From an uncultured Bacilli bacterium (GTDB lineage: Bacteria; Bacillota_I; Bacilli_A; RF39; UBA660), in assembly GCA_910584255.1 (NCBI GenBank), contig CAJTXV010000001.1, positions 17,130 to 81,129 on the forward strand: a stretch of DNA of 64,000 bases, written 5' to 3'. The position numbers were made by a program, and so were the translations under genes. Position 1 is the stretch's first letter; the number at the start of each line of letters is the position of its first letter. Below are positions 1 through 64,000 of the stretch, piece by piece. The notes beneath the pieces are model-generated. The model worked only from the letters and a program-made list of their open reading frames with translations, was not told where the DNA came from and made no database searches.

Positions 1-223
1 CCGTAACTGTCACACTAGCATATGATCCTTCCTTTATTTGGTCATTGGCTACTAAGTCGGTAAAGTCTTTGGCTTCTCCTAAATCTTTAGATGAAATTAT
101 ATATGCACAAGAAAATAAAATGATAGAAATTGCTAGAAGAATGAGTCCTGCCATTAAGCAACGTAAATTGAGTTTCAAACCTTGACTTAATTTTGAGTTT
201 TTCTTCAGTTCCTTTATATTCAT
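1..223 (-). CDS. Partial CDS (N-terminus only; gene continues beyond window start): putative lipoprotein with signal peptide
   Basis: Manual translation of the minus strand from ATG at 221-223 gives MNIKELKKNSKLSQGLKLNLRCLMAGLILLAISIILFSCAYIISS..., open to position 1. AGGAGG RBS 8 nt upstream (231-240). Lipobox-like ILFSC after a hydrophobic stretch. Confidence 0.5.
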   Translation of the reverse strand, partial: MNIKELKKNSKLSQGLKLNLRCLMAGLILLAISIILFSCAYIISSKDLGEAKDFTDLVANDQIKEGSYASVTVT

Positions 224-303
224 ATAAAATAGCCTCCTATATTATTATACTCAGTATAACACATTCTAGGTAAAAGTAAAATGAAAAAATAGACATTTCC
301 CTC

Positions 304-1176
304 TTAAAGAGAATCAAACTCAATTATCTTTTGGTAAATTTCAAAAACGTCATGCGCTACTTTTTCATTTTCATAATATAGGTTTAGTAATTGACCTACA
401 TATTGTTTTTTAGATTTCTTAGTAAGTTCTGACTCTAGTTTTTCTAGCTTTTTAACTGTCATTTTTATACTAGTAGCATCATCCATTTCTGTACTAGATG
501 CAATCTGCATAATTCCCATTTTCTTTTCCCTTCCAGTCAATCGGTGAGTTATATAATCCAGTTTCCGAAAGAAAATAGGTCTTTTATAATTTTCATAAAT
601 CATTATGGCATAAACTACAGGGTATATTGATTTATTTTTTACCTTAATATTCTTTTGATACATATTTTTAAATCTTGTATATTGCACCAGAATATATTCT
701 TGTTTTCTATCTGCAAAAGTAGATACTTGTTCCTTATATTGAATACGAATATGCTTCTTGGCAGTCATATATAGAAAGATAATAATTAATAACCAGATCC
801 CTACTCTCATCTCTTCTGCCGTTGGAAAAACAGAAGAGACTTCAGAAATGAAATATACATTGGCAATATAACTACCAACGATAGAAATTCCATAAATCTG
901 AAAATAAAAAGATGGGTTCATTAAATCTTCCCGTTTTAAGATATTTTTAATATAGTAAAGTCGTATCACTAGTTCAAAAATAACAATTAAAAATAGATTT
1001 TGTTTTATTTCATAAGCAGATTCACTTGTGAATAATCCTGCTAAAACTATTTCATATACGATTGGTATAACCGCATGAATGATATTATTCTCTTTTTCTG
1101 CTTTATCAAAGTAATTCAAAATAAAGAATAATAAAATGGCAAAAATAAGGTATATAAAAATTGTAACTAAACTCAT
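304..1176 (-). CDS. Polytopic integral membrane protein, function unknown
   Basis: 290-aa ORF with multiple hydrophobic helices (IFIYLIFAILLFFIL, VIPIVYEIVLAGLF, LFLIVIFELVI, GIWLLIIIFLY). No recognisable catalytic motif. Confidence 0.5.
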   Translation of the reverse strand: MSLVTIFIYLIFAILLFFILNYFDKAEKENNIIHAVIPIVYEIVLAGLFTSESAYEIKQNLFLIVIFELVIRLYYIKNILKREDLMNPSFYFQIYGISIVGSYIANVYFISEVSSVFPTAEEMRVGIWLLIIIFLYMTAKKHIRIQYKEQVSTFADRKQEYILVQYTRFKNMYQKNIKVKNKSIYPVVYAIMIYENYKRPIFFRKLDYITHRLTGREKKMGIMQIASSTEMDDATSIKMTVKKLEKLESELTKKSKKQYVGQLLNLYYENEKVAHDVFEIYQKIIEFDSL

Positions 1177-1249
1177 AGAAATCCCCCTAAATTATTGATT
1201 ATTGTACTACACGAAATAGAAAAATACAAGGAATTTTCTAGGATTTAGA

Positions 1250-2044
1250 TTATTTAAATAATAAAAGATATATTTTTAAGAATATTTTTTGGCTTAAAGG
1301 TGCCCGATAAATGAATCTAGAGGAAGATGATTCTACTGCACGAACCATTTTTTTTACCATACTATGATATTTTTTCTTAGAAATTAAATGAAATGCCCTT
1401 CTTTCAAAATCCAAAAAAGAGGAACAACTAAAATAGGGATTGTCCTCTACAGTTGAAAGCATAAATTCATTAAACCCTGTTTTATAAATTCCTGGCTCTA
1501 TCATTTTAATAGAATATGGCAGAGAAAATATTTTTTGCTCATAGTAAAGTGTTGTGGCAAAAGAAATGAGAGATGCTTTCGTAGCTGAATAACTATCCAT
1601 AAAAGGTACAGGCATTAATCCTGCCATGGAAGCAGTAATAATTACTTTGACAAATTTCTTTTTTTGAAAGGAGGTTTCTAGATATTCTTTAATCAAAGCA
1701 AGATTTGAAAAGACATTTACATCAAAGTTTTTCTCTATTTCAGATATTGCTAAATCAAATATGCTTCCTCCAAGTCCCATCGCACCATTACAAAATAAAC
1801 AATCTATTTCTAGGTTTAGAATTTTCTTTCGATCGTTAGAACTTGTAATATCTAGGGGAAAACATTCATACTTTTTGAATGCCATTTTCTTTAATTTTTC
1901 TTTCACTGTAGAAACTTCCGTTTTATGATGGGTTGTAAAATACACAAAATGATTTCTTTCTAACAATTTGCATCCAAGTTCAAATCCAAGTCCGCTGGTA
2001 GAACCTATAATTAAAACATTCACATACATCACCATTTTTAGCAT
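1250..2044 (-). CDS. Short-chain dehydrogenase/reductase (SDR) family oxidoreductase
   Basis: N-terminal Rossmann motif IIGSTSGLGFELG (TGxxxGxG-like) and catalytic YSATK (YxxxK). Length is typical of classical SDRs. Confidence 0.75.
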   Translation of the reverse strand: MLKMVMYVNVLIIGSTSGLGFELGCKLLERNHFVYFTTHHKTEVSTVKEKLKKMAFKKYECFPLDITSSNDRKKILNLEIDCLFCNGAMGLGGSIFDLAISEIEKNFDVNVFSNLALIKEYLETSFQKKKFVKVIITASMAGLMPVPFMDSYSATKASLISFATTLYYEQKIFSLPYSIKMIEPGIYKTGFNEFMLSTVEDNPYFSCSSFLDFERRAFHLISKKKYHSMVKKMVRAVESSSSRFIYRAPLSQKIFLKIYLLLFK

Positions 2045-2094
2045 GTACTAAAAGAGAATAATTAAACAAAAAATAAAGATATAAATTCATATCT

Positions 2095-3534
2095 TTATTT
2101 AGATAATAATTTACGTAAAAAACCTTTTTTTCTTAAAAGGGAATTTACCTTTGCTTCTGGTGAAATGAGTTTAATGACTGTTCCAAGTATGGTATATAAT
2201 GTTCCATAACCAGTTACATAATTTCTTTTACTATAAGAAGAATCTATAATAATTACTGGAACCGTATTAGAAAAATCTACTAATTCTTCCTTTTGAGTAG
2301 CAGATAAAATCTCTTTTTTAACTCCAAATAAAGATGAAATAACCAGAGAATATTTATCTTGGCAGTAGTCTTTAACAAAGGCTAGATTTTGATCAACCTG
2401 TGTCATTACCTGTTTCATAGATACTTCATCATTATATTGATCCATTCTATGATTAATTACAATCAATTGATATTTATCATTATCTAAAACACTTTTCATC
2501 TGTTCTTGATTGAATAAAAGTCCAGAATCTGTCAGTGCATATTCCACAGTTCCATCACCAGTTGGGGAAAGCCCATTAATCATATAATTGACAACTGATA
2601 AGTTTTCTTGATCGACTAAAACAAGTGCTTTGGCATCAATTTGCTTTAAGGCATTAGACATTGAATACTCGGATGTTACATTTCCATAAATGTTTTGAAC
2701 CCCTGCTGTATTATGAAGCGGAAATAATGAGTAATAAGTAAGTGTCCCTGGAGTTACTTGACTGTTAAAGAAGGCTGGTGGATTATTCATTAAATTCATA
2801 AACTTAGAGCAATCTACTTCATCGTAGTTATAAAATAAGATAATGTCATTCGTTTCTAAACTGAATTGATCATTTACGCAAAAAGCCTTGGCGTTATTTG
2901 GCAATATTTTGAAGGTTTGAAGGGATCCAATTTTTTGATCCGTATCCTTCCACCTTTCCCCATTTCCACGAAATAGCATTCTACCTAAATCATTAAACTC
3001 ATTCAGTCTTTCCTCTCCTAGCAATAAATTTTTTCCAAAAACAACACCTATTTTCATGTTTGGTAGCGACTCATAATTTAATTTATAAAGTGTCTTGGCA
3101 ATCGACTTATATCCATCCATCGTAGGATTTGTCATAATTGGATGAACAAAAATAGTTTTGTTAGTATTTAAAGAAGTAACAAAAGATTTTAAATGATCAC
3201 TAATTCGAGCACTGTCTAGAAAACAAAAAATATGTAGTTTTACACTATTAGGATTTTGTAATGCCATTGATAAGTTCTGAAAAGTAGGACTTTGATTCCA
3301 TATGTTCTCATCTACTACTTTATCAACAAATGGAAATGATAAGGCATCTGCATTTCCAGTACTTAGTATTTGATAACCAGTTGTATAATTAAATGCTTTG
3401 GTATCAACAGTTGTAAAAAATTCAGAAATAGAACACTGATCCATTACAGGCATTACATCTTTAGTATACATATCACAAGAGTCTTTATGCTCAATTCCTA
3501 ATCCATTAATTAAAAATAAAACCGTTTTTTTCAC
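2095..3534 (-). CDS. Hypothetical protein, possibly alkaline-phosphatase-superfamily/metalloenzyme-like
   Basis: 479-aa ORF. The N-terminus MKKTVLFLINGLGIE resembles the start of the phosphopentomutase/iPGM-type metalloenzyme fold, but the GNSEVGH-type motifs are absent, so the assignment is weak. Confidence 0.3.
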   Translation of the reverse strand: MKKTVLFLINGLGIEHKDSCDMYTKDVMPVMDQCSISEFFTTVDTKAFNYTTGYQILSTGNADALSFPFVDKVVDENIWNQSPTFQNLSMALQNPNSVKLHIFCFLDSARISDHLKSFVTSLNTNKTIFVHPIMTNPTMDGYKSIAKTLYKLNYESLPNMKIGVVFGKNLLLGEERLNEFNDLGRMLFRGNGERWKDTDQKIGSLQTFKILPNNAKAFCVNDQFSLETNDIILFYNYDEVDCSKFMNLMNNPPAFFNSQVTPGTLTYYSLFPLHNTAGVQNIYGNVTSEYSMSNALKQIDAKALVLVDQENLSVVNYMINGLSPTGDGTVEYALTDSGLLFNQEQMKSVLDNDKYQLIVINHRMDQYNDEVSMKQVMTQVDQNLAFVKDYCQDKYSLVISSLFGVKKEILSATQKEELVDFSNTVPVIIIDSSYSKRNYVTGYGTLYTILGTVIKLISPEAKVNSLLRKKGFLRKLLSK

Positions 3535-3616
3535 GCTAGAATCATCCCTCTCTACTATCTATAGTAATTTTACCTTTTTCATATGAAAAAGTCAAAGAAA
3601 ATTCAAGATTCGGCAA

Positions 3617-4312
3617 TTACTTTACCTTTTTTGAAACTATGAGTAAATATGAATCCTTTGGAGAATAATAACACGTTTGCAATACTAAAATATCATCATT
3701 ATGCACATCTATGGTTGTATTATAAATAGAATGTTTTTGAAACCATTCTAAATGTCTTTGATATTCTTCTTGACTCATTTTCAGTTTCATATGTTGGAAA
3801 TCATTTGTAACAATTACTACAGAAAAGATTTGATAATGGTAGGAAGTATCTCTTCCCTGTAAAACAAAACCAGGATGCTCTCTTAAAAAAGAGGGATCTG
3901 TATATTCTTCTAAAATATGAAATGATGTATTTATAGTTTTTGAATTATGACCATAGATTAAAAGTTTTCGATCATCTAAATGATTTCGATAATCTAAAAA
4001 AGGTGTTCCCATTTTATCTTCTTCTCCAGTTAGTGAATGATTTAAGTAAAAAGAATTATCTGTTCCTTGTACAATTGGAATTTCAATATTCGTATTTGCA
4101 ATTGTTAATGTTAAAGGAGCAGATATATTATTTTTCAAATTAAAAGTAGAAGTATCGGAAACAAGAGAAATTGATTCTAAAAAAATATCTTTTTCTACTA
4201 CGTCTTTATGGTACATCTGTAGAAAGTTCTCATTATATGAGAATAAGAAAAACAGTAAATTATAACTAAAAAATAAGAAAAATATAATTTTATAAAAAGA
4301 ATAGTGGTGCAA
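3617..4312 (-). CDS. Sortase, class B (SrtB family)
   Basis: Shares FLDYRN, IYGHN and the C-terminal active-site LVLQTCYY (TLxTC variant) with S. aureus SrtB (IVGWI..FMDFRN..ILYGHH..TLSTC). N-terminal membrane anchor. Confidence 0.7.
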   Translation of the reverse strand: MHHYSFYKIIFFLFFSYNLLFFLFSYNENFLQMYHKDVVEKDIFLESISLVSDTSTFNLKNNISAPLTLTIANTNIEIPIVQGTDNSFYLNHSLTGEEDKMGTPFLDYRNHLDDRKLLIYGHNSKTINTSFHILEEYTDPSFLREHPGFVLQGRDTSYHYQIFSVVIVTNDFQHMKLKMSQEEYQRHLEWFQKHSIYNTTIDVHNDDILVLQTCYYSPKDSYLLIVSKKVK

Positions 4313-4381
4313 GAGAAAATCCCCCTTCTATATACTCCTACTTATAATATACAAAAAAAAATTAAAAAACGTCTAAATTTT

Positions 4382-5188
4382 TTAATTTCTATTCTCATAC
4401 ATAGTTAATTTTGCATGTAAGACCATTTTTTCAGCACTGTTATAACAAGTAGATAATGTTAATATCTTATCTGTAGGTCCCACCACCGTAGGAAATTGAT
4501 ACACACTACGTTTTGTAATTAAATCAATAAAATTCATATATTGTTCATCACTAATAAAATTCGTATATAGGTAATCATCTGTTGTTTTAATATGATATAT
4601 ACTAAAGACTTCAAATACGTAATTATAAAATGGAGTAGATATCTTTAAGATATGATTTTCAGAATTGTCAAACCATTCACGATTTAATGTGTTTTTTAAA
4701 GTTCCAAACATTGTTCCATCTACACGACCGTGTGCATAAATAATGGTATTAGTATCTAAATCCGTAGTTGAGTTACGATAGTCAAGAAATACCCAACCTG
4801 CACTATTATAAGTACGGTCTAAAGACTTTTTTAAATAATACTTATTATCCGTATGTTGAACAAAAGGATAATTGATATTTGTCCCTTTTACTTGAATCCA
4901 ACCAACCACTTCACTGTTTCTTTTTAATAATGGTTCAAAATCAACTCCCATTAGTTTTTCTTCTGTATGAATGGCATCTTCCACTATGACATCTGCTGCA
5001 ACTTTGGGTGGTTTTTCATCAATTACTACTAAATTCTGTACTTCATGAATTTGCTTAGTCGTTTCTTGATTATCTTTCATCCATGTCAGAATATGGAAAG
5101 ATGAATAGCAAATTCCCCCCAAAAAGGTAACTGCTAATGATATTAATACAAAATCTAAAAATAGAATTTTTTTCATAATCGCCTCCAA
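4382..5188 (-). CDS. Sortase, class B (SrtB family)
   Basis: VVGWIQVKGTNINYPFVQ, FLDYRN, IIYAHG and LTLSTCYNS match the SrtB signature (IVGWIKLSGTSLNYPVLQ...FMDFRN...TLSTC). N-terminal TM segment. Confidence 0.8.
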   Translation of the reverse strand: MEAIMKKILFLDFVLISLAVTFLGGICYSSFHILTWMKDNQETTKQIHEVQNLVVIDEKPPKVAADVIVEDAIHTEEKLMGVDFEPLLKRNSEVVGWIQVKGTNINYPFVQHTDNKYYLKKSLDRTYNSAGWVFLDYRNSTTDLDTNTIIYAHGRVDGTMFGTLKNTLNREWFDNSENHILKISTPFYNYVFEVFSIYHIKTTDDYLYTNFISDEQYMNFIDLITKRSVYQFPTVVGPTDKILTLSTCYNSAEKMVLHAKLTMYENRN

Positions 5189-5213
5189 AAAAGAAAAAGA
5201 TTTAAGAAGTATC

Positions 5214-6104
5214 TTAAATCAGTTCTTCAATCGTATGTGTATTTGCAGAATCTTCTACAGGAATGTTTCTTTTAATCACTTGTCGAACAATATATACTGT
5301 AATCGACAAAATCATAGCTCCTAAGACTAATCCTACACAAAGTGCTAATTTAGGTGCATCCATAGTACTAGCTACTTCGATTTTTTCTTCTTCCTGTTTT
5401 TCTTCAGAAACTCTAATTCCACGAACTAATAATCGATGCGTATTCACAGCATATGGAGTACAGGTAACTAAGGTCACATAATCTTTTCCCTCTTGAATTT
5501 TTAAAGGTTCCGTATTCGAAGGATCAATTACTAAGACCTGATCCACCTGATAAACGAGTACTTGTTCCATCACATATATATAGAACTTATCACCCTTTTT
5601 TATTTGATCTAAATCCGTAAACAGTCTAGCAGAAGGAAGACCTCTATGAGCAGCTAAAATGGAATGCGTTGTATTTCCACCCACTGGAAAGGAACTTCCT
5701 TCTAAATGACCTACACCCTTTTGTAGAACTTTAGCACTTGTACCATGATAGATTGGAATTTTTACATCAATCTTTGGTATTGCAATATATCCCATCGTCC
5801 CTGATTGATCGACATCTAAAATTTCTAAATAATCACTAGAGTTCGCTACTTCACTCGAAGTAAAGACATCTGTTATATTTGCATTTGTTAATTTTTTATT
5901 ATAATTCTCTGCTTCCCTAATCAGTTTTTTAGAATCTTGCTTTGTATCATTTTTTACTTGATTCTGATAATTTACAATTACTTGATCAAATTCTTTTTCT
6001 TTTATTACATTACTAATCACAGGATATAACATAATTGACAGTCCAGAAATAAATAGAATTGTGAATAAAAACAATGGAAGATATTTTTTAATAATATTTT
6101 TCAT
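5214..6104 (-). CDS. Sortase, class C (pilus-polymerising)
   Basis: TLVTCTPY active-site motif, catalytic His region AAHRGL, N-terminal TM plus a C-terminal hydrophobic anchor (LALCVGLVLGAMILSITVYIV) typical of class C sortases. Confidence 0.85.
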   Translation of the reverse strand: MKNIIKKYLPLFLFTILFISGLSIMLYPVISNVIKEKEFDQVIVNYQNQVKNDTKQDSKKLIREAENYNKKLTNANITDVFTSSEVANSSDYLEILDVDQSGTMGYIAIPKIDVKIPIYHGTSAKVLQKGVGHLEGSSFPVGGNTTHSILAAHRGLPSARLFTDLDQIKKGDKFYIYVMEQVLVYQVDQVLVIDPSNTEPLKIQEGKDYVTLVTCTPYAVNTHRLLVRGIRVSEEKQEEEKIEVASTMDAPKLALCVGLVLGAMILSITVYIVRQVIKRNIPVEDSANTHTIEELI

Positions 6105-6112
6105 CTATATAA

Positions 6113-7645
6113 TTATACTTCTAATTTATTTTTCCTTCTATAAACAAATACAAACCAGATTGCTCCAATCATAAGAACTGCACCTGAAACTGTAAATATA
6201 ATCGTACCCATACCACCAGTAATAGGTAATACTCCTACTTTTGCATTAGAAACCCTTGCAGTAATTACACCATCTGTAGCATCTGCATCTGTAATTGTTA
6301 CTTGAATTGCATCATTAATTAAAGAATAACCTGCAGGAGATTTTGTTTCTTTTAACCAATAACTTCCTTCTTTTAATCCTTTTACAGTTACTGAACCGTC
6401 GCTTCCAGTTGTAACTGTTCCTTGTAAATCTGTTAAGTTTTCATCTCTATAGACTTCAAATGTAGCACCTGATAATAGATTTGTTTCGTTATTTCTTTCG
6501 TGCTTAATGATTGATAATGCATATGTTTTAACAATAACTACACCCGGACCATCCAAAGTGATTGGAGTGGTTGAAGTACCTGTTCCATATGGATCATTGG
6601 AATACTCTAATTGAGCACTGTTGTTATTATTTCCACCAATTACAGCATTATTATTTAATCTTCCTTTATAAGTAACTTTTAACGTTGTACTTTTTACATA
6701 AGTAAGATCAAATTCAATTGTAATTTTTTGACCTTCTACTGTAATGGTAGCCACTTGTTCACCTGTAGCATTTGTTACGGCTCCAGTTGTAGCATTTACT
6801 GTTAAGGCTGTATCACCATCACTTATACCTAACGCATCCATCCCAGAGAATGTAAGACCATCTGACATAGTATCAGTTAATACGTATTTTTTGTTTGTTG
6901 CATTGGTTGGGTATTGTGGAACCGTCAAATTAATTTCAAATGGGATATCTTCTCCAATTTCAGCAGAAATATTAGTTTTTCCATTACCTTTTTTTATGAT
7001 TCCTGCTTCACTTACCTTAGCAACAATACTTGCATCTTGTAATGACCAAGTTCCATCTACTACTGAAATTGCAATGTTTCCAACCATTACTGCATAAACT
7101 TTTGACGTAGAAGTTGGCAAAATTAGATAAGAACCTGCATCCGCAGTTACTGTAGAAGTAGTTCCAGAGGTAGCCATTTGCGTACCCTCTACTGAATGTT
7201 GTTTAATATATCCGGCATATACACTTGCTAGTGTATCTAAAGTAGATTCTGTTATTGTACTACCATTTTCAATATTTCCACTCGTTAGTAACATATAATC
7301 TTGAACAGATAAACTACTATATGTAGCTGACTGTGCTAAGAAAGCCTTAAAATCAGCTGTAAAATCATAACTAATCACATTGGAAGTTTCATTATAATAT
7401 GCATCTAAGATTTTATAAGCCTTTAAAGTATCTCCAGTATCTACATTACTAATTATAATAGTTCCCTGATTTGTCACATAATGACTATTTGCATCTGTAG
7501 CTAAACTCTTTGTATTATCAACAGTAATTGTAATAGCCGCAGCAGAAACTGTTGTTACAAATCCAAGAAAAGCAAACATTACTGTTAATAATAATTTTTT
7601 AATACTAATTTTCATTTTCACTACTGTCGTCCTTTCCATTTTCAT
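6113..7645 (-). CDS. Major (backbone) pilin subunit, LPXTG-anchored
   Basis: Signal peptide. C-terminal LPITGG sorting motif followed by a hydrophobic span and RRKNK tail. E-box-like YWLKETKSPAGY within a CnaB-type domain (GATFEVY...GSVTVKGLKEGSYWLKE). Gene lies directly upstream of the class C sortase gene. Confidence 0.8.
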   Translation of the reverse strand: MKMERTTVVKMKISIKKLLLTVMFAFLGFVTTVSAAAITITVDNTKSLATDANSHYVTNQGTIIISNVDTGDTLKAYKILDAYYNETSNVISYDFTADFKAFLAQSATYSSLSVQDYMLLTSGNIENGSTITESTLDTLASVYAGYIKQHSVEGTQMATSGTTSTVTADAGSYLILPTSTSKVYAVMVGNIAISVVDGTWSLQDASIVAKVSEAGIIKKGNGKTNISAEIGEDIPFEINLTVPQYPTNATNKKYVLTDTMSDGLTFSGMDALGISDGDTALTVNATTGAVTNATGEQVATITVEGQKITIEFDLTYVKSTTLKVTYKGRLNNNAVIGGNNNNSAQLEYSNDPYGTGTSTTPITLDGPGVVIVKTYALSIIKHERNNETNLLSGATFEVYRDENLTDLQGTVTTGSDGSVTVKGLKEGSYWLKETKSPAGYSLINDAIQVTITDADATDGVITARVSNAKVGVLPITGGMGTIIFTVSGAVLMIGAIWFVFVYRRKNKLEV

Positions 7646-8402
7646 TACTTATTTTCTCTTTTTTCTTTTTCTTTACTATATAATAAACAACAATTCCAAT
7701 TCCAATTACACAAACAGCAAATATACTTACATATACTACAATATCATCGTAGGTACTTGGCGAAAAAACTGTATTATGATTTCCATTTGTTGGTGTTGGA
7801 GTAGGCGTTGGTGTTGGTGTTGGTGTTGGTGTTGGTGTCGGTGAAATTGAAGGCGATGGGCTTGGTGTTGGCACAGCCACTGCTTCCGTTTTTACATCGA
7901 CAGGTATATCATAAATGTAATTCCCATCTTCAATTTGTGGTATAGATACAAGGAATGGTATTGCTTGATATTTTTCTCCGTTATCAATTACATCCTCTGT
8001 TAAAACTAAATATATACCTGGTGTCAGATTATTAAACAAAACATGCCCTGTTTTATTCGTATTTTTTTGATAATCATACGCTATTTGATTTTCTACAATA
8101 ACCTCTGATAATTCTTTTGCCAAGGCTCCAGTAGCAGAAGCGGAAAGATCATTTAAATTTTCCGTTCTGTTAGTAAATGAACCTATATAACTATAATTTC
8201 CAATCGTGTCTACATCTGCAATCTTATAAATGGAAACTACTGCATTTTCAATTGATTTTTCATCATATTGATAATTTAAATTCATACTGCTTGCATGTGT
8301 TAAGTCAATAGCAGCAAATACGTTACAAGTATATACAAATAGTAACAAAATTCCAAGAAAGAAACTATTTCTTATTTTTTTTAGCATTTTGTCCACCTCC
8401 AT
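7605..8402 (-). CDS. Pilus-associated surface protein with PT-repeat linker and C-terminal membrane anchor (no LPXTG)
   Basis: Signal peptide, CnaB-like segment (GHVLFNNLTPGIYLVLTED), a (PT)n linker, one C-terminal TM helix and a K/E-rich tail. Sits between the tip-adhesin and backbone-pilin genes with ATGA-type overlap. Confidence 0.5.
   Translation of the reverse strand: MEVDKMLKKIRNSFFLGILLLFVYTCNVFAAIDLTHASSMNLNYQYDEKSIENAVVSIYKIADVDTIGNYSYIGSFTNRTENLNDLSASATGALAKELSEVIVENQIAYDYQKNTNKTGHVLFNNLTPGIYLVLTEDVIDNGEKYQAIPFLVSIPQIEDGNYIYDIPVDVKTEAVAVPTPSPSPSISPTPTPTPTPTPTPTPTPTNGNHNTVFSPSTYDDIVVYVSIFAVCVIGIGIVVYYIVKKKKKEKISNENGKDDSSENEN
7803..7845 (-). repeat. Hexanucleotide microsatellite (ggtgtt)n encoding the PT-repeat linker
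   Basis: Direct read: gttggtgttggtgttggtgttggtgttggtgtcggtg, about 7 tandem 6-nt units inside the 265-aa ORF. Confidence 0.8.
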
Positions 8403-10491
8403 TTTTCTTTTTCATAAAATATGTACATCCGACTGCGGCTAAAACCATTACTATAAGTCCACCAATGATAAATGGAAGAGTTCCAGATCCACCAGTTTCT
8501 GGTAGGATATTAATCTTTTGGCTATATACTACTACACTATATTTTCCATCCGTTCCATCTACTGCATAATCTTTAATGCTAACTACACCAGAGGAATCGA
8601 CTGACATTTCAAGTGGTTTTTCCAATATGATATATCCTACGGGAACCTTTGTTTCTTTCAAATAGTATTTTTGCTCTGGTATTAAGTTTTCAAATGTTAA
8701 TCCAGATTCTATCTCCTGAGTACATGCAGCATCGCTATAAAGAGTAAATTCTGATCCTTCTAACATAACATTTTCTGCATCTTTTCTGATAATATTTAGT
8801 GAAACATTAGAAACTTTTATAGTTGCACTTGCTTTATATTCTCTCGTTGTATCTAATAAGTAATTATTGCTAGCTAGTGCACCAGTTAATTCTACCGTTT
8901 TAACAACATCTGAAGCATGTGCATCACTTGCTGTATATTCTGCTTTCACAACTACACTGCCACCTGCTGGAATTGAATCAATTCTAACATAGCTATCATT
9001 TAATAATGTGTATTCTGTACCGTTAACAAATCTTACGTCCGTATCTTCATGAAGCATTACGTCAGTGATTGGGAATGTAGCCGGATTTGTTACTGTGATA
9101 TCAAATTGAACTTTATCCCCTGCTTTATAATATCCTGTATCGCTTGGATTAGAAATTTCTTTGCTAATTGTCGGTACAAAGGTTCCTGCACTTTGCATCC
9201 ATTCACCATAGATTACAACATCTTCTGCAGGCATTTCAAATGATGAGGTCTTATACCAACCTAAGAATTGGAATCCAGCAGCCACAGGATTTGAAGCAAT
9301 GGAAACTGTTTCTCCTGGTGCATAAGATTGCTCTGCTGGTAGTAAACTAGTAGCATTGTCTGGAAGTACAGTTCCTTTGAACTCATACGTTACTTTATAT
9401 TTTAGTTGTTCAAACTCTCCTACAAATAAAACTGGCTGAGCTACCATTTGGAAGATTCCATCTTCATCCACAGTTACATCTGTCGTTTGCCAACCTAAGA
9501 AACGGTATCCTGAGACAATGTCTCCTGCCTTTAGACTATCTACTTTTACTTCTTCACCAGCACTATATTGTTTTTCTTTTGGAAGTGTATATCCTTCTGG
9601 TTGAAGTGATCCATTTAATGAATAAGTAACAGCATAGGTTGTATCTTTGGTAAATCTACCTTTTAAGGTCACTTCCTTTGCTGGCATTCTGAAACTTGAA
9701 TTATTGATTGTAACTTCATCAGAAGTCCATCCTGTAAAAGTATATCCTGGAACTGAAATATTATTTATAACACCTACCGTATTACCCTCAGCATAAGACA
9801 TTTCCTCTGGTAATGCTGGTGCATTTTCTGGTACATCACCTTCATAAGCATAACTAACTTTATATAATGTCTCTGATTCACGTCCCATAAATACATGGAC
9901 TGTATTAGAACTTGTCGTCGCTGCATTGGATTTTCCAAAGGCAGTATTATAAAAATCCATTCTTGTATTGCTACCTAAGAAAGGTGTCTTTGTAATAATT
10001 CCAACTGTAATCTTACATCCTGCTTGTAAATTCTTAATCTTAAAAGAAACGGTTCTAGTGGCTTCATTATATGTTAATCCAGCAACACCATCTACTACAT
10101 ATCCTCCACAAGCCGTAGTATTGTCACTTCTTTGAACCGCACCAATACTACCATTCTCACTTTGTACAAATCCTACAAAAGTGAGCCCATCTGGGATTTT
10201 ATCCTCGATGTAAATATAATCACTTCGAACATCTGCAACGGCATCATCGCTAGACATTATCAAATTCTTATCTTTCCCATCATACATAACATCTAGATAA
10301 TATGTTAATTCACTATTTTCATTGACACGAACATGATTATCTAAAAGTGAATATGTGGATTTAGATAAAAATATAGTTGCTGCAAGTAAAGTTGCTGAAA
10401 CTACTACAAGTCCTAAGAAAGCACCAAAAAATAGTCTATTCTTTTTTTGTAATTTCTTTTTACTCTGTTTTTCCTTTTGTTTTTGCATCAA
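8365..10491 (-). CDS. Pilus tip adhesin / LPXTG-anchored surface adhesin with three Listeria-Bacteroides (Flg_new-type) repeats
   Basis: Signal peptide. C-terminal LPETGGSG followed by a hydrophobic span and KKKNGG tail. Three repeats of the YxVTYxxNG...GYTFxGW type (e.g. VPGYTFTGWTSD, GYRFLGWQTTD, AAGFQFLGWY). C-terminal CnaB-like domain. First gene of the sortase cluster; the likely start is the ATG at 10486-10488. Confidence 0.75.
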   Translation of the reverse strand: MMQKQKEKQSKKKLQKKNRLFFGAFLGLVVVSATLLAATIFLSKSTYSLLDNHVRVNENSELTYYLDVMYDGKDKNLIMSSDDAVADVRSDYIYIEDKIPDGLTFVGFVQSENGSIGAVQRSDNTTACGGYVVDGVAGLTYNEATRTVSFKIKNLQAGCKITVGIITKTPFLGSNTRMDFYNTAFGKSNAATTSSNTVHVFMGRESETLYKVSYAYEGDVPENAPALPEEMSYAEGNTVGVINNISVPGYTFTGWTSDEVTINNSSFRMPAKEVTLKGRFTKDTTYAVTYSLNGSLQPEGYTLPKEKQYSAGEEVKVDSLKAGDIVSGYRFLGWQTTDVTVDEDGIFQMVAQPVLFVGEFEQLKYKVTYEFKGTVLPDNATSLLPAEQSYAPGETVSIASNPVAAGFQFLGWYKTSSFEMPAEDVVIYGEWMQSAGTFVPTISKEISNPSDTGYYKAGDKVQFDITVTNPATFPITDVMLHEDTDVRFVNGTEYTLLNDSYVRIDSIPAGGSVVVKAEYTASDAHASDVVKTVELTGALASNNYLLDTTREYKASATIKVSNVSLNIIRKDAENVMLEGSEFTLYSDAACTQEIESGLTFENLIPEQKYYLKETKVPVGYIILEKPLEMSVDSSGVVSIKDYAVDGTDGKYSVVVYSQKINILPETGGSGTLPFIIGGLIVMVLAAVGCTYFMKKKNGGGQNAKKNKK

Positions 10492-10529
10492 ATACCTACT
10501 CTCCTTACTATCACTTATATTAAGTATAA

Positions 10530-10585
10530 CAGATTTAAAAAAAAATCAAACCCCTAAACCTAATTTTTTAATTTTTTTTTTGGTA
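10530..10585 (-). promoter_or_regulatory. Putative promoter of the pilus operon with homopolymeric tracts (A9 on plus strand = T9 in spacer; T6-A-T11 just upstream)
   Basis: Minus-strand reading gives TTGATT-(T7 AAATCTGT)-TATACT then AAGGAGAG RBS and ATG. The -35/-10 spacer is about 15 nt and includes the T9 run, so a change in tract length alters the spacing. Confidence 0.35.
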
Positions 10586-10602
10586 TTTTAAATATTTTAA
10601 GA

Positions 10603-10632
10603 TAAAAAAGATACTATTTATTCATAGTATCT
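10603..10632 (-). terminator. Rho-independent terminator downstream of gltX
   Basis: Perfect 8-bp stem GATACTAT/ATAGTATC with a 6-nt loop, followed on the minus strand by a TTTTTTAT run (plus-strand agataaaaaa). Confidence 0.5.
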
Positions 10633-10641
10633 CCATAATTA

Positions 10642-12303
10642 CTAATCATAATTCATAAATTTTTTAAACCGTTGCGTAATCCGTTTTTTTCCAAGAAGTT
10701 TTAAAATTTCGTATAAATCTGGAGTCATAGAACTCGTTGTAGCAGCTACTCGTATCACTGTAGAAACATCAGCAACACTTCCCTTATATGAATCTGGATT
10801 CGTTTTATAGGTTTTCATATCACTACAATATCCCAGTTTCTCTGATAGTTCTTTTATCTTATTAAACCAAACTTCTTTATCATCTTTTTCATCATAGTAT
10901 TTTTCAAGGTATGTTTTTAAGATATGAGTAATTTCTTCTCTATCATCAATTTTTCCAAATTGATACTCTAATTTTCCAGTGAAGTATTCATCAAACATAT
11001 ACCAGACACAATCTTTAATCGTTGAAAATGATGCATAATCTTTTCTTGGTTTCTTTTGTTCTCTTTCAATATTAAAAATAGAAATTGCATATTGTTTATA
11101 ATTTTCTAAAATAGATGCAAACTCTGAATCAAACTCTTTTGCCCAGACTAATAGTTTGTCATAAACTTCACTTGCTTTTAATCTACTGATATAACTTTTA
11201 GAAATATTCATTAATTTTTCTAGATCAAATAGACTTCCAGAAACACTCATTTTCTTAAAATCAAATTTAAAGTCATCGATTCCCAGTGTTTGATTTTGAT
11301 CCCACCAGGCTTCAAAGTTGGTATTGGCAATTGTCATTAGATATAAGTTTACGGCTTCTACTGGAATTCCTTTTTGATGATAGTAACTAACCGCAGCTTC
11401 TGGATCTTTTCTTTTAGAAAGCTTTCGGCGAGTTCCATTTTCATCTACTTTCATAACGGTTCCTAAATGTGCATATTTAGGTGGTTCAAATCCAAATACT
11501 TGAAATAGTTGTAGATGAACAGGGGTAGAAGAAATCCATTCATCTCCACGAATTACATGCGTTGTTCTCATCAAGTGGTCATCTACTAAATGGGCAAAGT
11601 GATAAAGAGGTAATCCATCACCCTTAATAATTACAATGTCTAAATCACTTTCGGGAAATTCAATTTTTCCACGCACCAAGTCATTTATAACAATTTTCTT
11701 ATTAAAATCTCCTGGTGACTTCAAGCGAATAATATAGGGCTCTCCCTTTTTAATTCGTTCAGCTCTTTCTTCATTTGATAAAAAACGACATTCTGCATAA
11801 CTACCATAGTACCCGATTCTTTCCTTATTTAATTCCTGCATTTGTCTAGTTTCCTCGATTTTCTCTGGTGTACAAAAACATGGATAAGCCATTCCTTGTT
11901 CTATTAAATGCTTTGCAAAAGCTTCATAAATTTCTTTTCTTTGACTTTGAATATATGGACCATATTCTCCGATTTGTTCTGTTTCTGATACAACACCTTC
12001 ATCGATTGTGATATCAAAGTTTTTCAAATCATCGATAATTCCTTGAATTCCATTTTCAACGGTTCTAGCTCCATCGGTATCCTCAATTCGTAAAAAGAAA
12101 ACCCCATTGGTATCCTTTGGTACCTTTTTTGCGATAAAAGCAGAACGCAAACTTCCCATATGCACAAATCCTGTAGGACTAGGCGCAAAACGAGATACGA
12201 CAGCTCCCTCAGGTAAATTTCTCTCTGGATATATTTTTTCATAGTCTTCAATTGTTTTTGTAATGTTTGGAAAGATTAAATCTGCTAATTCTTTATTTGT
12301 CAC
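10642..12303 (-). CDS. gltX: Glutamate--tRNA ligase (glutamyl-tRNA synthetase)
   Basis: Class I aaRS N-terminus RFAPSPTGFVHMGSLRSA (HIGH-type motif) and KLSKRK (KMSKS motif). 553 aa, longer than usual because of a C-terminal extension. Adjacent to tRNA-Gln. Confidence 0.75.
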   Translation of the reverse strand: MTNKELADLIFPNITKTIEDYEKIYPERNLPEGAVVSRFAPSPTGFVHMGSLRSAFIAKKVPKDTNGVFFLRIEDTDGARTVENGIQGIIDDLKNFDITIDEGVVSETEQIGEYGPYIQSQRKEIYEAFAKHLIEQGMAYPCFCTPEKIEETRQMQELNKERIGYYGSYAECRFLSNEERAERIKKGEPYIIRLKSPGDFNKKIVINDLVRGKIEFPESDLDIVIIKGDGLPLYHFAHLVDDHLMRTTHVIRGDEWISSTPVHLQLFQVFGFEPPKYAHLGTVMKVDENGTRRKLSKRKDPEAAVSYYHQKGIPVEAVNLYLMTIANTNFEAWWDQNQTLGIDDFKFDFKKMSVSGSLFDLEKLMNISKSYISRLKASEVYDKLLVWAKEFDSEFASILENYKQYAISIFNIEREQKKPRKDYASFSTIKDCVWYMFDEYFTGKLEYQFGKIDDREEITHILKTYLEKYYDEKDDKEVWFNKIKELSEKLGYCSDMKTYKTNPDSYKGSVADVSTVIRVAATTSSMTPDLYEILKLLGKKRITQRFKKFMNYD

Positions 12304-12421
12304 TTAAATCACATCCTCTTAAATATACACTTATCATAACAAATATAAACCCTTTTATCAAGATAGCAAAAGATTTATTTGTAAAGAAAAAAAGCCTTTA
12401 TTCCAAAGCTTTATTATTATT

Positions 12422-12496
12422 TGGCTGCCCCAGCTAGATTCGAACTAGCGCATGGCAGATTCAGAGTCTGCAGCCTTACCGCTTGGCTATGGGGCA
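12422..12496 (-). tRNA. tRNA-Gln (anticodon CUG)
   Basis: Reverse complement folds as a cloverleaf UGCCCCA-...-anticodon stem GCAGA/UCUGC with loop CUCUGAA (U33, CUG, A37)-...-UGGGGCA-G-CCA. The U1-A72 pair is typical of bacterial tRNA-Gln. CCA is encoded. Confidence 0.85.
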
Positions 12497-12583
12497 ATAA
12501 CAAAATAATAATATCATAAATTTTCGATTTTTTCAATACTTAAGAAAATCGTGTTCAGAAGTAAAAAAACAAAAAAGAAGACT

Positions 12584-15500
12584 TTATTCATTCAGTCCTC
12601 TTTTTCCTAAGATATAGTTTTTAATTCGAATCACATCGGGTGCCGTCACTAATCCATCTTGATTGATATCAACGATTTTTGTGACTAAGAAGTCGACTTG
12701 TTTCTTTCCTAAGACATAGTTCTTTGCTTGAATGTTATCAGCTGCTGTTACTAAGCCATCTCCATTTAAGTCCCCTCGAACGGTGATTACTAGTTCATCG
12801 TAAACAAATCCATCAATTTCTAGTTTGATTACCATGTAACTTCCTATGAATTTATCTTCTTCCGTAATCTCTACTCCATCACTTCCATAGATATGAAGTG
12901 TTTCTCTATCATTTAAGAAGTTTCCAATAAAATCTGTCTTCTTTGTTTTCGGATCCATTCCTATTACATAGTCTTTCGTTTCATTTCTGTCAATCGTATA
13001 AATATCACTTCGAATCGTATATTCTAGACTATCCCTTGTAATATTGATTTTATATTCTTGAGTTGTATATCCATCTTTCGCAATCACTTCTACGATATAA
13101 GTACTAATCGACCTATCTACTAAATTCACGTCTCCCATAAGATTGACTGTTGCGTTACTGTCTTTTGGTACCGCCGTAATTTCACTTTCTAGTAGTTTTC
13201 TCTTTGATTTTGAGACTTGGATATTATATTCAAAAGTATCTGGTTCAAAAGTAAATGGATATCCTAAAATTTCTAATCTCTCTAGTCTTACTTCACTTTC
13301 TGATTCTTTCTTAACATGAATTACATAGGTCTTTATACTTCCATCTTCAGCTGTTACTACGATATTTCTTGTGCTTTCTCCATCTGTTACTCCTAGTGTT
13401 TCATGTCCCACTACGGTCGCCTTACTACTTTCTGTTTTTACTTTAAATCCTAAACTATTTACATCTCTGCCTAACTCTAATGTATATTCTAAAGTTTCTT
13501 TATCGAAACTTGGATTTAAAGTTCCACCACTTGGAATTAAACTACTTAAATAATTATTACTTGATATTGGATTTTCAACTGTGATGGTGTATGTTTTTAC
13601 TACTCCTAATTCACTTGTTACTGTTACATTGATTGTATTGGTTCCTGCTTTTAATAGGATTATTCCATCTCCTACTACTGTCGCATTCTTATCATCTGAA
13701 TCTGCTTCTACTTTTGCATATTCTTCACTGGTTGTTAGATTTACTTGATATGTTAATGTTTCTTTATTAAATCCTATATCGTAGAGCCTTTCATCTAATC
13801 CAAAATAAAGTTTTAATTCTTTTAAATTATTGTTCTCTGATTGTTTTCTATTTACATTTACATAATAAGTTCTAGTAACTCCTATCATACTTCTAACTTT
13901 GATTGGAATTCTATTGATTCCTTTCTTTAAAGCATATGGATTTCCATTTCCTATTTTAGATGTAATTGTTGCGCTACTATCTTCTGCTGTTGCCTGGACT
14001 ATAATCTCTTCTATCTCGCCTTCTACTTCTACATTATACTCTAATGTAGTTGGATTAAATTTTGGATCTAATGTTCCATGATCTACACTTAAACTACTTA
14101 AGAAGTTATTTGATGACATTTGACGATTTACATATAGGATGTATTCTTCTTCTAGGGAATTATCACTTGATGTTACTTTGATATGTACTTCATTCATTCC
14201 AATCTCAAAGTTTTCATTTCCTGTGACTACAACTGTTGCATTGCTTTCTTCTTTTTCATAACTTAGTTCTAGTTCAGTTACCTCATAATCTACATCAACA
14301 TAATATTCAAATATTTCTTTGTTGAAGGTTTGATCTAAATCGTATCCTTTTATTTTTAAGTCTGTTAAGTAAGCACTTTTTACTTCAGATCGATTGACTG
14401 TAATTGTATAAATGTTGGTAAGTCCTGATTCACTAGTTACTGTAATATTGATAGTATTTTCTCCTATATTTAAATCATAATTTTTTAGTCCCAATACTGT
14501 AGCATTACTATCTTCTAGTGTTCCTGTAAATTCTATATTGTCATCTTCTGCCCCTACTTCAATTGTATAAGAATTTATCTCTTTATCAAAGGTTTGATTC
14601 CAAACACCAACATTACTATAAAGACTCGCTAAATAATTGTTATCACTTGCCTCTTTGGTGATTAGAATCTTATAATTTTTGTCTGTTCCTGCTTCAGAAG
14701 TTACCACGATGTCAAAATAGTTTTCTCCTGCATGGATTGGTTTTAATCCAGTACCAACTATTGTTGCATTACTATCTTCTGTTTTTGCCTTAATTATTAC
14801 ACTATTGATATTATTTGGAACCTCTACTGTATAGAACGTAATTCCTTTATGAAAGGTTGGAACTAACGTATAGCCTTCAACATCTAAAGAAGATAAATTA
14901 TTGTTCTTACTTCCTTCTTTCGTAATAGTTAAGGTATAAGTCTTTTTCGTTGTTCCATCTGGCGCTGTTACTTCAATTGTTACTGTATTTTCTCCTGTTT
15001 GAAAGTCTTGATTTCCACTTACTACATAGGTTGCTTCAGCCTCTGTTGGTTGTATCGTTGTAAAATCTAAGTAATCTTTACTTGTCTTTAAAGTATAGCC
15101 TAAAGTATTACTATTAAATGTTGGACTTAGCATATGACTCTTGACAACTAGACTAGAAAGTGTTGCATCACTTGATTTCTTCCTTGTTACTACGATTTGA
15201 TAGTCTCTTTGTACTCCATCGGTTCCAACCACAAAAACACTAATTCCATTCTTTCCTACATTTAAATGATACTTTCCTGTTCCTAATACTTGAACTTCAT
15301 CACTTAAGCTTTCTGCTGTTACTGTGATATCTGTAATATTATTTTCTACTTCTAATGTATAGTTCAATGTATCTGGATTAAAGATTGGACTAATTTCTCC
15401 TCGGTTGGTTTCTAAAGTTAATAACCCAAGATTTTCTGTTGTTGATTCTTGTCTTGTAATCGAAAGGGTATAGGTTTTTTTATTTCCTTTTGGAGCTGTC

Positions 15501-18500
15501 ACTATTACTTGTATTTCTCTTGGAACTCCTACTTCTAATCCTGTCGTATCTCCAACAATATCCACAGTTGCATCTTTATCTTCTGGGACCCCCTCAATAT
15601 GTACTTCCGTTTTATTGTTTGGTATCTTTACATCATAGAATATCGTTGTTTCTTGGAAATGTGGTGAAAGTCCCCCTTCTTCTACATAAAGAAAACTTAA
15701 ATCATCATTCGTTGACTGATCCCTGATGACTCTCACTACATAGTCCTTATAATTTCCTGCTTCACCTGTAACTCTCATGGTTATATCATTATTTCCTATA
15801 GTTAATGGATAATACCCATTTCCAGTTACTCTCGTACTACTACTAGTTGGTATTCCTTCTAGAATTATATCTGATATTTCATACTGTACATTAATTAAGT
15901 AATCATATCCAGTAACACTTGGATTTTCTGACTTCGTTACAGTACTTCCCCTGTTATTCTTAATCTCTTTGAATGTGATATCTTCATCTGTTTTCGCTTT
16001 ATTTACTGTAATTATATAGTCATTTGTTAATCCAGATTCACTTGTTACTGTAATCGTGATTTTGTTCTCTCCTTCTACTAATGAATAGATTCCGTTTCCT
16101 GAAACAGTTGCCATAGCATCTTCTTTGATTCCTTCCATATTTATTGTACTTACTTGTGCTCCTACTTCCATAGAATACTCATTTTTCGCCTTATCAAATT
16201 CAGGGGTTAGATTTCCTTCGCTTACCTTTAAACTCCTTAAGTAATTATTATCTGAGACTTCTTTTCTTACCTTAATAGTATATACTTTATATTCTTTGTT
16301 CTCTGCAACCACTGTAACCGTAATTTCTCCTACACTTTGATTTAAATTATTATTTCCTCGTATTATATATGTCGCATTCGTATCTTCTAATTCTACTTTT
16401 ACTTTTACACTCGTTACTTCTCTTGGTATCTCAATATTATATTCTAATGTGTCTTTGTCGAAGGTTGGATCTAACGGATATTCCTCTACTTCTAATTTCA
16501 ATATGTTAGTATTTGAAGATTTCTCTCGGTTAATTACTATCTCATATACATTGGTATCTCCATCTGGGGCAGTCACTGTTACATTTATGATATTTACACC
16601 TGATTTTAGTTTATGGACTCCATCATTCGTAACACTCGCTGAGGTATCCTCTAAGGTCACTCGAACATCTACTTCACTTACTTCATTTCCTACATTGATT
16701 TGATAAGTGTTTATAAATGAATTAAAGGTTGGGTCTAAGGTAAGCACACTTCCATTATGAAGTACTTCTAAATTACTTAAAAGTGTACTTACATTTACTT
16801 CATGATGGGCATGAATAATATACGTTCTGATATCACCATTTTGCGCAGTAACCGTAATAATACAATCATTCATTCCTGCTTTTAAGTTTGTATTTCCTTT
16901 GATACTTACTTTTGCCTTTGGATCCTTTGGTACTGCATTTACCGTATATTCACTTACCGTTTTTGGTATCGTTACATAATATTCATACGTATATGGTTTA
17001 AAATCTAACGCTACAACTGGGTCAGTGATTTCTAATACCTTTAATAGATTATTTCCTGTTGAATCTCTATCAATATTATAAGTATAAACAATATTTTGAC
17101 TATCATCTTCACTGATGACTTCAATTTCAAAACTATTGATTCCTGGTTCTAACGCTACACTACTTAAATCACTTACTACTTCTTTACTTCCATCACTTTT
17201 TAACTTTCGATATATTACTTCTTGATATTCTGATCTTTGCGTTACTTCAAATCCTATACTTAATGTTTTAAATGGTAATTTTATATTATATTCTGTTGTG
17301 GTTTCATTAAATTGATACTGACAGTATGATGCATTACTATCACACAAATATGCATAAGAATTCTCTATCTTAATATCGATTGGATGCGGGTTACTTGATC
17401 CTTTACGATTAATAATTAGTTTATAAACTCTAACACTATCATCTGTTGCGGTTACTTCGATTTCATGAATCGTTTGTCCTGGTGGAAGTTTAATTGTTTC
17501 ATCTCCACCTACTACTTTAGCGTCTTTATCCTTGGCAATTGCCTTAATCTTTAAAGAAGTATGGGTTTCATCTAAGTTTAAGATATATTCTTCTACCGTT
17601 GGGTCATAATCGATTTCAACATCCCCATCATCTAAAGTAATACTCTCCAAGAAATTATTATTACTTAAAACCGACAATAATTTTATTCTGGCATATCCAT
17701 CTCCAGAATGTCCGACACCATTCTCATAGTATCCTCCTTCTGGATCTGGCATTGGCGTAAGATTTCCTATAGTTGTCGTCCAATTGTATCCACGACCATC
17801 AATCATCCTAGTTTCAGTAAATACTTTCCCAGAATAATGATTTGCCTGTCCAGAAGCAACTCCATTTTCAGTGATGGCATTACATCCCGCATGTCCTGAG
17901 ATGAAGGATGATCCACCACCAGCACCTTGACCGGCACCACCACCACCAGTGGAACCTCCAGCGCCACCACCATAGTAGCCACCGCCACCACCACCGGCAC
18001 CAATGCCATCGGAAAATGAGTCGTTATTACCACCGATACCAAAAGTTCCAGGATTTACAGTACCATAAGCACCACTAAAAATGTTAGTTCCAGCAGATCC
18101 ACCAACAGTTTGGGTTCCACCTTTTCCATTTTGATTATAATACCTATGCCCAGAGTAATACCCTCCTGCATAACCATTCAATCCACCAGCGTAACTTCCT
18201 TCACCAGCAGTATTATAATTGCTAACGGAAACACCACCACCTGCTCCTGCAACCATGATTCTGGATTTTAGAGAATTTAAATCATTCCAATCTCCCTTCA
18301 CTAAACGAACGTCTGTGGCTCCTCCTCCAGAAGCACCAAAAACACCATAACCATAAGCCTTTCTAGTATTTCCACCATATCCACCACCATTAAAGGTAGA
18401 TTCTCTACTTTGTTCCTTTCCTTGTTCACCAATATAGAAATAAAGTTTTTCACCTAAATTTAATTTAATTTTTCCTTTAGTATATCCGCCTTTCCCTAAA

Positions 18501-20950
18501 TGACTAGATTCCTTATCAGAAGTTCCTCCAGAAGCACCCCATAATTCAATTTCATAAAATCCTGAATATGGAACAATGTACTCAATAGGGCCTTTTGTTA
18601 ATCCTATGCCTTGCCCAACATCTCCGATATCAGATTTTTTCACAACATGAATTGTATAAACGGTATCATCTACTCCATCTAAATGGGAAGTAATTGTTAT
18701 TATACTCTCCTCTGCATCAATGTATTTATTTCCAGTAATTGTGACTACAGTTCCTTCAAAGTATGTTTCTGTTTCAAAATCAAGACTGAATATACTATCT
18801 AAAATCTCTATATTATACTCTAACTTTTCTGAAGTAAATCCAAATGGGATAGAAGTCTTAACTGATTTTAATAATGATGTTCTTTTTCTTGTAAAGTTAA
18901 AAGTATATAATTGATTTTCACTATTATCTTCACTCTTTGATAATAGCGTTAAAGTCTTTCCATTTTCATTAAATTCAAATTGTCCTTCTCCTGAAACTGT
19001 TTGTCCAGTAATATGTTTGATTGCTTCTAAATGAATATAGTTTACATTGGTAGGAAGTTCAATATTATATTCATAAGTATTTGGGCTGAATCCTTCATAA
19101 GGAATTCCATTGATTTTAACACCATCTAAGAATTTATAATTACTAATTTCACGACTTACATGAATAACATAAGTAACAACTTTTCCATCATAGTTTAGCA
19201 CGGTAATTGTATAAATATTTTCACCTTCTGGGACCGTAAAGGTTCCTGTTCCTGTGACATAAGACCATTCCTCTTCTGAAACAGCATCAATCGTAATTGT
19301 TTCATCTCTATGAGAGAGTTTTAAATTATATTCAAAAATATCAGAATCAAATGTTGGTGTATAAGAATTATTTGTTCCACTTACTGTTAAAGAACTAAGT
19401 CCAGTTGCTTCATGATCATAACGATAGGTAATTCTAGCATACCCATCCCCATCATGTCCTGCACCTTCATCATAAGTTCCACCTTCTGGTTTTGGCATTG
19501 AGGTTAAACTCCCTAATGCAGTCGTCCAATTGTATCCTTTTCCATCAATCATTACAGTATCAGTAAATATTTTTCCACTATAATGATAAGAATCTTCTAT
19601 TTGTGAATAAGTTGTAACTTTTGGTGTTCCATCTTCATTAATGGCAATCGCACCAGCATGCCCTGAGATGAAGGATGATCCACCTCCAGCACCTTGACCG
19701 AAACCACCGCCACCAGTGGCACCTCCAGCGCCGCCACCGTAGTAGCCACCGCCACCGCCTCCAGCTCCGCCTCCAGAAGAATGTGATTCATTGTTACCAC
19801 CTATTCCGAAAGTTCCAGGATTTACAGTACCATAAGCGCCACTATAAATGTTAGTTCCAGCAGATCCACCAGCAGTTTGGGTTCCTCCTTTTCCATTTTG
19901 ATTTGCATAACCATGTCCAGAGTAATATCCACCATCATAACCATTCAAACCTCCAGCATAGCTTCCACCACCAGCACTATTATAAAGACTATAACCAATT
20001 CCACCACCAGCACCAGCAACCATGATTCTAGACTTCAGGGATTCTAGATTATCCCAGTCGCCACCAACTAAACGGACATCTGTAGCTCCTCCTCCAGAAG
20101 CACCAGCAGGGTAACCACCTGCTCCACCACCATTGAATTTGCTTTCTCTATCTGCTGGTTTTCCTTGTTCTCCAACATAAAAATAAAGTCTTTCCCCCGC
20201 TGTTAAATAAATTTTTCCTTTTGTATAGCTTCCCTTTCCGTGATGAGTGTATTGGGGGGCATCCTCATAGACTCCTCCTGAAGCTCCCCATAATTCTATA
20301 TCATAATATCCTGTTTCAGGTATTATATATTCATTTGCTTGTGCTTCCGTAAAATCTCTAACTAATGTTTTTCTATTAATCGTAAAAGTGTAAATTCTTT
20401 CATACCCAGTCACTGAACTAGTTACTTTAATCCTAATTTCATTTTTTCCAGGATGTAAATTTAAAATATCAAGAACTTCATAGATAGTATCAGCAGAATT
20501 AGTTACTATAGGTGTTACTTTATCTATTTCATATTTTACTTCTAAATCATAGGTATCTACTTTTGGGTCAAACGAAAAGTCAACTTCAGCAAAAGATACA
20601 TCATCTAAACAAGGAAGATTTCTTTTGATATTTAGCGTATATAAAGATAAATTTCCATAGTGATCAATTACAGAAATATAATGTGCTGTATTCACATCTA
20701 ATTCTTGATTTCCTGTACCAAAAATATAGTAATTATCTAAAGAGGTTGTATAAGTAATTTCAGAATTTACATGTTCTGTATCTAAATATAAATCATACTC
20801 ATATTTATTTTCTTCTAAGGAATTCATCATCCCATTTTTTATAGTGATTGAATCTAAGGCATGAGAAAGAGCTTCTACCTTATTTGTAGAAAAGAAACAG
20901 ATAGCAATTAAAAATATGGATATTAAAGTAATTTTTCCTAATCTCTTCAT
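12584..20950 (-). CDS. Giant secreted surface protein (2788 aa): signal peptide, two tandem glycine-rich domains (ALK/LTK-type Gly_rich-like), about 17 cadherin-like beta-sandwich repeats, C-terminal type I dockerin
   Basis: Single uninterrupted ORF. Signal peptide MKRLGKITLISIFLIAICFF...VEA. Two modules of about 300 aa with YDIELWGASGG, GGGATDVRLV, RIMVAGAGGG and long poly-Gly runs (GGGGGGYYGGGAGG). Repeated ~85-aa units LSSLxVxxGxLxPxFxxxxxxYxxxV...ATV...GxNxIxIxVTAxDGxxKxYTIxIxR. The C-terminus DLNGDGLVTAADNIQAKNYVLG...DINQDGLVTAPDVIRIKNYILG matches the duplicated dockerin calcium-binding segment. Confidence 0.85.
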   Translation of the reverse strand: MKRLGKITLISIFLIAICFFSTNKVEALSHALDSITIKNGMMNSLEENKYEYDLYLDTEHVNSEITYTTSLDNYYIFGTGNQELDVNTAHYISVIDHYGNLSLYTLNIKRNLPCLDDVSFAEVDFSFDPKVDTYDLEVKYEIDKVTPIVTNSADTIYEVLDILNLHPGKNEIRIKVTSSVTGYERIYTFTINRKTLVRDFTEAQANEYIIPETGYYDIELWGASGGVYEDAPQYTHHGKGSYTKGKIYLTAGERLYFYVGEQGKPADRESKFNGGGAGGYPAGASGGGATDVRLVGGDWDNLESLKSRIMVAGAGGGIGYSLYNSAGGGSYAGGLNGYDGGYYSGHGYANQNGKGGTQTAGGSAGTNIYSGAYGTVNPGTFGIGGNNESHSSGGGAGGGGGGYYGGGAGGATGGGGFGQGAGGGSSFISGHAGAIAINEDGTPKVTTYSQIEDSYHYSGKIFTDTVMIDGKGYNWTTALGSLTSMPKPEGGTYDEGAGHDGDGYARITYRYDHEATGLSSLTVSGTNNSYTPTFDSDIFEYNLKLSHRDETITIDAVSEEEWSYVTGTGTFTVPEGENIYTITVLNYDGKVVTYVIHVSREISNYKFLDGVKINGIPYEGFSPNTYEYNIELPTNVNYIHLEAIKHITGQTVSGEGQFEFNENGKTLTLLSKSEDNSENQLYTFNFTRKRTSLLKSVKTSIPFGFTSEKLEYNIEILDSIFSLDFETETYFEGTVVTITGNKYIDAEESIITITSHLDGVDDTVYTIHVVKKSDIGDVGQGIGLTKGPIEYIVPYSGFYEIELWGASGGTSDKESSHLGKGGYTKGKIKLNLGEKLYFYIGEQGKEQSRESTFNGGGYGGNTRKAYGYGVFGASGGGATDVRLVKGDWNDLNSLKSRIMVAGAGGGVSVSNYNTAGEGSYAGGLNGYAGGYYSGHRYYNQNGKGGTQTVGGSAGTNIFSGAYGTVNPGTFGIGGNNDSFSDGIGAGGGGGGYYGGGAGGSTGGGGAGQGAGGGSSFISGHAGCNAITENGVASGQANHYSGKVFTETRMIDGRGYNWTTTIGNLTPMPDPEGGYYENGVGHSGDGYARIKLLSVLSNNNFLESITLDDGDVEIDYDPTVEEYILNLDETHTSLKIKAIAKDKDAKVVGGDETIKLPPGQTIHEIEVTATDDSVRVYKLIINRKGSSNPHPIDIKIENSYAYLCDSNASYCQYQFNETTTEYNIKLPFKTLSIGFEVTQRSEYQEVIYRKLKSDGSKEVVSDLSSVALEPGINSFEIEVISEDDSQNIVYTYNIDRDSTGNNLLKVLEITDPVVALDFKPYTYEYYVTIPKTVSEYTVNAVPKDPKAKVSIKGNTNLKAGMNDCIITVTAQNGDIRTYIIHAHHEVNVSTLLSNLEVLHNGSVLTLDPTFNSFINTYQINVGNEVSEVDVRVTLEDTSASVTNDGVHKLKSGVNIINVTVTAPDGDTNVYEIVINREKSSNTNILKLEVEEYPLDPTFDKDTLEYNIEIPREVTSVKVKVELEDTNATYIIRGNNNLNQSVGEITVTVVAENKEYKVYTIKVRKEVSDNNYLRSLKVSEGNLTPEFDKAKNEYSMEVGAQVSTINMEGIKEDAMATVSGNGIYSLVEGENKITITVTSESGLTNDYIITVNKAKTDEDITFKEIKNNRGSTVTKSENPSVTGYDYLINVQYEISDIILEGIPTSSSTRVTGNGYYPLTIGNNDITMRVTGEAGNYKDYVVRVIRDQSTNDDLSFLYVEEGGLSPHFQETTIFYDVKIPNNKTEVHIEGVPEDKDATVDIVGDTTGLEVGVPREIQVIVTAPKGNKKTYTLSITRQESTTENLGLLTLETNRGEISPIFNPDTLNYTLEVENNITDITVTAESLSDEVQVLGTGKYHLNVGKNGISVFVVGTDGVQRDYQIVVTRKKSSDATLSSLVVKSHMLSPTFNSNTLGYTLKTSKDYLDFTTIQPTEAEATYVVSGNQDFQTGENTVTIEVTAPDGTTKKTYTLTITKEGSKNNNLSSLDVEGYTLVPTFHKGITFYTVEVPNNINSVIIKAKTEDSNATIVGTGLKPIHAGENYFDIVVTSEAGTDKNYKILITKEASDNNYLASLYSNVGVWNQTFDKEINSYTIEVGAEDDNIEFTGTLEDSNATVLGLKNYDLNIGENTINITVTSESGLTNIYTITVNRSEVKSAYLTDLKIKGYDLDQTFNKEIFEYYVDVDYEVTELELSYEKEESNATVVVTGNENFEIGMNEVHIKVTSSDNSLEEEYILYVNRQMSSNNFLSSLSVDHGTLDPKFNPTTLEYNVEVEGEIEEIIVQATAEDSSATITSKIGNGNPYALKKGINRIPIKVRSMIGVTRTYYVNVNRKQSENNNLKELKLYFGLDERLYDIGFNKETLTYQVNLTTSEEYAKVEADSDDKNATVVGDGIILLKAGTNTINVTVTSELGVVKTYTITVENPISSNNYLSSLIPSGGTLNPSFDKETLEYTLELGRDVNSLGFKVKTESSKATVVGHETLGVTDGESTRNIVVTAEDGSIKTYVIHVKKESESEVRLERLEILGYPFTFEPDTFEYNIQVSKSKRKLLESEITAVPKDSNATVNLMGDVNLVDRSISTYIVEVIAKDGYTTQEYKINITRDSLEYTIRSDIYTIDRNETKDYVIGMDPKTKKTDFIGNFLNDRETLHIYGSDGVEITEEDKFIGSYMVIKLEIDGFVYDELVITVRGDLNGDGLVTAADNIQAKNYVLGKKQVDFLVTKIVDINQDGLVTAPDVIRIKNYILGKRGLNE
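17651..18583 (-). repeat. Internal gene duplication, copy 2 of the glycine-rich domain module within the giant surface-protein gene
   Basis: Protein segment about 790-1100 is nearly identical to segment about 200-520 (e.g. SLKSRIMVAGAGGG, GGSAGTNI(Y/F)SGAYGTVNPGTFGIGGNN). The spurious plus/minus ORFs at 17803-18042 and 19597-19800 translate to nearly the same peptide. Confidence 0.7.
19391..20353 (-). repeat. Internal gene duplication, copy 1 of the glycine-rich domain module
   Basis: See copy 2. Long near-identical nucleotide stretches (e.g. ccaccaccggcaccaatgcc / ccgccgcctccagctccgcc regions encoding GGGAGGG runs). Confidence 0.7.
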
Positions 20951-21007
20951 ACAACCACTTCCAAATATTTCAATCCTTTACAGAGGATGACTACCCTAAT
21001 TATATAT

Positions 21008-21037
21008 ATTATACCTTTTTCTTCATACATTTGACAA
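21008..21037 (-). promoter_or_regulatory. Putative sigma-70 promoter for the giant surface-protein gene
   Basis: Minus-strand TTGTCA-N18-TATAAT, about 55 nt upstream of the ATG at 20950. Confidence 0.35.
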
Positions 21038-21152
21038 GAGTAAAGCATCAAAATGTCAACCTTTACATTTACAAACTATTTACAGAAAAAAGATAGAATT
21101 TATTTTCTATCTTTAATTTTTATGTCTTCTTTTTATATTTTCTCAATCTTTA

Positions 21153-22202
21153 TTATTGACATGTATATCCTTGTGCTGTTAAAGCTTCTCGAATTTCTTT
21201 TACAGAACTATCATATTTGTACTCTGTCTCTATAGTTTCTTCTGTACCATCACTGTTGATTAATTTTTGTGTTTTAAATTCTTTTAAATCAAAATTGTTA
21301 CTTTCTTCAATTTCTAATTCGGCAATAGAACAACTGAACTCATACCCTGTTAAACTTGCAGCCGCAATGGTCTTACTTTCACAAGCTGTCTTTTTTACTG
21401 TATAAGTATCATCGATTGCTAGATACTGGATATTGGTAGAAATCTTCACACTTTTTAACTTGTCTTTCGCATGAGTAAAATTCCTAGTCATGATTGTAGT
21501 TGTATTGGCAACAGTAACAGGTGCAGAAACACATGTTACTGTTTCATATTGTTGTTCTTCTTGTTCTTTCTTTTCTTGTTCCTTTCTTGCTTCTTCCTCT
21601 TCTTTCTTCTGTTTTTCTTCTTCTTCTCTTAATTTACGATCAAATTCTTCAATTTTTTTCTTTCCTTCTTGCTCCTTAAAGTAATCATTAATGTTTGGCA
21701 AAAAGAATACAAACGCAAATAGAAAAATAAAGAAGATAATCAATGGAATTTTACTTTTTGTTTTTCTTTTTTCTTCCATTGGTGAATATCCTGTTGTTTC
21801 CTTTTTAGGCTCTTCTTCTACCTTCTTTGTACCAAAGGAAACTTTACTTGTTTCTTTTAATATCGGATTGACCCCTGCGACATTCGAAACATTAGAGGAT
21901 GACTGCGTAGTAGTTGCACTTGTTTGTAGTGCGACTGGCTCTCCCATTGGCGTTGTAGGTGTAGGAGATGTACTAGAAGTAGCCGTTTCCGGTGTTACTT
22001 TTTCCTTAACCTCATTTACTGGTTGTAATACTTCTACCTTTTCCTCTACTTTTGGAACTACTGTAGATTGTTCTATATTTTCAGAAACTATTGGGGTTGT
22101 TTCCTTTATTCTATTTTCTACTGCAGTTTCCTTAGTTTGTGTTTGATTTTCATTTTCATTTGGATTTTCATTCATATTTGTCATCCCCTTATTATTAATC
22201 AT
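21153..22202 (-). CDS. Single-pass membrane protein with N-terminal N/E/T/P-rich low-complexity region, charged coiled-coil stretch and Cys-containing C-terminal ~140-aa domain
   Basis: One TM helix (IPLIIFFIFLFAFVFFLP), an EEEKQKKEEEEARKEQEKKEQEE stretch and four Cys in the C-terminal domain. The true start is probably the third Met (MNENPNEN), which has an AAGGGG RBS. Confidence 0.5.
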   Translation of the reverse strand: MINNKGMTNMNENPNENENQTQTKETAVENRIKETTPIVSENIEQSTVVPKVEEKVEVLQPVNEVKEKVTPETATSSTSPTPTTPMGEPVALQTSATTTQSSSNVSNVAGVNPILKETSKVSFGTKKVEEEPKKETTGYSPMEEKRKTKSKIPLIIFFIFLFAFVFFLPNINDYFKEQEGKKKIEEFDRKLREEEEKQKKEEEEARKEQEKKEQEEQQYETVTCVSAPVTVANTTTIMTRNFTHAKDKLKSVKISTNIQYLAIDDTYTVKKTACESKTIAAASLTGYEFSCSIAELEIEESNNFDLKEFKTQKLINSDGTEETIETEYKYDSSVKEIREALTAQGYTCQ

Positions 22203-22380
22203 TATAACAAAAGAAAAGCACTTTTAAAAGTACTTTCTCAATTTTTAGTTATACTTTTGGGATTGGATGTAAAATCTTTTGATTGGTGAAGTTCTCTTTT
22301 TTTTGTTTTCTTTTTCCATATATTTAACCTTATTAATTCGTTAAAAATGTAACTCATTTCTTTAAATATTCGTTTGATTA

Positions 22381-24195
22381 TTAAGCATTTTTTCTAGCAT
22401 CAAATTTCTTTCTTTGATCCGTATTTAAAATTCTCTTACGAATACGAATAGATTGTGGTGTTACTTCTACCAATTCATCACTATTGATATAATCAAGTGC
22501 ATATTCTAATGTAATTGGGCGAGGTCTTTTTAAAACCACTGTTTTATCAGCACTCGCAGCACGCATATTAGTTAATTGCTTTCCTTTAACTACATTAACT
22601 GCTAAATCATTTTCACGATTACATTCTCCAATAATCATTCCTTCATATACATCGGTTGCAGGTTCAACAAACATAACTCCACGATCTTCTAATTGACCTA
22701 AAGCATAGGCTGTACTTTTCCCAGTGTCATTAGATACTAATACACCCAGTTTTCTTTCCCCTACTGTGATATTTTCATAAGGACGGTATTCTTTAAATGT
22801 ATGGTTGATAATTCCATATCCTTTGGTCATCGTCATAAAGTCAGTCATAAAACCAATTAAACCACGAGAAGGCACTGTATAATTTAGGCGCACTTGATTT
22901 TCAAAGTTAGTCATGCTCTCCATAATCGCACCACGAGTACCCAATTGTTCAATAACTGATCCTACTGATTCTTCAGGAACTTCGATTTGTAAGTCTTCGT
23001 AGGGTTCCATTTTAATTCCATTTTCTTCTTTAATGATAACTTTTGGTTTAGAAACTTCAAGTTCAAATCCTTCACGGCGCATATTTTCAATTAAAATCGA
23101 TAAATGAAGTTCTCCACGACCTGAAACTAGCCAACTTTCTCCATCACTTGGTTCTACTCTTAAACTAACATCCCTTTGAAGTTCTTTATTTAAACGGTCT
23201 TCAATCTGGCGTGCTGTTAAGAATTTTCCTTCTTTTCCAACAAATGGAGATGAATTTGTACCAAATGTCATTTGAAGTGTTGGTTCGTCAATATGTAGAA
23301 TTGGCAATGGATAATTTTCTCCCTGTGCACAAACCGTCTCTCCAACGGAAATATCACTAAGTCCTGCAATCGCTATAATATCTCCCGCTTCTGCTTCTTC
23401 AATTTCAATTCTTTTATATCCTAGGTAACCAAATAATTTTTGAATACGGAAAGATTTTGTTGTTCCATCTAAACGGATACAATTTACTGTTTGTCCTACT
23501 TTAATTTTACCATTTTGTACACGACCAATTCCAATTCTTCCAACAAATTCATTATAGTCCAAAAGTGCAGGTTGGAATTGTAGATGTTCTTCACTGGAAC
23601 CGCTTGGTGCAGGGATTTCATCAATAATTAAATCTAATAATTCACTAAATCCTGGTGTTTGCGTTTCTGGATTTGAATCTAGACTTGAAGTACCATTTAA
23701 AGCTGAAGCATATACGACTTTAAAATCTAATTGATCATCATCTGCTCCAAGTTCGATAAATAAATCTAGCACTTCATCTACTACTTGATTTACTCTAGCA
23801 CTTGGCTTATCTACTTTATTAATGACAACGACTGGCTTTATTCCTACTGCTAATGCCTTCTTTAATACGAAACGAGTTTGTGGCATAGTTCCCTCATAAG
23901 CATCCACTACTAAAAGGACACCATCTACCATGTTCATGATTCGTTCTACTTCTCCACCAAAATCCGCATGTCCTGGCGTATCCATAATATTAATCCTATA
24001 ATCTTTGTAATCAATTGCTGTTGTCTTCGCTAAAATTGTAATTCCACGTTCCTTTTCTAATTGATTAGAATCCATGGATAAGTCACTTACATTTTCATTT
24101 TCTCTAAATGTACCACTTGTCTTTAAAATCTCATCTACTAGTGTCGTTTTCCCATGATCGACATGGGCAATAATTGCAATATTTCTTTTTTTCAT
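22381..24195 (-). CDS. typA: Translational GTPase TypA/BipA
   Basis: [21 protein letters not shown] (G1), [14 protein letters not shown] (G3), NKVDK (G4). 604 aa. Confidence 0.9.
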
Positions 24196-24296
24196 ATAAA
24201 ATTCACTTCCCTAAACGTATCTTGACGATTATATCATACTTTTTTTGAAAAGAAAATAGTTTTTTTGAATCCAAATAAAATAAAAAGAGAAATTTT

Positions 24297-24602
24297 TTAT
24301 GGTTTTCTCTTTTTATGTTTTTCTAGATAAGCTTCATATCCGCCAATTAAATCTATTACTTGATATCCTATTTCTTGTAAGTGACTACAAATTTTTCTAC
24401 TTTTTTCTCCATGACTACAATATATATAATAAGTTTCCTCTTTTTTCAAATAATTTTCGGGCATCATTACTAAATAGGTATATGGAATATTTATTGCATT
24501 TGGAAGGTGTCCTAGTAGATATTGATATTTATCTCGAATATCAATTACATGATCATTAAATGTAAATGAATCGATATCCTGAATATCTAAAGAATCATAC
24601 AT
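24297..24602 (-). CDS. Rhodanese-like single-domain sulfurtransferase
   Basis: 101 aa with the active-site loop CSHGEKS and the characteristic DIRDKYQYLLGHLPNAINIP fold. Confidence 0.7.
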   Translation of the reverse strand: MYDSLDIQDIDSFTFNDHVIDIRDKYQYLLGHLPNAINIPYTYLVMMPENYLKKEETYYIYCSHGEKSRKICSHLQEIGYQVIDLIGGYEAYLEKHKKRKP

Positions 24603-24667
24603 GATATCACCTAATATATTCTATGAAAAAGAAAAAAAAGTGATAACTAGTATTCACTTTTTTACTT

Positions 24668-27496
24668 TTAATCATCAAAGAAATCATCAAAGAACTGATC
24701 ATCTGTCACATCAATTTCTTTTGCTGGAATTTGTTCTTGATGAATAATTGCTTCAGTCGAATCTTTTGGATTCTCTTTTACAGGTTCCATTGACTGAGAA
24801 TTTACTTTTTCTTCTACATTTTCGATAGGAGAAGTAGTACTTTGTTCCCCAATTTTTTCTGGTTTGAAAGAAGAAGTAGATAATAAATCACTCATTGACA
24901 TCGCACGAGGTTTTGTGTCCATTTCCTTTTTTTGCTCTGGAAGAGACATAACTACATTTGATTCAGTTTCTTCTTTCTTCTTTGGTTTTGGTAATGGGAA
25001 ATCCATCTTCAAGTCAGAAGATGAGAAACTTGTCTTTGGTTTTTCATTTTCTATTTTCTCTTCCACTGATTCAGACTTCTTCTCCATCTTTGGTACTTTA
25101 AAATCCATTTTTAAATCAGAGGATGAGAATCCTGCTTTCGGTTTTGTTTCTTCTTCCTGTTTTGTTTCTAATTCAGGACTGTCCTTTGGTAATGGGGAGT
25201 CAGTTTTCAAATCCAATTGGGTCTGTACAACTGTGCCAGATTCCTCATTGCTTGGTGTCTCCGTTGTTTCCTCTATTGCTTTCTCTGGTTTTAGAAGCAT
25301 TTCTGTCTTTGTAGGTTCTACCGTTTTTTCCTTTATATCACTCGTAGAAGGGGTGATTTCTGGTTTATTTTCTTCTTTCTTTTCTTTTTCTTGTATAACT
25401 GCTTCTTGAACAGTATCTTTTTCCTTTGGCGCATCTTTTTGAGTCGTTGCTGCCTGTTCTTTCTTTTTCTTCTCTTCTGCTTCAATTTGAGCAATTTTAG
25501 CATCGATTTTCTTTACTAAATCATCTACATTAAAACCAGATTTCGCAAGTCTTGAACTACTGGAAATCCCGCTGTTACTTTGTGGCATATTAGGAAGTCC
25601 TGGAGGTGTCCCCATTCCAGATAATGGAGGCATTCCACCAAGTCCAATTGGCATATTCGATGGACGATTCATATCTGACATACCTGGTATATTTCCCATT
25701 CCAGGTATTCCTCCCATTGGAGGCAAATTCATTCCACCTGGAGTTCCTACAGCACCCTGTGGATTATTCATCATTTCCATTAATTTTTCTTTTTTCTTCT
25801 CTTTTACAAATTCGCGAATATCAAAGGTATTCACTTCTTGTTTTTCACGTGTTGGATATGTTGCTTTTGGATATTCTTTATCCCAGTGCATTTTAAAGTC
25901 TGGTGTAAATTTTGTTTTAAACGGTGCTTGACGAATACGCATGATAATTACTTCGAATTGTTTCATTCGCTGTAATTCACTAATTGTAACTAGTGGTGTA
26001 GAAGCTGTTTTATCGTCTTTCTTACTCTTGACTTCCCCACACATTTTAGAAATTTCTTCCAAGGCTTTTAATTCTGTTGTAATCAAATAAATAATGTTAC
26101 CACAGTTACCTTTAATTGTTTCCGCATTTTCTTTTCCATAGACTTGATCTAATTGCGCAAAGTTCTGAATAATCATCGTAAAACGAACTTGTCGAGAACG
26201 AGCAGCCGTAATCATTGTTGTAATATCTTTTAGTGGTGGCATGTTTGCAAATTCATCTAGTAAGAAGTTTGTACGAATTGGCAATTTCCCACCATGTTCT
26301 TGGGCAACACTAATTAGTGTCTCATAACACTGTTTTAATAGAATTGTTACTAAAGAGTGATAAGTTTTCTTTTCGTCTTGAATGACAATAAATAGTGCCG
26401 TCGGTTTTTCGCCGATGGTTTTTAAATCAAAATCACTATGAGATAACATTTCTGATAAGTTTTCACGAGATGCAAAGAGTTTAATTTTCTGTTTAAATAC
26501 AGAAATAATAGATCCTTTTGTCTCATTTGGAGCCATAATAGTTCCTGATGCATTTGTATAGGCAGCAGAAGAAGGGTCTTTGGTTTCAAAATAAGATTTA
26601 ATGTAAGTTCCTCCACCAAACTTTTCTTCTCCAACTGTAGTCATTAGACTAATCGTATTTAAGTTTACTTTATCTTCTGTTGTATCTTCAAACATTCCAA
26701 GAGCAAGTCCTGAAAAATAATCAGCGGACGTTTTTTCCCAGAAAGGGTCAGCATTCCCACTCTTTTCTTCATATAGAATATTGGCAGCAAGGTCATCTAG
26801 TAACTCGATTGCTTTATCCTGATTTCCTGATTTATAAATACGATATGGTAGAGAAAGAGGGTTCCATGCATTTCCTTGTTGTGGATCACGAAAGTTTAAT
26901 ATCAATACGTTATATCCCTTTTCACGTAGCATATTGGAAGTATTTTCATAAATCTCACCTTTCGGATCGGTGATAATCATGGACTCACGCTTTTTGGCTA
27001 GTACATTTACCGTTGGGAAAATTACCGTCTGGGTTTTACCAGAACCAGTCGCACCAATGACTAAACTATGATATTCTCCATTATCTACCCATACTTCATT
27101 ATCTTTTAGGATTAACGGAACTCCAGCAGCTTTCGTTAAATCTTCTCCTGGACGAATCATTGCCATTTTGTATCCTTGTTTCATTTCTTTTTCTTTACAC
27201 CAACGACTATATCCTTTATCTGACTTTTCTGTTGAGAACCCAATTCCTGATTCTCTTTCAAAAAAGTAAGAACTAACTGACATAAAAATTCCTGCTAAAA
27301 AGAGGAAAAATAAAACTAAAGTTGCAGCAATTCTACTAGGTGCAAAAGCAGGAAAAGGATTTAAACCATAAAAATGTCCCTCTAATGCGAGTGTTGGGAA
27401 GTTTAACACCCCAAGACATACGACGTATAGTAAAAAAAATGCAAAAATTACAAAAATTAATACATCAGTAGCATCCGCTTTAAATTTTAATTTCAT
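24668..27496 (-). CDS. Type IV secretion coupling protein (VirD4/TraG/TraD family) with long low-complexity C-terminal extension
   Basis: Two N-terminal TM helices, Walker A in the context HSLVIGATGSGKTQTVIFP...IITDPKGEIYE (TraG/VirD4 signature), Walker B LLDEFANM. C-terminal about 400 aa of M/G/P-rich repeats (GMNLPPMGGIPGMGNIPGM), a duplicated FSSSDLKMDF motif and an acidic DDQFFDDFFDD tail. Confidence 0.8.
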   Translation of the reverse strand: MKLKFKADATDVLIFVIFAFFLLYVVCLGVLNFPTLALEGHFYGLNPFPAFAPSRIAATLVLFFLFLAGIFMSVSSYFFERESGIGFSTEKSDKGYSRWCKEKEMKQGYKMAMIRPGEDLTKAAGVPLILKDNEVWVDNGEYHSLVIGATGSGKTQTVIFPTVNVLAKKRESMIITDPKGEIYENTSNMLREKGYNVLILNFRDPQQGNAWNPLSLPYRIYKSGNQDKAIELLDDLAANILYEEKSGNADPFWEKTSADYFSGLALGMFEDTTEDKVNLNTISLMTTVGEEKFGGGTYIKSYFETKDPSSAAYTNASGTIMAPNETKGSIISVFKQKIKLFASRENLSEMLSHSDFDLKTIGEKPTALFIVIQDEKKTYHSLVTILLKQCYETLISVAQEHGGKLPIRTNFLLDEFANMPPLKDITTMITAARSRQVRFTMIIQNFAQLDQVYGKENAETIKGNCGNIIYLITTELKALEEISKMCGEVKSKKDDKTASTPLVTISELQRMKQFEVIIMRIRQAPFKTKFTPDFKMHWDKEYPKATYPTREKQEVNTFDIREFVKEKKKEKLMEMMNNPQGAVGTPGGMNLPPMGGIPGMGNIPGMSDMNRPSNMPIGLGGMPPLSGMGTPPGLPNMPQSNSGISSSSRLAKSGFNVDDLVKKIDAKIAQIEAEEKKKKEQAATTQKDAPKEKDTVQEAVIQEKEKKEENKPEITPSTSDIKEKTVEPTKTEMLLKPEKAIEETTETPSNEESGTVVQTQLDLKTDSPLPKDSPELETKQEEETKPKAGFSSSDLKMDFKVPKMEKKSESVEEKIENEKPKTSFSSSDLKMDFPLPKPKKKEETESNVVMSLPEQKKEMDTKPRAMSMSDLLSTSSFKPEKIGEQSTTSPIENVEEKVNSQSMEPVKENPKDSTEAIIHQEQIPAKEIDVTDDQFFDDFFDD

Positions 27497-27511
27497 AACT
27501 AACCCTTCTTC

Positions 27512-28288
27512 CTACTGAATTGAATTTACTTTTCTTGATTTTATATAAACACTCATTACGATGATTCCAACAATACCTACTATAACTAAGATAGCACTAC
27601 CAAGTAAAATTAACAAGCGAAAATCAAATTTTTTGTGTGTTTTATTTAATAAATTTATTTGAATACTTTTATTATTATAGTTATTTTTATTGATTTTCCA
27701 TATGTATTCTCCATCCACTACTTCATCTGCATTATGATTTTCTACTTCATGGTTCGTTTTTAATCTAATTTTAATTTCTTCTAAAATATCATAGGTATCA
27801 AAGCAAAGATTTTTATTAGAAGTTGAAAGAATTACACCATCTTTATTTTCATTTTCTACGATGGAGAAATTTTTATAACAAGTTTGAATTCCAGGCATTT
27901 TTTTTAATGAATTTCGACTTTCATAAGAAATGGTCTTTTTAGTAGAAATTCCAAGTTTCCCAATATCACTTACTTTTTCTAATCCTTCAATTTTTGCATC
28001 TGGATCTATGGTTTTTAAATCTACTAATTCTCTAAATGTTAAACTCGAAGTATCAGGTTCTCCATCTAAAATTCCACAAGTACCATCGCTACATAGATTG
28101 GGATCCATATTAAAATCTATCTCTTCATGCGTGTTTTCTACGACTGGCTGATTCCATTTCAGTTCATCAGTTTCTAGTAATTCTCCGTTTACTTTAATTT
28201 GATCATCTTGAATTTCAATGTTATATTCTACATTACAACCAGTCAGTAGAAAGATGATTGCCATTAAGAATAGTATCTTTTTTTTCAT
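27512..28288 (-). CDS. Lipoprotein with C-terminal TM anchor (T4SS-associated; possible VirB8/TcpC-like role)
   Basis: Signal peptide with lipobox LLTGC and a C-terminal hydrophobic helix LLILLGSAILVIVGIVGIIVM. Located between the T4SS hydrolase and coupling-protein genes. Confidence 0.45.
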   Translation of the reverse strand: MKKKILFLMAIIFLLTGCNVEYNIEIQDDQIKVNGELLETDELKWNQPVVENTHEEIDFNMDPNLCSDGTCGILDGEPDTSSLTFRELVDLKTIDPDAKIEGLEKVSDIGKLGISTKKTISYESRNSLKKMPGIQTCYKNFSIVENENKDGVILSTSNKNLCFDTYDILEEIKIRLKTNHEVENHNADEVVDGEYIWKINKNNYNNKSIQINLLNKTHKKFDFRLLILLGSAILVIVGIVGIIVMSVYIKSRKVNSIQ

Positions 28289-28296
28289 ATATCCTC

Positions 28297-30858
28297 CTAG
28301 TATCCTGTAAATGAGAAGTGCATGTAGTCTTTTGAACTACTCCAGTTACCTCCCCAACCCCATCCATAGTTACTAAATGCTTTTACAACGGGTCCATTTG
28401 GTTCTATAGAGTATGGACTTTCTCCAGGTTTCCAGAAGGAACCGGCAATGACATGTCCATTTCGAATCATATAATTTTCATTGGCATTGATATCACAGGC
28501 AACTCCATAACTATGGTGAGAGGTTGTCTGTCTATTTCCTGCCATACCACGCCAGGAATAACAATAAGCATCTTTTACTGGGAACCCTGCATTTGCGATG
28601 GCTGTAAAAATATTTACAACATCACTTGCAATAGCCTGATGGACAGTAAGTCTTCCTGTTCTAGCATTTCCGTTAATATCTACGAGCGGTACACTAACTG
28701 TCGTTAAATACTTTTGCATTTCAGCAGAAGACGTTGGAAGTCCATCTGGGAATAAAAAGGCAAGTTTTTCATTCACATTTCCATTCTTTACTTCTTCTCC
28801 ACTACCACCACTAGAAATGCTTATGTTTCCTGTATAGAAGTAATTTAAAATTTCATGATAGTTAGAACCGTCTGCTGCCATATCTGCTGCTGCAATTTGA
28901 CTCATTCCTCTACCATGTCCACCAGCGGCACGACCTAAGTAACGATTAGAAATTGTGACAGTATGAGTTTCACCCGAAGGCAATTTTTTATATGGGCAAC
29001 TTGTTTTTCCTGGACAATTCCAAGAATCATATTGAGCTAAAATAACTTTTCCATCTACGGTAATTACTTCTCCTCTGGTTGAGTTTGCTGCTTCCCAAGA
29101 CTCAGTTGAATAACTTGGATTAAAGTTTTGGGCATTCGAACTATTATCAATTGCCTGTTCACATTGGTTAGTACTTGCAATTACATAACTTCTAGCCGCA
29201 ACTGCTAGAGCTTTTTTAGATTCCATTCCGAAATCTGCATACATTTCTGCTTCTACAACACCTGCAATATATTCTTCTAAATCATAGGTTCCTGCATCTT
29301 TTCCTACTACGGTTACTCCATCTGGGCAAAAATTACTTGTCGTTTGATAGGAATAAAGTTCTGAACAATCTCTACTTGGACCCATAATAGTATAAAGGTC
29401 ATAGATATTATCAATTAATTGATTTGCGGCTTCAAACCGCTCGCTTCCCTCTTCTGCATATCCTACTTGCTTGGTTAAATATTCACTATAGTAATCTTCC
29501 ACAAAAGAATCTAATAAATTCCAGTAGTAAACTCCATCTTCCATATTTTCCCAATCACCAATACTTAATTCCGCAAAGTCTGTATTACTGCTTGGAGTCG
29601 ATGGATCACAGACCCTTTTTTCTTTTTTTTCATCCCCATCTTCATCTTTGAATGTAGCTGCTGGTATATAATAGTAATAAGCATAATTTTTTTCTTTATT
29701 TGCGGCTTTTGTAAAGAAATTAAACAAAGTAGACTCTTTATCATTTCTTGCAACGAGTCTTAAATCTTCACTGTTTCTAAGGGGAATATCTGTAAACCAT
29801 TGATCCCAAAGACTGATATCCATACACTCTTTGGCAACATTTTCATCCGTTACAATGATTTCCCTTGCTTCTTCTCCATCTGCACAAATATCTTTATAAC
29901 TAGACTCGTAACAATGCGGTTTTCCTTCTTTATATAATCCATATTTTTTTCTTTTAATCTGCATATTAACTAATATGTCTACATATTTTTCCATTTTTCG
30001 GTAGTCTGCAGCTGTTAATACATCTTGTGATTCTTCACTACAAGACTCTAAATCTTCACAAGGTTCTTCCCCTTCATCTAAACCACTATTAAAGGCTTTA
30101 TCCACAATTAAAGTAGCATGTATTAAATTTACATCGACACAAACATGATATTTTTGATAAGCATTGTCCTGTGCATGTTTTAATGTTTCATAGTACTCTT
30201 TTTCTGCTTTTTCAGTTTCCTTATTTCCAATCTCGTTTCCTTCATAGTCCCCGTTAAAGAATCTTAAAATGCTCATTGCAGGAATTAGAATAATACTAAC
30301 TGCTGCCAGTATAATGAATATAAAACATCCACAACTTAGAATAGGCATAGGAAGAGAAGCAAATAACATTTTGGGAAGTCCACTGTTTTTATCTTTATCT
30401 CCAGTTGCGTCTCCACTTGCTGGTGAACTATTCTTGTTTTTAGAAAATTGATTATTAGATTCCTTTGCTGCTTGTTGTTGTGCTAGATTCCCCGTTTTGT
30501 TTGTAGCATCCTCTAATCCTTCTTTTTTTAATCCTTCTTTAGCAAGAGTTTCTTTGGGAAGAGAACCTGCTTGATTGGATACATCTCCAGATGCCATATC
30601 GATTCCTTTATCGGCCATATCTAGAGCTTTACTTTTATCTAGTGCTTTTGTTAAGTTTTTTGCACCAGGCGCTTTATTTACCATTTTTCCTGCTGCATTT
30701 TCAATTGCTTGTCCTGCTTTTGTTTTACTAGCGATATCATAGGCTTTCGTTCCAAGAGGTCCTCCAAAATAGGTAGCTGCGGCTTTCCCCGCTACATGGG
30801 CAGTTTTTTGACCCGCTTGTTCTTCTTCCTGTTTTTCTTTTAGTTCTTCTTCGTCCAT
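28297..30858 (-). CDS. T4SS-associated cell-wall hydrolase: membrane-anchored, SpoIID/LytB-like domain plus LAS/M15 (VanY-like) peptidase domain
   Basis: One TM helix (LFASLPMPILSCGCFIFIILAAV). SpoIID-type signatures EEYIAGVVEAEMYADF...ALAVAARSY and GHGRGMSQIAAADMAADGSNYHEILNYFYTG. C-terminal M15 motifs SHHSYGVACDIN and DYMHFSF. Confidence 0.75.
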   Translation of the reverse strand: MDEEELKEKQEEEQAGQKTAHVAGKAAATYFGGPLGTKAYDIASKTKAGQAIENAAGKMVNKAPGAKNLTKALDKSKALDMADKGIDMASGDVSNQAGSLPKETLAKEGLKKEGLEDATNKTGNLAQQQAAKESNNQFSKNKNSSPASGDATGDKDKNSGLPKMLFASLPMPILSCGCFIFIILAAVSIILIPAMSILRFFNGDYEGNEIGNKETEKAEKEYYETLKHAQDNAYQKYHVCVDVNLIHATLIVDKAFNSGLDEGEEPCEDLESCSEESQDVLTAADYRKMEKYVDILVNMQIKRKKYGLYKEGKPHCYESSYKDICADGEEAREIIVTDENVAKECMDISLWDQWFTDIPLRNSEDLRLVARNDKESTLFNFFTKAANKEKNYAYYYYIPAATFKDEDGDEKKEKRVCDPSTPSSNTDFAELSIGDWENMEDGVYYWNLLDSFVEDYYSEYLTKQVGYAEEGSERFEAANQLIDNIYDLYTIMGPSRDCSELYSYQTTSNFCPDGVTVVGKDAGTYDLEEYIAGVVEAEMYADFGMESKKALAVAARSYVIASTNQCEQAIDNSSNAQNFNPSYSTESWEAANSTRGEVITVDGKVILAQYDSWNCPGKTSCPYKKLPSGETHTVTISNRYLGRAAGGHGRGMSQIAAADMAADGSNYHEILNYFYTGNISISSGGSGEEVKNGNVNEKLAFLFPDGLPTSSAEMQKYLTTVSVPLVDINGNARTGRLTVHQAIASDVVNIFTAIANAGFPVKDAYCYSWRGMAGNRQTTSHHSYGVACDINANENYMIRNGHVIAGSFWKPGESPYSIEPNGPVVKAFSNYGWGWGGNWSSSKDYMHFSFTGY

Positions 30859-30893
30859 AATATCACCTGCCTTTACTACGGTTTATTTACTTC

Positions 30894-32681
30894 TTATAGA
30901 CCTCCACCACTACCGAAAGATTCTAATTCTTCTGGTGTTAGGGTTACATTAATCTGCATACGTCTATTTCCACAGACAAATAATGCTTCTCCTTGAGAGT
31001 AACGTTTGATACTTTCCTTTTCATTATCATTTAAATCTATTAAACGTCCTAAATCTTCTACAGCTTGCTTTTTCAGTCCCATTACAAGGTAATATGAAGC
31101 ATTATCAAAGATTGCTTTTCCTTGCGTGATTACCTGAGGAGCAGCAAAATCGCTTGGTTGTTGTGTAATAATAATTGAACCAGTATTATATTTACGTGCA
31201 CGTCTTTGTACTTGTGCTAAGAAATCTGCTCCCAAAGAGTTTTGATCTGATAATAGTACATGGGCTTCATCTACCATTAAAATCGTATTAATATCTTTAT
31301 TTAAACAAAGACCCCATGCGTATTTTAAAACGTTAAAGAATAAAGCATTACGAATATTATCTGCAGAATTCATTAGTTCTTTGATATTAAATACAATGAA
31401 ATCCGTATCAGATGAAACTGTGGTATGCCCATCGAAATAGTATTTTAATTCTTGTGTTAGTGGACGAATTTTCAATTCTAGTTTTTCCATAATCATTCTT
31501 TCTTGTGTTCTATCTGTCATAGAAAGAAGTCTTCCTTTAATAGTTGCATACACATCTGAAAATGTTGGATAATCATTTGGTTGATAGTTATAGAAATTAC
31601 TATTAAAATCAATTCCGAAACGACGATACGTATCTTGAACCACTTCACTAAACATCGTTAAAACATCTTCTTCGATGGATGGATCATAGTATTTCATGAA
31701 ACCTTTTAGGAATTGTAGTGTACGAGTTAATACAGTATAACCAAGGCCTTCTTTGATTTCATCTTCATCCGCATCAATTACTACTTGGAGTGGATTTACC
31801 ATACCGTATTCTCCACCTTTACCAAGATCGATACTTTCTCCACCATATGCCCTAGTCATCTCAGAAAGTTCATCTTCAGGGTCAATTGCAACGATTTGAT
31901 ATCCATTACGAATATGAGAACGAAGCATTAATTTGGCTGCAGTTGATTTACCAGAACCTGAAGTACCTAAGATAATTAGGTTAGCATTATTTCTGTTATT
32001 TTCTTTTCTCATCTGATAAGCAAATTGATTAAATAGAATGACTCCACCTGAGAAATCTACTCCAAGTAAAGTAGATAACCCTGGATCTTTAATGCTATCA
32101 AAAATAAATGGATACATAGCTGCCAAAGTTGGTGTTGGAATTGGTGTTCCAATTCTTTGTTCTACATCTTGAGATGGGAAAATTGGAATAATTGATTTTA
32201 ATATTTTTTCTTGTTCAAATCGTAAAGATAAACCTCTCATTTCCATTGCATCTAAGTAATTCTTAATATTTACTTTCTTCATTTCTAGTTCTTCTTTCGA
32301 ATCTGCTAGAATCATGATGTGCATTTGAAAGTCAAAAATTTTAGATTGAGAGGATGCAAGCATGGTAACAAAGGATTCTAACGATTCAAAATCAAGTCGA
32401 ATTCTTTCTTTAATGGTTTGATCTTTTTCTTCTTGGTATCTTGTCTTTAAATCTGCAATTTGTTTATTTAACATCTTAGACATCATAGAAAATGGTACTG
32501 GAATATGTTTCGCAACAATTTTAACTCCAGACATGCTAGTTAATGATGCTAAAAATCCTGGATAAATTGTTTTTGGATAAGAAACAACGGTTACGATTGT
32601 TGCATACTTATCACTTACTGTAAAATCACTTAGCCCAAAGTGTAATCCCTTTGGTGCTACTTCTGAACGAAATCCCATCAT
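30894..32681 (-). CDS. VirB4-family T4SS ATPase (ATPase/DUF87 portion)
   Basis: Walker A LGTSGSGKSTAAKLM, Walker B ILMVDEAHVL and the VirB4-like C-terminal region. The start overlaps the stop of the upstream ORF by ATGA. Confidence 0.75.
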   Translation of the reverse strand: MMGFRSEVAPKGLHFGLSDFTVSDKYATIVTVVSYPKTIYPGFLASLTSMSGVKIVAKHIPVPFSMMSKMLNKQIADLKTRYQEEKDQTIKERIRLDFESLESFVTMLASSQSKIFDFQMHIMILADSKEELEMKKVNIKNYLDAMEMRGLSLRFEQEKILKSIIPIFPSQDVEQRIGTPIPTPTLAAMYPFIFDSIKDPGLSTLLGVDFSGGVILFNQFAYQMRKENNRNNANLIILGTSGSGKSTAAKLMLRSHIRNGYQIVAIDPEDELSEMTRAYGGESIDLGKGGEYGMVNPLQVVIDADEDEIKEGLGYTVLTRTLQFLKGFMKYYDPSIEEDVLTMFSEVVQDTYRRFGIDFNSNFYNYQPNDYPTFSDVYATIKGRLLSMTDRTQERMIMEKLELKIRPLTQELKYYFDGHTTVSSDTDFIVFNIKELMNSADNIRNALFFNVLKYAWGLCLNKDINTILMVDEAHVLLSDQNSLGADFLAQVQRRARKYNTGSIIITQQPSDFAAPQVITQGKAIFDNASYYLVMGLKKQAVEDLGRLIDLNDNEKESIKRYSQGEALFVCGNRRMQINVTLTPEELESFGSGGGL

Positions 32682-33217
32682 ACTGACACCACCCCAAAAT
32701 TAAAACTTCTTCCACCATTTAAGAAACTATCTAAAATAATTCTTAAATCTTCATTACTGGTTTGTCTTGCAATTAATCCTGCTTGTGCCAAGCCACTGAT
32801 TAACATACGAATCTTCTTTTGAAGCATTTCCAGATTCTTTTCTTTAAATAGAATATAATACTCTGTATCTACTACATTATTGTTCATAAAGCTATTTCCT
32901 TTTTGAATATCTTGACTGATAATTTTACGAATCGCAGGATTTGTCTGATTTTGATATTGAAGTTGGAGTGTTGATAGATACATAGAGATATCTACTGGTC
33001 GGTCTGCAACTACGAGCCAGAACTCAAAATCAATTAAGTTGTAGAAATTTTTTAAAGCAATCATAATATTACTTTGGGAAATTTCATCCAAGATAAAGAT
33101 ATTTCTTGGAGTAATTTTAACTCCACTTACTTTTGTCTGATCTGGAAGAATAATCATTCCATTTGAAATGGATTGAATATTAATCCAATTTTCTGTCCAT
33201 TGTCCATTGTTGTTCAT
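32678..33217 (-). CDS. Probable N-terminal domain of VirB4 encoded as a separate, translationally coupled ORF
   Basis: 179-aa ORF directly between the VirB3-like gene and the VirB4 ATPase. Its TGA stop overlaps the ATG of the ATPase ORF (gtcagtATGAtggga). Together they total about 770 aa, the usual VirB4 size. Confidence 0.4.
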   Translation of the reverse strand: MNNNGQWTENWINIQSISNGMIILPDQTKVSGVKITPRNIFILDEISQSNIMIALKNFYNLIDFEFWLVVADRPVDISMYLSTLQLQYQNQTNPAIRKIISQDIQKGNSFMNNNVVDTEYYILFKEKNLEMLQKKIRMLISGLAQAGLIARQTSNEDLRIILDSFLNGGRSFNFGVVSV

Positions 33218-33506
33218 CGCGTATACACCAACCTTTCCATAGATATCTTCTTCTACTTGTAAAATATTTATAAATCTCGATTAATAACTGTAATACGTTG
33301 TGGTAATAAGCAACGGGAGCTACCAGTAATGCTGATAGAATGGCAGGGGAAACAGCAACTACGGCAGCCCAAGTTTCTTGCATAGGCATTAATGCTACTA
33401 AAATAATGGTAATTACCACCCCGACTCCGAAGATACCTAAATCAACGGGTCGAAATAATCCAAAGATATATTGACCTCTTTTTGCATTGGCAGGGATTAA
33501 ATACAT
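33180..33506 (-). CDS. VirB3-like small membrane protein of T4SS
   Basis: 108 aa with two hydrophobic helices (IFGVGVVITIILVALMP; AAVVAVSPAILSALLVAPVAYY). Lies immediately upstream of VirB4, the conserved B3-B4 order. Confidence 0.4.
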   Translation of the reverse strand: MYLIPANAKRGQYIFGLFRPVDLGIFGVGVVITIILVALMPMQETWAAVVAVSPAILSALLVAPVAYYHNVLQLLIEIYKYFTSRRRYLWKGWCIRDEQQWTMDRKLD

Positions 33507-33524
33507 AATAGTTCACACTCCTTT

Positions 33525-35504
33525 TTATTTATTTTTCTTAGAAGCAGCAACCGCTGCAATATAATCGGCATCGGATTTTGTTTGAAGACTTGCAGCTTTA
33601 ATTAACTTCATCTGATCATCCATTTTCTTAAATCCATCTATAATTGCTTCATCTACACCTTCAATACCATTTAAATCAGCCTTATCGATTTTATCCTTAA
33701 TGGAATTCAATTCTGCAAGTAAATTAGCATTGCCGTCAGTATATGATGTATTTCCTTTTTGCATTTGATCTCTAAATACAGCTTGTTCTCTCTTTTCTAA
33801 TTCTGACACCAAGTAGTTTCCCTCCGAAACAGAAATACCCGTCATACCACCAAAATCAAAGGTACTTTGCCCTGCTGCTTTGGCTTGATCTAAGACACCT
33901 TGTAAATCTTTTGATTTACCAGTGATTGATGAATAATCTACATTTTGTCCTTTAGAAGAGTCATAGTGCTCTAATTTCTCACCAAATCCAAGCGATTGAA
34001 TATAAGAATCTGCTCCTAAAGAAACAGCATTATATTTTCCTTTTGTAGCCTCTTTCTTTTCTTCCGCACTGTAACTATCATGAGCTTTCGTTAATTCGTC
34101 CCAATCGTCTACATTCTGCTTTTTCGCTGCTCCTATTCCTTGGCCAGCAAAGGTACTAAAGAACCATTCTCGTGCTTGATGACCAGCAGTTACTCCAGAA
34201 ACTCGATCTGCGGCAAGTTCTGCATTTTTTGCTCGAATGGATCCAAGTACTTTCGTATAATCACTCTTCTCTCCTGCTGATTTATATCCAGCACGCCCAC
34301 CACTAATAGCACTAGAAATTCCTGACCCAAAGTTTTGAAGTAAATTTCCTTCACCTTTCGCAGCGGTAGCAAATCCAGCAACTCCTGAACCAACCATTCC
34401 AGCTGTTACAGCAGTTGTAGTTAATAATCCTGCAAGTCCTGAACCAAACTCACTATCTTTTAATCCAAGCGCTTTTTTAACAAACTTTGGTGCTTGGAAA
34501 GCAAATAGAAGCAGTCCAATAATGACAAATACCATTCCAAAAATTTTAGTGTCCCCTGCTAATCCAAGGAACGTTTTTCCGACATCGCTAATATCAACGA
34601 TTAACAAATCAACCAGTTCAATTGCAAAGAATAAAGCTCCAAAATGGATTAATAAATCTAGATAAGTAGTAATAAACATTTTCATATAAACGGAAGTTCT
34701 TCCACCATCTTTTGTAGATTTTGGATCCATATAACTGATAATTGGAACAGGTGCAATCATTTTTAGAAGAACCAACTTAAAAGCACGAATCGCAACTTGA
34801 ATTCCAATAATAAATAGAAGAGCTAAAATCGGTAATATACAAATCAATGCCCCTATAAAATTGAATTCGTATTTATATACGCTTTTATTATCACTACAGG
34901 CCTCTCCTGCCATGGTGACTGCTGTATCTAAAATATTTTTAGAGTCTTCTCCCTCATCGGAATCACCGCAATCCTCATTTTTATGAAAGAAACCTGCAAA
35001 AATTGTATTTGCAATGTTTTCTCCTACACTCACCGCACTTCCTGAATTCAATTTATCATCAGAGTCTAATACAGTATCAGAATCTAAAATCACTTTACCA
35101 ATTGTACTTAATAATGGGGCTTGAATTTTCGAAAGAAATGGAAAAACCGTTTGTGGTACAACGATTAGTAATACTAGCATTGTAATAAAGCGAGTTACAA
35201 GTTTTCCAGCCCCCACTTCTTTGTCTGTAATTTTATCGGGATTCGCAAAATAAGTAATTAAAGAGATTGTAACTTTAAATAACATAAATACACCAATAAT
35301 TACATAGAAACGGTTTTGAATTCCCTCATAAAGTGGAGTAAACGTACTTGAATTATCAAGTCCTGCAACTGCATATACAATTTCTAAAAAAAAGCCAACT
35401 AACTTATAAAGTGCAGCAAACATTAAGGCGAGTGCCTGACGAATATAAGTAAAAAATAAGCTTCGGTCCAATTCGCCAATTAACATTAAATTATTTAAAC
35501 TCAT
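33525..35504 (-). CDS. VirB6-like polytopic T4SS channel protein (TcpH/ConG/Tn916 Orf15-like)
   Basis: 659 aa with at least 6 TM helices in the N-terminal two-thirds and a long hydrophilic Gly/Ala/Ser-rich C-terminal region. Positioned in the T4SS operon. Confidence 0.5.
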   Translation of the reverse strand: MSLNNLMLIGELDRSLFFTYIRQALALMFAALYKLVGFFLEIVYAVAGLDNSSTFTPLYEGIQNRFYVIIGVFMLFKVTISLITYFANPDKITDKEVGAGKLVTRFITMLVLLIVVPQTVFPFLSKIQAPLLSTIGKVILDSDTVLDSDDKLNSGSAVSVGENIANTIFAGFFHKNEDCGDSDEGEDSKNILDTAVTMAGEACSDNKSVYKYEFNFIGALICILPILALLFIIGIQVAIRAFKLVLLKMIAPVPIISYMDPKSTKDGGRTSVYMKMFITTYLDLLIHFGALFFAIELVDLLIVDISDVGKTFLGLAGDTKIFGMVFVIIGLLLFAFQAPKFVKKALGLKDSEFGSGLAGLLTTTAVTAGMVGSGVAGFATAAKGEGNLLQNFGSGISSAISGGRAGYKSAGEKSDYTKVLGSIRAKNAELAADRVSGVTAGHQAREWFFSTFAGQGIGAAKKQNVDDWDELTKAHDSYSAEEKKEATKGKYNAVSLGADSYIQSLGFGEKLEHYDSSKGQNVDYSSITGKSKDLQGVLDQAKAAGQSTFDFGGMTGISVSEGNYLVSELEKREQAVFRDQMQKGNTSYTDGNANLLAELNSIKDKIDKADLNGIEGVDEAIIDGFKKMDDQMKLIKAASLQTKSDADYIAAVAASKKNK

Positions 35505-35510
35505 GCACTA

Positions 35511-36329
35511 CTACCTCCAATTCTGTATGACCATACCAATAAGTCCACATAATGAGGCATCTTTTCCTGTCGCATCACTATAGGCTTGTAGAATATATTT
35601 TAAAATTGATGGAACTAAGAATATGGCAATTACCACAATACAACGTTTTGTAAATTTAATTCCAGCTTTTGATAATGCATCTTTATCATTAGAAAGGATA
35701 GGACCTGAAAAATCCATTACACCAAAAATGATTAATGCAATTGGCATAATAATTTTTAAATAACCATATATTTCTTGAATGTATGGGACTAAATCTGAAA
35801 TTACCCCACAATTACCTAAAGATTTATTTTTCTTTTCTGTTGGAGTTTTTGTTGCTGGTTTACTTTCTGTTTTACTTATTTTTTTACCTGTATAGGAATT
35901 ACAGCGAAATGTTTCTGCACCATTCTTTAAGCCATTTCCTTTACAGCAAATTTTACTACTTTGTGTGGTAGTACTCGCATCAGTTGGGGATGTATAACTT
36001 TTTTGAAATGTCCAATTGCCATCACTTAAATTACAAGGAATATCCGTAAGTTCTTTACTACCATCACTTGTACTTTCTGCAACTGAAGTATAATAATCAC
36101 AATAATACTTTCCGCTTTTTTCACAACAAACTCTTTTTACTATCTCAAGATCATAATCTTTATTTTCACCTGCTTGTACACTTTCTGTATGATCAAATTT
36201 CCAAATATTTGAATTCACTCCACTAGAACTACAACTTCCACTCGATGTAACGGCATACACATAATTTATACTGAAAAAGAACGTCATAATTCCAAATACT
36301 AATAACATTCCTAATTTCTTTCTATTCAT
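35511..36329 (-). CDS. Secreted Cys-rich protein with C-terminal two-TM hairpin, first gene of T4SS operon (possible pilin-like/VirB2-analogous component)
   Basis: Signal peptide, about 10 Cys in the ectodomain and C-terminal helices IIMPIALIIFGVMDF / CIVVIAIFLVPSILKYIL. Confidence 0.35.
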   Translation of the reverse strand: MNRKKLGMLLVFGIMTFFFSINYVYAVTSSGSCSSSGVNSNIWKFDHTESVQAGENKDYDLEIVKRVCCEKSGKYYCDYYTSVAESTSDGSKELTDIPCNLSDGNWTFQKSYTSPTDASTTTQSSKICCKGNGLKNGAETFRCNSYTGKKISKTESKPATKTPTEKKNKSLGNCGVISDLVPYIQEIYGYLKIIMPIALIIFGVMDFSGPILSNDKDALSKAGIKFTKRCIVVIAIFLVPSILKYILQAYSDATGKDASLCGLIGMVIQNWR

Positions 36330-36372
36330 AAAGGCACCCCTTACTTACAATTAATTATAATTTATCAGAATA

Positions 36373-36401
36373 ATTATATCAGAACAAAAAACATTTGTAA
36401 A
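36373..36401 (-). promoter_or_regulatory. Putative sigma-70 promoter of the T4SS operon
   Basis: Minus-strand TTTACA-N17-TATAAT ending about 40 nt upstream of the ATG at 36329. Confidence 0.45.
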
Positions 36402-36505
36402 CCAATTCACAAGGATTCTTCCACGAAAAAAAGCCGAAAATAATTCTCTATACTCTCGACTCTTTTGCCACATTTTCTCTATTAAATTTGACAATTATGT
36501 GTGAA

Positions 36506-39121
36506 TTAGACACCGATTGACTTATCCATTCTCTTTAAATAAAGTTTCCGAATCCAATCGACGGGGATTACTGTCGTTGCTAATATCATCATGATAACTA
36601 GCTCCTTTAGTGTCAATCCGAAGGTTCGAAACAGGGAACCCCCAAAATAAATTAGACAAAGTTGGACAACGGTAATAAATCCGATAATTATAACAAATGC
36701 ACGATTCCACCAAATATTAGAAATTAAGTTCAGTCGTTCTGTCCTTGCATTAAAACAGTTAAAAATACCCATAAAGATAAAAAGTCCAAAGAATGCAGTC
36801 ATTAAGTATTTTTGATTTGGATCTACTCGAAAGAGGCTATGAATCCAAGGACTTTTTAAAAAGAAAACACATAAAATAGCAGAATAAGTACCAGTAAAAA
36901 GAATTTCATGCATCATGTATTTGTTCATAATTTTTTCATTTCTTTCTTTTGGTTTTTCTTTCATATATTCTAAAAGTGGTGGTTCATAAGCAAAGGCAAT
37001 TCCAGCGAGCGTATCCATAATCATATTAATCCATAACATTTGAATGACGGTTACAGGTGTATCAATTCCAATAAATGGACCAATAATTGATAAACTAATC
37101 GCACATAAATTTACTGTTAACTGGAAAATAATAAACTTTCGAATACTTTTAAAAATCGTTCTTCCAAATAAAATTGCCTTAGAAATTGATAGGAAGTTAT
37201 CATCTAAAATAACAATCTCACTTGCCTCTTTGGAAACCTCGGTTCCACTTCCCATAGCAAAACCAACATCGGCTTTTTTTAAGGCAGGTGCATCATTCAC
37301 ACCATCTCCTGTCATACCAACTACTAATCCCATCTGTTCACTGATACGGACTAACCTACTTTTATCTTGTGGTAGACTCCTAGCGACAATTTTAAGATTT
37401 GGTATTATATTTTTTACTTCATCATCACTTAATTTATTCAGTTCTTCACTGGTTAAAATTATATCATTTTCGCTATCAATTAATCCTACTTCCTCTCCAA
37501 TTGCGAGGGCTGTATCTTTGTTATCACCTGTAATCATCACAGTTTGAATTCCAGCATTTTTGACAAGTTTTACTCCTTCAATTGCTTCTTCTCTTACTTC
37601 ATCTTTTAATAAAATAAACCCAACGAGCGTTAAATTCTCCATCTCTTCTACATGGTACCGATCATTTACTGTAATGCAAAGAATTCGAAAACCAATTTTA
37701 GTATAAGCATGTACTTCTTTCTTTATCTTATCTAACTCTAATTTTAGTTTTTTTCCTGTTTTTTCATCATAATAAAATGTACATTTAGGTAAAAGTATTT
37801 CTGGTGCTCCTTTAAAAAGATTATATTTTTTATCCGTTTCAATTAAACAACTAGAATATTTCTGCTTGCTATTAAAAGGAATCCTTTTTAATACCTTTAC
37901 CTTGGGTACTTCCGATTTTATAAATTTAAGTAAAGAACGATCTGTCAAATTCCCACCAATAATATTACCATCACTACCATAGTTACTTTCATTGTTATAG
38001 TATAAAGACACTTTTAATAAATCATGGTACTTTTTACAACTAGCAAGTTCTAATTCATTGTCATAACGATTTCCCGTTCCTATTAGTATACCTGCAACCT
38101 CTAGTTTTCCCTTAGTAAGTGTTCCTGTTTTATCTGTATATAAAATATTGATATTTCCTGCTGTTTCAATCCCTACCAGTTTTCGTACTAACACATTATT
38201 TTTTAGCATTCGCTTCATATTGGAAGATAATACCAGAGTTATCATCATCGGAAGTCCTTCTGGGACTGCTACTACAATGATAGTTACCGCCAAAGTCAGG
38301 GCATATAAAATATGTCCACTGAGAAGTCGAAAATTTTGAATCGTTTCTAATATTTTGGTTCCTGAAAAGTTATTATCGATTACAATGACAGAAAAAAGAT
38401 AGGAAAATACTACTAGAAATGCACCAATATACCCAATTTTACTAATAAATTTAGCAAGTTCTCTTAATCTTCCTTTTAATGGGCTTTCAGGATTTTCTTC
38501 TTGTAACTCTAAGGCTATTTTTCCATAGTAGGTATCATTCCCTACCTTTTCTACTTTCATCCAAGCTGTTTTAGAATAAACAACTGTTCCTCGATACACT
38601 TTATTTTTATCTGTTACATTTCCTGATACGCTTTCTTTGTAGGCTTCTCTACTTTCTCCATTTAAACTAGATTCGTCTACTGTTAATTCTCCTTCGATAA
38701 TCACTCCATCTGCAGGAATTCTATCTCCTGTTTCAAGCCGAACTATATCTCCTACTACTAGTTCATCCATTGGAATTTCTTTTAAGGAACCATTTCTTTT
38801 TACTTTGGCACCAATTCTAGCTGCCTCTTCCTGTAACCTTTCAAATGCTTTTTCACTTCCATACTCTGAAATGGTCGAAATTAAACTCGATAAAAATATG
38901 GCGATGACAATTCCTAAAGTTTCAAACCAATCAAAATCCTTAAATAGAAAAATAGTTTTAATTACTAGCGCGATTAGTAAAATCTTGATGATAGGATCTC
39001 CTAGTGTTTCTATAAATTGATGAAGAAATGTTTTTCTTTTTTTCTTAGAAATCGTATTAGATCCGTATTTTTTTCTTGCTTCTTCTACTTCTTTTTCTGT
39101 TAGTCCAGTCATTCCTATCAT
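36506..39121 (-). CDS. P-type Ca2+-transporting ATPase (P2-type)
   Basis: Phosphorylation motif DKTGTLT, hinge GMTGDGVNDAPALKKADVGFAMG, TGDN motif MITGDNKDTA, ten predicted TM helices, 871 aa. Confidence 0.85.
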   Translation of the reverse strand: MIGMTGLTEKEVEEARKKYGSNTISKKKRKTFLHQFIETLGDPIIKILLIALVIKTIFLFKDFDWFETLGIVIAIFLSSLISTISEYGSEKAFERLQEEAARIGAKVKRNGSLKEIPMDELVVGDIVRLETGDRIPADGVIIEGELTVDESSLNGESREAYKESVSGNVTDKNKVYRGTVVYSKTAWMKVEKVGNDTYYGKIALELQEENPESPLKGRLRELAKFISKIGYIGAFLVVFSYLFSVIVIDNNFSGTKILETIQNFRLLSGHILYALTLAVTIIVVAVPEGLPMMITLVLSSNMKRMLKNNVLVRKLVGIETAGNINILYTDKTGTLTKGKLEVAGILIGTGNRYDNELELASCKKYHDLLKVSLYYNNESNYGSDGNIIGGNLTDRSLLKFIKSEVPKVKVLKRIPFNSKQKYSSCLIETDKKYNLFKGAPEILLPKCTFYYDEKTGKKLKLELDKIKKEVHAYTKIGFRILCITVNDRYHVEEMENLTLVGFILLKDEVREEAIEGVKLVKNAGIQTVMITGDNKDTALAIGEEVGLIDSENDIILTSEELNKLSDDEVKNIIPNLKIVARSLPQDKSRLVRISEQMGLVVGMTGDGVNDAPALKKADVGFAMGSGTEVSKEASEIVILDDNFLSISKAILFGRTIFKSIRKFIIFQLTVNLCAISLSIIGPFIGIDTPVTVIQMLWINMIMDTLAGIAFAYEPPLLEYMKEKPKERNEKIMNKYMMHEILFTGTYSAILCVFFLKSPWIHSLFRVDPNQKYLMTAFFGLFIFMGIFNCFNARTERLNLISNIWWNRAFVIIIGFITVVQLCLIYFGGSLFRTFGLTLKELVIMMILATTVIPVDWIRKLYLKRMDKSIGV

Positions 39122-39223
39122 AAAACATCCTCCTATTAAAAGATATGATGGACGAGTTATATTAGAAGTTCTATTTTTGTCAAAAAAGGAGATATCACAT
39201 ATATTAAAGAAGAAGGGAGAATT

Positions 39224-39532
39224 ATGATGAAAGATTTCTTTTTCGGATTAGATCCCTATACTTTTACAGGAAGTGCCATTGTAATCGGTTTTTATCTAAA
39301 TAATGTGCTTACATCAGAAGAACAAGCAAGTATTGGAAATTGGTTACAATTAATTGGTTTAACGATACAAACTTATGCCTCTCAGGTAACCAATTTGGAA
39401 GCAGAAAGGAAAAAGACAAAACAGGATTCAAAATGCAATAACACTACTGACTTAGATACATTAAGTAAAGCAATTGATAAAATTCAAGAAGAATTGAATC
39501 GATTAAAAGACTGTCAAAAAAATTCATTATAA
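39224..39532 (+). CDS. Small hypothetical protein (one hydrophobic helix, C-terminal coiled-coil)
   Basis: AAGGGAG RBS before ATG. 102 aa. One of very few plus-strand genes. Confidence 0.45.
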   Translation: MMKDFFFGLDPYTFTGSAIVIGFYLNNVLTSEEQASIGNWLQLIGLTIQTYASQVTNLEAERKKTKQDSKCNNTTDLDTLSKAIDKIQEELNRLKDCQKNSL

Positions 39533-39552
39533 AAAATTATTAACTTAAGAGA

Positions 39553-39578
39553 AGAAAGATGATTTATTTCATCTTTCT
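39553..39578. terminator. Bidirectional stem-loop terminator
   Basis: Perfect 10-bp stem AGAAAGATGA/TCATCTTTCT with a 6-nt loop, followed by TTTATAC on the plus strand. Lies between convergent genes. Confidence 0.5.
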
Positions 39579-39579
39579 T

Positions 39580-40479
39580 TTATACACAAGGATGTGGACA
39601 ATCTGTACAATTATGAAGTTCACGTTTTCTTAATACTTTCATCTTCCCTTCTTGATTTAGTATCACAGGTTTTTCTTCCCCACTCATTCCCTTTAAATTT
39701 TCCTCATCCAATCCCATATAGAAAAGATGATTAGAAATAATATCCCATCCCTTTTTTGTCATCATATGAACTGGGATTTTAATTCCTACTTGGAAAAAAG
39801 AAGCTGGTTCTATTACTTCCTTTACATATTTAGATGCACAAGACCAAACTACATCTGCATTTTCTTTCATAATTAAAGCAGTTTCTTTACTGATTCCTGT
39901 TGAACAAAGTCCAAATTTATAAATTGTAATCTCATCATTTTCTAAGTCTTTCACTTGTTTTAATAGTTTGTTATGATTTGCCGCAAAAGTAACTGCTATT
40001 TTTTTGTAACCTCTTCGAATTACTTCTTTTATTCCTTCTAATTGATCAATTTCTGCAGTATAGGGAAAAACTGGTATGATTTCTTCTTTTTCTGCTTCAT
40101 CCATAATTTCCTTTGAGGGACTTGTATAAAATAATCCTGTCATTCTTTTTACAGCACTATCTAAAATATTACTTCTAAAGGCCGAGGAGATGGTTTCTGA
40201 TGCTCCAAATAGAACGTTTGCTTCACAAGAATTTAAGGGTCTATTTGTTTTAAAATAGCCTCCTTGAATCACTATTTTATCAATTAAATTACATATCATT
40301 TTTGTTTGTATTTCTTTATCCTCCGTATTGATGGCACGTATTAGTTTTTCACTTTCTTCTCCTCCCACTTCTCTTAGAAGTTTTACCATTAGTGGACAGT
40401 ATTTGATAGGCACAGGGGTTGCTTTGATAGCTTTTAGTTTTCCATCCACTTTTTTTAACAAAATATAGCTACCGAACAT
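39580..40479 (-). CDS. Hypothetical protein with C-terminal Cys/His cluster (HNCTDCPHPC), possible metal-binding
   Basis: 299-aa ORF. No confident family assignment from sequence alone. Confidence 0.45.
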   Translation of the reverse strand: MFGSYILLKKVDGKLKAIKATPVPIKYCPLMVKLLREVGGEESEKLIRAINTEDKEIQTKMICNLIDKIVIQGGYFKTNRPLNSCEANVLFGASETISSAFRSNILDSAVKRMTGLFYTSPSKEIMDEAEKEEIIPVFPYTAEIDQLEGIKEVIRRGYKKIAVTFAANHNKLLKQVKDLENDEITIYKFGLCSTGISKETALIMKENADVVWSCASKYVKEVIEPASFFQVGIKIPVHMMTKKGWDIISNHLFYMGLDEENLKGMSGEEKPVILNQEGKMKVLRKRELHNCTDCPHPCV

Positions 40480-40500
40480 TCTTGTTATATGAAAACCAAG

Positions 40501-40985
40501 CTAATTATAGTATTCCCTGATATAAAGTAAAACTTCCGAAGCTGCTTTTAAAAAGGTTTCACTCAACTTTTTATCCAACAAAACTACTTGCAAGTAACCC
40601 TTTTTTTCAATACGAATATCATAGTCACTATGGATTCTTTTAATTAATTCATATCTTTCTAATATTTCTGTGATCCCTTTTAATAATTCATTTTTATCCA
40701 TTAGGATTTCCCCAATATCTTCTCCAAAATACTTAGTGGTATCTAAATCATTTAAATTAAAATCCAGTAGAACTCCTTCAAAATTGTAAATTTGATAAAA
40801 GGTATGATAATTGCTTTCTGAAGCACTCGCTTTAAACTCCGTAAAGTAATATTCTTCCTCATTTACATTTTTTCTCTTGGATCATCGATTATCTGAACTT
40901 CTAAATCATCCGCATACCCATCTGTTATAAAACTTCCAATGAAGCTTGATTCTTTACTGTTTAAAATTTTTCTTTCTTTTAACAT
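40501..40985 (-). pseudogene. Frameshifted ~160-aa hypothetical gene (frameshift at an A6 run)
   Basis: ATG at 40983-40985 with AAGAGGTGA RBS. The frame MLKERKILNSKESSFIGSFITDGYADDLEVQIIDDPREK terminates after agagaaaaaatgtaa and continues in the +1 frame as NEEEYYFTEFKASASES...LLYIREYYN (the 66-aa ORF at 40501-40701). Confidence 0.4.
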
Positions 40986-41077
40986 AATAAATCACCTCTT
41001 TCACTTGTATTATATCGAAGGTAATGATATAAATAATATATATTTTATTTATATCAAATATAAAAGGAGTTTATATT

Positions 41078-41973
41078 TGAATACAAATTATGAAACTTAC
41101 CGAATTTTTTACTATGTCGCAACCTGTGGTAGTATCTCAAAGGCCGCAGAACAGTTACTGATTTCACAACCTGCTGTTTCTTTTCAAATTAAATCCTTAG
41201 AAGAGCAATTGGGGATTACTCTATTTGTTAGGACTAAGAAAGGATTTATTTTAACAGAAGAGGGAGAAATATTTTTTTCACATATAAAAAGAGGAATTGA
41301 ATGTTTCACTAATGGAGAACATGCTCTAACTAATTTTCAAGATTTAGATTATGGAAGTATTCGAATTGGTGCGAGTACTACGGTCAGTAAATATGTGTTG
41401 ATGCCCTATTTAGAAAAATTTCATGAAAAATATCCAAATATTGATATCCAAATTATTAATACATTAACAGAAACTCTGCTAACTGATTTAAGAAATGGAA
41501 ATCTAGATTTACTGTTATTAAACCTTCCAATGGAAGAAGCAAAGGATTTAAAAATTCAAAAAGTTATGGATGTCCACGATATTTTTGTAGGAAATAAGAA
41601 GTATTATGAGCTAACCAAAGGAAAAATTAAACTAGAGGAATTAAAAAATTATCCTTTACTATTTCAAAAGTCCCCATCTAATACAAGAAATTTCTTAAAT
41701 CAATATTTAAAAAAGAACCATGTATCTTTGGTTCCTAAAATGGAAATTGTTAGTTATAACCTTATTATGGATTTTATAAGAATTGGCTTTGGTATTGGGT
41801 ATGCAACCGAAGAATTTATTCAAGAAGGATTAAACAAGAAAGAACTATACAAAACTCAAGTAATCCCAGAAGTTCCCAAAAGGTTTATCGGAATTGTTAC
41901 AAGGTCTAAAGACATACCAAATTATAGTGCAAAAAAATTAATGGATATGATGGCAAAGAAAGGAATTATGTAG
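41078..41973 (+). CDS. LysR-family transcriptional regulator
   Basis: N-terminal wHTH YETYRIFYYVATCGSISKAAEQLLISQPAVSFQIKSLEEQLGITLFVR and a C-terminal substrate-binding domain. The likely start is TTG at 41078, preceded by AAAGGAG. The annotated ORF start at 40939 adds an implausible N-terminal extension. Confidence 0.8.
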
Positions 41974-42330
41974 AAATAAATATTATTTGTAATCAATTTA
42001 GAAATATTTAGTTTGTTTAAATGTTGTTTCCAGATACCTTTTTTATGTAATACTATTATACTACTATTAAATGTTCTAACCAATATAACTTAATCAAAAC
42101 TTAAACAAATCTTAATCAAACTTTTAAAGTGCAAATTTTGAACTTTAAAAGAATCTTTTTATATAAAAATAATACCAACTGTATCAGTCGGTACTAGAAC
42201 AATTTTTTGTAGTCGTACCTAGCTCTTCAAAACTAGGTATTTCTTTTTTTACTTATACAAGTTTCCTTGATATATTCATCATATTACAAATATAATCTTC
42301 AAGTTTTTAACTTAATTTTTTATAGGTGCT

Positions 42331-43443
42331 TTATCCTTTATAATCAAAGTTTAGAGGTTTTAATTCATCAAGCACAAACATTCCATCTTTCCGGATTAGA
42401 ACGTCGTCAAAATATACCTCTCCTCCACCATACTCTGGTCTTTGAATTAATACCATATCCCAGTGAATTCCAGAATCATTTCCATTGTAACAATCTTTAT
42501 AAGCTTGCCCTGGCGTGAAATGTAAGCTTCCTAAGATCTTTTCATCATATAGAATATCTCCCATTGGTTCTAAAATTTTTGGATTAAATCCCAAAGAGAA
42601 TTCTCCAACATAACGAGCACCATCATCTGTATCAAAAATTTCATTTAATTTGTTATCATCTTCATCACAAGTAGCCTTAATAATTTTACCATCTTTAAAT
42701 TCTAAAGAAACATGGTGGAAAATATATCCATTATAAGGACTTGGTGTATTATAAGTAATTTTACCGTTCACACTATCCTTAACGGGAGCAGAATAAAGTT
42801 CCCCATCTGGAATATTCATTTCTCCAACACAAGGAATGCTTCCCATCCCCTTGATACTAAAGGTAATATCTGTATCTTTTCCTGTTAATCTTACCTTATC
42901 TGTTCGATCCATAAATTCTTTTAATGGACGAATCAATTCATTCATTTTCTGATAATCTACAGTCATTACGTCAAGAGCAAACTCCTTAAATTCTCTAGAA
43001 GTCATTCCTGCCTTATGACTATCTAAATCCGATGGGTAATTTAAAAGTACCCACTTTCTTTGATTCACTCTAATATCCGAACTCTTTTGCAGGGCTTTTT
43101 TTAATTTCCGATTCATCTCTGGATTGATATTCTTATCCTCATAGTCGTTTGTTGCGTAGCGAATGTTAATAAAACAATCATACAGCTCTACTTCTTGTTC
43201 TTGAATTGTTTGTAAAAGTTCAATTCTTTTTTCTGTATTTCCTTCTGATAATTGACTTCCAAGATAAGGATCATTAATTTTTACTGATGGAACTCCTTCA
43301 TGCTGATAAATTTCTTCAATTAAATAAGAAATAAATTCTCTTGCTTCTAAAGATTGTGTCATGATTAACACTTTTTCATCCTTTTTTACTTTAATAGAAT
43401 AATCTACAATTTGATTTGCTAATTCTTTTAGTTTTTCACTCAT
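42331..43443 (-). CDS. Aminopeptidase, M29 family (PepS/AmpS-type)
   Basis: 370 aa. N-terminus LKELANQIVDYSIKVKKDEKVLIMT and overall length match M29 thermophilic-type aminopeptidases. Confidence 0.7.
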   Translation of the reverse strand: MSEKLKELANQIVDYSIKVKKDEKVLIMTQSLEAREFISYLIEEIYQHEGVPSVKINDPYLGSQLSEGNTEKRIELLQTIQEQEVELYDCFINIRYATNDYEDKNINPEMNRKLKKALQKSSDIRVNQRKWVLLNYPSDLDSHKAGMTSREFKEFALDVMTVDYQKMNELIRPLKEFMDRTDKVRLTGKDTDITFSIKGMGSIPCVGEMNIPDGELYSAPVKDSVNGKITYNTPSPYNGYIFHHVSLEFKDGKIIKATCDEDDNKLNEIFDTDDGARYVGEFSLGFNPKILEPMGDILYDEKILGSLHFTPGQAYKDCYNGNDSGIHWDMVLIQRPEYGGGEVYFDDVLIRKDGMFVLDELKPLNFDYKG

Positions 43444-43499
43444 TTCACACGATTCCTTTCTTCTCGCATAAACTATATCTAGGAAGGAGATTATAATCT

Positions 43500-43769
43500 A
43501 TGCAACCATATAATTATAATATGAATCAATTTTCTAGAAATATGTATGGACGACGTGGTTTTTCTAGAAATTATACTTCTAATCAAAATCAAGATCGCTT
43601 TGTTGGTGGATTTTTTGGGCCATTATTATTAGGAGGAATTGCTGGATACGCAATTGGAAATCAGCAACCTAATAATTCTTATGGACCTACTTTTTATCCA
43701 CAACCATACTATCAACCTTATTATTACCCTAATACTTATTATAATAATTTTTACTATTATCCATATTAA
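43500..43769 (+). CDS. Small Tyr/Pro/Asn/Gln-rich protein with glycine-zipper TM segment
   Basis: AGGAAGGAG RBS. GGFFGPLLLGGIAGYAIG helix flanked by low-complexity N/Q/Y/P-rich tails. Confidence 0.45.
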   Translation: MQPYNYNMNQFSRNMYGRRGFSRNYTSNQNQDRFVGGFFGPLLLGGIAGYAIGNQQPNNSYGPTFYPQPYYQPYYYPNTYYNNFYYYPY

Positions 43770-43790
43770 AAGGCAAGTTTTGCCTTTTTT
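43768..43790. terminator. Bidirectional rho-independent terminator
   Basis: AAAGGCAA-gtt-TTGCCTTT stem followed by a T-run on the plus strand. Lies between a convergent small gene and smc. Confidence 0.5.
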
Positions 43791-46740
43791 ATTTGCTTTC
43801 TAATTTGACACTTACTAGTTTACTAACACCAGATTCTTGCATTGTAATTCCATAGAGTGTTTTCGCATATTCCATTGTTTTTTTCTTATGGGTTATTAAC
43901 AAAAATTGTGTTTTATTTTTATAGTGGTCTAAGTATGTACCAAAATTATCAACATTGGCTTCATCAAGAGCAGCTTCTACTTCATCGAACAAACAGAATG
44001 GTACTGTTCTTACATTTAAAATCGCAAATAGTAAACTGATGGCAGTTAGTGTTTTCTCTCCTCCAGATAATAGAGAAATGGTTGTTAGTTTTTTTCCTGG
44101 AGGGGATGCAATAATTTCTACTCCGCTTTCTAGTAAGTTATCAGGGTCTGTTAATTTTAGTGTTGCCTTTCCACCATTGAATAATTGACAGAAGACTATT
44201 TCAAATTCCTTTTCTATTTGGTTAAAGGTCTTTTTAAATTCTTCCTTCATGACTTCATCCATCTCATCAATAATTTCTAATAGTGTCTCTTGTGCACTCA
44301 ATAAATCACTTCTTTGATGATCTAAGAATTGATACCTTTCATTGACACGTTCAAATTCTTTAATAGATTCAATATTCACCATTCCAATTTTCTTTAATGT
44401 TACCTTGTAGTTTGAAACCTCACTTCGTGCATCCTCTAAAGGTATTTCTAAACTATAATTTTCTCTTGCCTTTTCAAAAGTTAATGAATATTCTTCACTT
44501 AACGTATTTAAATTATAATCTAATTTTACATCCATTCGATTAATTTTGACTTCTAATTCATGAATTTCTGTTTGTTTTTTATTTAAGTTACTATTTACTA
44601 GTTTTGTATTAGCCTCTAACTCTTCAATTTCACTTTTTAGATCTTCTTTTTCTTTCTTTTTACGATTTACTAAGATTTGTGTTTCTTCTTTTTTCTTCTG
44701 AGCCTCATAGTAAGAAGCCATCACTCGATCTTCTTCTTTTGAAATAGAAGAATCCACTACTGCATCCAAACTATGTAATTCTGAATTCACTTGTTCTTGT
44801 TGTTCTTTTAAATGACTTAAATGTTCCTCTTTATGACTTTTTTCTTCTTGTTCTAAAAGAAGTGCAGATTGTTGTTCATGTAGCTTATTTTCCATTTTCT
44901 TGATGTCTTCTTCTTGTTCTAATCTTACTTGTTCTAATTCCCCAATTACTTCCATATTTTCTTGTTTATTTCTCTCAAGTCGTTCTAATTCATATTTATC
45001 TCGAATCATATTTCTAGAAGAAGATACGATACCACCAGTCATAAATCCCCCAACATGAACAACTTCTCCTTCTAGTGTAACAATTTTATAACGATTATGT
45101 ATCTTTCTACTGATTCGGTTTGCACTATCAATATCCATTGCGACTAGAACATTTCCTAATTGATTATAGATAATGTCTTTGTATTTTGAATCAAATTTTA
45201 CTAAGTTTGCCAGTACATCAATATAACCCATTTCTACTTTTAAAAGATTCTCTGTTTCTGTATCTATATATCTACTACGAATTACATTTAAAGGAAAGAA
45301 TGTACATCTACCTAATTTATTTTCTTTTAGGTAATTAATTGCATCTTTTGCGACTGTTTCATTATCAACTACTAAAAATTGTTTACTTGCACCTAATGCA
45401 ATATCTAAGGCTGTTACAAATTTTAAATCACAATCTACTAAATTTCCAATACAATCATGAACACCTGTTAATCTTGGGTTGTTTAGAACAGATTTCACAC
45501 TACTACTTAGGTTTCCACCAGACTCAATAAAGTTTTCTAACACTTGAATCTTATTTTCTAATTCATAATTGTCTCTCTTTTTAAAAGATATTTCCTTATC
45601 TGTTTCTTCTAACTTTCTCCTACACTTTAGTAATTGTTGTTCTAAATCATTTAGATTTACTATCATTTTGGCAATGGTTTCTTCAGAAAAAGAAAGTTTT
45701 TTTGTAAGAAGAGATATTTCATTTCCTAATCGTAAATTATTTTCTTTTAATGTTGCAATTGCTTCATGAACACGCTGATCATTTGCTTGATATTTGCTTC
45801 TTTCTTGAAGCATCTTCTTTTCTCCATTGATTTTTTCTTCTTCACGCGTTAGGAATAATAATTCTTTTTGAAGATCTGCTAGTTCTGTTTCAAGTTTTAA
45901 TTCCTGGACTTTTTTTTGATTGACTTCTGCATCATTACCACTTGTTCCAGATGCGAGTGTTAGGATTTCATTATTTAAAAGTTCTAGTTTCGCTTTCGAT
46001 TGTTGATATTCACTATTTAATATTTCAATTTCATAAGCGAGTAAAGCAACTTCTACTTGTTCTAGTTTTTCTTTTGTTTCAATATATTCTCTTGCCTTTT
46101 TGCTTTGTTCTTTTAATGGTTCTAGTTGAAACTCCAATTCATGGATAATATCTTCGACCCTTTCCAAATTGTTTTTCGTTCGATCTAGTTTTCTAATTGC
46201 CTCTTCTTTTCTTTTTTTGTATTTTAAAACATGTGCAGCCTCTTCAAAAATCACTCTTCTTTCATAAGGAGAATTACTTAATATTTTTTGAACTTCTCCT
46301 TGAGAAATAATATTAAAAGACTCTTTTCCGATTCCACTATCGATTAATAAGTCTGTAATATCTTTTAATCTACACTTCTCCCCATTTAAAAAATATTCAT
46401 TTTCTCCACTTCGATATACTCTTCTTTTGACAGATACTTCCGTATAAGGAACTTTTAAATACCCGTCCGAATTATCAAAGACAAGGGAAACAGATGCAAC
46501 ATTTAAGGCATTTCTGCTTTTACTTCCAGAAAAAATAACATCACTCATGGATCCATCCCCACGAAGACTTTTTACAGATTGTTCTCCAAGAACCCAACGA
46601 ACAGCATCGACTACATTACTTTTTCCACTACCATTGGGACCTACAATACAAGTAATATTATCATCTAATACAATATTTAATTTATCTGCAAAAGATTTAA
46701 AACCTGATGCTTGTATTTCTTTTAAGTACATTACTATCAC
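43789..46740 (-). CDS. smc: Chromosome segregation protein SMC
   Basis: N-terminal Walker A FKSFADK...IVGPNGSGKSNVVDA, central hinge with glycines, long coiled coils, C-terminal signature LSGGEKTLTAISLLFAI and Walker B LFDEVEAALD. Confidence 0.9.
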   Translation of the reverse strand: MIVMYLKEIQASGFKSFADKLNIVLDDNITCIVGPNGSGKSNVVDAVRWVLGEQSVKSLRGDGSMSDVIFSGSKSRNALNVASVSLVFDNSDGYLKVPYTEVSVKRRVYRSGENEYFLNGEKCRLKDITDLLIDSGIGKESFNIISQGEVQKILSNSPYERRVIFEEAAHVLKYKKRKEEAIRKLDRTKNNLERVEDIIHELEFQLEPLKEQSKKAREYIETKEKLEQVEVALLAYEIEILNSEYQQSKAKLELLNNEILTLASGTSGNDAEVNQKKVQELKLETELADLQKELLFLTREEEKINGEKKMLQERSKYQANDQRVHEAIATLKENNLRLGNEISLLTKKLSFSEETIAKMIVNLNDLEQQLLKCRRKLEETDKEISFKKRDNYELENKIQVLENFIESGGNLSSSVKSVLNNPRLTGVHDCIGNLVDCDLKFVTALDIALGASKQFLVVDNETVAKDAINYLKENKLGRCTFFPLNVIRSRYIDTETENLLKVEMGYIDVLANLVKFDSKYKDIIYNQLGNVLVAMDIDSANRISRKIHNRYKIVTLEGEVVHVGGFMTGGIVSSSRNMIRDKYELERLERNKQENMEVIGELEQVRLEQEEDIKKMENKLHEQQSALLLEQEEKSHKEEHLSHLKEQQEQVNSELHSLDAVVDSSISKEEDRVMASYYEAQKKKEETQILVNRKKKEKEDLKSEIEELEANTKLVNSNLNKKQTEIHELEVKINRMDVKLDYNLNTLSEEYSLTFEKARENYSLEIPLEDARSEVSNYKVTLKKIGMVNIESIKEFERVNERYQFLDHQRSDLLSAQETLLEIIDEMDEVMKEEFKKTFNQIEKEFEIVFCQLFNGGKATLKLTDPDNLLESGVEIIASPPGKKLTTISLLSGGEKTLTAISLLFAILNVRTVPFCLFDEVEAALDEANVDNFGTYLDHYKNKTQFLLITHKKKTMEYAKTLYGITMQESGVSKLVSVKLESK

Positions 46741-46849
46741 CTTACCACTATTTAAAATTATACTATAAAAATGGAATCATTGCCAAGAAAAATGCTTGTC
46801 TTTTCGAAGAAAAAAAACATATAAGGACAAATTCCTATATATTTATTTT

Positions 46850-48259
46850 TTAATTTTTAATATCTCTTTTTATATAAATAATATTCGTAATTCTATAGAA
46901 TAACAAAATCAGTATCAGAGAAATGAGGATCCCTGTAGATAAACTATAATTCACTTTTTGAAGTGACTCTATATATCTTTCTGAATTATTTAGAATGAAT
47001 CCAGAATCAAAATACCATAATGGTGTATAAACAATTTGCTTTATATTTCCAATCATCATTAAGAGCCAAACTCCTGGCGTTAATACATCTAATATAGAGG
47101 ATATTCCAACAGTTAATGATGTGTTTAGAGTTAGCACTGATAAAAACAAAATAATACTTATAAAACAAATCATTGGAATGCTTACTAAAAAAATATTTTT
47201 TATCAAGTATAAGTAATAATTTACTTCTATTACTTCATTTCCCACATATAAAATTTTTGGTGTCAATAAATCGGAAAATCCATATTTCATTCCTGCACAT
47301 AGACTTAGAATTAGTAATCCTAAAAACCAAATCAAATACATATCTATTACTAAGTAAATAAATTTACTAAGCAAGATTTTCCATCTTCTAACGGGGGATG
47401 TAATGATGTTTTTAATGGTACCACTATTATGTTCATTACTGATCACTCCACCACTTGTAATTGCAATAATTAAAGCGATGATTCCTGAAAAATGATAAAT
47501 ATGATTTACTTTTAATTTCGTATTTTGATACATGATACTTTCTACGATACCATCATGGTAGTTATAAAATTGATCATGTTTTATATTATGTTTGGTACTG
47601 TATAATAAAATTTCACTATTTTTTATTGCATTCTCTTTTAATTTTTGATGATAGGATAGGTAGGTTTCATAAGTAGGATATTCGTAATTTGCTTTAAATT
47701 CGTTTTTACTTAACAATTCCATATTTGCATTTTTTTCTAGTTTTTGATAATGTAAATATTTTTTTTCTACTAATTCTGTACTTTTTCCTATTTTCTTTTC
47801 CATGATTACGTCTATCATTGGTGTTTTTTCTATGACATGATTTTCTACTTCATACTCTAGATATTTGTAAAATTTATTTTCTTGTAATAAGTTTTCATAA
47901 TCTCTAATTTTGATTTTATTTTTTTGATATAGCTTTTCTAATTGAACATGTGTAGGTTCTTCACATAAAGTAGAGATTTCTTTTCTATATTCTAATTCAT
48001 CAGGTTCTAAATTCATACATTCATTTTTAATATATAAATTTCCCTCGTTTTCTTCTATCCTTTCTATTAAATAGTTTTGACGAACTAAGGGCATCAATTT
48101 CTCTTGTATCATATCAATTCTAAAATCATTGGATGTTTGAACTTTATTATTTATTAACATTTCCATATATTCAATATATTTTTTATAGTAATATACATTA
48201 TACTCTTCTTCAAATGTTTTCATTTTCTTTGGTTCTGTTTCATCTAAATAAGGACACAC
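46850..48259 (-). CDS. ABC-2-type transporter permease with N-terminal soluble extension
   Basis: The C-terminal half has six hydrophobic helices typical of ABC-2 permeases. Directly downstream of the decayed ABC ATPase gene. Confidence 0.5.
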   Translation of the reverse strand: MCPYLDETEPKKMKTFEEEYNVYYYKKYIEYMEMLINNKVQTSNDFRIDMIQEKLMPLVRQNYLIERIEENEGNLYIKNECMNLEPDELEYRKEISTLCEEPTHVQLEKLYQKNKIKIRDYENLLQENKFYKYLEYEVENHVIEKTPMIDVIMEKKIGKSTELVEKKYLHYQKLEKNANMELLSKNEFKANYEYPTYETYLSYHQKLKENAIKNSEILLYSTKHNIKHDQFYNYHDGIVESIMYQNTKLKVNHIYHFSGIIALIIAITSGGVISNEHNSGTIKNIITSPVRRWKILLSKFIYLVIDMYLIWFLGLLILSLCAGMKYGFSDLLTPKILYVGNEVIEVNYYLYLIKNIFLVSIPMICFISIILFLSVLTLNTSLTVGISSILDVLTPGVWLLMMIGNIKQIVYTPLWYFDSGFILNNSERYIESLQKVNYSLSTGILISLILILLFYRITNIIYIKRDIKN

Positions 48260-48330
48260 CTATTAAGAGTAAAGTAATAACTAGCCATCTTTTAATATTA
48301 TAATTTTTTATAAATTCAGCTCTTATTAAA

Positions 48331-49330
48331 TTAATTATTTTCAATTGATTCACCACTTTCAAAAACTTCTGTTTTATTAAAATACACTTCTTCTAAACTT
48401 TTATTTCTATATTTTACTTCTTCTATTCTAAAATTACTTACGATTTTCCCTTTATCTATAATAATGATCTGATCACAAATATTTTCTATTTCTGATAAAA
48501 TATGGCTACTAATTAAAATACTCATATTTTCTTCTATACTAATTGTTTTTAACATTTGTCGTAGTTCTTTGATTCCCTTAGGATTCAATTCATTGGTTGG
48601 CTCATCTAAAATTAGTAATTTAGGTTTCTTGATCAGCGCTGTAGCAATCGCAAGTCTCTGTTTCATTCCTAATGAATATTTTTTTACTTTATCATGAATT
48701 CTGTCGTTTAATTTTACAAATTAAATCATTTTATCTGTATATTCCTTATCCTTAATACCATTAATTAGTTCAATAATTCTTAAATTTTTTCTACCTGTTA
48801 AATTTTCATATTTCATTTGAATTTTCAACCATACATCCAATTTTCGATAATGCATTTTCTAACTCTATTTTTGTATCATATTCACATATTTTTACATTAC
48901 CAGAATCATATTTATAAAGGTTTACAATTGTTTTAATCAAGGTTGTCTTTCCTGCACCATTTGGTCCAATTAATCCGATAATGTCTCCTTCATATATTTC
49001 AAGACTAATATCATTTAATACTTTTTATCTTTAAAGGATTTAGATAAATGCTTTACCTCTAATACTTTATCGTGATGGTTTTCATCAATTTCTTTTTTCT
49101 TAAAATTTCTTTCTCCATTTAGTATTTCCTTCACACTAATTTCAAATATTTCTGGCAATAGTTTTAAAAAGTAAACATTGGGAAGACATCTACCATTTTC
49201 CCATTTACTTACTGCCTTATCAGTAATTTCTAATTTATCAGCTAATTCTTGTTGAGTTAAGTGACTTTCTTGTCTTAATTCTTTAATAAATTTTCCGACT
49301 TTTTCTTAATCCACTTCATTTACCTCGAAC
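48331..49330 (-). pseudogene. Disrupted gene for XRE-type HTH domain fused to ABC transporter ATP-binding protein (at least 2 frameshifts at A-runs plus one in-frame TAA)
   Basis: Minus-strand translation gives MKWIKKK | (frameshift in aagaaaaag) VGKFIKELRQESHLTQQELADKLEITDKAVSKWENG (XRE HTH) ...LEVKHLSKSFKDKK | (frameshift in gataaaaag) VLNDISLEIYEGDIIGLIGPNGAGKTT (Walker A) ...TDKMI-TAA-FVKLNDRIHDKVKKYSLGMKQRLAIA...LLILDEPT (signature/Walker B in the 111-aa ORF). Confidence 0.6.
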
Positions 49331-49451
49331 TCATTATACAATATTTTATTGTAATAAAGACTATACCATTCGTATAGTTCTTATTTGAGTCTATTTATAC
49401 AGTAATAAAAGCATCCAAAAAATAAGGTCTAGACTATTTTAGTCTAGGCCT

Positions 49452-50330
49452 TTACTTATCTTCATTTCTTCTTTCACTAATCACATTGGTAATCGTATCG
49501 ATATCATAGCCTTTTTGTCGAATATAGGAAATAATCGAAGGAAGTTCTTTCAATGTTACTTCTGTTAAGTTAAAGCTAATTAGACTTCCATTTTCTAAAT
49601 TCTTTTTAATCGATAGGAATGGATAACTTCCAGTAGAAATGGTTGGCTTAATTGTATGCATTGAATTCTTACTACAAAGGTCTAGGATATTACTATCCTT
49701 ATAATCAGTATAACAGTAATTGGTATTTTTCTTAGTAAGAGAAGTAATCATATTATTCGTCCACTGAAATTTATCAGAAGAGTATCTTCCTTGATATCCT
49801 AAATTTTCAATTTCATATCCAGACGATGCCAGATGTGATACGGTATCCATGTTTTGTTCAATGATTTCTCCATCCATAAAAAAGGTTGCTACTACTTCCT
49901 TTTCTCCTAAGATATTCACTAACTGATTGAGGTATGTAATATCATCTACTTTAAAGATTAAAGCTACTTGACTTTTCGAAGAATTTCCTTGAATCACATA
50001 CTTATCATATTGTTCTTCTAGTGGGGTTGTTGGAGTCACTTCATCGAAGACTAGCATACTGCTTCGATATTGGTTAATTTTTTTCATTTCATTAAAACTT
50101 TTCTCAATGTTCACTTTTTTTCCGTTTAATCCTGATATCATTTCATCTCCAAATATATAGGCGTTCACTGGATCCATTTCATATTTGGAGGCTTCTTTTT
50201 CGATTTGTTTCATGACTGGATCATTCTTTCTAATAATATCTACGGCTTTTTCTGTGTAAAAAAAACTAAAACATACTAGGACAAAAATTCCTAAGTAAGA
50301 CGCATATCTTTTATAGAATTTCATTAACAT
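49452..50330 (-). CDS. Membrane-anchored protein, possibly polysaccharide deacetylase (NodB-like) family
   Basis: N-terminal TM helix. VALIFKVDDITY...VVATFFMDGE resembles the NodB TFDDG/FF(V)IG arrangement. Weak. Confidence 0.3.
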   Translation of the reverse strand: MLMKFYKRYASYLGIFVLVCFSFFYTEKAVDIIRKNDPVMKQIEKEASKYEMDPVNAYIFGDEMISGLNGKKVNIEKSFNEMKKINQYRSSMLVFDEVTPTTPLEEQYDKYVIQGNSSKSQVALIFKVDDITYLNQLVNILGEKEVVATFFMDGEIIEQNMDTVSHLASSGYEIENLGYQGRYSSDKFQWTNNMITSLTKKNTNYCYTDYKDSNILDLCSKNSMHTIKPTISTGSYPFLSIKKNLENGSLISFNLTEVTLKELPSIISYIRQKGYDIDTITNVISERRNEDK

Positions 50331-50438
50331 AGAATCACCTATTTAAAAATATGAATTCATTTTGCTAAGTAGAACTGGACCCAGGCGTTCTTTTAGTTTT
50401 TACAAGAAATTTTCTCAAAAAACAATTCATTGTTTCTA

Positions 50439-53400
50439 TTATTCAATTGTAAATGGATCTTGCTCTGTTCCCCTTCCTCCTGTTTTTTTCATATTTGTAT
50501 TTAGAAATACACTAGGACGTATGGCATAGGTATTGTATGCACTACTATAATATAAATATCCATTCCCATTGATATTAAATGCATAATATGCATGATTCGA
50601 TCTTGGAGTTAGAGTCCATTCAGTAGTCGCTAAATAGAGCCAATCATTTTCTTTACAATTGTTTTCATTATAGTTATGTATATTCTGTGATAAGCATATG
50701 CTTCTTACATTTTTCCCTACGGCATAACCATAATCACTTGGATACATTAATCCTACATATCCTTTCCATGTTGCTGGTCTTCCACTATATACATTAATTC
50801 CTCTTTCCTTTGTATAGAAATTTAAAACTGTATCCTCATAGGTATTGTGTCCACCTATATTCCATTTGATATTACTAATCATTCCTTTTGCATCCATAGT
50901 TAACCCTATACTACTAAAATTACAAGAGGTAACTGCACCATTTTTGCCACTAGAGCATGTTCCACTTGATTGGTTCCAATAATGTCCATGATTTAAAATT
51001 TCCATTAAGGTTGCATCACTCCAATCATTACTTCCATTCGCTGAAGTTGAGGAACCTACTCCACTCAACTTGTTATCCCATGAGTATTCACCAATCGATT
51101 CATCTCTAATTAACTTGACACGACTTTTCTTGTCTCCAGATGCATCTTCTATATTATTCATGACTCCAATGATTCTCCATAATTCATTATTGAATCTTAC
51201 GTAATTATTTGGATTTAATCCTATATACCTTAAATTATTATCTATCGTATCATCATATATTAGATTATTCGTATCTATTTCTGACAGGTGAATAAGGTAT
51301 TCTGTTAGAAGTAATTCTTTAAATGAAACACTACAAGTACTTTCGCTTAATTTCTTATTATTAGAAATCGTAATTTCTTGAGATGACGTTTCAGTAATTC
51401 CTACTTTCACATTTGTAGTATATCCATTTGTACAGCTGATACTTGATAAATAATATCCAGGATTTGGTGTTACAGTAAATGTGTTACTACCTCCATATGG
51501 AACCGATAAATTAGAAACACTTGTCGTTCCACCTGTATTTTTATTGATTGTTACCGTATACTGTTTGGGTGTCCAATTCGCTGTATAACTTTTATTTCCT
51601 ATACTTCCTTTTGGTATCGTCACCGTCATTTTCGGTGTAGTTTCCCCTTCCGTAGTCCATCCTAAAAAGTCGTACCCTGTTTTGGTTGGATTCTTTAGTG
51701 TCACTAAACTTTCCATTGTATAAGTGGTTGGATACTCCCCTTCGATTATCCCTCCATCTAAGTTATATTCAATTTTATAGATGGCTAAACTAAATGTGGC
51801 ATTACAAATACTACCAACATTTTCATGATTATTACTAATTGTAATCGTTTGTTCTTCACTAGAAGAAGAATGGATGAGTGCATTATTTTTATAGCCATTC
51901 GTACAGCTAAAATCTTCTAAATAATATCCTAACTTAGGATTTACAAGTACTGTATTTGTCTTCCCAAAAGAGATTGTTAAAGTTGTTGGTTGGATTTTGC
52001 CATACGTATTGTGATTTATGATTACTGTGTATTCTTTTTTTACTGGTGGTTCTTTTAGGAGATTTCCGCCTTCAAAAATTCCATCTGTATTGGTATCCTC
52101 TCCTATATTCAAAATTTCTGGAGTAATCACTTCTAAGTTTGGTGAGTACTTAAACATATCTCTCATGTCTAAGACATTGGTTAAATTATCATCTTTAAAA
52201 TTTACTTCTTTTAGTTTCATGCAGTTTTCAAACATTCCTTGCATGGTTTGAACTTTTGATATATCTAGTCCGTTTAAATCTACTTTTGTTAAATTGATAC
52301 AGTCATGAAACATATAACTCATATCAGTAACATTACTGGTATCAAAGTGACTTAAGTCAATACTTGTTAAACTTCTACACCTTCCAAACATGTGACTCAT
52401 ATTCGTAACTTTGGAAGTATCAAAGTATTCGATTCCTTCGATAGTTTCTAAATTTTTAAATTGATCGAATAAATAACTACTATCAGGATTCGCTATTACT
52501 TTTCCGTCTCCTTGAATATAAGCAGTATACCCTCCATTCTCGCTTACGATATAGACTAGAACACCATTATTTTTTTCCTTGGATATATCAAATACTTCTA
52601 CTGCATTTGACAATTCTTTAAAAGTATCCTGAAATATAATTTTTTTAATTGTGTCTTTATATTCCCATAATTCTTCTGTATCTACATGGTTAACTTTTCG
52701 AATCGTAGAATCTCGATATGTATAAATGGTTCCATCCATGTTTTTCTTTATGGATAATTTTGACCACACAGCACGAAGTGTAACGTCCGACTCTGGCATT
52801 TGAAAACTACCATCATTTGGTAAATCCAATTCTTCTGTTACATTCTTCCATCCTTCAAATTGATACCCTTTACATGTAGGTATATCGCTTGGTACTTCCA
52901 CCGTTTCATACACTAGGTATGTACTTTTTTCTGGGACATTTTTAACTGTACATTCACTAGGTTCATTTTTATCATACATAATATCAAAATATCTTCCCAA
53001 AACAGGGGTTAAAGTGCTTGTAACTTTTTCATCTATATCTTTTATTTGATATCTAATTTCTTCTCTTTCACTGATTAAGTATATTTCTTCTGTCGATTCT
53101 ATTTTTCTAGTAATTACATATTCTAATTGACTACTTCCACCACTCGGAAGTCCATCTAAATTCCAATTTAGCCTATTTCTTTCTCTTTCTACATTTCCAT
53201 TTGTTACCTTCATGTTTTGAATACTTTCTGCATCAAAAAAATTGGTATTTAAAAAGTCTGTAATTTGAAATTTTTGATACCCCTTTGTACAGTCTAGGGC
53301 TTGTTGTAGATGGCTCTCAATATTTTCACTATTTGATAAAAAGACTTGATCACCAATTTGGGAGATTTTTTCTATATCTCCCTCCATTTCATAGGGAATC

Positions 53401-54062
53401 ACTGATACTGCTATATTTGGGTATTGATTTTTCAAGTAATCAAATTGTCCAATTTCATTTGGTATTTCCTTACTAGGATATCCTCCCATGATTAAAATAA
53501 TATTTGTATCTATTAGATGGTTTTGATCTTCTTTCAATATTTGTTCTACATTTAAAAAAGCTTGATAGAGATTTCTTCCTTCTGTTTCTACTGTTAAATT
53601 TTCGATTTTTTCTTTTAATTTTTCTTGATTACTTGTAAAATTTGAAATAATTTTAGAAGAATTATTATACGTAATGATTGCCATTTGTTTATTAGAATCA
53701 ACCATATTTATAATATTTTGGAGTTCTCTTTTAATTCCTAAAACTTTTTCATTTTTCATTGTATTGGAGGTATCTAATACAATAATTATATTTTTATCAG
53801 ACGCTTCTTCTAAGGAAATTGTTTTTAAATCTAAAGTGACTCTTACTTTATCACTAGATATCCATTTTGCACTTTTCGTAACTCTAAAACTTCCTGGGGT
53901 TTGATTTTGATAATTTAATTCCATAGAATCTACGGTAATACTGGATACCAATTCTGGGACTGAATAGGAAGATACAATAAAAATACATAGAAAAAAAAGA
54001 ACCATAAAACAAAAAAGAATGATTGTAAATTTCCTAGTTCCCCTTATTCTATTCTTATTCAT
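50439..54062 (-). CDS. Large N-terminally anchored surface protein: vWA domain, Listeria-Bacteroides (Flg_new) repeats, DUF285/BspA-like leucine-rich repeats, novel W/Y-rich C-terminal domain
   Basis: N-terminal TM. vWA MIDAS IIVLDTSNTM. DUF285-type repeats FDTSKVTNMSHMFGRCRSLTSIDLSHFDTSNVTDMSYMFHDCINLTKVDLNGLD. GW repeats (CKGYQFEGW, TGYDFLGWTTEGE). C-terminal about 350 aa containing WTLTP...AYNTYAIRPSVFL. Confidence 0.8.
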   Translation of the reverse strand: MNKNRIRGTRKFTIILFCFMVLFFLCIFIVSSYSVPELVSSITVDSMELNYQNQTPGSFRVTKSAKWISSDKVRVTLDLKTISLEEASDKNIIIVLDTSNTMKNEKVLGIKRELQNIINMVDSNKQMAIITYNNSSKIISNFTSNQEKLKEKIENLTVETEGRNLYQAFLNVEQILKEDQNHLIDTNIILIMGGYPSKEIPNEIGQFDYLKNQYPNIAVSVIPYEMEGDIEKISQIGDQVFLSNSENIESHLQQALDCTKGYQKFQITDFLNTNFFDAESIQNMKVTNGNVERERNRLNWNLDGLPSGGSSQLEYVITRKIESTEEIYLISEREEIRYQIKDIDEKVTSTLTPVLGRYFDIMYDKNEPSECTVKNVPEKSTYLVYETVEVPSDIPTCKGYQFEGWKNVTEELDLPNDGSFQMPESDVTLRAVWSKLSIKKNMDGTIYTYRDSTIRKVNHVDTEELWEYKDTIKKIIFQDTFKELSNAVEVFDISKEKNNGVLVYIVSENGGYTAYIQGDGKVIANPDSSYLFDQFKNLETIEGIEYFDTSKVTNMSHMFGRCRSLTSIDLSHFDTSNVTDMSYMFHDCINLTKVDLNGLDISKVQTMQGMFENCMKLKEVNFKDDNLTNVLDMRDMFKYSPNLEVITPEILNIGEDTNTDGIFEGGNLLKEPPVKKEYTVIINHNTYGKIQPTTLTISFGKTNTVLVNPKLGYYLEDFSCTNGYKNNALIHSSSSEEQTITISNNHENVGSICNATFSLAIYKIEYNLDGGIIEGEYPTTYTMESLVTLKNPTKTGYDFLGWTTEGETTPKMTVTIPKGSIGNKSYTANWTPKQYTVTINKNTGGTTSVSNLSVPYGGSNTFTVTPNPGYYLSSISCTNGYTTNVKVGITETSSQEITISNNKKLSESTCSVSFKELLLTEYLIHLSEIDTNNLIYDDTIDNNLRYIGLNPNNYVRFNNELWRIIGVMNNIEDASGDKKSRVKLIRDESIGEYSWDNKLSGVGSSTSANGSNDWSDATLMEILNHGHYWNQSSGTCSSGKNGAVTSCNFSSIGLTMDAKGMISNIKWNIGGHNTYEDTVLNFYTKERGINVYSGRPATWKGYVGLMYPSDYGYAVGKNVRSICLSQNIHNYNENNCKENDWLYLATTEWTLTPRSNHAYYAFNINGNGYLYYSSAYNTYAIRPSVFLNTNMKKTGGRGTEQDPFTIE

Positions 54063-54327
54063 AGTTAATCCTCCAATAATAAATACAGTAAATTAGTAAA
54101 GAAACTTTGATATTATCATATATTTATAATTGAAAGTATTTTGTCGAATTTTAAAAGAAAACGTGAAACTAGTTTTTTTCCTATCACTCTATGAATCAAA
54201 CGAAGACTATTCTTATATGAATACACATTGTTTTGTTTTAGTTTTACTTTTTTAATAAAATTATTGATTTTCTATTTGTTTATTTTCATTTATATATTGG
54301 TAATTCAGTGTATTCAATTACTAATTA

Positions 54328-55140
54328 CTAATTTTCCAAAATTTTTTCTATATCATCTCTAACAACTTTTACAGCATGTCCACCCATTTTAGCAATTTTT
54401 TTATTTTGTTCTAATCCAGAAGGTTTATGAATACTCGCAAGTTCACGAGTCGCAATTTCTCCTAAATCAGTAAGTGCAACTTCGATATTAGACATATTAT
54501 CTCGAAGTGACTCTTTTCTAAGTCCTTTATGCGCCTTATATTCACTTTCCTTCATACCAGACCATTCTTTATATATTTCATTCGTAAGTATTCCATATTC
54601 GAAAGCATTAGAAATAGTACCTTCTTTCCATAAATTTGTTAGTTTATTTCTATCTAGTATTCCTTTTAATTTTGCCTCAATCCATTAGTCAGAATATCCC
54701 TTTTTACGATAATAGTCAATTGCTCTTTTAATAGCAATTTCAGGATCAAATACTTCATCAATTCTTTTAATAGCAATTTCAGGATCAAATACTTCATCAA
54801 TTCTTTCACTACCTAAAGAAGCTAACCACATTTTAAACGATTCTGCTTTAGGTGAGGGAATTGATTCAATAAGTCTTAATATTCCTTTTGTGTCTAAAGT
54901 ATCAGTAAAATAACTTTTTCCATCCTTTTTTGATTTCATTTTCAATTGTACACATTTTGTGGACAACTCACTTTGCTCTTCTTCAGTCATTCTTTTTTTC
55001 ATCATATTCCAATAATTTCTTGATTATTGCTATCAGTTAGAACAGATACTACATCTATTACACTAAAATAATAATCTTCTTTTTCTCTATCCCAAACACT
55101 TCTAATTTCGCTCCCTTCAAATAATCCCACAATTGTTTTT
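54328..55140 (-). pseudogene. Decayed dinD/Bro-N-family gene (DNA-damage-inducible protein D-like): frameshift at an A7 run, 39-bp tandem duplication, in-frame TAA
   Basis: Upstream frame GLFEGSEIRSVWDREKEDYYFSVIDVVSVLTDSNNQEIIGI (Bro-N N-terminal half) shifts at atgatgaaaaaaagaatg into the 106-aa ORF (...GILRLIESIPSPKAESFKMWLA). A TAA stop is then followed in the same frame by WIEAKLKGILDRNKLTNLWKEG... and the 75-aa ORF (...LTDLGEIATRELASIHKPSGLEQNKKIAKMGGHAVKVVRDDIEK), a DinD-like C-terminal region. Confidence 0.55.
54726..54803 (-). repeat. Perfect tandem duplication of a 39-bp unit inside the dinD-like gene
   Basis: ttttaatagcaatttcaggatcaaatacttcatcaattc occurs twice back to back. Encodes the duplicated IDEVFDPEIAIKR. 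Confidence 0.85.
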
Positions 55141-55308
55141 AGTTTTTATTGTCTCACCTTTTATCACTCCCTCTTTCATCTAATATTTGATTATATAATT
55201 AGAGAGTTATCCAAAATTTTATTTTATTTGAACAACTCTCTACTACCTATTTCTTTATTTAATTTTCCAATATAAATTTTATCTATCTGCAACTTATAAT
55301 AAGCAATT

Positions 55309-57501
55309 TTATTCCTTTTCTTTTGTTTCTTTCTTAGATTTTTTTTCGTCTTTTTCTTGTTTCTTAGGTGCTGGCATTACTTGTTTTCTAGAGAAGTTTA
55401 GTCTTCCTCTTTTGTCTAGTCCAAGACATTTTACCACAATTTCATCCCCCAAAGATACGACGTCTCTAACTTCCTTCACACGTTCATGTGCAAGTTCTGA
55501 TACGTGAACTAACCCTTCACATCCTGGCCATACTTGAACAAAACAGCCAAAGTCTTCTATTTTTACAACTTTTGCAGGATAGATTTCTCCTTCTTCTACT
55601 TCACGAACCACTTCTAAAATCATATCTCTCGTCTTATTGATCACTTCTTGATCAGAATGATAAATTACAACTTTTCCATCGTCACCTAAATCTACTTTTA
55701 CAGCATTCATATCAGTAACTGAAGTTACATTCGATGCATCACAGATAATTTTAGTAATCATTTCGCCACCACGACCAATGACATCTTTTACTTTTTCTGG
55801 TTTAATCATAAATATTTCTGTCTTTGGTGCATATTTGCTGACTTCTTTTCTTGGTTCTTTAATTTGTTTTTCTATCGTATCTAAGATTTCGAAGCGTGCT
55901 TTTTTAGCTTGCTCTAATGCTTCTTTTAAGATATCTTTTGTGATTCCTTTAATCTTAATATCCATTTGTAAAGCAGTAATTCCATCTTTGGTTCCTGCAA
56001 CCTTAAAGTCCATATCTCCTAAATGGTCTTCCATTTCTTGGATGTCTGTTAGAATTGTATAGTCATCATCCTTTGTGATTAATCCCATCGCAATTCCTGC
56101 AACTGGAGCTTTGATTGGAACCCCTGCTGCCATTAGACTCATACATCCAGCACAAATGGTCGCTTGGCTACTAGAACCATTACTTTCTAAGATTTCAGAT
56201 ACAATTCGAACTGTATATGGGAATTCTTCTTCCGTTGGCATTACTTGAAGAAGTGCTCTTTCACCTAAAGCACCATGTCCAATTTCACGGCGTCCAGGAG
56301 CTCCATATCTTCCCGTTTCTCCGACTGAGAAGGCTGGGAAATTATAATGTAACATGAATCTTTTTTCAGTTTCCATATCAAGTCCATCTAAGATTTGATG
56401 TTCTCCTAAGGCACCTAAAGTCGTAATTGCCAAGGCTTGAGTTTCCCCTCTTGTAAATAAGGCAGAACCATGTGTTCTTGGAAGTAAATCAATATCTGTT
56501 GATAGTGGTCGAATTTCATCCATTTTTCTTCCATCTGCACGTATTTTTTCTTTTACTACGATTTGACGGAAAATTTCGTATTCAATTTCTTCTAATACTA
56601 GTTTTACCTTTGTTGTTAGTTCTACTAATTCTTTTTCTTTTAAGCTATCCTCATTTTCCTTCGTATATTTTTCAACAATTTCTTCTTTGACTTGATCAAT
56701 CGCAGCATATTTTTCTAACTTATTTTTAATTCTTAGTGCTTGATTTAATTTTTCTTCGGCAATATTTCTTACTTCCTTACGCAATTCATCAGAGATTTCT
56801 AGAACATCATAATCCATTTTCTCTTCGCCAATTTCAGAAATAATCTTCTCTTGGAAAGCAACTAACTCTTTAATTGCTTCATGACCAAACATTAAAGCAT
56901 CTAGCATCAATTCTTCACTGACTTGTTTTGCTCCTGCTTCTACCATATTAATTGCATGTTTGGTACCTGCGACTGTTAAATCTAATTCAGATATTTCTAA
57001 TTCTTCTGGTGTTGGGTTAATGATGAATTCTCCATTTACACGTCCCACTTTTACACCCGCAATTGGACCATCAAATGGAATTTTACTAATACAAGTTGCA
57101 AGGCTTGAGCCAAACATTGCTGTTAATTCGGGTGAATAATCAGGATCAACTGATAGTACTGTATTCACCACTTGAACTTCATTTTTAAAATTTTCAGGAA
57201 ACATCGGTCTCATTGGACGATCAATCATACGAGCAGCCAAAGTTCCTTTTTCAGTAGGACGTCCTTCACGTTTTATAAATCCACCTGGGATTTTTCCAAC
57301 AGCATATAATTTTTCGTTATATAAAACCATTAATGGAAAAAAGTCAGATAGGACATTGGCAGTTTTACTCACAACAACTGTGGATAAAATTACTGTATCA
57401 CCATAACGAACCAAAACTGCTCCATCTGCTTTTTTCGCTACTTCTCCATGTTCAACAACTAATTTTTTCCCCCTAAAATTAAGTTTGTATATTTTTTTCA
57501 T
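55309..57501 (-). CDS. pnp: Polynucleotide phosphorylase (polyribonucleotide nucleotidyltransferase)
   Basis: Two RNase PH-like domains, KH and S1 domains ([20 protein letters not shown]), lysine/glutamate-rich C-terminal tail, 730 aa. Confidence 0.95.
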
Positions 57502-57510
57502 TACTTCCTC

Positions 57511-58089
57511 CTATATTTTTTTCACTAAATATTTTAGTGTATCTTCATATTCTTCTTTTACATCCTCTACTGGCCGTTTGTTAAAATCTAATTCCATTGG
57601 AAATGGTAACATTTCTTTTGGAATCAATCCCATCCACTCAGGCATGATTACAGGAATCTCATTTGCTAAAATCCCACAATCAATCTCATTAATTCTTTCC
57701 ATATAAAGCCTTTCATAATAACCAAAGCCAAAGCCAGGAAACTCTAATCCGAAATGATCATAAATTGCTCTATCAATATTCTTTTCCAAAAGACCTACCT
57801 TTGCAATTAACTTTTTAAATGATTCTGTGGCACTTTTAATATAGGTATGTTTAGCATCGTGAAGTAGTAAATAAAGTCCCATTCTTTCATCATATTTTTC
57901 TCTTGCAACTTTTGAACAGTTTAAAGAGTGTTGTGCAAGACTATAAGATGGGAGATTGCTTCCTAGATAACAAGGAGTTTGAGCAAGTAGAAGAGAAATA
58001 TCTTCTAATCGGATATCCTCCTTTTTAATGTTGAAAAGATCAATGCTATTTCCACTTAGTGTAGTAATCATCGTATTTAGATTACTCAT
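57511..58089 (-). CDS. Putative HD-domain metal-dependent phosphohydrolase
   Basis: LLHDAKH motif and a conserved His upstream. 192 aa. Inserted between rpsO and pnp. Confidence 0.4.
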   Translation of the reverse strand: MSNLNTMITTLSGNSIDLFNIKKEDIRLEDISLLLAQTPCYLGSNLPSYSLAQHSLNCSKVAREKYDERMGLYLLLHDAKHTYIKSATESFKKLIAKVGLLEKNIDRAIYDHFGLEFPGFGFGYYERLYMERINEIDCGILANEIPVIMPEWMGLIPKEMLPFPMELDFNKRPVEDVKEEYEDTLKYLVKKI

Positions 58090-58793
58090 ATCATATACTT
58101 CCTATATTCACTTAGTATTTTACTCTTAGGTGCCTCTTTCCCTTTCATTGGAACGATAGATGTAAACGGTTCTATCTTCTCCGTTTGAGTTTTAGAGGAT
58201 GGTACTAATCTTAACTGATCATCTTCCATTACTACAAGTTCCCCTACTTCTGGATAATGATTTCGTTTTATAGTAATAGAATGTTCCATATCTTGAAGGA
58301 ATTCATCTTCATTAATTAATAAGGCTCCTTGTTTAATTAAAACACCTGTAAAAGTCGTATAACAATCTCCGCTCATTAATCCTTGATTTTTGGAATTTAT
58401 AATTTTTTGATCCACAATACTATCTACTCGATAGATATCACCAATAAACAGTGTATCTAAAGATATTCTTTTTTCTCGATCATCTCTATATAATTCTACG
58501 GCTTTTTTTCTTGATATCTCATTTCTATCATCAATATATAAGTTCATATTTCTTGCGATTTTTATCACGCTTTTAGGAATGGCATCTCGATACGAAACTA
58601 ATAAATCCAAATTAATTTCACTTTTGTATACTTCTTTATCACTATCAGTTAAATCTTCAAATTTCATTAAGCTTTTTTGATAGAATAAGGCTTCTTCCCC
58701 ACTATTCTTATATCTTCCTACATATAAATCTCTTATATTTATTTTTAATTCTAAATGTTTATTCATTTTAATTCCCCCAAACTTGTTTTCCAA
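58086..58793 (-). CDS. Hypothetical protein
   Basis: 235-aa ORF overlapping the downstream gene by 4 nt. No recognisable motifs. Confidence 0.4.
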   Translation of the reverse strand: MENKFGGIKMNKHLELKINIRDLYVGRYKNSGEEALFYQKSLMKFEDLTDSDKEVYKSEINLDLLVSYRDAIPKSVIKIARNMNLYIDDRNEISRKKAVELYRDDREKRISLDTLFIGDIYRVDSIVDQKIINSKNQGLMSGDCYTTFTGVLIKQGALLINEDEFLQDMEHSITIKRNHYPEVGELVVMEDDQLRLVPSSKTQTEKIEPFTSIVPMKGKEAPKSKILSEYRKYMI

Positions 58794-58833
58794 TAAAAAA
58801 TAAGAGCACTAAAAAATTAGTGCCCATATTTTA

Positions 58834-59103
58834 TTATTTTCTTAATCCTAAACTTTTTACAACTTCTCTATATCTTTGGACATCTTTTTTAGCTAAGTAA
58901 TTTAACATACTTCTTCTTTGTCCAACTTTTTTAAGAAGTCCACGACGAGAATGATGATCATGTTTGTGTACTTTTAAATGCTCTGTTAACTCTTTAATTT
59001 CTTCTGTTAAAATTGCAATTTGTACCTCTGCAGATCCTGTATCTTTCTCTCCTCTAGCATACTTTTTAACAATCTCTTCTTTTTTCTCTTTTGTTAAAGC
59101 CAT
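58834..59103 (-). CDS. rpsO: 30S ribosomal protein S15
   Basis: 89 aa. Highly conserved S15 sequence ([48 protein letters not shown]). Classic position upstream of pnp. Confidence 0.95.
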
Positions 59104-59279
59104 TTTAATTCCTCCTATTTAAATATTTGCCTTTACCAAGAATTGGTCGGAATTTTTTCCAAGTCCTAGAAAAGGTACGCTTATAATATACTAAAAATTC
59201 AAGAAAAAATCAAGCACTTCTTCACTTTATTTTGCACGGTACCTATACATAGTTCTTGTTTCTACCTGCACATTATCAT

Positions 59280-60427
59280 TTCCAGAGATATTACTATCCT
59301 GTCAATCTCTCCAAGAGCCCCACTTATAAAAATAATAAGTATTATTTTCTCCTGTTTTTTCCTTATAGGTGATTCTGTATGTAAAAGGTTCCATCGCAAC
59401 GATTAAAACTTGATGATTTCCTGTACCATCATAAAGATTCTTAGACACATATGTATTTATAATAAACGTATCTAAGAGTCTATCACTTACTTGCTACATC
59501 ACCGCTTTATTAGAACCACTTGGACAAGCACCTGTAGCCTGTGGTACTGAATAATATGCATTATTCATTTTACAATAAGCATAATGAATATCCCTTTTAA
59601 TTACCTCTTCTGATATAATTTGATAGTTTTTATTACTTTTAAATGAGCTATATTGATTCCAATCGACTGTTGCTATCTTATTTTTAGAATAAACTGCTTC
59701 TGACTTAGAATCATATTGTGTCCAACCAGATAAAGAGGAATTGGTAGATGTTGTTGTTTCTTTATTTCTAGAACGATACTGCGTTTTAGTTTTAATTTCA
59801 TATTTAATATTATTTACATTGCTAGGAAGGGAGACATTCCAACTCGACCAATCGGCTTTTGAAGTTGATTTAGGAGTTGGAGTTGGTTTTACGGTTGCTG
59901 TTGCTTTTGGTGTTGAAGTATTCTTTGGGGCGGTAGTTTCTCTTGAAGTTTCTTCTTCTTTTCCAGTGACCACTGTAATTGTGACAGTACTTCCTTTAGA
60001 AACATTTTTTCCTTTTTCTACTGTATCACTTGACTTTTCAATTAGTTGCTACTTTAATTGCCTCCAATTTCTTAGTTGCATCTTCTAGAGTATCCCCAAC
60101 AACTGGAACCATTTCTGCTTTCTCCATAGAAATATATACTCTAATTGTAACCTCACTATTCTTTTTTACTTTCTTATCAACTGGTTCCTGTTCAAATACA
60201 ATTCCTACTTCCTCTTCTGTTTCTTGCTCTTCTATTTTTACTTTTAAAGACAATTTTTCTAATTCTTTTATAGCCTCTTTCTGATTTTTATCTATCACTG
60301 ATGGAACTGTAACCAGGACTTCCTCTTGTTCTTCTTTTTCTTCATCTAGATTTTCTTCCATCACTTTGGCACCACAACTTGGACAAAATTCTTGATTTTC
60401 TTTAATTTCTTTCCACATTCGATACAA
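59280..60427 (-). pseudogene. Disrupted gene for zinc-ribbon + PASTA-like-domain surface protein with Thr/Pro-rich linker (at least 2 frameshift/stop lesions)
   Basis: The 129-aa ORF (CPSCGAK zinc ribbon; PASTA-like VPSVIDKNQKEAIKELEKLSLKV...) ends ...KLEAIKVATN-TGA. The +1 frame continues LIEKSSDTVEKGKNVSKGSTVTITVVTGKEEE into the 159-aa ORF, and together these read as one continuous PASTA-like fold. After the 159-aa stop a further frame stays open for 59 codons (…NLYDGTGNHQVLIVAMEPFTYRITYKEKTGENNTYYFYKWG). Confidence 0.5.
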
Positions 60428-60624
60428 AAGACTGGGGTATTTTCTTCTACTTCTTCTATTTCCTCGCTAGCTATTTTTGTTCCACACTTCCTTTAGCCCT
60501 AACATCACTGTTAATGTGTTGTACTTCTCTAATACTTCGCAGATACTTACGTGTATAGTAGACTTTCACCACCTAGTCATATGCCATGCCTGGCGCACAA
60601 AAAAGAAAAACCTTTAGGTCTTTC

Positions 60625-63600
60625 TTAATCCTTTTCAACATCTAACTGAACTTCTAAACCATTCAAATTATAAACTTCTCCTTGATTTTTCTTTTCTTCA
60701 ATGGATAATGCCAAAGTTTCATCTTGAATTAGATTTGTATAATTTGAAATTGCTTCTTTAAATTCTTTTGGTCCTTCGTAGTAGATATGAATTCTATCTG
60801 TAATATCAAAGTCTTTATTCTTTCTTAGATTTTGTACTTTGCTGATTAATTCACGTACAATTCCTTCATGTAACAAATCTTCTGTTAAGGTTGTATTTAG
60901 TACAATAAAATTACTTCCTTCATGAGATGCATTGAATCCTTCTTTAGAAGATACTCGAATTTCTACCATTTCTCTAGTGATTTCAAATTCTTCATTCCCT
61001 ACTTCCATTTTAATCGTATCTTCATGGTCAAGGGCTGTAATTTTATCCATATCTAAACTTGCTAATTTTTGACTGAACTCTTTAATATTTGCACCAAATA
61101 ATTTTCCACATATCTTAAAGTTTGGTTTTACTTCATAGTTCATATAATCAGATAAATCTTCTTTGAATATTATATCTTTTACATTTAATTCTTCTTTGAT
61201 TAAATCAATCATATCAGAAATTGTGTTTTCAATTTTTCCATCTAAGATGATTTCTCCAATTGGTTGACGGACTTTAATCTTTGCTTCTTCTCTTGCATTT
61301 CTTCCTAAGGAAATTAAATCTCTTACTAAATCCATTCGATATTCGATATCCTCTCTGATATAGGCTTCATTCCAAGTAGGATAATCGGATAAATGAACAC
61401 TTTCTTCTCCTGTTAGATTGGTATAAATCTCATCTGCAAGAAAAGGTGCAATTGGCGCTACTAGTTTTGTGATACCCACCAATACTTCATAGCTTGTTTG
61501 ATAGACTGCTTTTTTCGAAGTATCTAATTCTCCTTTCCAGAAACGTCTACGATTTCTTCTAATGTACCAATTAGATAGTTCTTCATTTACAAATTGATTG
61601 ATCAAACGAACTGCTTTATTTAAGTCATATTCGTCCATGGCAGAAGTTGTATATTTTACTAGTCTATTGTATTTTGATAACAGCCACCAATCAATTTCTT
61701 CTAAGTCATTATAATTTACTTTACAGTCCTTGACATCAACTTTATCTGTATTGGCATAAAGTTCAAAGAAAGTATAGGTATTTCTTAGCGTATTAAAAAA
61801 TTTAGATTGTACTTCTTTGATTCCATCTTCATCAAACTTTAATGGTGTCCATACTGGAGAAGTTGACAACATATACCATCTAGTTGCATCTGCTCCATAG
61901 GTTTCAATAATAGAAAATGGTTCTACTGCATTTCCTTTCGATTTGTGCATCTTTTGACCGAACTTATCTAAAAGTAAGTCATTGACAAGTACATTCTTAT
62001 AAGGACTGCATCCTTTAATAAAAGTAGAAATTACAATTAATGAATAGAACCACCCACGTGTTTGGTCAATTCCTTCTGAAATAAAGTCTGCTGGAAATTG
62101 TTTTTCAAAGAGTTCTTTATTTTCAAATGGATAATGATACTGTGCAAAAGGCATCGCACCACTATCAAACCAACAATCCATTACGTCTTTGACACGTGAC
62201 ATTTCTTTTCCACATTCTGGACACTTAATATGAATATCGTCTACATAAGGTCTATGTAATTCGATGGTCTCATCTATTTCTTCGATTGATTTTTCTACTA
62301 GTTCACTTCTTGAACCAATCATCTCGTCATGTCCACAACTACATCTCCATAGTGGAATTGGAGTACCCCAGTAACGGTTTCTAGAAATCGCCCAATCATT
62401 CATATTTTCAAGCCAATTTCCAAATCTTTTTTCACCCACATATTCTGGATACCAATGAACCGCATTATTCGCTTCAATAATCTTATCTTTAAAAGCTGTT
62501 GTTTTAATATAAAGACTTGGTTTTGAATAGTAAACGAGTGGTGTTTTGCATCGCCAACAATGTGGATAGTTGTGTTCCATCTTTTGTTTTTTGAAAAGTT
62601 TATCTTCACCCGCTAGATACTTAATAATTTCAACTTCTAACTCAGAGTCTACTACAAGTCTACCTTTCCAAGGACCTTCTGTATAACAACCATTCTCATC
62701 GACTGGATTTAATATTGGTAAATCATATTGTAGTCCTACCTCATAGTCATCTTGTCCAAATGCTGGAGCGATATGAACGATTCCCGTTCCATCTCCCATC
62801 GTAACATAGTCTGCACATGTTACAAAGAAGGCCTTTTTGTTTACTTTTAAAAATGGTAAGAATTGCTCATACTCACGATATTCTAAATCTTTTCCAAGAT
62901 ATTCTTCTACAACTTCAACGTCATCCCCTAGTACTTTATGGGCTAGTTTTTTTGCAACAATGAAATTGTATCCTTTAGACAAACACTTTACATATTTTTC
63001 TTTAGGGTTGACACAAGCTGCTATGTTGGACATTAAAGTCCATGGCGTAGTGGTCCAAATTAGTAAATAAGTGTTCTCTTCCTCTTTCATTTTAAAAGGA
63101 ACTGTTACCGTATTGACACTAATTTCTTTATATCCTTGGGCAACCTCATGAGAAGCAAGTCCTGTTCCACATCTTGGACAGTATGGAAGAATTTTTAATC
63201 CATCGTAAATTAATCCTTCCTCAAAGAATTTCTTTAAAATCCACCATTCTGTTTCAATATAGTTATTATCGTAGGTAATATATGGATGTTCTAAGTCAAT
63301 AAATTGACCCATCTTGTTTGTAAAATCCCGAAATGCTTTTTCGTTTTTCCAAACCGATTCACGACATTTCTCATTAAATTCTTTAATTCCATACTTTTCG
63401 ATATCTGTTTTTCCCTCGAATCCAAGTTCTTTTTCTACTTGAACTTCAACTGGTAATCCATGAGTGTCCCATCCTACTTTACGTAAAACTTTATACCCTT
63501 TCATTGTCTTATATTTACAGATAGAGTCTTTTAAAAGCTTCGCAAGCATATGGTGAATTCCTGGCATTCCATTCCCTATTGTCTGATAAAGATACATTAT

Positions 63601-63672
63601 TTTGAGCGACAGTGGATTCGCTCTTGTTAATTCCATTTTTCTTCGTTTCCTTTCTAGTTTTTGGTAAGTCAT
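60625..63672 (-). CDS. ileS: Isoleucine--tRNA ligase (isoleucyl-tRNA synthetase), long form
   Basis: KMHKSKGN (KMSKS), WDTHGLPVE, a CP1 editing domain and a zinc-binding C-terminus. 1015 aa. The N-terminal region before the HIGH-like segment (NGMPGIHHMLAKLLKD) is unusually short and overlaps another ORF. Confidence 0.85.
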   Translation of the reverse strand: MTYQKLERKRRKMELTRANPLSLKIMYLYQTIGNGMPGIHHMLAKLLKDSICKYKTMKGYKVLRKVGWDTHGLPVEVQVEKELGFEGKTDIEKYGIKEFNEKCRESVWKNEKAFRDFTNKMGQFIDLEHPYITYDNNYIETEWWILKKFFEEGLIYDGLKILPYCPRCGTGLASHEVAQGYKEISVNTVTVPFKMKEEENTYLLIWTTTPWTLMSNIAACVNPKEKYVKCLSKGYNFIVAKKLAHKVLGDDVEVVEEYLGKDLEYREYEQFLPFLKVNKKAFFVTCADYVTMGDGTGIVHIAPAFGQDDYEVGLQYDLPILNPVDENGCYTEGPWKGRLVVDSELEVEIIKYLAGEDKLFKKQKMEHNYPHCWRCKTPLVYYSKPSLYIKTTAFKDKIIEANNAVHWYPEYVGEKRFGNWLENMNDWAISRNRYWGTPIPLWRCSCGHDEMIGSRSELVEKSIEEIDETIELHRPYVDDIHIKCPECGKEMSRVKDVMDCWFDSGAMPFAQYHYPFENKELFEKQFPADFISEGIDQTRGWFYSLIVISTFIKGCSPYKNVLVNDLLLDKFGQKMHKSKGNAVEPFSIIETYGADATRWYMLSTSPVWTPLKFDEDGIKEVQSKFFNTLRNTYTFFELYANTDKVDVKDCKVNYNDLEEIDWWLLSKYNRLVKYTTSAMDEYDLNKAVRLINQFVNEELSNWYIRRNRRRFWKGELDTSKKAVYQTSYEVLVGITKLVAPIAPFLADEIYTNLTGEESVHLSDYPTWNEAYIREDIEYRMDLVRDLISLGRNAREEAKIKVRQPIGEIILDGKIENTISDMIDLIKEELNVKDIIFKEDLSDYMNYEVKPNFKICGKLFGANIKEFSQKLASLDMDKITALDHEDTIKMEVGNEEFEITREMVEIRVSSKEGFNASHEGSNFIVLNTTLTEDLLHEGIVRELISKVQNLRKNKDFDITDRIHIYYEGPKEFKEAISNYTNLIQDETLALSIEEKKNQGEVYNLNGLEVQLDVEKD

Positions 63673-64000
63673 CTATTATTTCTGTACCACTATTTAAAAT
63701 AAATTTTATATAGTATGGATTCTTCGTACCATCATCTTCAATCTTACCTATAATTATCTTTTCGACTAATGTCTCAAACACTTCCCTACTGAATTCTTCT
63801 AAAATAGTAGGTGAAGCAAAAATTTGCTTAAATCTATCAATTCGTGACTTAATATTTTTATTATCGCCAATAACTTTTTCATATTCCCCAATTTTTAAAC
63901 TCAACAACTCTATCTTATTATTTAACTCTTGATATTTTTTTAAATATATATCTTGATCAACTAAACCTTCCAGTTTCATATCTACCAAATTAGACTGCTT
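63515..64000 (-). CDS. Partial CDS (C-terminus; gene continues beyond window end): large serine recombinase-like protein
   Basis: Coiled-coil segment (DQDIYLKKYQELNNKIELLSLKIGEYEK) followed by REVFETLVEKIIIGKIEDDGTKNPYYIKFIL, the characteristic C-terminal pattern of large serine recombinases. The frame stays open to the window edge. Its 3' end overlaps the ileS 5' end. Confidence 0.5.
   Translation of the reverse strand, partial: KQSNLVDMKLEGLVDQDIYLKKYQELNNKIELLSLKIGEYEKVIGDNKNIKSRIDRFKQIFASPTILEEFSREVFETLVEKIIIGKIEDDGTKNPYYIKFILNSGTEIIDDLPKTRKETKKNGINKSESTVAQNNVSLSDNREWNARNSPYACEAFKRLYL

Follow-up and report, generated by a model that had tools for sequence, protein, structure and literature searches.

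One class C and two class-B-type sortases in the pilus operon of an uncultured gut Bacillota, and a candidate class-B-type sorting signal on the putative base pilin

What are three sortases doing in one pilus operon? We analyzed 64 kb of DNA (the window) from an uncultured low-GC gut Bacillota, in which positions 3617 to 10491 are a chromosomal, sortase-dependent pilus operon. In canonical pili, a housekeeping sortase transfers the base pilin to the wall. For this operon we consider it moderately likely that a class C sortase (SrtC) polymerizes the pilus and that a class B sortase (SrtB-1) anchors the base pilin, here called P2.

Gene content and conservation of the locus

The operon comprises six co-directional ORFs, on the minus strand only and all at the coordinates given in a first-pass annotation of this DNA. 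Its gene content and order were confirmed as that annotation had them: tip pilin, PT-linker protein (P2), major pilin, SrtC, SrtB-1, and SrtB-2 (Table 1). Neighboring ORFs overlap or are at most 82 nucleotides apart, and the ORFs and their profile scores support the earlier reading: the operon encodes a sortase-dependent pilus, and of its three sortases one is of class C and two are of class-B type. The cassette from tip pilin to SrtB-1 was seen again in loci L001, L002, L027, and L099/L100, with SrtB-2 missing from L002 and L027. This order is kept down to approximately 50% SrtB-1 identity, across differing chromosomal neighborhoods.

Table 1. Features of the pilus operon, in window coordinates
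Feature	Coordinates	Strand	Basis or remark
ORF set, 5' to 3'	8365-10491, 7605-8402, 6113-7645, 5214-6104, 4382-5188, 3617-4312	-	
Tip pilin/adhesin, 708 aa	8365..10491	-	ORF; domain and profile matches
Three Listeria-Bacteroides repeats (Flg_new/Flg_new_2/SHIRT), tip pilin residues ~205-432	9196..9879	-	GY.F.GW in each
LPETGG sorting motif, tip pilin	8488..8505	-	Sequence and orthologs
P2, candidate basal pilin, 260 aa from MLKKIRN	7605..8387 (ORF to 8402)	-	
P2 beta-sandwich, like a pilin N-terminal domain	7878..8300	-	AF2 model; NF033902 positions 84-208
VDVKTE, invariant Lys in last strands of P2 domain	7884..7901	-	Ortholog alignment; model
Pro/Thr/Ser-rich linker, P2	7788..7871	-	Ortholog comparison
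SPSTYDD, candidate class-B-type sorting motif, P2	7743..7763	-	Ortholog alignment
Hydrophobic segment of P2 sorting signal, IVVYVSIFAVCVIGIGIVVYYIV	7674..7742	-	Followed by KKKKK
Major (shaft) pilin, 510 aa, CppA/SpaH-EbpB-type, three domains	6113..7645 (start maybe 7615)	-	
Pilin-motif-like element of major pilin, WSLQDASIVAKV	7013..7048	-	Alignment to CppA
E-box in C-terminal SpaA/CnaB domain of major pilin, YWLKETKSPAGY	6326..6361	-	
LPITGG sorting motif, major pilin	6212..6229	-	
SrtC, class C sortase, 296 aa, C-terminal membrane anchor	5214..6104	-	
SrtB-1, class B sortase, 268 aa (264 aa from MKKILF at 5176)	4382..5188	-	
SrtB-1 active-site stretch, TLSTCYNSAEKMVLHAKL	4406..4459	-	
SrtB-2, divergent class-B-fold sortase, 231 aa, TTG start	3617..4312	-	
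SrtB-2 active-site stretch, LQTCYYSPKDSYLLIV	3635..3682	-	

Sorting-signal architecture was found in only three proteins of the window, each a predicted pilus subunit, and two kinds of signal occur among them. The first-pass annotation had named SrtB enzymes serving heme uptake as the case against its reading, and Bacillus anthracis SrtB, which anchors IsdC, is indeed the solved enzyme nearest to SrtB-1. However, the window holds neither an NPQTN/NEAT-type substrate nor an Isd-like transporter, profile matches identify the neighbors of the locus as a PGM-like protein, an SDR, and gltX, and related SrtB-1-type genes adjoin diverse non-Isd surface proteins or sit in housekeeping blocks. We therefore regard a heme- or iron-uptake (Isd-like) role for the SrtB genes as extremely improbable. 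A housekeeping class A sortase may be encoded outside the window, since the sequence covers only 64 kb of the genome.

Tip pilin, major pilin, and SrtC

The N-terminal region of the tip pilin matched no family. It is followed by three List_Bact (Flg_new) repeats, a DUF11-like domain, a SpaA/CnaB domain with an E-box, and the LPETGG motif, at which position orthologs have LPDTGG or LPNTGG. The repeats, with motifs PGYTFTGW, SGYRFLGW, and AGFQFLGW, had been annotated as GW-type; three Listeria-Bacteroides repeats are present, but they are Flg_new repeats and not the "GW module" of InlB.

The major pilin scored 132.6 bits against NF033902 (cutoff, 95) and contains GramPos_pilinBB and SpaA domains. 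Both the E-box and LPITGG of the annotated backbone pilin were found. Residues 60 to 471 are homologous to Clostridium perfringens CppA (85 bits; E value, 4e-23), whose structure is solved; in the alignment, K210 falls on the "TINPK" lysine of CppA. SrtC scored 292 bits against NF033745 (cutoff, 160) and has the triad H153-C215-R224, with a lid-like motif that reads D-V-F in place of D-P-[FWY].

P2 and its candidate sorting signal

In P2, a signal peptide precedes a single pilin D1-like domain, and a PT-rich stalk connects this domain to a predicted class-B-type sorting signal. BLASTP gave no significant similarity between P2 and the major pilin. In the PDB, the top Foldseek matches of the P2 model were pilins of Gram-positive bacteria; most are major pilins, matched through their N-terminal domains (CppA [1e-7], SpaD, SpaA, and EbpC-N), and the others are the basal pilins SpaE, EbpB, and GBS52. 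P2 looks like a basal pilin. The AF2 model has a pLDDT of 75 to 89 over approximately residues 31 to 150 and of approximately 50 to 60 in the last strands; from position alone, in these low-pLDDT strands, we infer that the invariant Lys of VDVKTE is a candidate for the lysine that accepts the pilus shaft.

P2 had been described as lacking a sorting signal. It is without LPXTG, but it carries a [SP]PST[YF]D[DS]I motif that is invariant among its orthologs, then a hydrophobic segment and a KKKK tail, so this description does not hold. The linker, in contrast, differs among orthologs in length and composition. In SPSTYDD, Ser would occupy P4, Pro P3, Thr P1, Tyr P1', and Asp P2', and IVVYVSIFAVCVIGIGIVVYYIV holds a conserved Ile (P4') and Tyr (P7'). 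B. anthracis SrtB requires an Asp at P2', and the SrtB substrates of Clostridioides difficile and Listeria have one as well (PMC11987632).

A profile search with the P2 family returned 4,136 relatives. Of the 150 top-ranking representatives, 58 have an LPxTG ending, mostly LPQTG, and at least 52 contain xPxTxD by pattern count. When six closer homologs were added to these 150, xPxTxD was present in 73 of the 156 sequences, with Tyr (25), Gly (18), Leu (8), or Phe (6) as the main P1' residues, Ile at P4' in 50/73, and Tyr at P7' in 54/73. Across the wider family, the position of the P2 motif is taken by LPQTG, xPxTGD, or xPxT[Y/F/L/M]D; thus, the motif sits where true sorting signals sit. The NCBIfam models of SrtB signals, TIGR03063 and NF033846, did not match the P2 tail even at an E value of ≤10. 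SPSTYDD is probably an undescribed class-B-type signal that matches the adjoining SrtB-1 gene, P2 is probably the pilus base, and P2 is the best candidate for the substrate of the class B sortase.

The two class-B-type sortases

SrtB-1 scored 174.5 against TIGR03064 (cutoff, 153.75), which is also the best profile match of SrtB-2, at 123.1 and thus under the cutoff. SrtB-2 orthologs align over their full length, its AF2 model (pLDDT, 84) matched class B sortase structures first, and it scored 93 bits against C. difficile SrtB. SrtB-2 shares 31% identity with SrtB-1 and is in a separate family with a class-B fold. SrtB-1 scored 140 bits against B. anthracis SrtB, 121 against C. difficile SrtB, and 92 against Spy0129, and is by these scores nearer to the anchoring enzymes than to Spy0129.

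These scores bear on whether one or both SrtB-type sortases polymerize or incorporate pilins, like Spy0129 or SrtB1 of the C. perfringens necrotic-enteritis (NE) pilus, with SrtC as an auxiliary. Class B pilus polymerases are known (PMC3019223; PMC8088525), SrtB-2 is retained in the operon across orthologs down to 44% identity, and its model also matches Spy0129 and the SrtB of the Streptococcus pneumoniae type II pilus. However, every version of the cassette includes a canonical class C sortase whose H-C-R triad is intact. The signals of the tip and shaft pilins are LPxTGG and not of the (E/Q)VPTG type found in Streptococcus pyogenes pilins, and P2, which is small and has a single domain, bears the sole class-B-type signal of the locus. 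The signal-peptidase-like SipA family had no match in nine proteins scanned (the six of the locus and three downstream). Polymerization or incorporation of pilins by a class B enzyme is quite unlikely here, and the analogy to S. pyogenes suggested earlier finds no support.

The catalytic residues of both proteins include a substitution missed in the first-pass annotation: Arg is absent from the catalytic Arg position. SrtB-1 keeps His153 and Cys248 and has Lys254 at this position; SrtB-2 keeps His122 and Cys214 and has Tyr222.

One or both could accordingly be dead pseudo-sortases, kept as scaffolds or substrate-holding factors, given the published description of Cys, His, and Arg as strictly conserved throughout the known sortases (PMC3019223). 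Loss of the Arg could leave reduced or no activity, in SrtB-2 especially. Against inactivity, both families have the His and the Cys without exception, and Lys and Arg interchange freely among SrtB-1-type genes of the fetched loci (Lys in 66, Arg in 24), without correlation with the P1' residue. The SrtB-1 family also has more than 6,000 members, some in housekeeping positions. In the SrtB-2 family, where nearly all members have Tyr or Phe at the Arg position, relatives are matched one-to-one with adjoining surface proteins that end in PPNTGV, PPKTGV, or PPKTGI; such a PPxTG neighbor, found at three of six non-pilus loci examined, argues for a working enzyme-substrate pair. We consider the pseudo-sortase reading very unlikely. 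The window contains no PPxTG-type substrate for SrtB-2.

Outside pilus loci, SrtB-1-type genes lie 7 to 763 bp from unrelated surface proteins with xPxTxD-type ends (NPKTYD, VPQTFD, TPDTYD, VPNTYD, NPATYD, and NPKTGD), an adjacency found in six of eight nonredundant cases (binomial P of approximately 2e-5). In the metagenome sample, an adjoining substrate is missing for most SrtB-1-type genes, and therefore the pairing stands on about ten loci. The adjacency at the pilus locus might itself be incidental, with SrtB-1 and SrtB-2 as general anchoring sortases and P2 as an uncleaved type I membrane protein, such as a membrane-held pilus base or chaperone. In related genomes, lone SrtB-1-type and SrtB-2-type genes do occur in housekeeping blocks (glyS ... 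polA), and no terminator or promoter signals marking separate transcription units were found at the locus. The membrane segment of P2 is also followed by a long cytoplasmic-type tail, of which the acidic part beyond the basic stretch is unusually long, and P2 could be left uncleaved and membrane anchored. Even so, we hold incidental adjacency to be unlikely: xPxT.D..I..Y is strictly conserved directly before the membrane segment, it recurs on the unrelated proteins beside SrtB-1-type genes, and the cassette keeps its order in differing neighborhoods.

Proposed division of labor

A division of labor among the three sortases, as the first-pass annotation had suggested, is likely. By analogy with its family, SrtC would link the LPITGG major pilin through the pilin-motif lysine K210 and would cap the fiber with the LPETGG tip adhesin. 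The D1-like domain of P2 with its invariant Lys, the PT-rich stalk, the S-P-S-T-Y-D-D-I..Y signal, the membrane segment, and the basic tail are consistent with a basal pilin, and the comparative evidence suggests that SrtB-1 recognizes the xPxT[Y/F/L/M/G]D signal. SrtB-1 would then cut after the Thr and move P2, with the finished pilus, onto the cell wall. SrtB-2 may target a PPxTG protein whose gene lies in another part of the genome; alternatively, it may act on P2 as a second enzyme.

Comparison with known systems

The major pilin has its counterpart in the Cpp pilus of C. perfringens (CppA major pilin and SrtC; PDB structures 5xcc and 6ixy). The CppA homology takes in the region around the pilin-motif lysine as well as the domain with the E-box. 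To our knowledge, neither class B sortases nor a P2-like xPxTYD protein has been reported at the Cpp locus.

The closest solved enzymes are those of the B. anthracis SrtB-IsdC and C. difficile SrtB-[SP]PxTG systems, whose substrates (DNPKTGDE and PVPPKTGDS) share with P2 a Pro at P3, a Thr at P1, and an Asp at P2'. Those substrates have Gly at P1', where Tyr, Phe, Leu, or Met occurs here; the enzymes have the canonical catalytic Arg in place of Lys (SrtB-1) or Tyr (SrtB-2); and they anchor heme-binding or general surface proteins rather than, as proposed here, a pilin.

The FCT pili of S. pyogenes (Spy0129/SrtC2) likewise have the gene for a class B-fold sortase in the pilus operon. There, a class B polymerase acts with SipA on (E/Q)VPTG signals (EVPTG in Spy0128 [PMC3019223]), whereas SrtC and LPxTGG pilins are found here, and SipA-like proteins are unmatched among the nine scanned. 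Class B sortases are also tied to the CnaA-FimA-FimB operon of the C. perfringens NE (VR-10B) pilus, where a second SrtB gene adjoins the locus, as here, and the putative base pilin FimB has an SrtB-type signal and not LPXTG (PMC8088525). Unlike our locus, it has a signal-peptidase-like gene and lacks a class C sortase; the polymerase proposed there is a class B enzyme (PMC8088525). The class B signal of P2 further differs in having Tyr at P1' and in being missed by TIGR03063.

The SpaA pilus of Corynebacterium diphtheriae consists of the SpaC tip, SpaA shaft, and SpaB base, assembled with a pilus sortase and a housekeeping sortase. It resembles the operon described here in having three subunits and a small base pilin that is similar to the lysine-bearing N-terminal domain of a shaft pilin. 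There, a second, nonpolymerizing sortase fixes the base pilin to the wall, as we propose for SrtB-1 here. The C. diphtheriae anchoring enzyme is an LPXTG-type housekeeping sortase encoded elsewhere, whereas here the base pilin has a class-B-type signal, and the operon itself contains the gene for the proposed anchoring enzyme, a class B sortase.

Composition of the pilus operon

The operon consists of six co-directional open reading frames whose junctions overlap or are short. All motifs cited in the first-pass annotation were found in the sequence, and its claim of a sortase-dependent pilus operon is borne out: the major pilin, the shaft protein of 510 aa, scores 132.6 bits against NF033902 (cutoff, 95), which makes it a SpaH/EbpB-type pilin, and SrtC, of 296 aa, scores 292.4 bits against the class C sortase model NF033745 (cutoff, 160). 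Judged by its genes, the locus is a real pilus operon. A promoter and terminator scan was uninformative on the operon boundaries, as matches did not outnumber those in shuffled sequence.

Judging from Pfam and NCBIfam matches, the 708-aa tip protein is a surface protein of the LPXTG type that carries List_Bact/Flg_new repeats along with a SpaA/CnaB domain. The major pilin also matches TIGR04226, PF16569, and PF17802 and has the features of its type, namely, isopeptide-type CnaB/SpaA domains, an E-box, and a sorting signal of the LPXTG kind, LPITGG. The solved Clostridium perfringens pilin CppA aligns with it over residues 60-471, placing K210 (in WSLQDASIVAK210), the candidate pilin-motif lysine, on the lysine of the CppA segment "...DVTINPK"; this lysine context is non-canonical and not YPKN. 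The SrtC gene begins 8 nt downstream of the major pilin gene and encodes an intact triad of H153, C215 (TLVTC215), and R224, along with a C-terminal hydrophobic segment as membrane anchor. The lid motif of class C sortases is usually D-P-[FWY]; at the expected position SrtC reads D-V-F, and its counterparts in the related loci L001 and L027 read D-A-F, so that the proline is absent.

The two remaining sortases are 31% identical to each other. SrtB-1 (268 aa) belongs to class B, with a TIGR03064 score of 174.5 (cutoff, 153.75). TIGR03064 is also the best family for SrtB-2 (231 aa), at 123.1, below the cutoff. The AlphaFold2 (AF2) model of SrtB-2 (pLDDT, 84), used like all such models here for fold class only, matched the 19 class B chains in the PDB first (E values of 1e-16 to 2e-11; target TM of 0.64 to 0.84), while classes A, C, and E followed at 2e-8 or weaker. 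The deposited SrtB-2 gene call (P0130, 199 aa) starts 32 codons inside the open reading frame and drops the N-terminal membrane anchor. We favor a TTG start at position 4312, because the orthologues P0131-P0133 span the full 231 aa.

The first-pass annotation had likened the locus to the Streptococcus pyogenes pilus polymerized by a class B enzyme. That likeness did not hold up, and class B polymerization is disfavored here: a canonical SrtC is present, the pilins carry LPxTGG signals (LPETGG and LPITGG), and no SipA-like or signal peptidase match was found in the nine proteins scanned, six from the locus and three downstream. In addition, SrtB-1 is more similar to anchoring SrtBs. A role in heme uptake likewise finds no support, as the 64-kb window contains no NPQTN/NPKTG signal with a NEAT-domain substrate and the neighboring genes are unrelated. 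Sorting-signal architecture occurs in only three proteins of the window, all of them pilus subunits.

Directly downstream of the pilus locus lies a gene for a 479-aa protein with no Pfam match and a faint likeness to cofactor-independent phosphoglycerate mutase; it is conserved at this place in L001 and L099/L100, with an SDR and a membrane protein. Elsewhere in the window, a secreted protein of 2,788 aa carries 17 cadherin-like beta-sandwich domains, a pair of ALK/LTK-type glycine-rich domains, and, at its C terminus, a type I dockerin. A block resembling a conjugative type IV secretion system encodes a coupling protein (VirD4/TraG), a wall hydrolase (SpoIID plus M15 peptidase), a VirB4/TraG-like ATPase, and a TrbL-like membrane protein. 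A 1,207-aa protein combines VWA, DUF285 ("Mycoplasma protein"), and Flg_new domains but lacks a sorting signal; a VWA-DUF285 protein similar to it precedes the pilus cassette of L002.

Positions of features in the window and in related metagenomic loci
Sequence	Feature	Position	Strand	Description
Window	Pilus operon	3617-10491	-	
Window	P2	7605-8402	-	PT-linker protein; 260 aa from a start at 8387
Window	SrtC	5214-6104	-	class C sortase
Window	SrtC lid position	5856-5873	-	
Window	SrtB-1	4382-5188	-	class B-type sortase
Window	SrtB-1 stretch at Arg position	4406-4459	-	
Window	SrtB-2	3617-4312	-	class B-type sortase
Window	SrtB-2 stretch at Arg position	3635-3682	-	
Window	479-aa protein	2095-3534	-	
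Window	2,788-aa secreted protein	12584-20950	-	
Window	Conjugative type IV secretion-like block	24668-36329	-	
Window	1,207-aa protein	50439-54062	-	
L004, L016, L017	SrtB-1-type gene	about 8001-9800		immediately after glyS
L010	PPxTG partner protein	7282-8970		MucBP
L012	PPxTG partner protein	5843-8215		unknown
L014	PPxTG partner protein	9724-12111		VWA

P2 as a candidate basal pilin with a class B-like signal

We assign P2, the PT-linker protein, to the pilins based on a profile match and a fold match. Residues 43-171 align to positions 84-208 of NF033902, the N-terminal domain of this NCBIfam major-pilin model, and the top Foldseek PDB matches of the AF2 model are Gram-positive pilins, mainly the N-terminal domains of shaft pilins (CppA, SpaD, SpaA, FimP, and EbpC-N) together with the basal pilins SpaE, EbpB, and GBS52. 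A BLASTP comparison of P2 with the major pilin was not significant. The model has a pLDDT of 75 to 89 over most of the domain and of ~50 to 60 in the last strands, those that bear the candidate acceptor, an invariant lysine in the motif VDVK-x-E; a PT-rich stalk is also present. Basal pilins of the SpaB/FctB/GBS52 kind are small, pilin-fold proteins with their own sorting signal, an acceptor lysine, and often a proline-rich tail.

P2 had been described in the first-pass annotation as lacking a sorting signal. It is indeed without LPXTG, yet while the length and composition of the linker vary freely among close homologues, all of them keep HNT-[IV]-[FI]-[SP]-P-S-T-[YF]-D-[DS]-I, with a hydrophobic segment directly after it and then a tail rich in Lys. 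This C terminus has the architecture of a sorting signal, and that description is revised. With P2 numbered from the start of its open reading frame at 8402, the SPSTYDD stretch includes T217, Y218, and D219, and the lysine of VDVK-x-E is Lys171.

Substrates of class B sortases have Pro at P3, Asp at P2', and mostly Thr at P1, the residue before the cleaved bond, as in DNPKTGDE of Bacillus anthracis, PVPPKTGDS of Clostridioides difficile, and TNPKSSDS of Listeria; the P2' Asp is a requirement of B. anthracis SrtB (PMC11987632). The SPSTYDD of P2 matches this frame save for Tyr at P1'. Compared with the C. difficile-type [SP]PxTG signal, Gly is replaced by Tyr or Phe in all orthologues, while P2 retains Asp at P2' as well as the hydrophobic segment and the basic tail. 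The models TIGR03063 (srtB_target) and NF033846 (NPXTG) gave no match to P2 or P2-like proteins even at E<=10, and the NPKTGD protein of L060 reached only 10.6 and 14.8 bits with them, below the cutoffs. A literature search for the literal motifs (NPKTYD, SPSTYD, and similar) returned nothing relevant.

Word-indexed searching for homologues of the P2 domain yielded only 9 close relatives; the wider family emerged only from a profile search across 1.84 billion representative proteins, which gave 4,136. Among the best 150 of these, 58 have an LPxTG ending, mostly LPQTG then LWWPVP, and at least 52 were classed as xPxTxD by pattern count. When these 150 were combined with six closer homologues, x-P-x-T-x-D occurred in 73 of the 156 sequences, with Tyr (25), Gly (18), Leu (8), Phe (6), or Ser (6) at P1', Ile at P4' in 50/73, and Tyr at P7' in 54/73. 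Thus, a single pilin family has canonical LPXTG in some members and a class B-like signal in others, at one and the same site. This alternation is a strong argument for a real sorting signal in P2 and for P2 as the probable base subunit.

Three proteins from the profile search (P0326, P0362, and P0377; 459 to 548 aa) combine an N-terminal pilin domain like that of P2 with a C terminus resembling a sortase active site, of the type TLFTCTYGG..R or FTCTPGG..R. Either pilin-sortase fusions or merged gene calls could account for them.

Genes adjoining the class B sortases

The SrtB-1 family comprises more than 6,000 proteins. A scan of the contigs of representative genomes with SrtB-1 identified only one related genome (L001). 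We retrieved 80 metagenomic loci that surround members of the family (904 kb), plus loci from an exact look-up. In these, proteins with an xPxT[Y/F/G]D motif, a membrane segment, and a basic tail directly adjoin SrtB-1-type genes, with gaps of 7 to 763 bp. Their motifs are NPKTYD (L018 and L019), VPQTFD (L042), TPDTYD (L052), VPNTYD (L053), NPATYD (L076), and NPKTGD (L060), and the proteins are otherwise mutually unrelated. Adjacency was found in 6 of 8 non-redundant cases (binomial p ~2e-5).

The cassette of tip, P2, major pilin, SrtC, and SrtB-1 was found again at four places (L001, L099/L100, L002, and L027). It is fully syntenic in L001, where SrtB-1 is 75% identical; in L002 (SrtB-1 identity, 54%) P2 ends in SPSTYDS, and in L027 it ends in PPNTMD, both without SrtB-2. 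Given the recurrence of the cassette, including these two cases, and the adjacency of xPxT[Y/F/G]D proteins to SrtB-1-type genes, we assign P2 to SrtB-1 as its predicted substrate. The adjacency may be incidental and P2 a plain membrane protein, but this is hard to reconcile with the occurrence of LPQTG or xPxTxD at the same place in relatives of P2, or with the frequency of such proteins beside SrtB-1-type genes. SrtB-2 was also considered as the explanation of the P2 signal and rejected, as cassettes that have it and cassettes that lack it share the same P2-type signals.

SrtB-2-family members have other neighbors. In 3 of the six non-pilus loci examined, a large surface protein with a PPxTG signal is encoded directly beside the sortase gene; these proteins end in PPNTGV, PPKTGV, or PPKTGI, without the P2' Asp. 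This arrangement suggests a dedicated sortase-substrate pair using a C. difficile-like signal that lacks this Asp. In the remaining loci the gene stands alone in a housekeeping block, and the 64-kb window contains no PPxTG protein. SrtB-2 is retained in the operon down to 44% identity, which argues that it is functional.

The window matches the MAG contig GCA_949949055.1. Gut and rumen metagenomes are the source of the relatives, and a member of one SrtB-2-family cluster bears the name "Mycoplasma sp. CAG:877." These hints suggest that the window may belong to an RF39-like, uncultured lineage of Bacilli.

In related genomes (L004, L016, and L017; L010, L101, and L103), an SrtB-1-type gene directly follows glyS in a conserved housekeeping block (glyS ... 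ThiF-LexA-PolA-Fpg), and an SrtB-2-type gene can lie ~8 kb farther on in that block. Since both types occur in this block, both also appear to behave like general sortases.

Active sites of the class B sortases

We compared active sites by aligning the enzymes with solved SrtBs in HMMER and by a MAFFT alignment. Both families keep His and Cys without exception. The conserved catalytic Arg that opens strand beta8 (R243 in B. anthracis and R217 in C. difficile) aligns with Lys254 in SrtB-1 and Tyr222 in SrtB-2, so that neither enzyme has it. Strict conservation of Cys, His, and Arg has been reported for all sortases (PMC3019223), and our literature search for natural exceptions to the catalytic Arg, or for Arg-less or pseudo-sortases, found nothing relevant.

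Among SrtB-1-type genes in the fetched loci, this position is Lys in 66 and Arg in 24. We considered whether Lys or Arg tracks Tyr or Gly at P1' and rejected this, as there was no correlation. From these counts and the missing link to P1', Lys looks like a working substitute for Arg in the SrtB-1 family. Nearly all SrtB-2-family members have Tyr or Phe at the Arg position, and their alignment contains no conserved basic residue nearby. The class B-type genes may encode pseudo-enzymes, a possibility that applies mainly to SrtB-2.

Proposed assembly pathway and its significance

From the observed gene content, enzyme classes, signals, and comparative associations, we infer the following pathway. 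SrtC would polymerize the LPITGG shaft pilin through K210 and add the LPETGG tip, and the shaft would finally be joined to the conserved lysine of P2, the key candidate for a class B substrate. SrtB-1 would then cut P2 after Thr, between SPST and YDD, and attach it to the wall. SrtB-2 may act redundantly or on another substrate. The division of labor among the sortases proposed in the first-pass annotation is thus broadly retained, with roles that differ from those it gave.

If the assignment holds, pilus anchoring to the wall in this lineage would be the task of a dedicated class B sortase that uses a signal missed by current annotation models. In many uncultured gut Bacillota, annotation as plain membrane proteins would then be wrong for base pilins and other surface proteins. 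A sortase that cuts at Thr-Tyr and tolerates a bulky P1', and sortases that work with Lys or Tyr where the catalytic Arg is expected, would be of interest both to enzymologists and to those who use sortase ligation. Because the enzyme-substrate pairs are encoded side by side, these predictions are directly testable with peptides.

A more far-reaching joint reading is one we hold as rather doubtful. It would comprise an assembly line with three sortases and several signals in an RF39-like, uncultured gut lineage that has a cell wall, and two features new to sortase biology: a widespread class B signal, [SVI]-P-x-T-[Y/F/L/M]-D-x-I-x-x-Y, cleaved at Thr-Tyr rather than Thr-Gly and replacing LPQTG in a clade of basal pilins; and class B sortases that work although the supposedly universal catalytic Arg is replaced, by Lys in SrtB-1 and by Tyr or Phe in SrtB-2. 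If it were true, the His-Cys-Arg triad would have to be revised, and new specificities would become available for sortase-mediated ligation.

Comparison with known systems

Two well-known class B systems differ from this operon. In the S. pyogenes FCT pilus, a class B enzyme is the sole polymerase and is accompanied by a SipA/LepA-like chaperone and (E/Q)VPTG-type signals, a combination not seen here. Isd-type SrtB systems have an adjacent NEAT substrate with NPQTN/NPKTG and a heme transporter, and no such set is found in the window. The logic proposed here mirrors that of Corynebacterium diphtheriae SpaB and the housekeeping sortase. As a precedent, the NE pilus of C. perfringens comes closest: its base pilin FimB carries an SrtB-type signal, and its locus is flanked by two SrtB genes (PMC8088525). 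That pilus is without a class C sortase (PMC8088525), whereas the operon described here has SrtC.

What the first reader, a model, noticed from the sequence alone, without database searches (positions are those of the whole stretch)
12584..20950. 2788-aa dockerin-terminated protein with two tandem glycine-rich domains resembling the ALK/LTK-type Gly-rich (polyglycine-II helix) domain
Each ~300-aa module contains YDIELWGASGG, GGGATDVRLV(G/K)GDW, SLKSRIMVAGAGGG and multiple G6-G8 runs (GGGGGGYYGGGAGG). From memory this matches the Pfam Gly_rich family shared by bacterial proteins and the ALK/LTK receptor ectodomains, where it forms a lattice of polyglycine-II helices. The modules are followed by about 17 cadherin-like beta-sandwich repeats (LSSLxVxxGxLxPxF...YTIxIxR) and a canonical type I dockerin (DLNGDGLVTAADN...DINQDGLVTAPDV). 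A dockerin implies a cohesin-bearing partner and a cell-surface complex in an organism that otherwise looks non-cellulolytic. No carbohydrate-active enzyme domain is recognisable.
Basis: partly seen in the sequence, partly recalled or inferred. Interest (0 to 1): 0.75.

Follow-up and report, generated by a model that had tools for sequence, protein, structure and literature searches.

The report
Giant dockerin-tailed protein with ALK-like glycine domains
An uncultured gut bacterium encodes a 2788-residue secreted fibre protein carrying two glycine-rich domains of the same fold as the ligand-binding domain of the human ALK receptor and of some phage tail-fibre tips, plus a dockerin tail; it is most likely a long surface adhesin, one of several hundred similar, unstudied proteins already in the databases.

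The parts
12584..20950 (-). Whole ORF, 2788 aa plus stop codon
   Evidence: Identical to P0121 in the protein collection. A near-identical copy lies in the same gene order in GCA_949949055.1.
21008..21037 (-). Promoter-like site TTGTCA-18-TATAAT (11 of 12 matches), about 57 nt upstream of the start codon
   Evidence: This is a consensus match only.
20955..20962 (-). Ribosome-binding-site-like GGAAGTGG, 4 nt before the ATG
   Evidence: Read directly from the sequence.
20870..20950 (-). Sec-type signal peptide, aa 1-27 (MKRLGKITLISIFLIAICFFSTNKVEA / LS)
   Evidence: Read from the translation: basic N-terminus, hydrophobic core, VEA cleavage motif. No predictor was run.
20378..20860 (-). Cadherin-like beta-sandwich repeats 1-2 (aa 31-191)
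   Evidence: Self-built HMM, E 1e-16 and 1e-19.
19409..20371 (-). GRD1 (aa 194-514): TNF-like beta-sandwich plus glycine-rich lattice, ALK_LTK_GRD
18635..19405 (-). Cadherin-like repeats 3-5 (aa 516-772), the spacer between the two GRDs
17666..18622 (-). GRD2 (aa 777-1095), 71% identical to GRD1
13031..17662 (-). Stalk of 17 cadherin-like repeats (repeats 6-22, aa 1097-2640), period about 88 aa. Mean pairwise identity over all 22 repeats is 26%.
12779..13030 (-). Beta-grasp (ubiquitin-like) 'X' domain, aa 2641-2724, modelled as one rigid unit with the dockerin
12587..12778 (-). Type I dockerin, aa 2725-2788. It has two Ca-loop plus helix repeats, DLNGDGLVTAAD and DINQDGLVTAPD.

Best explanation
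The gene encodes a secreted, very long fibrillar surface protein of an uncultured low-GC gut bacterium (class Bacilli; the closest MAGs are labelled Bacilli, Tenericutes or Mollicutes). After Sec export, the C-terminal beta-grasp plus dockerin unit holds the protein at the producer's surface. It most likely does so by calcium-dependent binding to a cohesin-type receptor that has not yet been identified. Seventeen cadherin-like beta-sandwich repeats form a stalk of roughly 60-80 nm that projects the N-terminal part away from the cell. That part carries two GRD heads, separated by three repeats and capped by two more. Each head is a TNF-like beta-sandwich fused to a lattice of extended glycine-rich strands. 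The glycine core is conserved and the connecting loops vary. The heads are proposed to bind an external ligand (host, microbial or dietary), as the same fold does in ALK/LTK (cytokine binding) and in phage tail-fibre tips (host-receptor binding). Shown here: the ORF, the domain identities, the folds, the family and its distribution. Inferred: surface location, anchoring through the dockerin, the adhesive role of the GRD, and the ligand, which is unknown.
Against: No cohesin was detected in the window, even at E up to 10 for the unannotated ORFs, or within 10 kb of homologues P0127 and P0122. In many family members the second Ca loop of the dockerin is degenerate, which may mean the module does not need a cohesin. 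No ligand, binding assay or localisation data exist for any bacterial GRD protein that I could find. The bacterial GRD subfamily has several invariant polar residues: D98, R100, R115, Q165, S233, S236 and H238 in GRD1 numbering. D98 and R100 are replaced in human ALK in the profile alignment. These residues could mark a specific binding or even catalytic site, and I could not place them on the model. Conserved cores with variable loops occur in most domains, so that pattern is weak evidence. The organism has sortases and LPXTG pilins, so it is unexplained why this protein would use a different anchor.
Confidence: 0.55

Rival explanations
1. The architecture is as above, but the dockerin-like tail does not bind a cohesin. 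It acts as a calcium-stabilised structural cap or as a different kind of wall or membrane attachment or export element. The protein is then held or released by another mechanism.
For: No cohesin was found in the window or next to two homologues. The second Ca loop is degenerate in many family members while the module as a whole is conserved. The module is modelled as one rigid beta-grasp plus three-helix unit. Dockerin-like modules are known to be widespread outside cellulosomes, often without a recognisable cohesin (Peer et al. 2009, FEMS Microbiol Lett 291:1; seen only in a reference list, otherwise from my own knowledge).
Against: In this protein both Ca loops are canonical (D1, N3, D5, D12). 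The fold superposes on cohesin-binding type I dockerins at 1.2-1.7 A with 27-40% identity. Only 64 kb of the genome was searched.
Confidence: 0.22
2. The protein is cargo or scaffold in a cellulosome- or amylosome-like multi-protein complex. The GRDs would act as carbohydrate-binding or catalytic modules on dietary or host glycans, rather than as a general adhesin head.
Confidence: 0.12
3. The gene is cargo of a mobile element. It would be either a mating-pair adhesin of the adjacent conjugative element or a domesticated prophage tail-fibre gene.
For: Type IV secretion and conjugation genes lie 4-15 kb upstream: VirD4-like 24668-27496, VirB4/TraG-like 30894-32681, TrbL-like, and a cell-wall hydrolase. 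GRDs occur in phage proteins. In relative L001 (86% nt identity over the 11.8 kb that covers the conjugation genes and BipA) the giant gene is absent from the syntenic position.
Against: Housekeeping genes lie between it and the conjugation genes and on its other side (BipA; a Glu/Gln-tRNA synthetase). L001 keeps the conjugation genes but not the giant gene, so the two are not linked. Homologues P0127 and P0122 sit in different contexts with no conjugation or phage genes. There are no phage structural genes in the window. The protein lacks a trimerising N-terminal fibre domain and has a Sec signal peptide.
Confidence: 0.05

Closest known systems
ALK / LTK / SCD-2 extracellular TNF-like plus glycine-rich ('TG') ligand-binding domain (PDB 7NX3, 7LS0, 7LRZ, 7LIR; Pfam PF12810)
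   Different: There is no EGF-like module, transmembrane helix or kinase. The GRD is present twice and is embedded in a cadherin-like repeat fibre. The bacterial module has an extra conserved C-terminal stretch of about 80 aa (HYSG..F..T.MIDG.GY.W...MP.P.G...G.GYARI) that lies outside the ALK-aligned region. It also has invariant D98 and R100, which ALK replaces. A single-sequence search does not find ALK; only profiles and structure do. The ligand is unknown.
Phage tail-fibre tips with TNF-like plus glycine-rich domains: cyanophage Pam3 gp24, mycobacteriophage Bxb1 gp33 and gp29 (and, more distantly, Salmonella phage S16 gp38)
   Different: The phage fibres are trimeric and assembled on virions, in Pam3 with a dedicated chaperone. 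Here the domain sits in a Sec-exported cellular protein with no trimerisation helix. Its structure is closer to ALK than to any solved phage protein.
Giant 'cadherin-like beta sandwich domain-containing proteins' of uncultured gut Bacilli MAGs
   Same: True family membership. The architecture is the same: 1-5 GRDs, 20-39 cadherin-like repeats and the same beta-grasp plus dockerin-like C-terminus. The closest relatives (P0122, P0123) are 70% identical and others fall to about 30%.
   Different: This member has 2 GRDs and 22 repeats and is among the shorter ones. It keeps both dockerin Ca loops canonical, whereas many members have a degenerate second loop. None has been studied experimentally, as far as I could find.
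X-dockerin cell-surface attachment modules of cellulosome systems (e.g. R. flavefaciens CttA XDoc-ScaE, PDB 4IU2; C. thermocellum type I dockerins 2CCL, 4DH2, 3UL4)
   Different: The preceding domain is a beta-grasp, not the Ig-like X module. No cohesin partner has been identified, and there is no cellulosomal or CAZyme context.
Gram-positive fibrillar adhesins (sortase-anchored repeat-stalk proteins)
   Same: Signal peptide, distal binding modules, a long stalk of diverged beta-sandwich repeats, and a C-terminal attachment module.
   Different: There is no LPXTG motif, although the genome has sortases and LPXTG pilins nearby. The putative binding module (GRD) is not an established adhesive domain.

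Membership tests
Pfam PF12810 ALK_LTK_GRD (glycine-rich domain family) | Significant match to the family HMM above the curated cut-off | tested here: met
   268.9 bits against a cut-off of 24.5, in two stretches. A profile of 61 bacterial homologues retrieves ALK, SCD-2 and LTK from the PDB at E 1.9e-8, 8e-7 and 2.4e-6.
Pfam PF12810 ALK_LTK_GRD (glycine-rich domain family) | Fold: TNF-like beta-sandwich intertwined with the glycine-rich subdomain | tested here: met
Pfam PF12810 ALK_LTK_GRD (glycine-rich domain family) | Glycine-rich segments form a lattice of polyglycine-II / PPII helices | tested here: inconclusive
Indirect support: residues 133-179 and 198-253 of GRD1 are almost entirely without helix or strand at pLDDT 94-99. 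They also align with the published ALK PPII helices (PMC13243192).
ALK/LTK receptor tyrosine kinases | GRD followed by an EGF-like module, a transmembrane helix and a cytoplasmic kinase; binds ALKAL cytokines | tested here: not met
   There are no EGF, TM or kinase hits; the remainder is cadherin-like repeats and a dockerin. ALKAL binding is not testable here. The protein is a homologue of the domain, not a member of the receptor family.
Type I dockerin (Pfam PF00404) | HMM match; duplicated segment of about 22 residues with Ca-binding loop D-x-N-x-D-G-x(5)-D followed by a helix | tested here: met
   37 bits against a cut-off of 22.9. DLNGDGLVTAAD and DINQDGLVTAPD are both canonical.
Type I dockerin (Pfam PF00404) | Three-helix dockerin fold | tested here: met
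Cohesin-dockerin system | A cohesin-domain partner encoded in the same genome | not testable with these tools
   No cohesin was found in the window ORFs of at least 150 aa that were scanned, or within 10 kb of two homologues.
Cellulosome / amylosome component | Carbohydrate-active catalytic or CBM module attached to the dockerin; scaffoldin gene cluster | tested here: not met
   The protein has no CAZyme or CBM family. There is no scaffoldin and no other dockerin in 64 kb.
Cadherin-like beta sandwich (Pfam PF12733) repeat proteins | Multiple HMM matches | tested here: met
   444 bits in 17 stretches. A self-built HMM finds 22 repeats.
Phage tail fibre / receptor-binding protein | Virion-associated trimeric fibre encoded in a phage structural module | tested here: not met
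   The protein has a Sec signal peptide and a chromosomal housekeeping context, and the window has no phage structural genes. Only the GRD fold is shared.
Sortase-anchored fibrillar adhesin | C-terminal LPXTG sorting signal | tested here: not met
   The C-terminus is ...NYILGKRGLNE, with no LPXTG and no hydrophobic tail.

The most novel reading that the evidence does not exclude
Gut commensal Bacilli display on their surface a close structural homologue of the metazoan ALK/LTK cytokine-binding domain. The heads might therefore engage host ALKAL-type ligands or other host proteins, which would be molecular mimicry of a receptor ectodomain. Alternatively, the ALK/LTK ligand-binding domain may descend from a bacterial or phage fibre-tip adhesin acquired by an early metazoan. 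The roughly 18,000 prokaryotic and metagenomic GRD clusters would then be the ancestral reservoir and a tractable system for studying how a polyglycine-II lattice recognises ligands.
Probability: 0.07. Interest if true: 0.85.

Novelty: new member of a known kind. Interest (0 to 1): 0.42.

Why it matters
The ALK/LTK glycine-rich domain is usually treated as a rare fold, and the PPII-bundle papers I could read list no cellular bacterial example. This protein shows, with a high-confidence model, that cellular bacteria carry the complete TNF-like plus glycine-lattice fold. The bacterial version is closer to ALK than any solved phage protein is. The domain is abundant (about 18,000 clusters) and is mounted on three kinds of fibre: repeat stalks, type IV pilins and phage tails. 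That points to a general role as a fibre-tip recognition head. It also offers bacterial proteins as experimental models for the fold. For gut microbiology, it marks a family of giant surface proteins in poorly known, uncultured Bacilli that probably shape attachment. It also adds a clear case of a canonical dockerin outside any fibre-degrading context. None of this changes a known principle, and the domains were already annotated automatically.

Tried and rejected
- A single-sequence phmmer search of GRD1 against the PDB found only a low-complexity hit, cyclin-T1/Tat. Homology to ALK needs a profile or a structure.
- NCBIfam has no model for the protein.
- A homologue search with the C-terminal beta-grasp plus dockerin module returned only 6 fragments of orthologues. 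It did not reveal other cargo sharing this anchor.
- The look-up of encoding contigs had no record for P0121 itself. The cluster mate P0247 worked.
- The adjacent 349-aa membrane protein (21153-22202) was considered as a possible dockerin receptor. It has no Pfam or PDB similarity, and a diverged copy (78% nt identity) sits after BipA in L001, where no giant gene follows it.
- Conjugative-element cargo and prophage origin were rejected on context.
- Assembly artefact or collapsed repeat was rejected. There are no DNA tandem repeats, repeats average 26% identity, and an independent assembly carries a gene of identical length.
- Literature searches for bacterial members of PF12810 or for characterised bacterial GRD proteins found nothing relevant.
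- The De Munck et al. 2021 ALK paper and Peer et al. 2009 could not be read.

Full report
OBSERVATION. Window 12584-20950 on the - strand is one uninterrupted ORF of 2788 codons with an ATG start. It has a promoter-like TTGTCA-18-TATAAT site (11 of 12 matches) at 21037-21008. A GGAAGTGG ribosome-binding-like site lies 4 nt before the ATG. The N-terminus reads as a Sec signal peptide (MKRLGKITLISIFLIAICFFSTNKVEA/LS; read, no predictor run).

Glycine content reaches 21-37% in aa 201-500 and 801-1100, against 2-10% elsewhere. Pfam gives three families and nothing else:
- ALK_LTK_GRD: E 7.3e-80, 268.9 bits, 2 stretches.
- Cadherin-like: E 4.8e-136, 17 stretches.
- Dockerin_1: 37 bits against a cut-off of 22.9.
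NCBIfam has no model for the protein.

DOMAIN MAP. An HMM iterated on the protein's own repeats finds 22 cadherin-like repeats. The order is:
- signal peptide, aa 1-27
- repeats 1-2, aa 31-191
- GRD1, aa 194-514
- repeats 3-5, aa 516-772
- GRD2, aa 777-1095
- repeats 6-22, aa 1097-2640
- an 85-aa domain, aa 2641-2724
- dockerin, aa 2725-2788
The two GRDs are 71% identical. They are not adjacent. The repeats average 26% pairwise identity, and there is no DNA-level tandem repeat. The array is therefore old and not an assembly artefact.

IS THE GRD REALLY THE ALK/LTK DOMAIN? A single-sequence search against PDB sequences finds nothing meaningful. A profile of 61 bacterial GRDs (alignment A1) finds nine distinct sequences and no other family at significance:
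- human ALK ectodomain fragments, E 1.9e-8 to 1e-7
- C. elegans SCD-2, E 8e-7
- LTK, E 2.4e-6
The alignment matches non-glycine positions as well as glycine runs. Examples are Y.I.(W/Y)GA.GG, LYI.VGQ.G, GGGAT, (I/V)AAGGGG, GGFG.GG, GGGGGY.GG and G.SFIS.

I could not read the model coordinates, so the polyglycine-II geometry is inferred rather than measured. Two observations support it. First, residues 133-179 and 198-253 of GRD1 are almost entirely without helix or strand assignment at pLDDT 94-99. Second, I used the ALK PPII helix coordinates tabulated in PMC13243192, assuming 7mzw chain residue 1 is ALK 673 (the chain is 353 residues and the entry covers '673-1025'). By my manual mapping onto the alignment, 12 of the 14 ALK PPII helices align with glycine-rich segments of the bacterial profile. 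Compared with ALK, the bacterial module has an extra conserved C-terminal region of about 80 residues. It also has several invariant polar residues; two of them, D98 and R100, are replaced in ALK.

The Pam3 paper describes gp24 as a TNF-like plus glycine-rich domain responsible for host-receptor recognition. It reports a conserved glycine stem and a variable distal tip, and notes the resemblance to C. elegans ALK (PMC9608196). PMC13243192 groups S16 gp38, ALK, Pam3 and Bxb1 gp33/gp29 as glycine-rich PPII bundles.

At sequence level, GRD1 hits three PHROG families of unknown function at E 1e-24 to 3e-32. It also hits 'glycine rich protein' genes of 30 C. difficile phage records. In phiSemix9P1 that gene lies between the tail-fibre/XkdX genes and the holin.

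- 3ul4_B, 40% identity

THE FAMILY. The protein is already in public collections (P0121, 100% identical, on a 145-kb NCBI contig). A cluster mate of the same length lies in the same gene order in GCA_949949055.1.

A full-length search gives 424 proteins at E <= 1e-10. All 120 listed are 2151-4879 aa and carry PF12733 plus PF12810. About half have a Pfam-detected dockerin. Some carry Big_2, Peptidase_M23 or other modules. Where named, they are 'cadherin-like beta sandwich domain-containing protein [Bacilli bacterium]'.

My own HMM counts show 1-5 GRDs and 20-39 repeats per protein. Nearly all end in the same beta-grasp plus dockerin-like module...VRGDL.GDG.VN..D...NYIL.KI..LN. The second loop is degenerate in many.

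The GRD alone is much more widespread:
- At least 1196 hits were found in the word-indexed search, mostly 300-550-aa single-GRD proteins.
- Twelve of the 120 listed start with an unmistakable type IV pilin signal, KGFTLIELLAV.
- An exhaustive profile search of 1.84 billion cluster representatives gives 18,105 proteins at E <= 1e-3 and 3,493 at E <= 1e-30. Some have up to 15 GRD stretches and 7,775 aa.
In A1 the glycine motifs and beta-strands are conserved. Substitutions and indels concentrate in the connecting loops.

ORGANISM AND CONTEXT. GC content is 27-37%, and every large credible ORF but one (a LysR-type regulator at 40939-41973) lies on the - strand. The BipA neighbour is 98% identical to that of 'Bacillales bacterium UBA7057'. 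It is 71-87% identical to those of many gut MAGs labelled Bacilli, Tenericutes, Mollicutes or Erysipelotrichaceae, from human, rabbit, ruminant and chicken samples.

The flanking genes are as follows:
- a Glu/Gln-tRNA synthetase, 10642-12303
- an unannotated 349-aa membrane protein, 21153-22202
- BipA, 22381-24195
- further upstream, a conjugation gene set
- further downstream, a sortase-pilus cluster, which shows the organism has a cell wall
In the relative L001 (86% nt identity over 11.8 kb), synteny ends after the 349-aa gene. The giant gene is absent there. Homologues P0127 and P0122 lie in unrelated housekeeping neighbourhoods. The gene therefore has no conserved operon partner and shows turnover between related species.

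COHESIN. No cohesin was found in any of the 37 window ORFs of at least 150 aa that were scanned, even at E <= 10 for the unannotated ones. None appears among the precomputed Pfam hits within 10 kb of two homologues. Only one dockerin motif occurs in the window.

HOW IT MOST LIKELY WORKS (inference). The layout is signal peptide, distal binding modules, a long stalk of diverged beta-sandwich repeats, and a conserved C-terminal attachment module. That is the layout of a fibrillar surface adhesin. With about 4 nm per Ig-like repeat (general knowledge), the 17-repeat stalk would span roughly 60-80 nm.

The GRD is proposed as the binding head for three reasons:
- Its two experimentally characterised structural relatives are both recognition domains: ALK/LTK for cytokines and phage fibre tips for host receptors.
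- It is mounted at the business end of three unrelated fibre types.
- Its variable parts are loops around a conserved glycine core.
The dockerin unit is proposed as the anchor because it is the one invariant terminal feature of a family in which everything else varies in number. I give this model a confidence of 0.55.

The main rivals are:
- The dockerin-like unit has a non-cohesin role (0.22).
- The protein is a glycan-directed component of a cellulosome-like complex (0.12).
- The gene is mobile-element cargo (0.05).

Noticed in passing
window 14969-15445 (aa 1836-1994 of the giant protein), compared with L086:10001-18367: The window gene and its counterpart in GCA_949949055.1 differ at 46 of 8367 nt. 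All 46 differences fall within one patch of about 480 bp in repeats 13-15 (19 synonymous and 16 non-synonymous codons). The other 7.9 kb are identical. This looks like a recombination or gene-conversion tract (between alleles or between repeats), or a local assembly chimera.
   Followed up: partly
window 3617-10491 (- strand): A sortase-dependent pilus cluster. It has three sortase genes (3617-4312, 4382-5188, 5214-6104), an LPXTG backbone pilin (6113-7645), a 265-aa unannotated gene (7605-8402), and a 708-aa Flg_new/SHIRT/SpaA-domain protein (8365-10491), probably a tip or accessory pilin. It shows that this 'Tenericutes-like' bacterium has a peptidoglycan wall.
   Followed up: partly
window 24668-36329 (- strand): A conjugation / type IV secretion gene set: VirD4-type coupling protein, a 258-aa lipoprotein-like gene, an 853-aa SpoIID + M15 cell-wall hydrolase, a VirB4/TraG-type ATPase and a TrbL-like membrane protein. 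The stretch up to window 34201 is conserved at 86% nt identity in 'Bacillales bacterium UBA7057' (L001). This is probably an integrated conjugative element or its remnant.
   Followed up: partly
window 21153-22202 (- strand): A 349-aa protein with no Pfam, NCBIfam or PDB similarity. It has a low-complexity T/S/P/E-rich N-terminal half, one transmembrane helix, a K/E-rich coiled-coil-like stretch and a C-terminal domain of about 130 aa with four cysteines. It sits next to BipA, and L001 has a diverged copy there (78% nt identity). I considered it as a possible dockerin receptor and found no support for that.
   Followed up: partly
window 50439-54062 (- strand): A second large surface protein (1207 aa) that combines VWA, DUF285 (a 'Mycoplasma' repeat) and Listeria-Bacteroides (Flg_new) repeats. 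DUF285 genes also sit next to a short GRD gene in a related MAG (L083).
   Followed up: no
L082 18393-25067: Directly downstream of homologue P0122 (70% identical to the window protein) lies another giant gene of at least 2225 aa that runs off the contig. Its domains were not on record. Giant-protein genes may be paired in some relatives.
   Followed up: no
L084/L085 8001-10650: Two short single-GRD paralogues (490 and 384 aa) are encoded in tandem among housekeeping genes (gyrB, ruvX) in a related metagenome bacterium. Other short GRD proteins carry a genuine type IV pilin N-terminus (KGFTLIELLAV), which suggests GRD-tipped pili.
   Followed up: partly
window 39580-40479 (- strand): A 299-aa protein matching DUF2099, described in Pfam as 'conserved in archaea' (E 8e-43). 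It sits next to a divergently transcribed LysR regulator (40939-41973, the only large + strand gene in the window).
   Followed up: no
whole window: GC skew on the + strand is negative in every 2-kb bin (cumulative -5.9), and all large genes but one are on the - strand. The window lies within one replichore with strong gene-strand bias, as is typical of Bacillota.
   Followed up: no

What the first reader, a model, noticed from the sequence alone, without database searches (positions are those of the whole stretch)
24668..36401. Orphan Gram-positive-type type IV secretion module embedded between core genes, with no relaxase, integrase or replication genes in view
One minus-strand operon (promoter TTTACA-N17-TATAAT at 36373-36401) encodes, in order, a Cys-rich secreted/2-TM protein, a VirB6-like channel protein, a VirB3-like protein, VirB4 split in two, a SpoIID+M15 cell-wall hydrolase, a lipoprotein and a VirD4-type coupling protein. 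It is flanked directly by typA/rhodanese on one side and a Ca2+-ATPase on the other. An ICE or plasmid module would normally travel with a relaxase and a recombinase, and neither lies within about 12 kb on either side. It is therefore either a degraded ICE remnant or a chromosomally domesticated T4SS, for example for DNA release/uptake or protein export.
Basis: partly seen in the sequence, partly recalled or inferred. Interest (0 to 1): 0.7.

Follow-up and report, generated by a model that had tools for sequence, protein, structure and literature searches.

The report
Lineage-wide chromosomal type IV secretion system
This is an intact secretion machine of the kind that normally moves plasmids between bacteria, but here it is a fixed chromosomal gene set. 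It has been inherited and tightly conserved in at least about 550 species of uncultured gut Bacilli, with no DNA-processing or integration genes beside it, so it is probably used for something other than ordinary plasmid or ICE transfer.

Summary
Window 24668-36329 (minus strand) encodes eight co-oriented genes: a pilin-domain protein, VirB6-like, VirB3-like, a two-gene VirB4, a SpoIID+M15 wall hydrolase, a lipoprotein and VirD4. typA/rhodanese lie on one side and a P-type ATPase on the other. I found no relaxase, integrase, att repeats or compositional island signal in the 64 kb.

It is not an ICE remnant. A scan of one genome per species found at least 550 matches. In the 80 best loci (77-99% VirB4 identity) gene order is kept and the flanks are core genes. 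VirB4 is as constrained as typA (dN/dS 0.007-0.058 against 0.012-0.076) and diverges in step with it. The "split" VirB4 is ancestral: a TrsD-like gene plus the ATPase gene, present in all 79 loci that cover it and in the nearest plasmid system (B. thuringiensis pBMB68, 27.6% identity, which does carry a MobP3 relaxase).

New details:
- The Cys-rich protein ends in a VirB2-like T4SS_pilin hairpin.
- The lipoprotein has an LppM-like fold.
- Every full-length VirD4 ends in FFDDFFD[D/N/E].
- Most relatives carry a Tad-like pilus module upstream; this lineage lacks it at this position.

The closest analogue is the relaxase-less chromosomal T4SS of Patescibacteria. The substrate is unknown.

The parts
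36373..36401 (-). Promoter-like site TTTACA-N17-(TG)TATAAT, followed by an AAGGGGTG ribosome-binding site 8 nt before the first ATG
   Evidence: It is the best hexamer match in 21000-40000 and lies in the 176-nt gap after the P-type ATPase gene. This is a consensus match only; function is not shown.
35511..36329 (-). 272-aa secreted protein: signal peptide, two Cys-rich beta modules, a linker, and a C-terminal VirB2-like (T4SS_pilin) helical hairpin
   Evidence: 11 Cys; TM segments at 187-205 and 222-240; the C-terminal 100 aa match the small pilins of relatives at 1e-9 to 6e-18; 17 of 33 family members hit PF18895 (best 2e-7). AF2 predicts helices 181-213 and 216-254 at pLDDT about 70-76; the whole model is weak (mean 56). 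The window protein itself does not reach PF18895.
33525..35504 (-). 659-aa VirB6/TrbL-like polytopic membrane protein with a hydrophilic C-terminal extension of about 320 aa
   Evidence: TrbL_4 1.8e-6, 28.0 bits against a cut-off of 27; pLS20_p028 family, weak; 6 TM segments; found at this position in 77 of 80 loci.
33180..33506 (-). 108-aa VirB3/PrgI-like small membrane protein (assignment tentative)
   Evidence: 2-TM hairpin. It overlaps the next gene by 38 nt; invariant N-terminal motif YLIPAN; hhalign to the pBMB68 PrgI-family protein, E 7e-4, probability 26%. It occupies the same position as PrgI in pBMB68.
32678..33217 (-). 179-aa VirB4 N-terminal-domain protein (TrsD-like), a separate gene
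   Evidence: PF26593 TraC-like. NF045975 positions 100-276, E 5.9e-14; homologous to pBMB68 hyp227 (1.6e-12), which sits just upstream of that plasmid's VirB4; separate ORF in 79 of 80 loci. dN/dS 0.02-0.09.
30894..32681 (-). 595-aa VirB4 ATPase; its start overlaps the stop of the previous gene (ATGA)
   Evidence: Walker A GTSGSGKST and Walker B DE are invariant; more than 120 clusters at 80% identity or more, nearly all full-length ones about 595 aa. dN/dS 0.007-0.058.
28297..30858 (-). 853-aa membrane-anchored bifunctional wall hydrolase (a VirB1 analogue): one TM segment at 173-191, a Cys-rich region, a SpoIID lytic transglycosylase domain and an M15_4 peptidase domain
   Evidence: In relatives the second domain is swapped (SpoIID+CHAP in L090) while the position is kept (family f6 in 70 loci).
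27512..28288 (-). 258-aa lipoprotein with a C-terminal TM anchor and an LppM-like beta-rich ectodomain
24668..27496 (-). 942-aa VirD4-type coupling protein: 2 TM segments, an NTPase domain, a disordered K/E/S/P-rich tail of about 380 aa, and an invariant C-terminal FFDDFFDD
   Evidence: the last 8 residues are FFDDFFD[D/N/E] in all 66 full-length orthologues (two or three carry 2-3 extra acidic residues after the motif), although the tail before it is hypervariable; the motif is absent from pBMB68 VirD4.
24297..24602 (-). 101-aa single-domain rhodanese; a conserved downstream neighbour that may be co-transcribed. A role in the system is not shown.
   Evidence: Rhodanese 3.6e-15. The gap is 65 nt with no terminator-like site. 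It lies downstream of VirD4, directly or after family f11, in 39 loci.

Best explanation
The locus is a vertically inherited, functional chromosomal type IV secretion system. It descends from a monoderm (MPF_FATA, pAW63/pBMB68-like and mycoplasma-ICE-like) conjugation apparatus that has lost its link to a relaxase and to any integration module. It has become a fixed trait of a large uncultured gut Bacilli lineage.

Proposed working (inferred, not shown):
- The TrsD-like protein plus VirB4 ATPase, with the VirB3-like and VirB6-like proteins, form the membrane translocon.
- The membrane-anchored SpoIID+M15 hydrolase opens the wall locally.
- VirB4 extracts the pilin-domain protein from the membrane to build a short surface conduit or adhesin that displays the fast-evolving Cys-rich modules.
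- The LppM-like lipoprotein works at the membrane-wall interface.
- VirD4 recruits a cytoplasmic substrate or adaptor through its invariant acidic-aromatic C-terminus and feeds it into the channel.

I favour contact-dependent transfer to or from another cell for a purpose other than moving an ICE or plasmid, as is thought for Patescibacteria. About 0.9 of my confidence is in 'domesticated, vertical and functional'. About 0.4 is in 'non-conjugative substrate'.
For: Shown:
- Component assignments.
- At least 550 matching loci in a scan of one genome per species, and conserved gene order in the 80 best loci.
- The flanks in relatives are core genes: typA, RmuC, a DedA/VTT protein, a class Ib (Tyr/Trp-type) tRNA synthetase and holA.
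- VirB4 identity tracks typA identity in 10 loci (99/98 down to 84/85).
- dN/dS of VirB4 equals that of typA, and dS equals that of the flanks.
- VirB4 pairwise identity correlates with RmuC (rho 0.59) and is higher than it (0.86 against 0.78).
- GC3 is 0.215 against 0.199 for the other genes.
- No plasmid copy exceeds 27.6% identity.
- The family collapses to one 50%-identity representative, followed by a gap to 45%, 42% and then 34% or less.
- No relaxase or integrase was found in the window or in the recurrent gene families of the 80 loci, and the pBMB68 MobP3 relaxase finds nothing.
- Walker motifs are invariant.
- The VirD4 C-terminal motif is invariant.

Analogy: Patescibacteria have a chromosomal, mostly relaxase-less MPF_FATA T4SS with TrsD and VirB2-like pilins, and it is essential for epibiotic growth (PMC12102498, PMC10633639, PMC12857230).
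Against: - Only 64 kb of this genome, plus 10 kb further on the low-coordinate side, was seen. A relaxase elsewhere in the genome cannot be excluded.
- VirD4 passes the cut-off of a conjugation-named family (CD1115), and the best VirB4 model comes from mycoplasma ICEs, so a DNA substrate remains plausible.
- No effector candidate was identified.
- No expression or phenotype data exist.
- The VirB3 assignment and the pilin assignment for the window protein itself rest on family-level or weak evidence.
- No VirB8-like component was found.
- The fraction of the lineage that carries the system was not measured.
Confidence: 0.55

Rival explanations
1. It is still a DNA-transfer machine. It would mediate conjugation-like exchange of chromosomal DNA, either with a relaxase encoded elsewhere or by a relaxase-independent route like the chromosomal transfer linked to mycoplasma ICE T4SSs.
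For: - The best NCBIfam model for both VirB4 parts is the mycoplasma ICE VirB4 (NF045975, 348 bits).
- VirD4 exceeds the cut-off of the CD1115 conjugal coupling-protein family.
- The nearest plasmid system, pBMB68, is conjugative and has a MobP3 relaxase next to VirD4.
- The 2025 review states that nearly all known Gram-positive T4SSs move DNA (PMC12857230).
- That mycoplasma chromosomal transfer needs no classical relaxase is from my own knowledge and was not checked here.
Against: - No relaxase family appears in the window, in 10 kb beyond it, or in the recurrent families of 80 loci.
- VirB4 falls below the NF045975 cut-off (348 against 590).
- Conservation at the level of typA across hundreds of species, with no element borders, is not what mobile conjugation modules show.
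Confidence: 0.28
2. It is a degraded ICE or plasmid remnant left between core genes.
For: No relaxase, integrase or replication gene lies nearby. VirB4 is in two ORFs. In this lineage the Tad-like module and the small pilin genes seen upstream in relatives are missing.
Against: - All eight ORFs are intact.
- dN/dS is 0.007-0.4 for the seven core and accessory genes; only the pilin-domain gene reaches 0.73, in the most distant comparison, where dS is near saturation.
- The two-gene VirB4 is ancestral and universal.
- There are no att repeats.
- Composition matches the host genes.
- The operon is conserved in order in 80 species.
Confidence: 0.02
3. It is a DNA-uptake (ComB-like) or DNA-release (gonococcal-island-like) system used for nucleotide or gene acquisition by a genome-reduced organism.
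For: - It is chromosomal, relaxase-less and lineage-wide.
- Some relatives have a staphylococcal-nuclease-family gene directly after VirD4, and holA nearby.
- The lineage is reported as genome-reduced and auxotrophic if it is RF39 (PMC12306168). That identification is from memory and was not tested.
Against: - From established knowledge, ComB-type uptake systems lack a coupling protein. Here VirD4 is in the operon, intact and conserved.
- From established knowledge, the gonococcal DNA-release system uses a relaxase. None is seen here.
- The nuclease neighbour occurs in only 5 of 80 loci.
Confidence: 0.08
4. It mainly builds a surface structure (a pilus or adhesin made of pilin-domain proteins) for attachment, and does not translocate a substrate.
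For: - Pilin-domain genes are present in 75 of 80 loci, often as 2-4 paralogues with variable N-terminal domains.
- Surface parts evolve fast: 25-50% identity where VirB4 is 77-89%.
- Most relatives have an adjacent Tad-like pilus module.
Against: A conserved VirD4 with invariant Walker motifs and an invariant C-terminal docking-type motif implies substrate recruitment. From established knowledge, pilus formation by T4SSs does not need VirD4.
Confidence: 0.07

Closest known systems
Chromosomal T4SS of Patescibacteria/CPR (e.g. Southlakia epibionticum; PMC10633639, PMC12102498)
   Same: Derived from monoderm MPF_FATA machinery. Chromosomal and lineage-wide. No relaxase next to it. A TrsD-like gene lies beside virB4. 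It has VirB3- and VirB6-like genes, wall hydrolases downstream of virB4, and one to several VirB2-like pilin genes. The host lineage is uncultured.
   Different: The host here is a walled low-GC Bacillus-class lineage, not Patescibacteria. VirD4 is inside the operon here and strongly conserved, whereas in CPR it is mostly unlinked and was not essential. Here the pilin domain is fused to Cys-rich modules. Whether the two VirB4 clades are related was not tested, and essentiality is unknown.
Conjugation region of Bacillus cereus-group plasmids (pBMB68; pAW63/pXO2-like by my recollection)
   Same: The gene order TrbL - PrgI - 227-aa TrsD-like - ~630-aa VirB4 - wall hydrolase is the same. VirD4 belongs to the same CD1115 family. 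A DUF5411 - SAF/RcpC - T2SSE ATPase module matches the Tad-like module that relatives of the window carry.
   Different: Only 27.6-32% identity. The plasmid has a MobP3 relaxase fused in order with VirD4 at the head of the operon, plus replication functions. Here VirD4 sits at the end and no relaxase is present. The FFDDFFDD tail is absent from the plasmid VirD4. hhalign did not link the plasmid's 126-aa protein to the pilin family.
Mycoplasma ICE T4SS (Mbov_0397-family VirB4, NCBIfam NF045975)
   Same: It is the best-scoring curated VirB4 model for both halves of the window VirB4. The host lineages are related low-GC Bacilli/Mollicutes. From my own knowledge, these elements lack a classical relaxase.
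   Different: The score is below the family cut-off (348 against 590). The mycoplasma protein is a single polypeptide of about 890 aa, whereas here it is two genes. Mycoplasma ICEs are mobile, wall-less-host elements with a DDE recombinase. This locus is fixed, has wall hydrolases and has no recombinase.
Streptococcus suis 89K island T4SS and C. difficile 'type IVC' clusters
   Same: Gram-positive VirB1/B3/B4/B6/D4-type sets for which a non-conjugative (effector) role has been proposed (PMC12857230; 10.1101/2021.07.12.452133, listed).
   Different: Those sit on mobile islands or transposons present in some strains only. This locus is species- and lineage-wide, and it has a pilin-domain gene.

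Membership tests
Type IV secretion system, monoderm (MPF_FATA-type) | VirB4-family ATPase | tested here: met
   P-loop_TraG and AAA_10; PDB 4AG5 3.9e-56; NF045975 6e-104; Walker A and B invariant.
Type IV secretion system, monoderm (MPF_FATA-type) | VirD4/T4CP coupling ATPase | tested here: met
   T4SS-DNA_transf 1.2e-59; NF045973 conju_CD1115 309 bits against a cut-off of 250.
Type IV secretion system, monoderm (MPF_FATA-type) | VirB6/TrbL-like polytopic channel protein | tested here: met
   TrbL_4 28.0 bits against a gathering score of 27; 6 TM segments. The margin is narrow.
Type IV secretion system, monoderm (MPF_FATA-type) | VirB3/PrgI-like small membrane protein next to VirB4 | tested here: inconclusive
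   No Pfam or NCBIfam hit. hhalign to pBMB68 PrgI gives E 7e-4 and probability 26%. Size, 2-TM topology and position fit.
Type IV secretion system, monoderm (MPF_FATA-type) | Dedicated wall hydrolase (VirB1 analogue) | tested here: met
   SpoIID plus Peptidase_M15_4 with an N-terminal TM anchor.
Type IV secretion system, monoderm (MPF_FATA-type) | VirB8-like (NTF2-fold) protein | tested here: not met
Integrative conjugative element / conjugative plasmid module | Relaxase (MOB) gene with the transfer genes | tested here: not met
   None by Pfam or NCBIfam among the 40 window ORFs submitted to family searches; one ORF of 100 aa or more at the window edge (63515-63988) was not scanned. None in 10 kb beyond the window. 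None among the recurrent families of 80 loci. tblastn with the pBMB68 MobP3 relaxase found nothing. The rest of the genome was not seen.
Integrative conjugative element / conjugative plasmid module | Integrase or recombinase, and att direct repeats at the borders | tested here: not met
   No recombinase family. Only low-complexity imperfect repeats. The only tRNA lies 12 kb away, next to gltX.
Integrative conjugative element / conjugative plasmid module | Signs of horizontal origin: atypical composition, patchy distribution, divergence unlinked to the host | tested here: not met
   GC3 0.215 against 0.199. dS is like that of the flanks. VirB4 identity tracks typA and RmuC. Presence or absence within species was not tested.
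Pseudogenised remnant | Frameshifts, premature stops or relaxed selection | tested here: not met
   ORFs are intact, with conserved lengths across loci. dN/dS is 0.007-0.4 for seven of the eight genes; the pilin-domain gene is 0.16-0.32 in close comparisons.
Patescibacteria-type domesticated T4SS | Chromosomal, lineage-wide, no adjacent relaxase, TrsD-like gene beside virB4, VirB2-like pilin gene(s) | tested here: met
   compared with the description in PMC12102498.
Patescibacteria-type domesticated T4SS | VirB4 belongs to the monophyletic Patescibacteria VirB4 clade | not tested
The nearest named relatives at about 33% are from Erysipelotrichales.
Patescibacteria-type domesticated T4SS | Required for growth on a host cell | not testable with these tools
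   The lineage is uncultured.
ComB-type DNA-uptake T4SS | Works without a VirD4 coupling protein | tested here: not met
   VirD4 is present, intact and conserved within the operon.

The most novel reading that the evidence does not exclude
The operon would be the core of an obligatory cell-to-cell interaction device of a major uncultured, genome-reduced gut Bacilli order (probably RF39). In most members it sits beside a Tad-like pilus. It would be functionally parallel to the essential T4SS of epibiotic Patescibacteria: a Gram-positive T4SS that builds a VirB2-type pilus-like conduit and moves molecules between the bacterium and a partner cell. That would help explain why the lineage resists cultivation.
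Probability: 0.2. Interest if true: 0.9.

Novelty: new variant of a known kind. Interest (0 to 1): 0.66.

Why it matters
The 2025 T4SS review (PMC12857230) makes two relevant statements. Nearly all known Gram-positive T4SSs only move DNA. VirB2-type pilins are unknown in Gram-positive systems, with Patescibacteria as the single exception.

This locus shows a second large lineage, inside the Bacillota, that keeps a relaxase-less, pilin-bearing T4SS as a core chromosomal trait. Its motor is conserved as tightly as a translation factor.

- It gives a plausible evolutionary bridge between Bacillus and Mollicutes conjugation machinery and the Patescibacteria system.
- It points to a testable handle, the invariant VirD4 FFDDFFDD tail, for finding the substrate or adaptor.
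- It suggests that these abundant, uncultured gut bacteria depend on direct contact with other cells. That idea could guide co-culture attempts.

I found no paper in the searched library that links this lineage to a T4SS.

Tried and rejected
- AF2 model of the Cys-rich pilin protein: mean pLDDT only 56. Foldseek against the PDB gave no match at E 0.001 or better, so the fold of the Cys-rich modules remains unknown.
- hhalign of the pilin family against the 126-aa protein in the equivalent position of pBMB68: no relation (E 0.33).
- Search for the Tad-like module (families f7-f12, f15) in the window: nothing. The 10 kb beyond the window start has no T2SSE hit either. Whether the module lies elsewhere in this genome is unknown.
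- PADLOC defence models: only generic HerA/FtsK-type ATPase similarity, so a defence-system reading was dropped.
- Rfam: only one tRNA.
- afdb50 fold library: not available.
- Confirmation that the lineage is GTDB order RF39: not obtained. The passage in PMC8035907 lies beyond the text held, and no paper holds both 'CAG-710' and 'RF39'. RF39 is therefore my recollection only.
- The exact IleRS product is not on record.
- The MAG contig first thought to be the source ends at about window position 48394, so the window comes from a longer contig of the same species.
- A SpoIIIA-like 'feeding tube' reading of the upstream module in relatives was considered and dropped. RcpC/CpaB plus a CpaF-like ATPase, and synteny with the pBMB68 DUF5411-SAF-T2SSE genes, fit a Tad-like module better.

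Full report
**What is there**

The window is low-GC (about 31%) chromosomal DNA of an uncultured member of the Bacilli. An identical stretch lies on MAG GCA_949949055.1 contig CATLHT010000002.1 (offset 17285). That contig ends at about window position 48394, so the window itself comes from a longer contig of the same species.

Eight co-oriented minus-strand ORFs fill 24668-36329, with gaps or overlaps of a few bases. Profile searches give the following.
- VirD4 (24668-27496): T4SS-DNA_transf 1.2e-59; NCBIfam conju_CD1115 309 bits, above its cut-off of 250.
- Wall hydrolase (28297-30858): membrane-anchored, SpoIID plus Peptidase_M15_4.
- VirB4 ATPase (30894-32681): P-loop_TraG and AAA_10; PDB 4AG5 3.9e-56.
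- 179-aa protein (32678-33217): carries the VirB4 N-terminal domain (PF26593). It matches positions 100-276 of NCBIfam NF045975, whose positions 299-893 match the ATPase gene.
- VirB6/TrbL-like protein (33525-35504): 6 TM segments; TrbL_4 28.0 bits against a cut-off of 27.
- 108-aa protein (33180-33506): VirB3-like by size, 2-TM topology, position and a weak profile match to the PrgI-family protein of plasmid pBMB68 (E 7e-4, probability 26%).

Such matches are not enriched over shuffles.

The flanks are typA and rhodanese on one side and a P-type cation ATPase on the other. Further core genes in the window are gltX, smc, pnp and ileS.

**No mobile-element features**

- No relaxase, integrase, transposase or replication family was found in any of the 40 window ORFs submitted to family searches. 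One ORF of 100 aa or more at the window edge (63515-63988) was not scanned.
- None was found in the 10 kb beyond the window start.
- There are no att-like direct repeats around the module.
- The only tRNA is 12 kb away.
- Composition is like the rest of the window: GC3 0.215 against 0.199.

**Comparative evidence**

The VirB4 ATPase has more than 120 database clusters at 80% identity or more, nearly all full-length ones about 595 aa. The 80 best (77-99% identity) were fetched with 10-kb flanks.

These genomes are gut MAGs from humans, mice, rabbits, ruminants and chickens. They are named uncultured Bacilli, Bacillales or 'Tenericutes', Candidatus Onthousia, and Clostridium sp. CAG:710. From memory these belong to GTDB order RF39, but I could not confirm that here.

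In every locus the order is pilin-domain gene(s) - VirB6 - VirB3 - VirB4N - VirB4C - hydrolase - small envelope protein(s) - VirD4. The flanks in relatives are other core genes: RmuC, a DedA/VTT protein, a class Ib (Tyr/Trp-type) tRNA synthetase and holA.

Evidence for vertical descent and purifying selection:
- VirB4 identity tracks typA identity in the ten loci that hold both, from 99/98 down to 84/85.
- VirB4 pairwise identity correlates with RmuC (rho 0.59) and is more conserved than RmuC (0.86 against 0.78).
- Against five relatives, dN/dS is 0.007-0.058 for VirB4 and 0.012-0.076 for typA.
- dN/dS is 0.02-0.15 for VirB4N, VirB3 and VirD4.
- dN/dS is 0.08-0.73 for the envelope-exposed proteins.
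- dS is like that of the flanks. dS is near saturation, so the ratios are approximate.

This pattern fits vertical descent under strong purifying selection, with fast evolution of the surface parts. It rules out an ICE remnant.

**The 'split' VirB4**

The two-ORF arrangement with its ATGA overlap is present in 79 of 80 loci. The one exception, L075, starts inside VirB4C and so does not cover VirB4N. The nearest plasmid system has the same layout: a 227-aa protein homologous to VirB4N (1.6e-12), followed by a VirB4 of about 630 aa. This corresponds to the TrsD-plus-VirB4 arrangement described for the pGO1 subclass and for Patescibacteria (PMC12102498). It is ancestral, not damage.

**Origin**

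- No plasmid in PLSDB has a VirB4 above 27.6% identity. The best are B. thuringiensis plasmids such as pBMB68, whose order is MobP3 relaxase - VirD4 (CD1115) - 126 aa - TrbL - PrgI - 227 aa - VirB4 - NlpC/P60 ... DUF5411 - SAF - AAA - T2SSE ATPase.
- In a search of 1.84 billion 50%-identity representatives, the whole clade collapses to one representative (72%). Rare sequences at 45% and 42% follow, then 34% or less. Named examples there are Thomasclavelia ramosa and Solobacterium.
- The best curated VirB4 model is the mycoplasma ICE family, but the score is below its cut-off (348 against 590).

**A larger ancestral locus**

In most relatives a Tad-like module lies immediately upstream on the same strand. 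It holds DUF5411, an RcpC/CpaB-like protein, a CpaF-like T2SSE ATPase, two membrane proteins of about 260-300 aa, a protein of about 65 aa and two more proteins. One or more small T4SS_pilin genes lie between that module and VirB6.

The window and its four closest relatives (L010-L013) lack this module at this position and have the P-type ATPase there instead. No homologue of the module occurs in the 64 kb. The window has a single pilin-domain gene. This lineage therefore carries a reduced version of the locus.

**New anatomical points**

1. *Pilin domain.* The Cys-rich 272-aa protein has a signal peptide and two related Cys-rich beta modules; some homologues have only one. Its conserved C-terminal 100 aa match the small pilins of relatives at 1e-9 to 6e-18. 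17 of 33 family members hit Pfam T4SS_pilin (best 2e-7). AF2 predicts a helical hairpin at 181-254 with moderate confidence. A Cys before helix 1 and a Cys after helix 2 are conserved. I infer a disulfide tying the two ends together, loosely comparable to the cyclisation of VirB2/TrbC. Seven relatives encode a TraF-like thioredoxin nearby.
3. *VirD4 tail.* VirD4 has a disordered tail of about 380 aa that varies widely between species. Yet all 66 full-length orthologues end in FFDDFFD[D/N/E]. The motif is absent from the plasmid VirD4. This looks like a docking motif for a partner that has not been identified.

**How it probably works**

Shown: an intact, conserved set of T4SS parts with invariant ATPase motifs.

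Inferred: VirB4 (two subunits), VirB3 and VirB6 form the translocon. The hydrolase opens the wall. The pilin-domain protein forms a surface conduit or adhesin whose exposed modules diversify. VirD4 selects a cytoplasmic substrate through its C-terminal motif.

The substrate is unknown. I favour a role other than ICE or plasmid transfer, involving contact with another cell (about 0.4). The closest system in organisation is the Patescibacteria T4SS, which is essential for epibiotic growth (PMC10633639, PMC12102498, PMC12857230). Relaxase-distant or relaxase-independent DNA exchange is the main rival (about 0.28). DNA uptake or release (0.08) and pilus-only roles (0.07) are less likely because VirD4 is conserved in the operon.

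**Novelty**

Full-text searches found no paper that connects this lineage with a T4SS. The 2025 review states that VirB2-type pilins are not found in Gram-positive T4SSs apart from Patescibacteria, and that Gram-positive T4SS functions are almost all DNA transfer.

I rate this locus a new variant of a known kind: a domesticated monoderm T4SS in a new, large host lineage, with its own features (in-operon VirD4 with an invariant tail motif, a pilin fused to Cys-rich modules, an LppM-like lipoprotein).

Limits:
- Only part of one genome was seen.
- No expression or phenotype data exist.
- The VirB3 assignment and the pilin assignment for the window protein are indirect.
- The identification of the lineage as RF39 is unconfirmed.

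Noticed in passing
L014, L018, L024-L089 (e.g. L051:1-6107); absent from window 1-64000: Most relatives carry a Tad-like pilus module (DUF5411, RcpC/CpaB-like, CpaF-like ATPase, two TadB/C-sized membrane proteins, a ~65-aa protein and two more) directly upstream of the T4SS on the same strand. The window lineage (window, L010-L013) has a P-type ATPase there instead.
   Followed up: partly
window 24668-24700 (C-terminus of VirD4) and orthologues in L010-L086: The last eight residues of VirD4 are FFDDFFD[D/N/E] in all 66 full-length orthologues, although the ~200-380 aa before them are hypervariable. The motif is absent from the nearest plasmid VirD4. No partner is known.
   Followed up: partly
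window 24950-25250: Three imperfect 29-nt direct repeats about 100 nt apart inside the VirD4 tail. They encode a repeated ...SSSDLKMDF... peptide.
   Followed up: no
window 3617-10491: A sortase-dependent pilus cluster: three sortase genes, an LPXTG backbone pilin (GramPos_pilinBB/SpaA), a second pilin-like ORF, and a 708-aa SpaA/Listeria-Bacteroides-repeat tip-like protein.
   Followed up: no
window 12584-20950: A 2788-aa surface protein with 17 cadherin-like beta-sandwich repeats, two ALK/LTK glycine-rich domains and a C-terminal dockerin. This is an unusual combination for a gut member of the Bacilli.
   Followed up: no
window 48331-48666 (and the unassigned stretch 48667-49451): This ORF encodes only the C-terminal half of an ABC transporter ATPase (profile positions about 129-221 of 223) just upstream of its ABC-2 permease gene. 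It may be a frameshifted pseudogene or an assembly error.
   Followed up: no
window 54685-55005: An isolated 106-aa ORF with a partial BRO-N domain between core genes. It may be a remnant of phage-derived DNA.
   Followed up: no
window 59494-60427: Two short ORFs, one with a PASTA-domain match to Stk1/PknB-type kinases (positions 364-455 of 563). It looks like a fragment of a kinase gene.
   Followed up: no
L032, L038, L039, L046, L049 and L092 (e.g. L038:17268-17885); L090:17101-18085: In some relatives VirD4 is followed directly by a staphylococcal-nuclease-family gene and a bacterial PH (bPH_3) gene. In others it is followed by a TraF-like thioredoxin plus bPH_3. These are candidate accessory or substrate genes.
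   Followed up: no
window 24297-24602 and 39 related loci: A single-domain rhodanese gene stays downstream of VirD4 across species that share only 40-50% rhodanese identity. In the window there is no terminator-like site between the two genes.
   Followed up: partly
window 12422-12496: tRNA-Gln (anticodon CUG) lies immediately downstream of gltX. It is the only RNA gene detected in the window.
   Followed up: no
L064:20159-21169: A relative encodes SpoVAD (2.9e-121) about 8 kb downstream of VirB4, so at least some members of this lineage keep sporulation genes.
   Followed up: no
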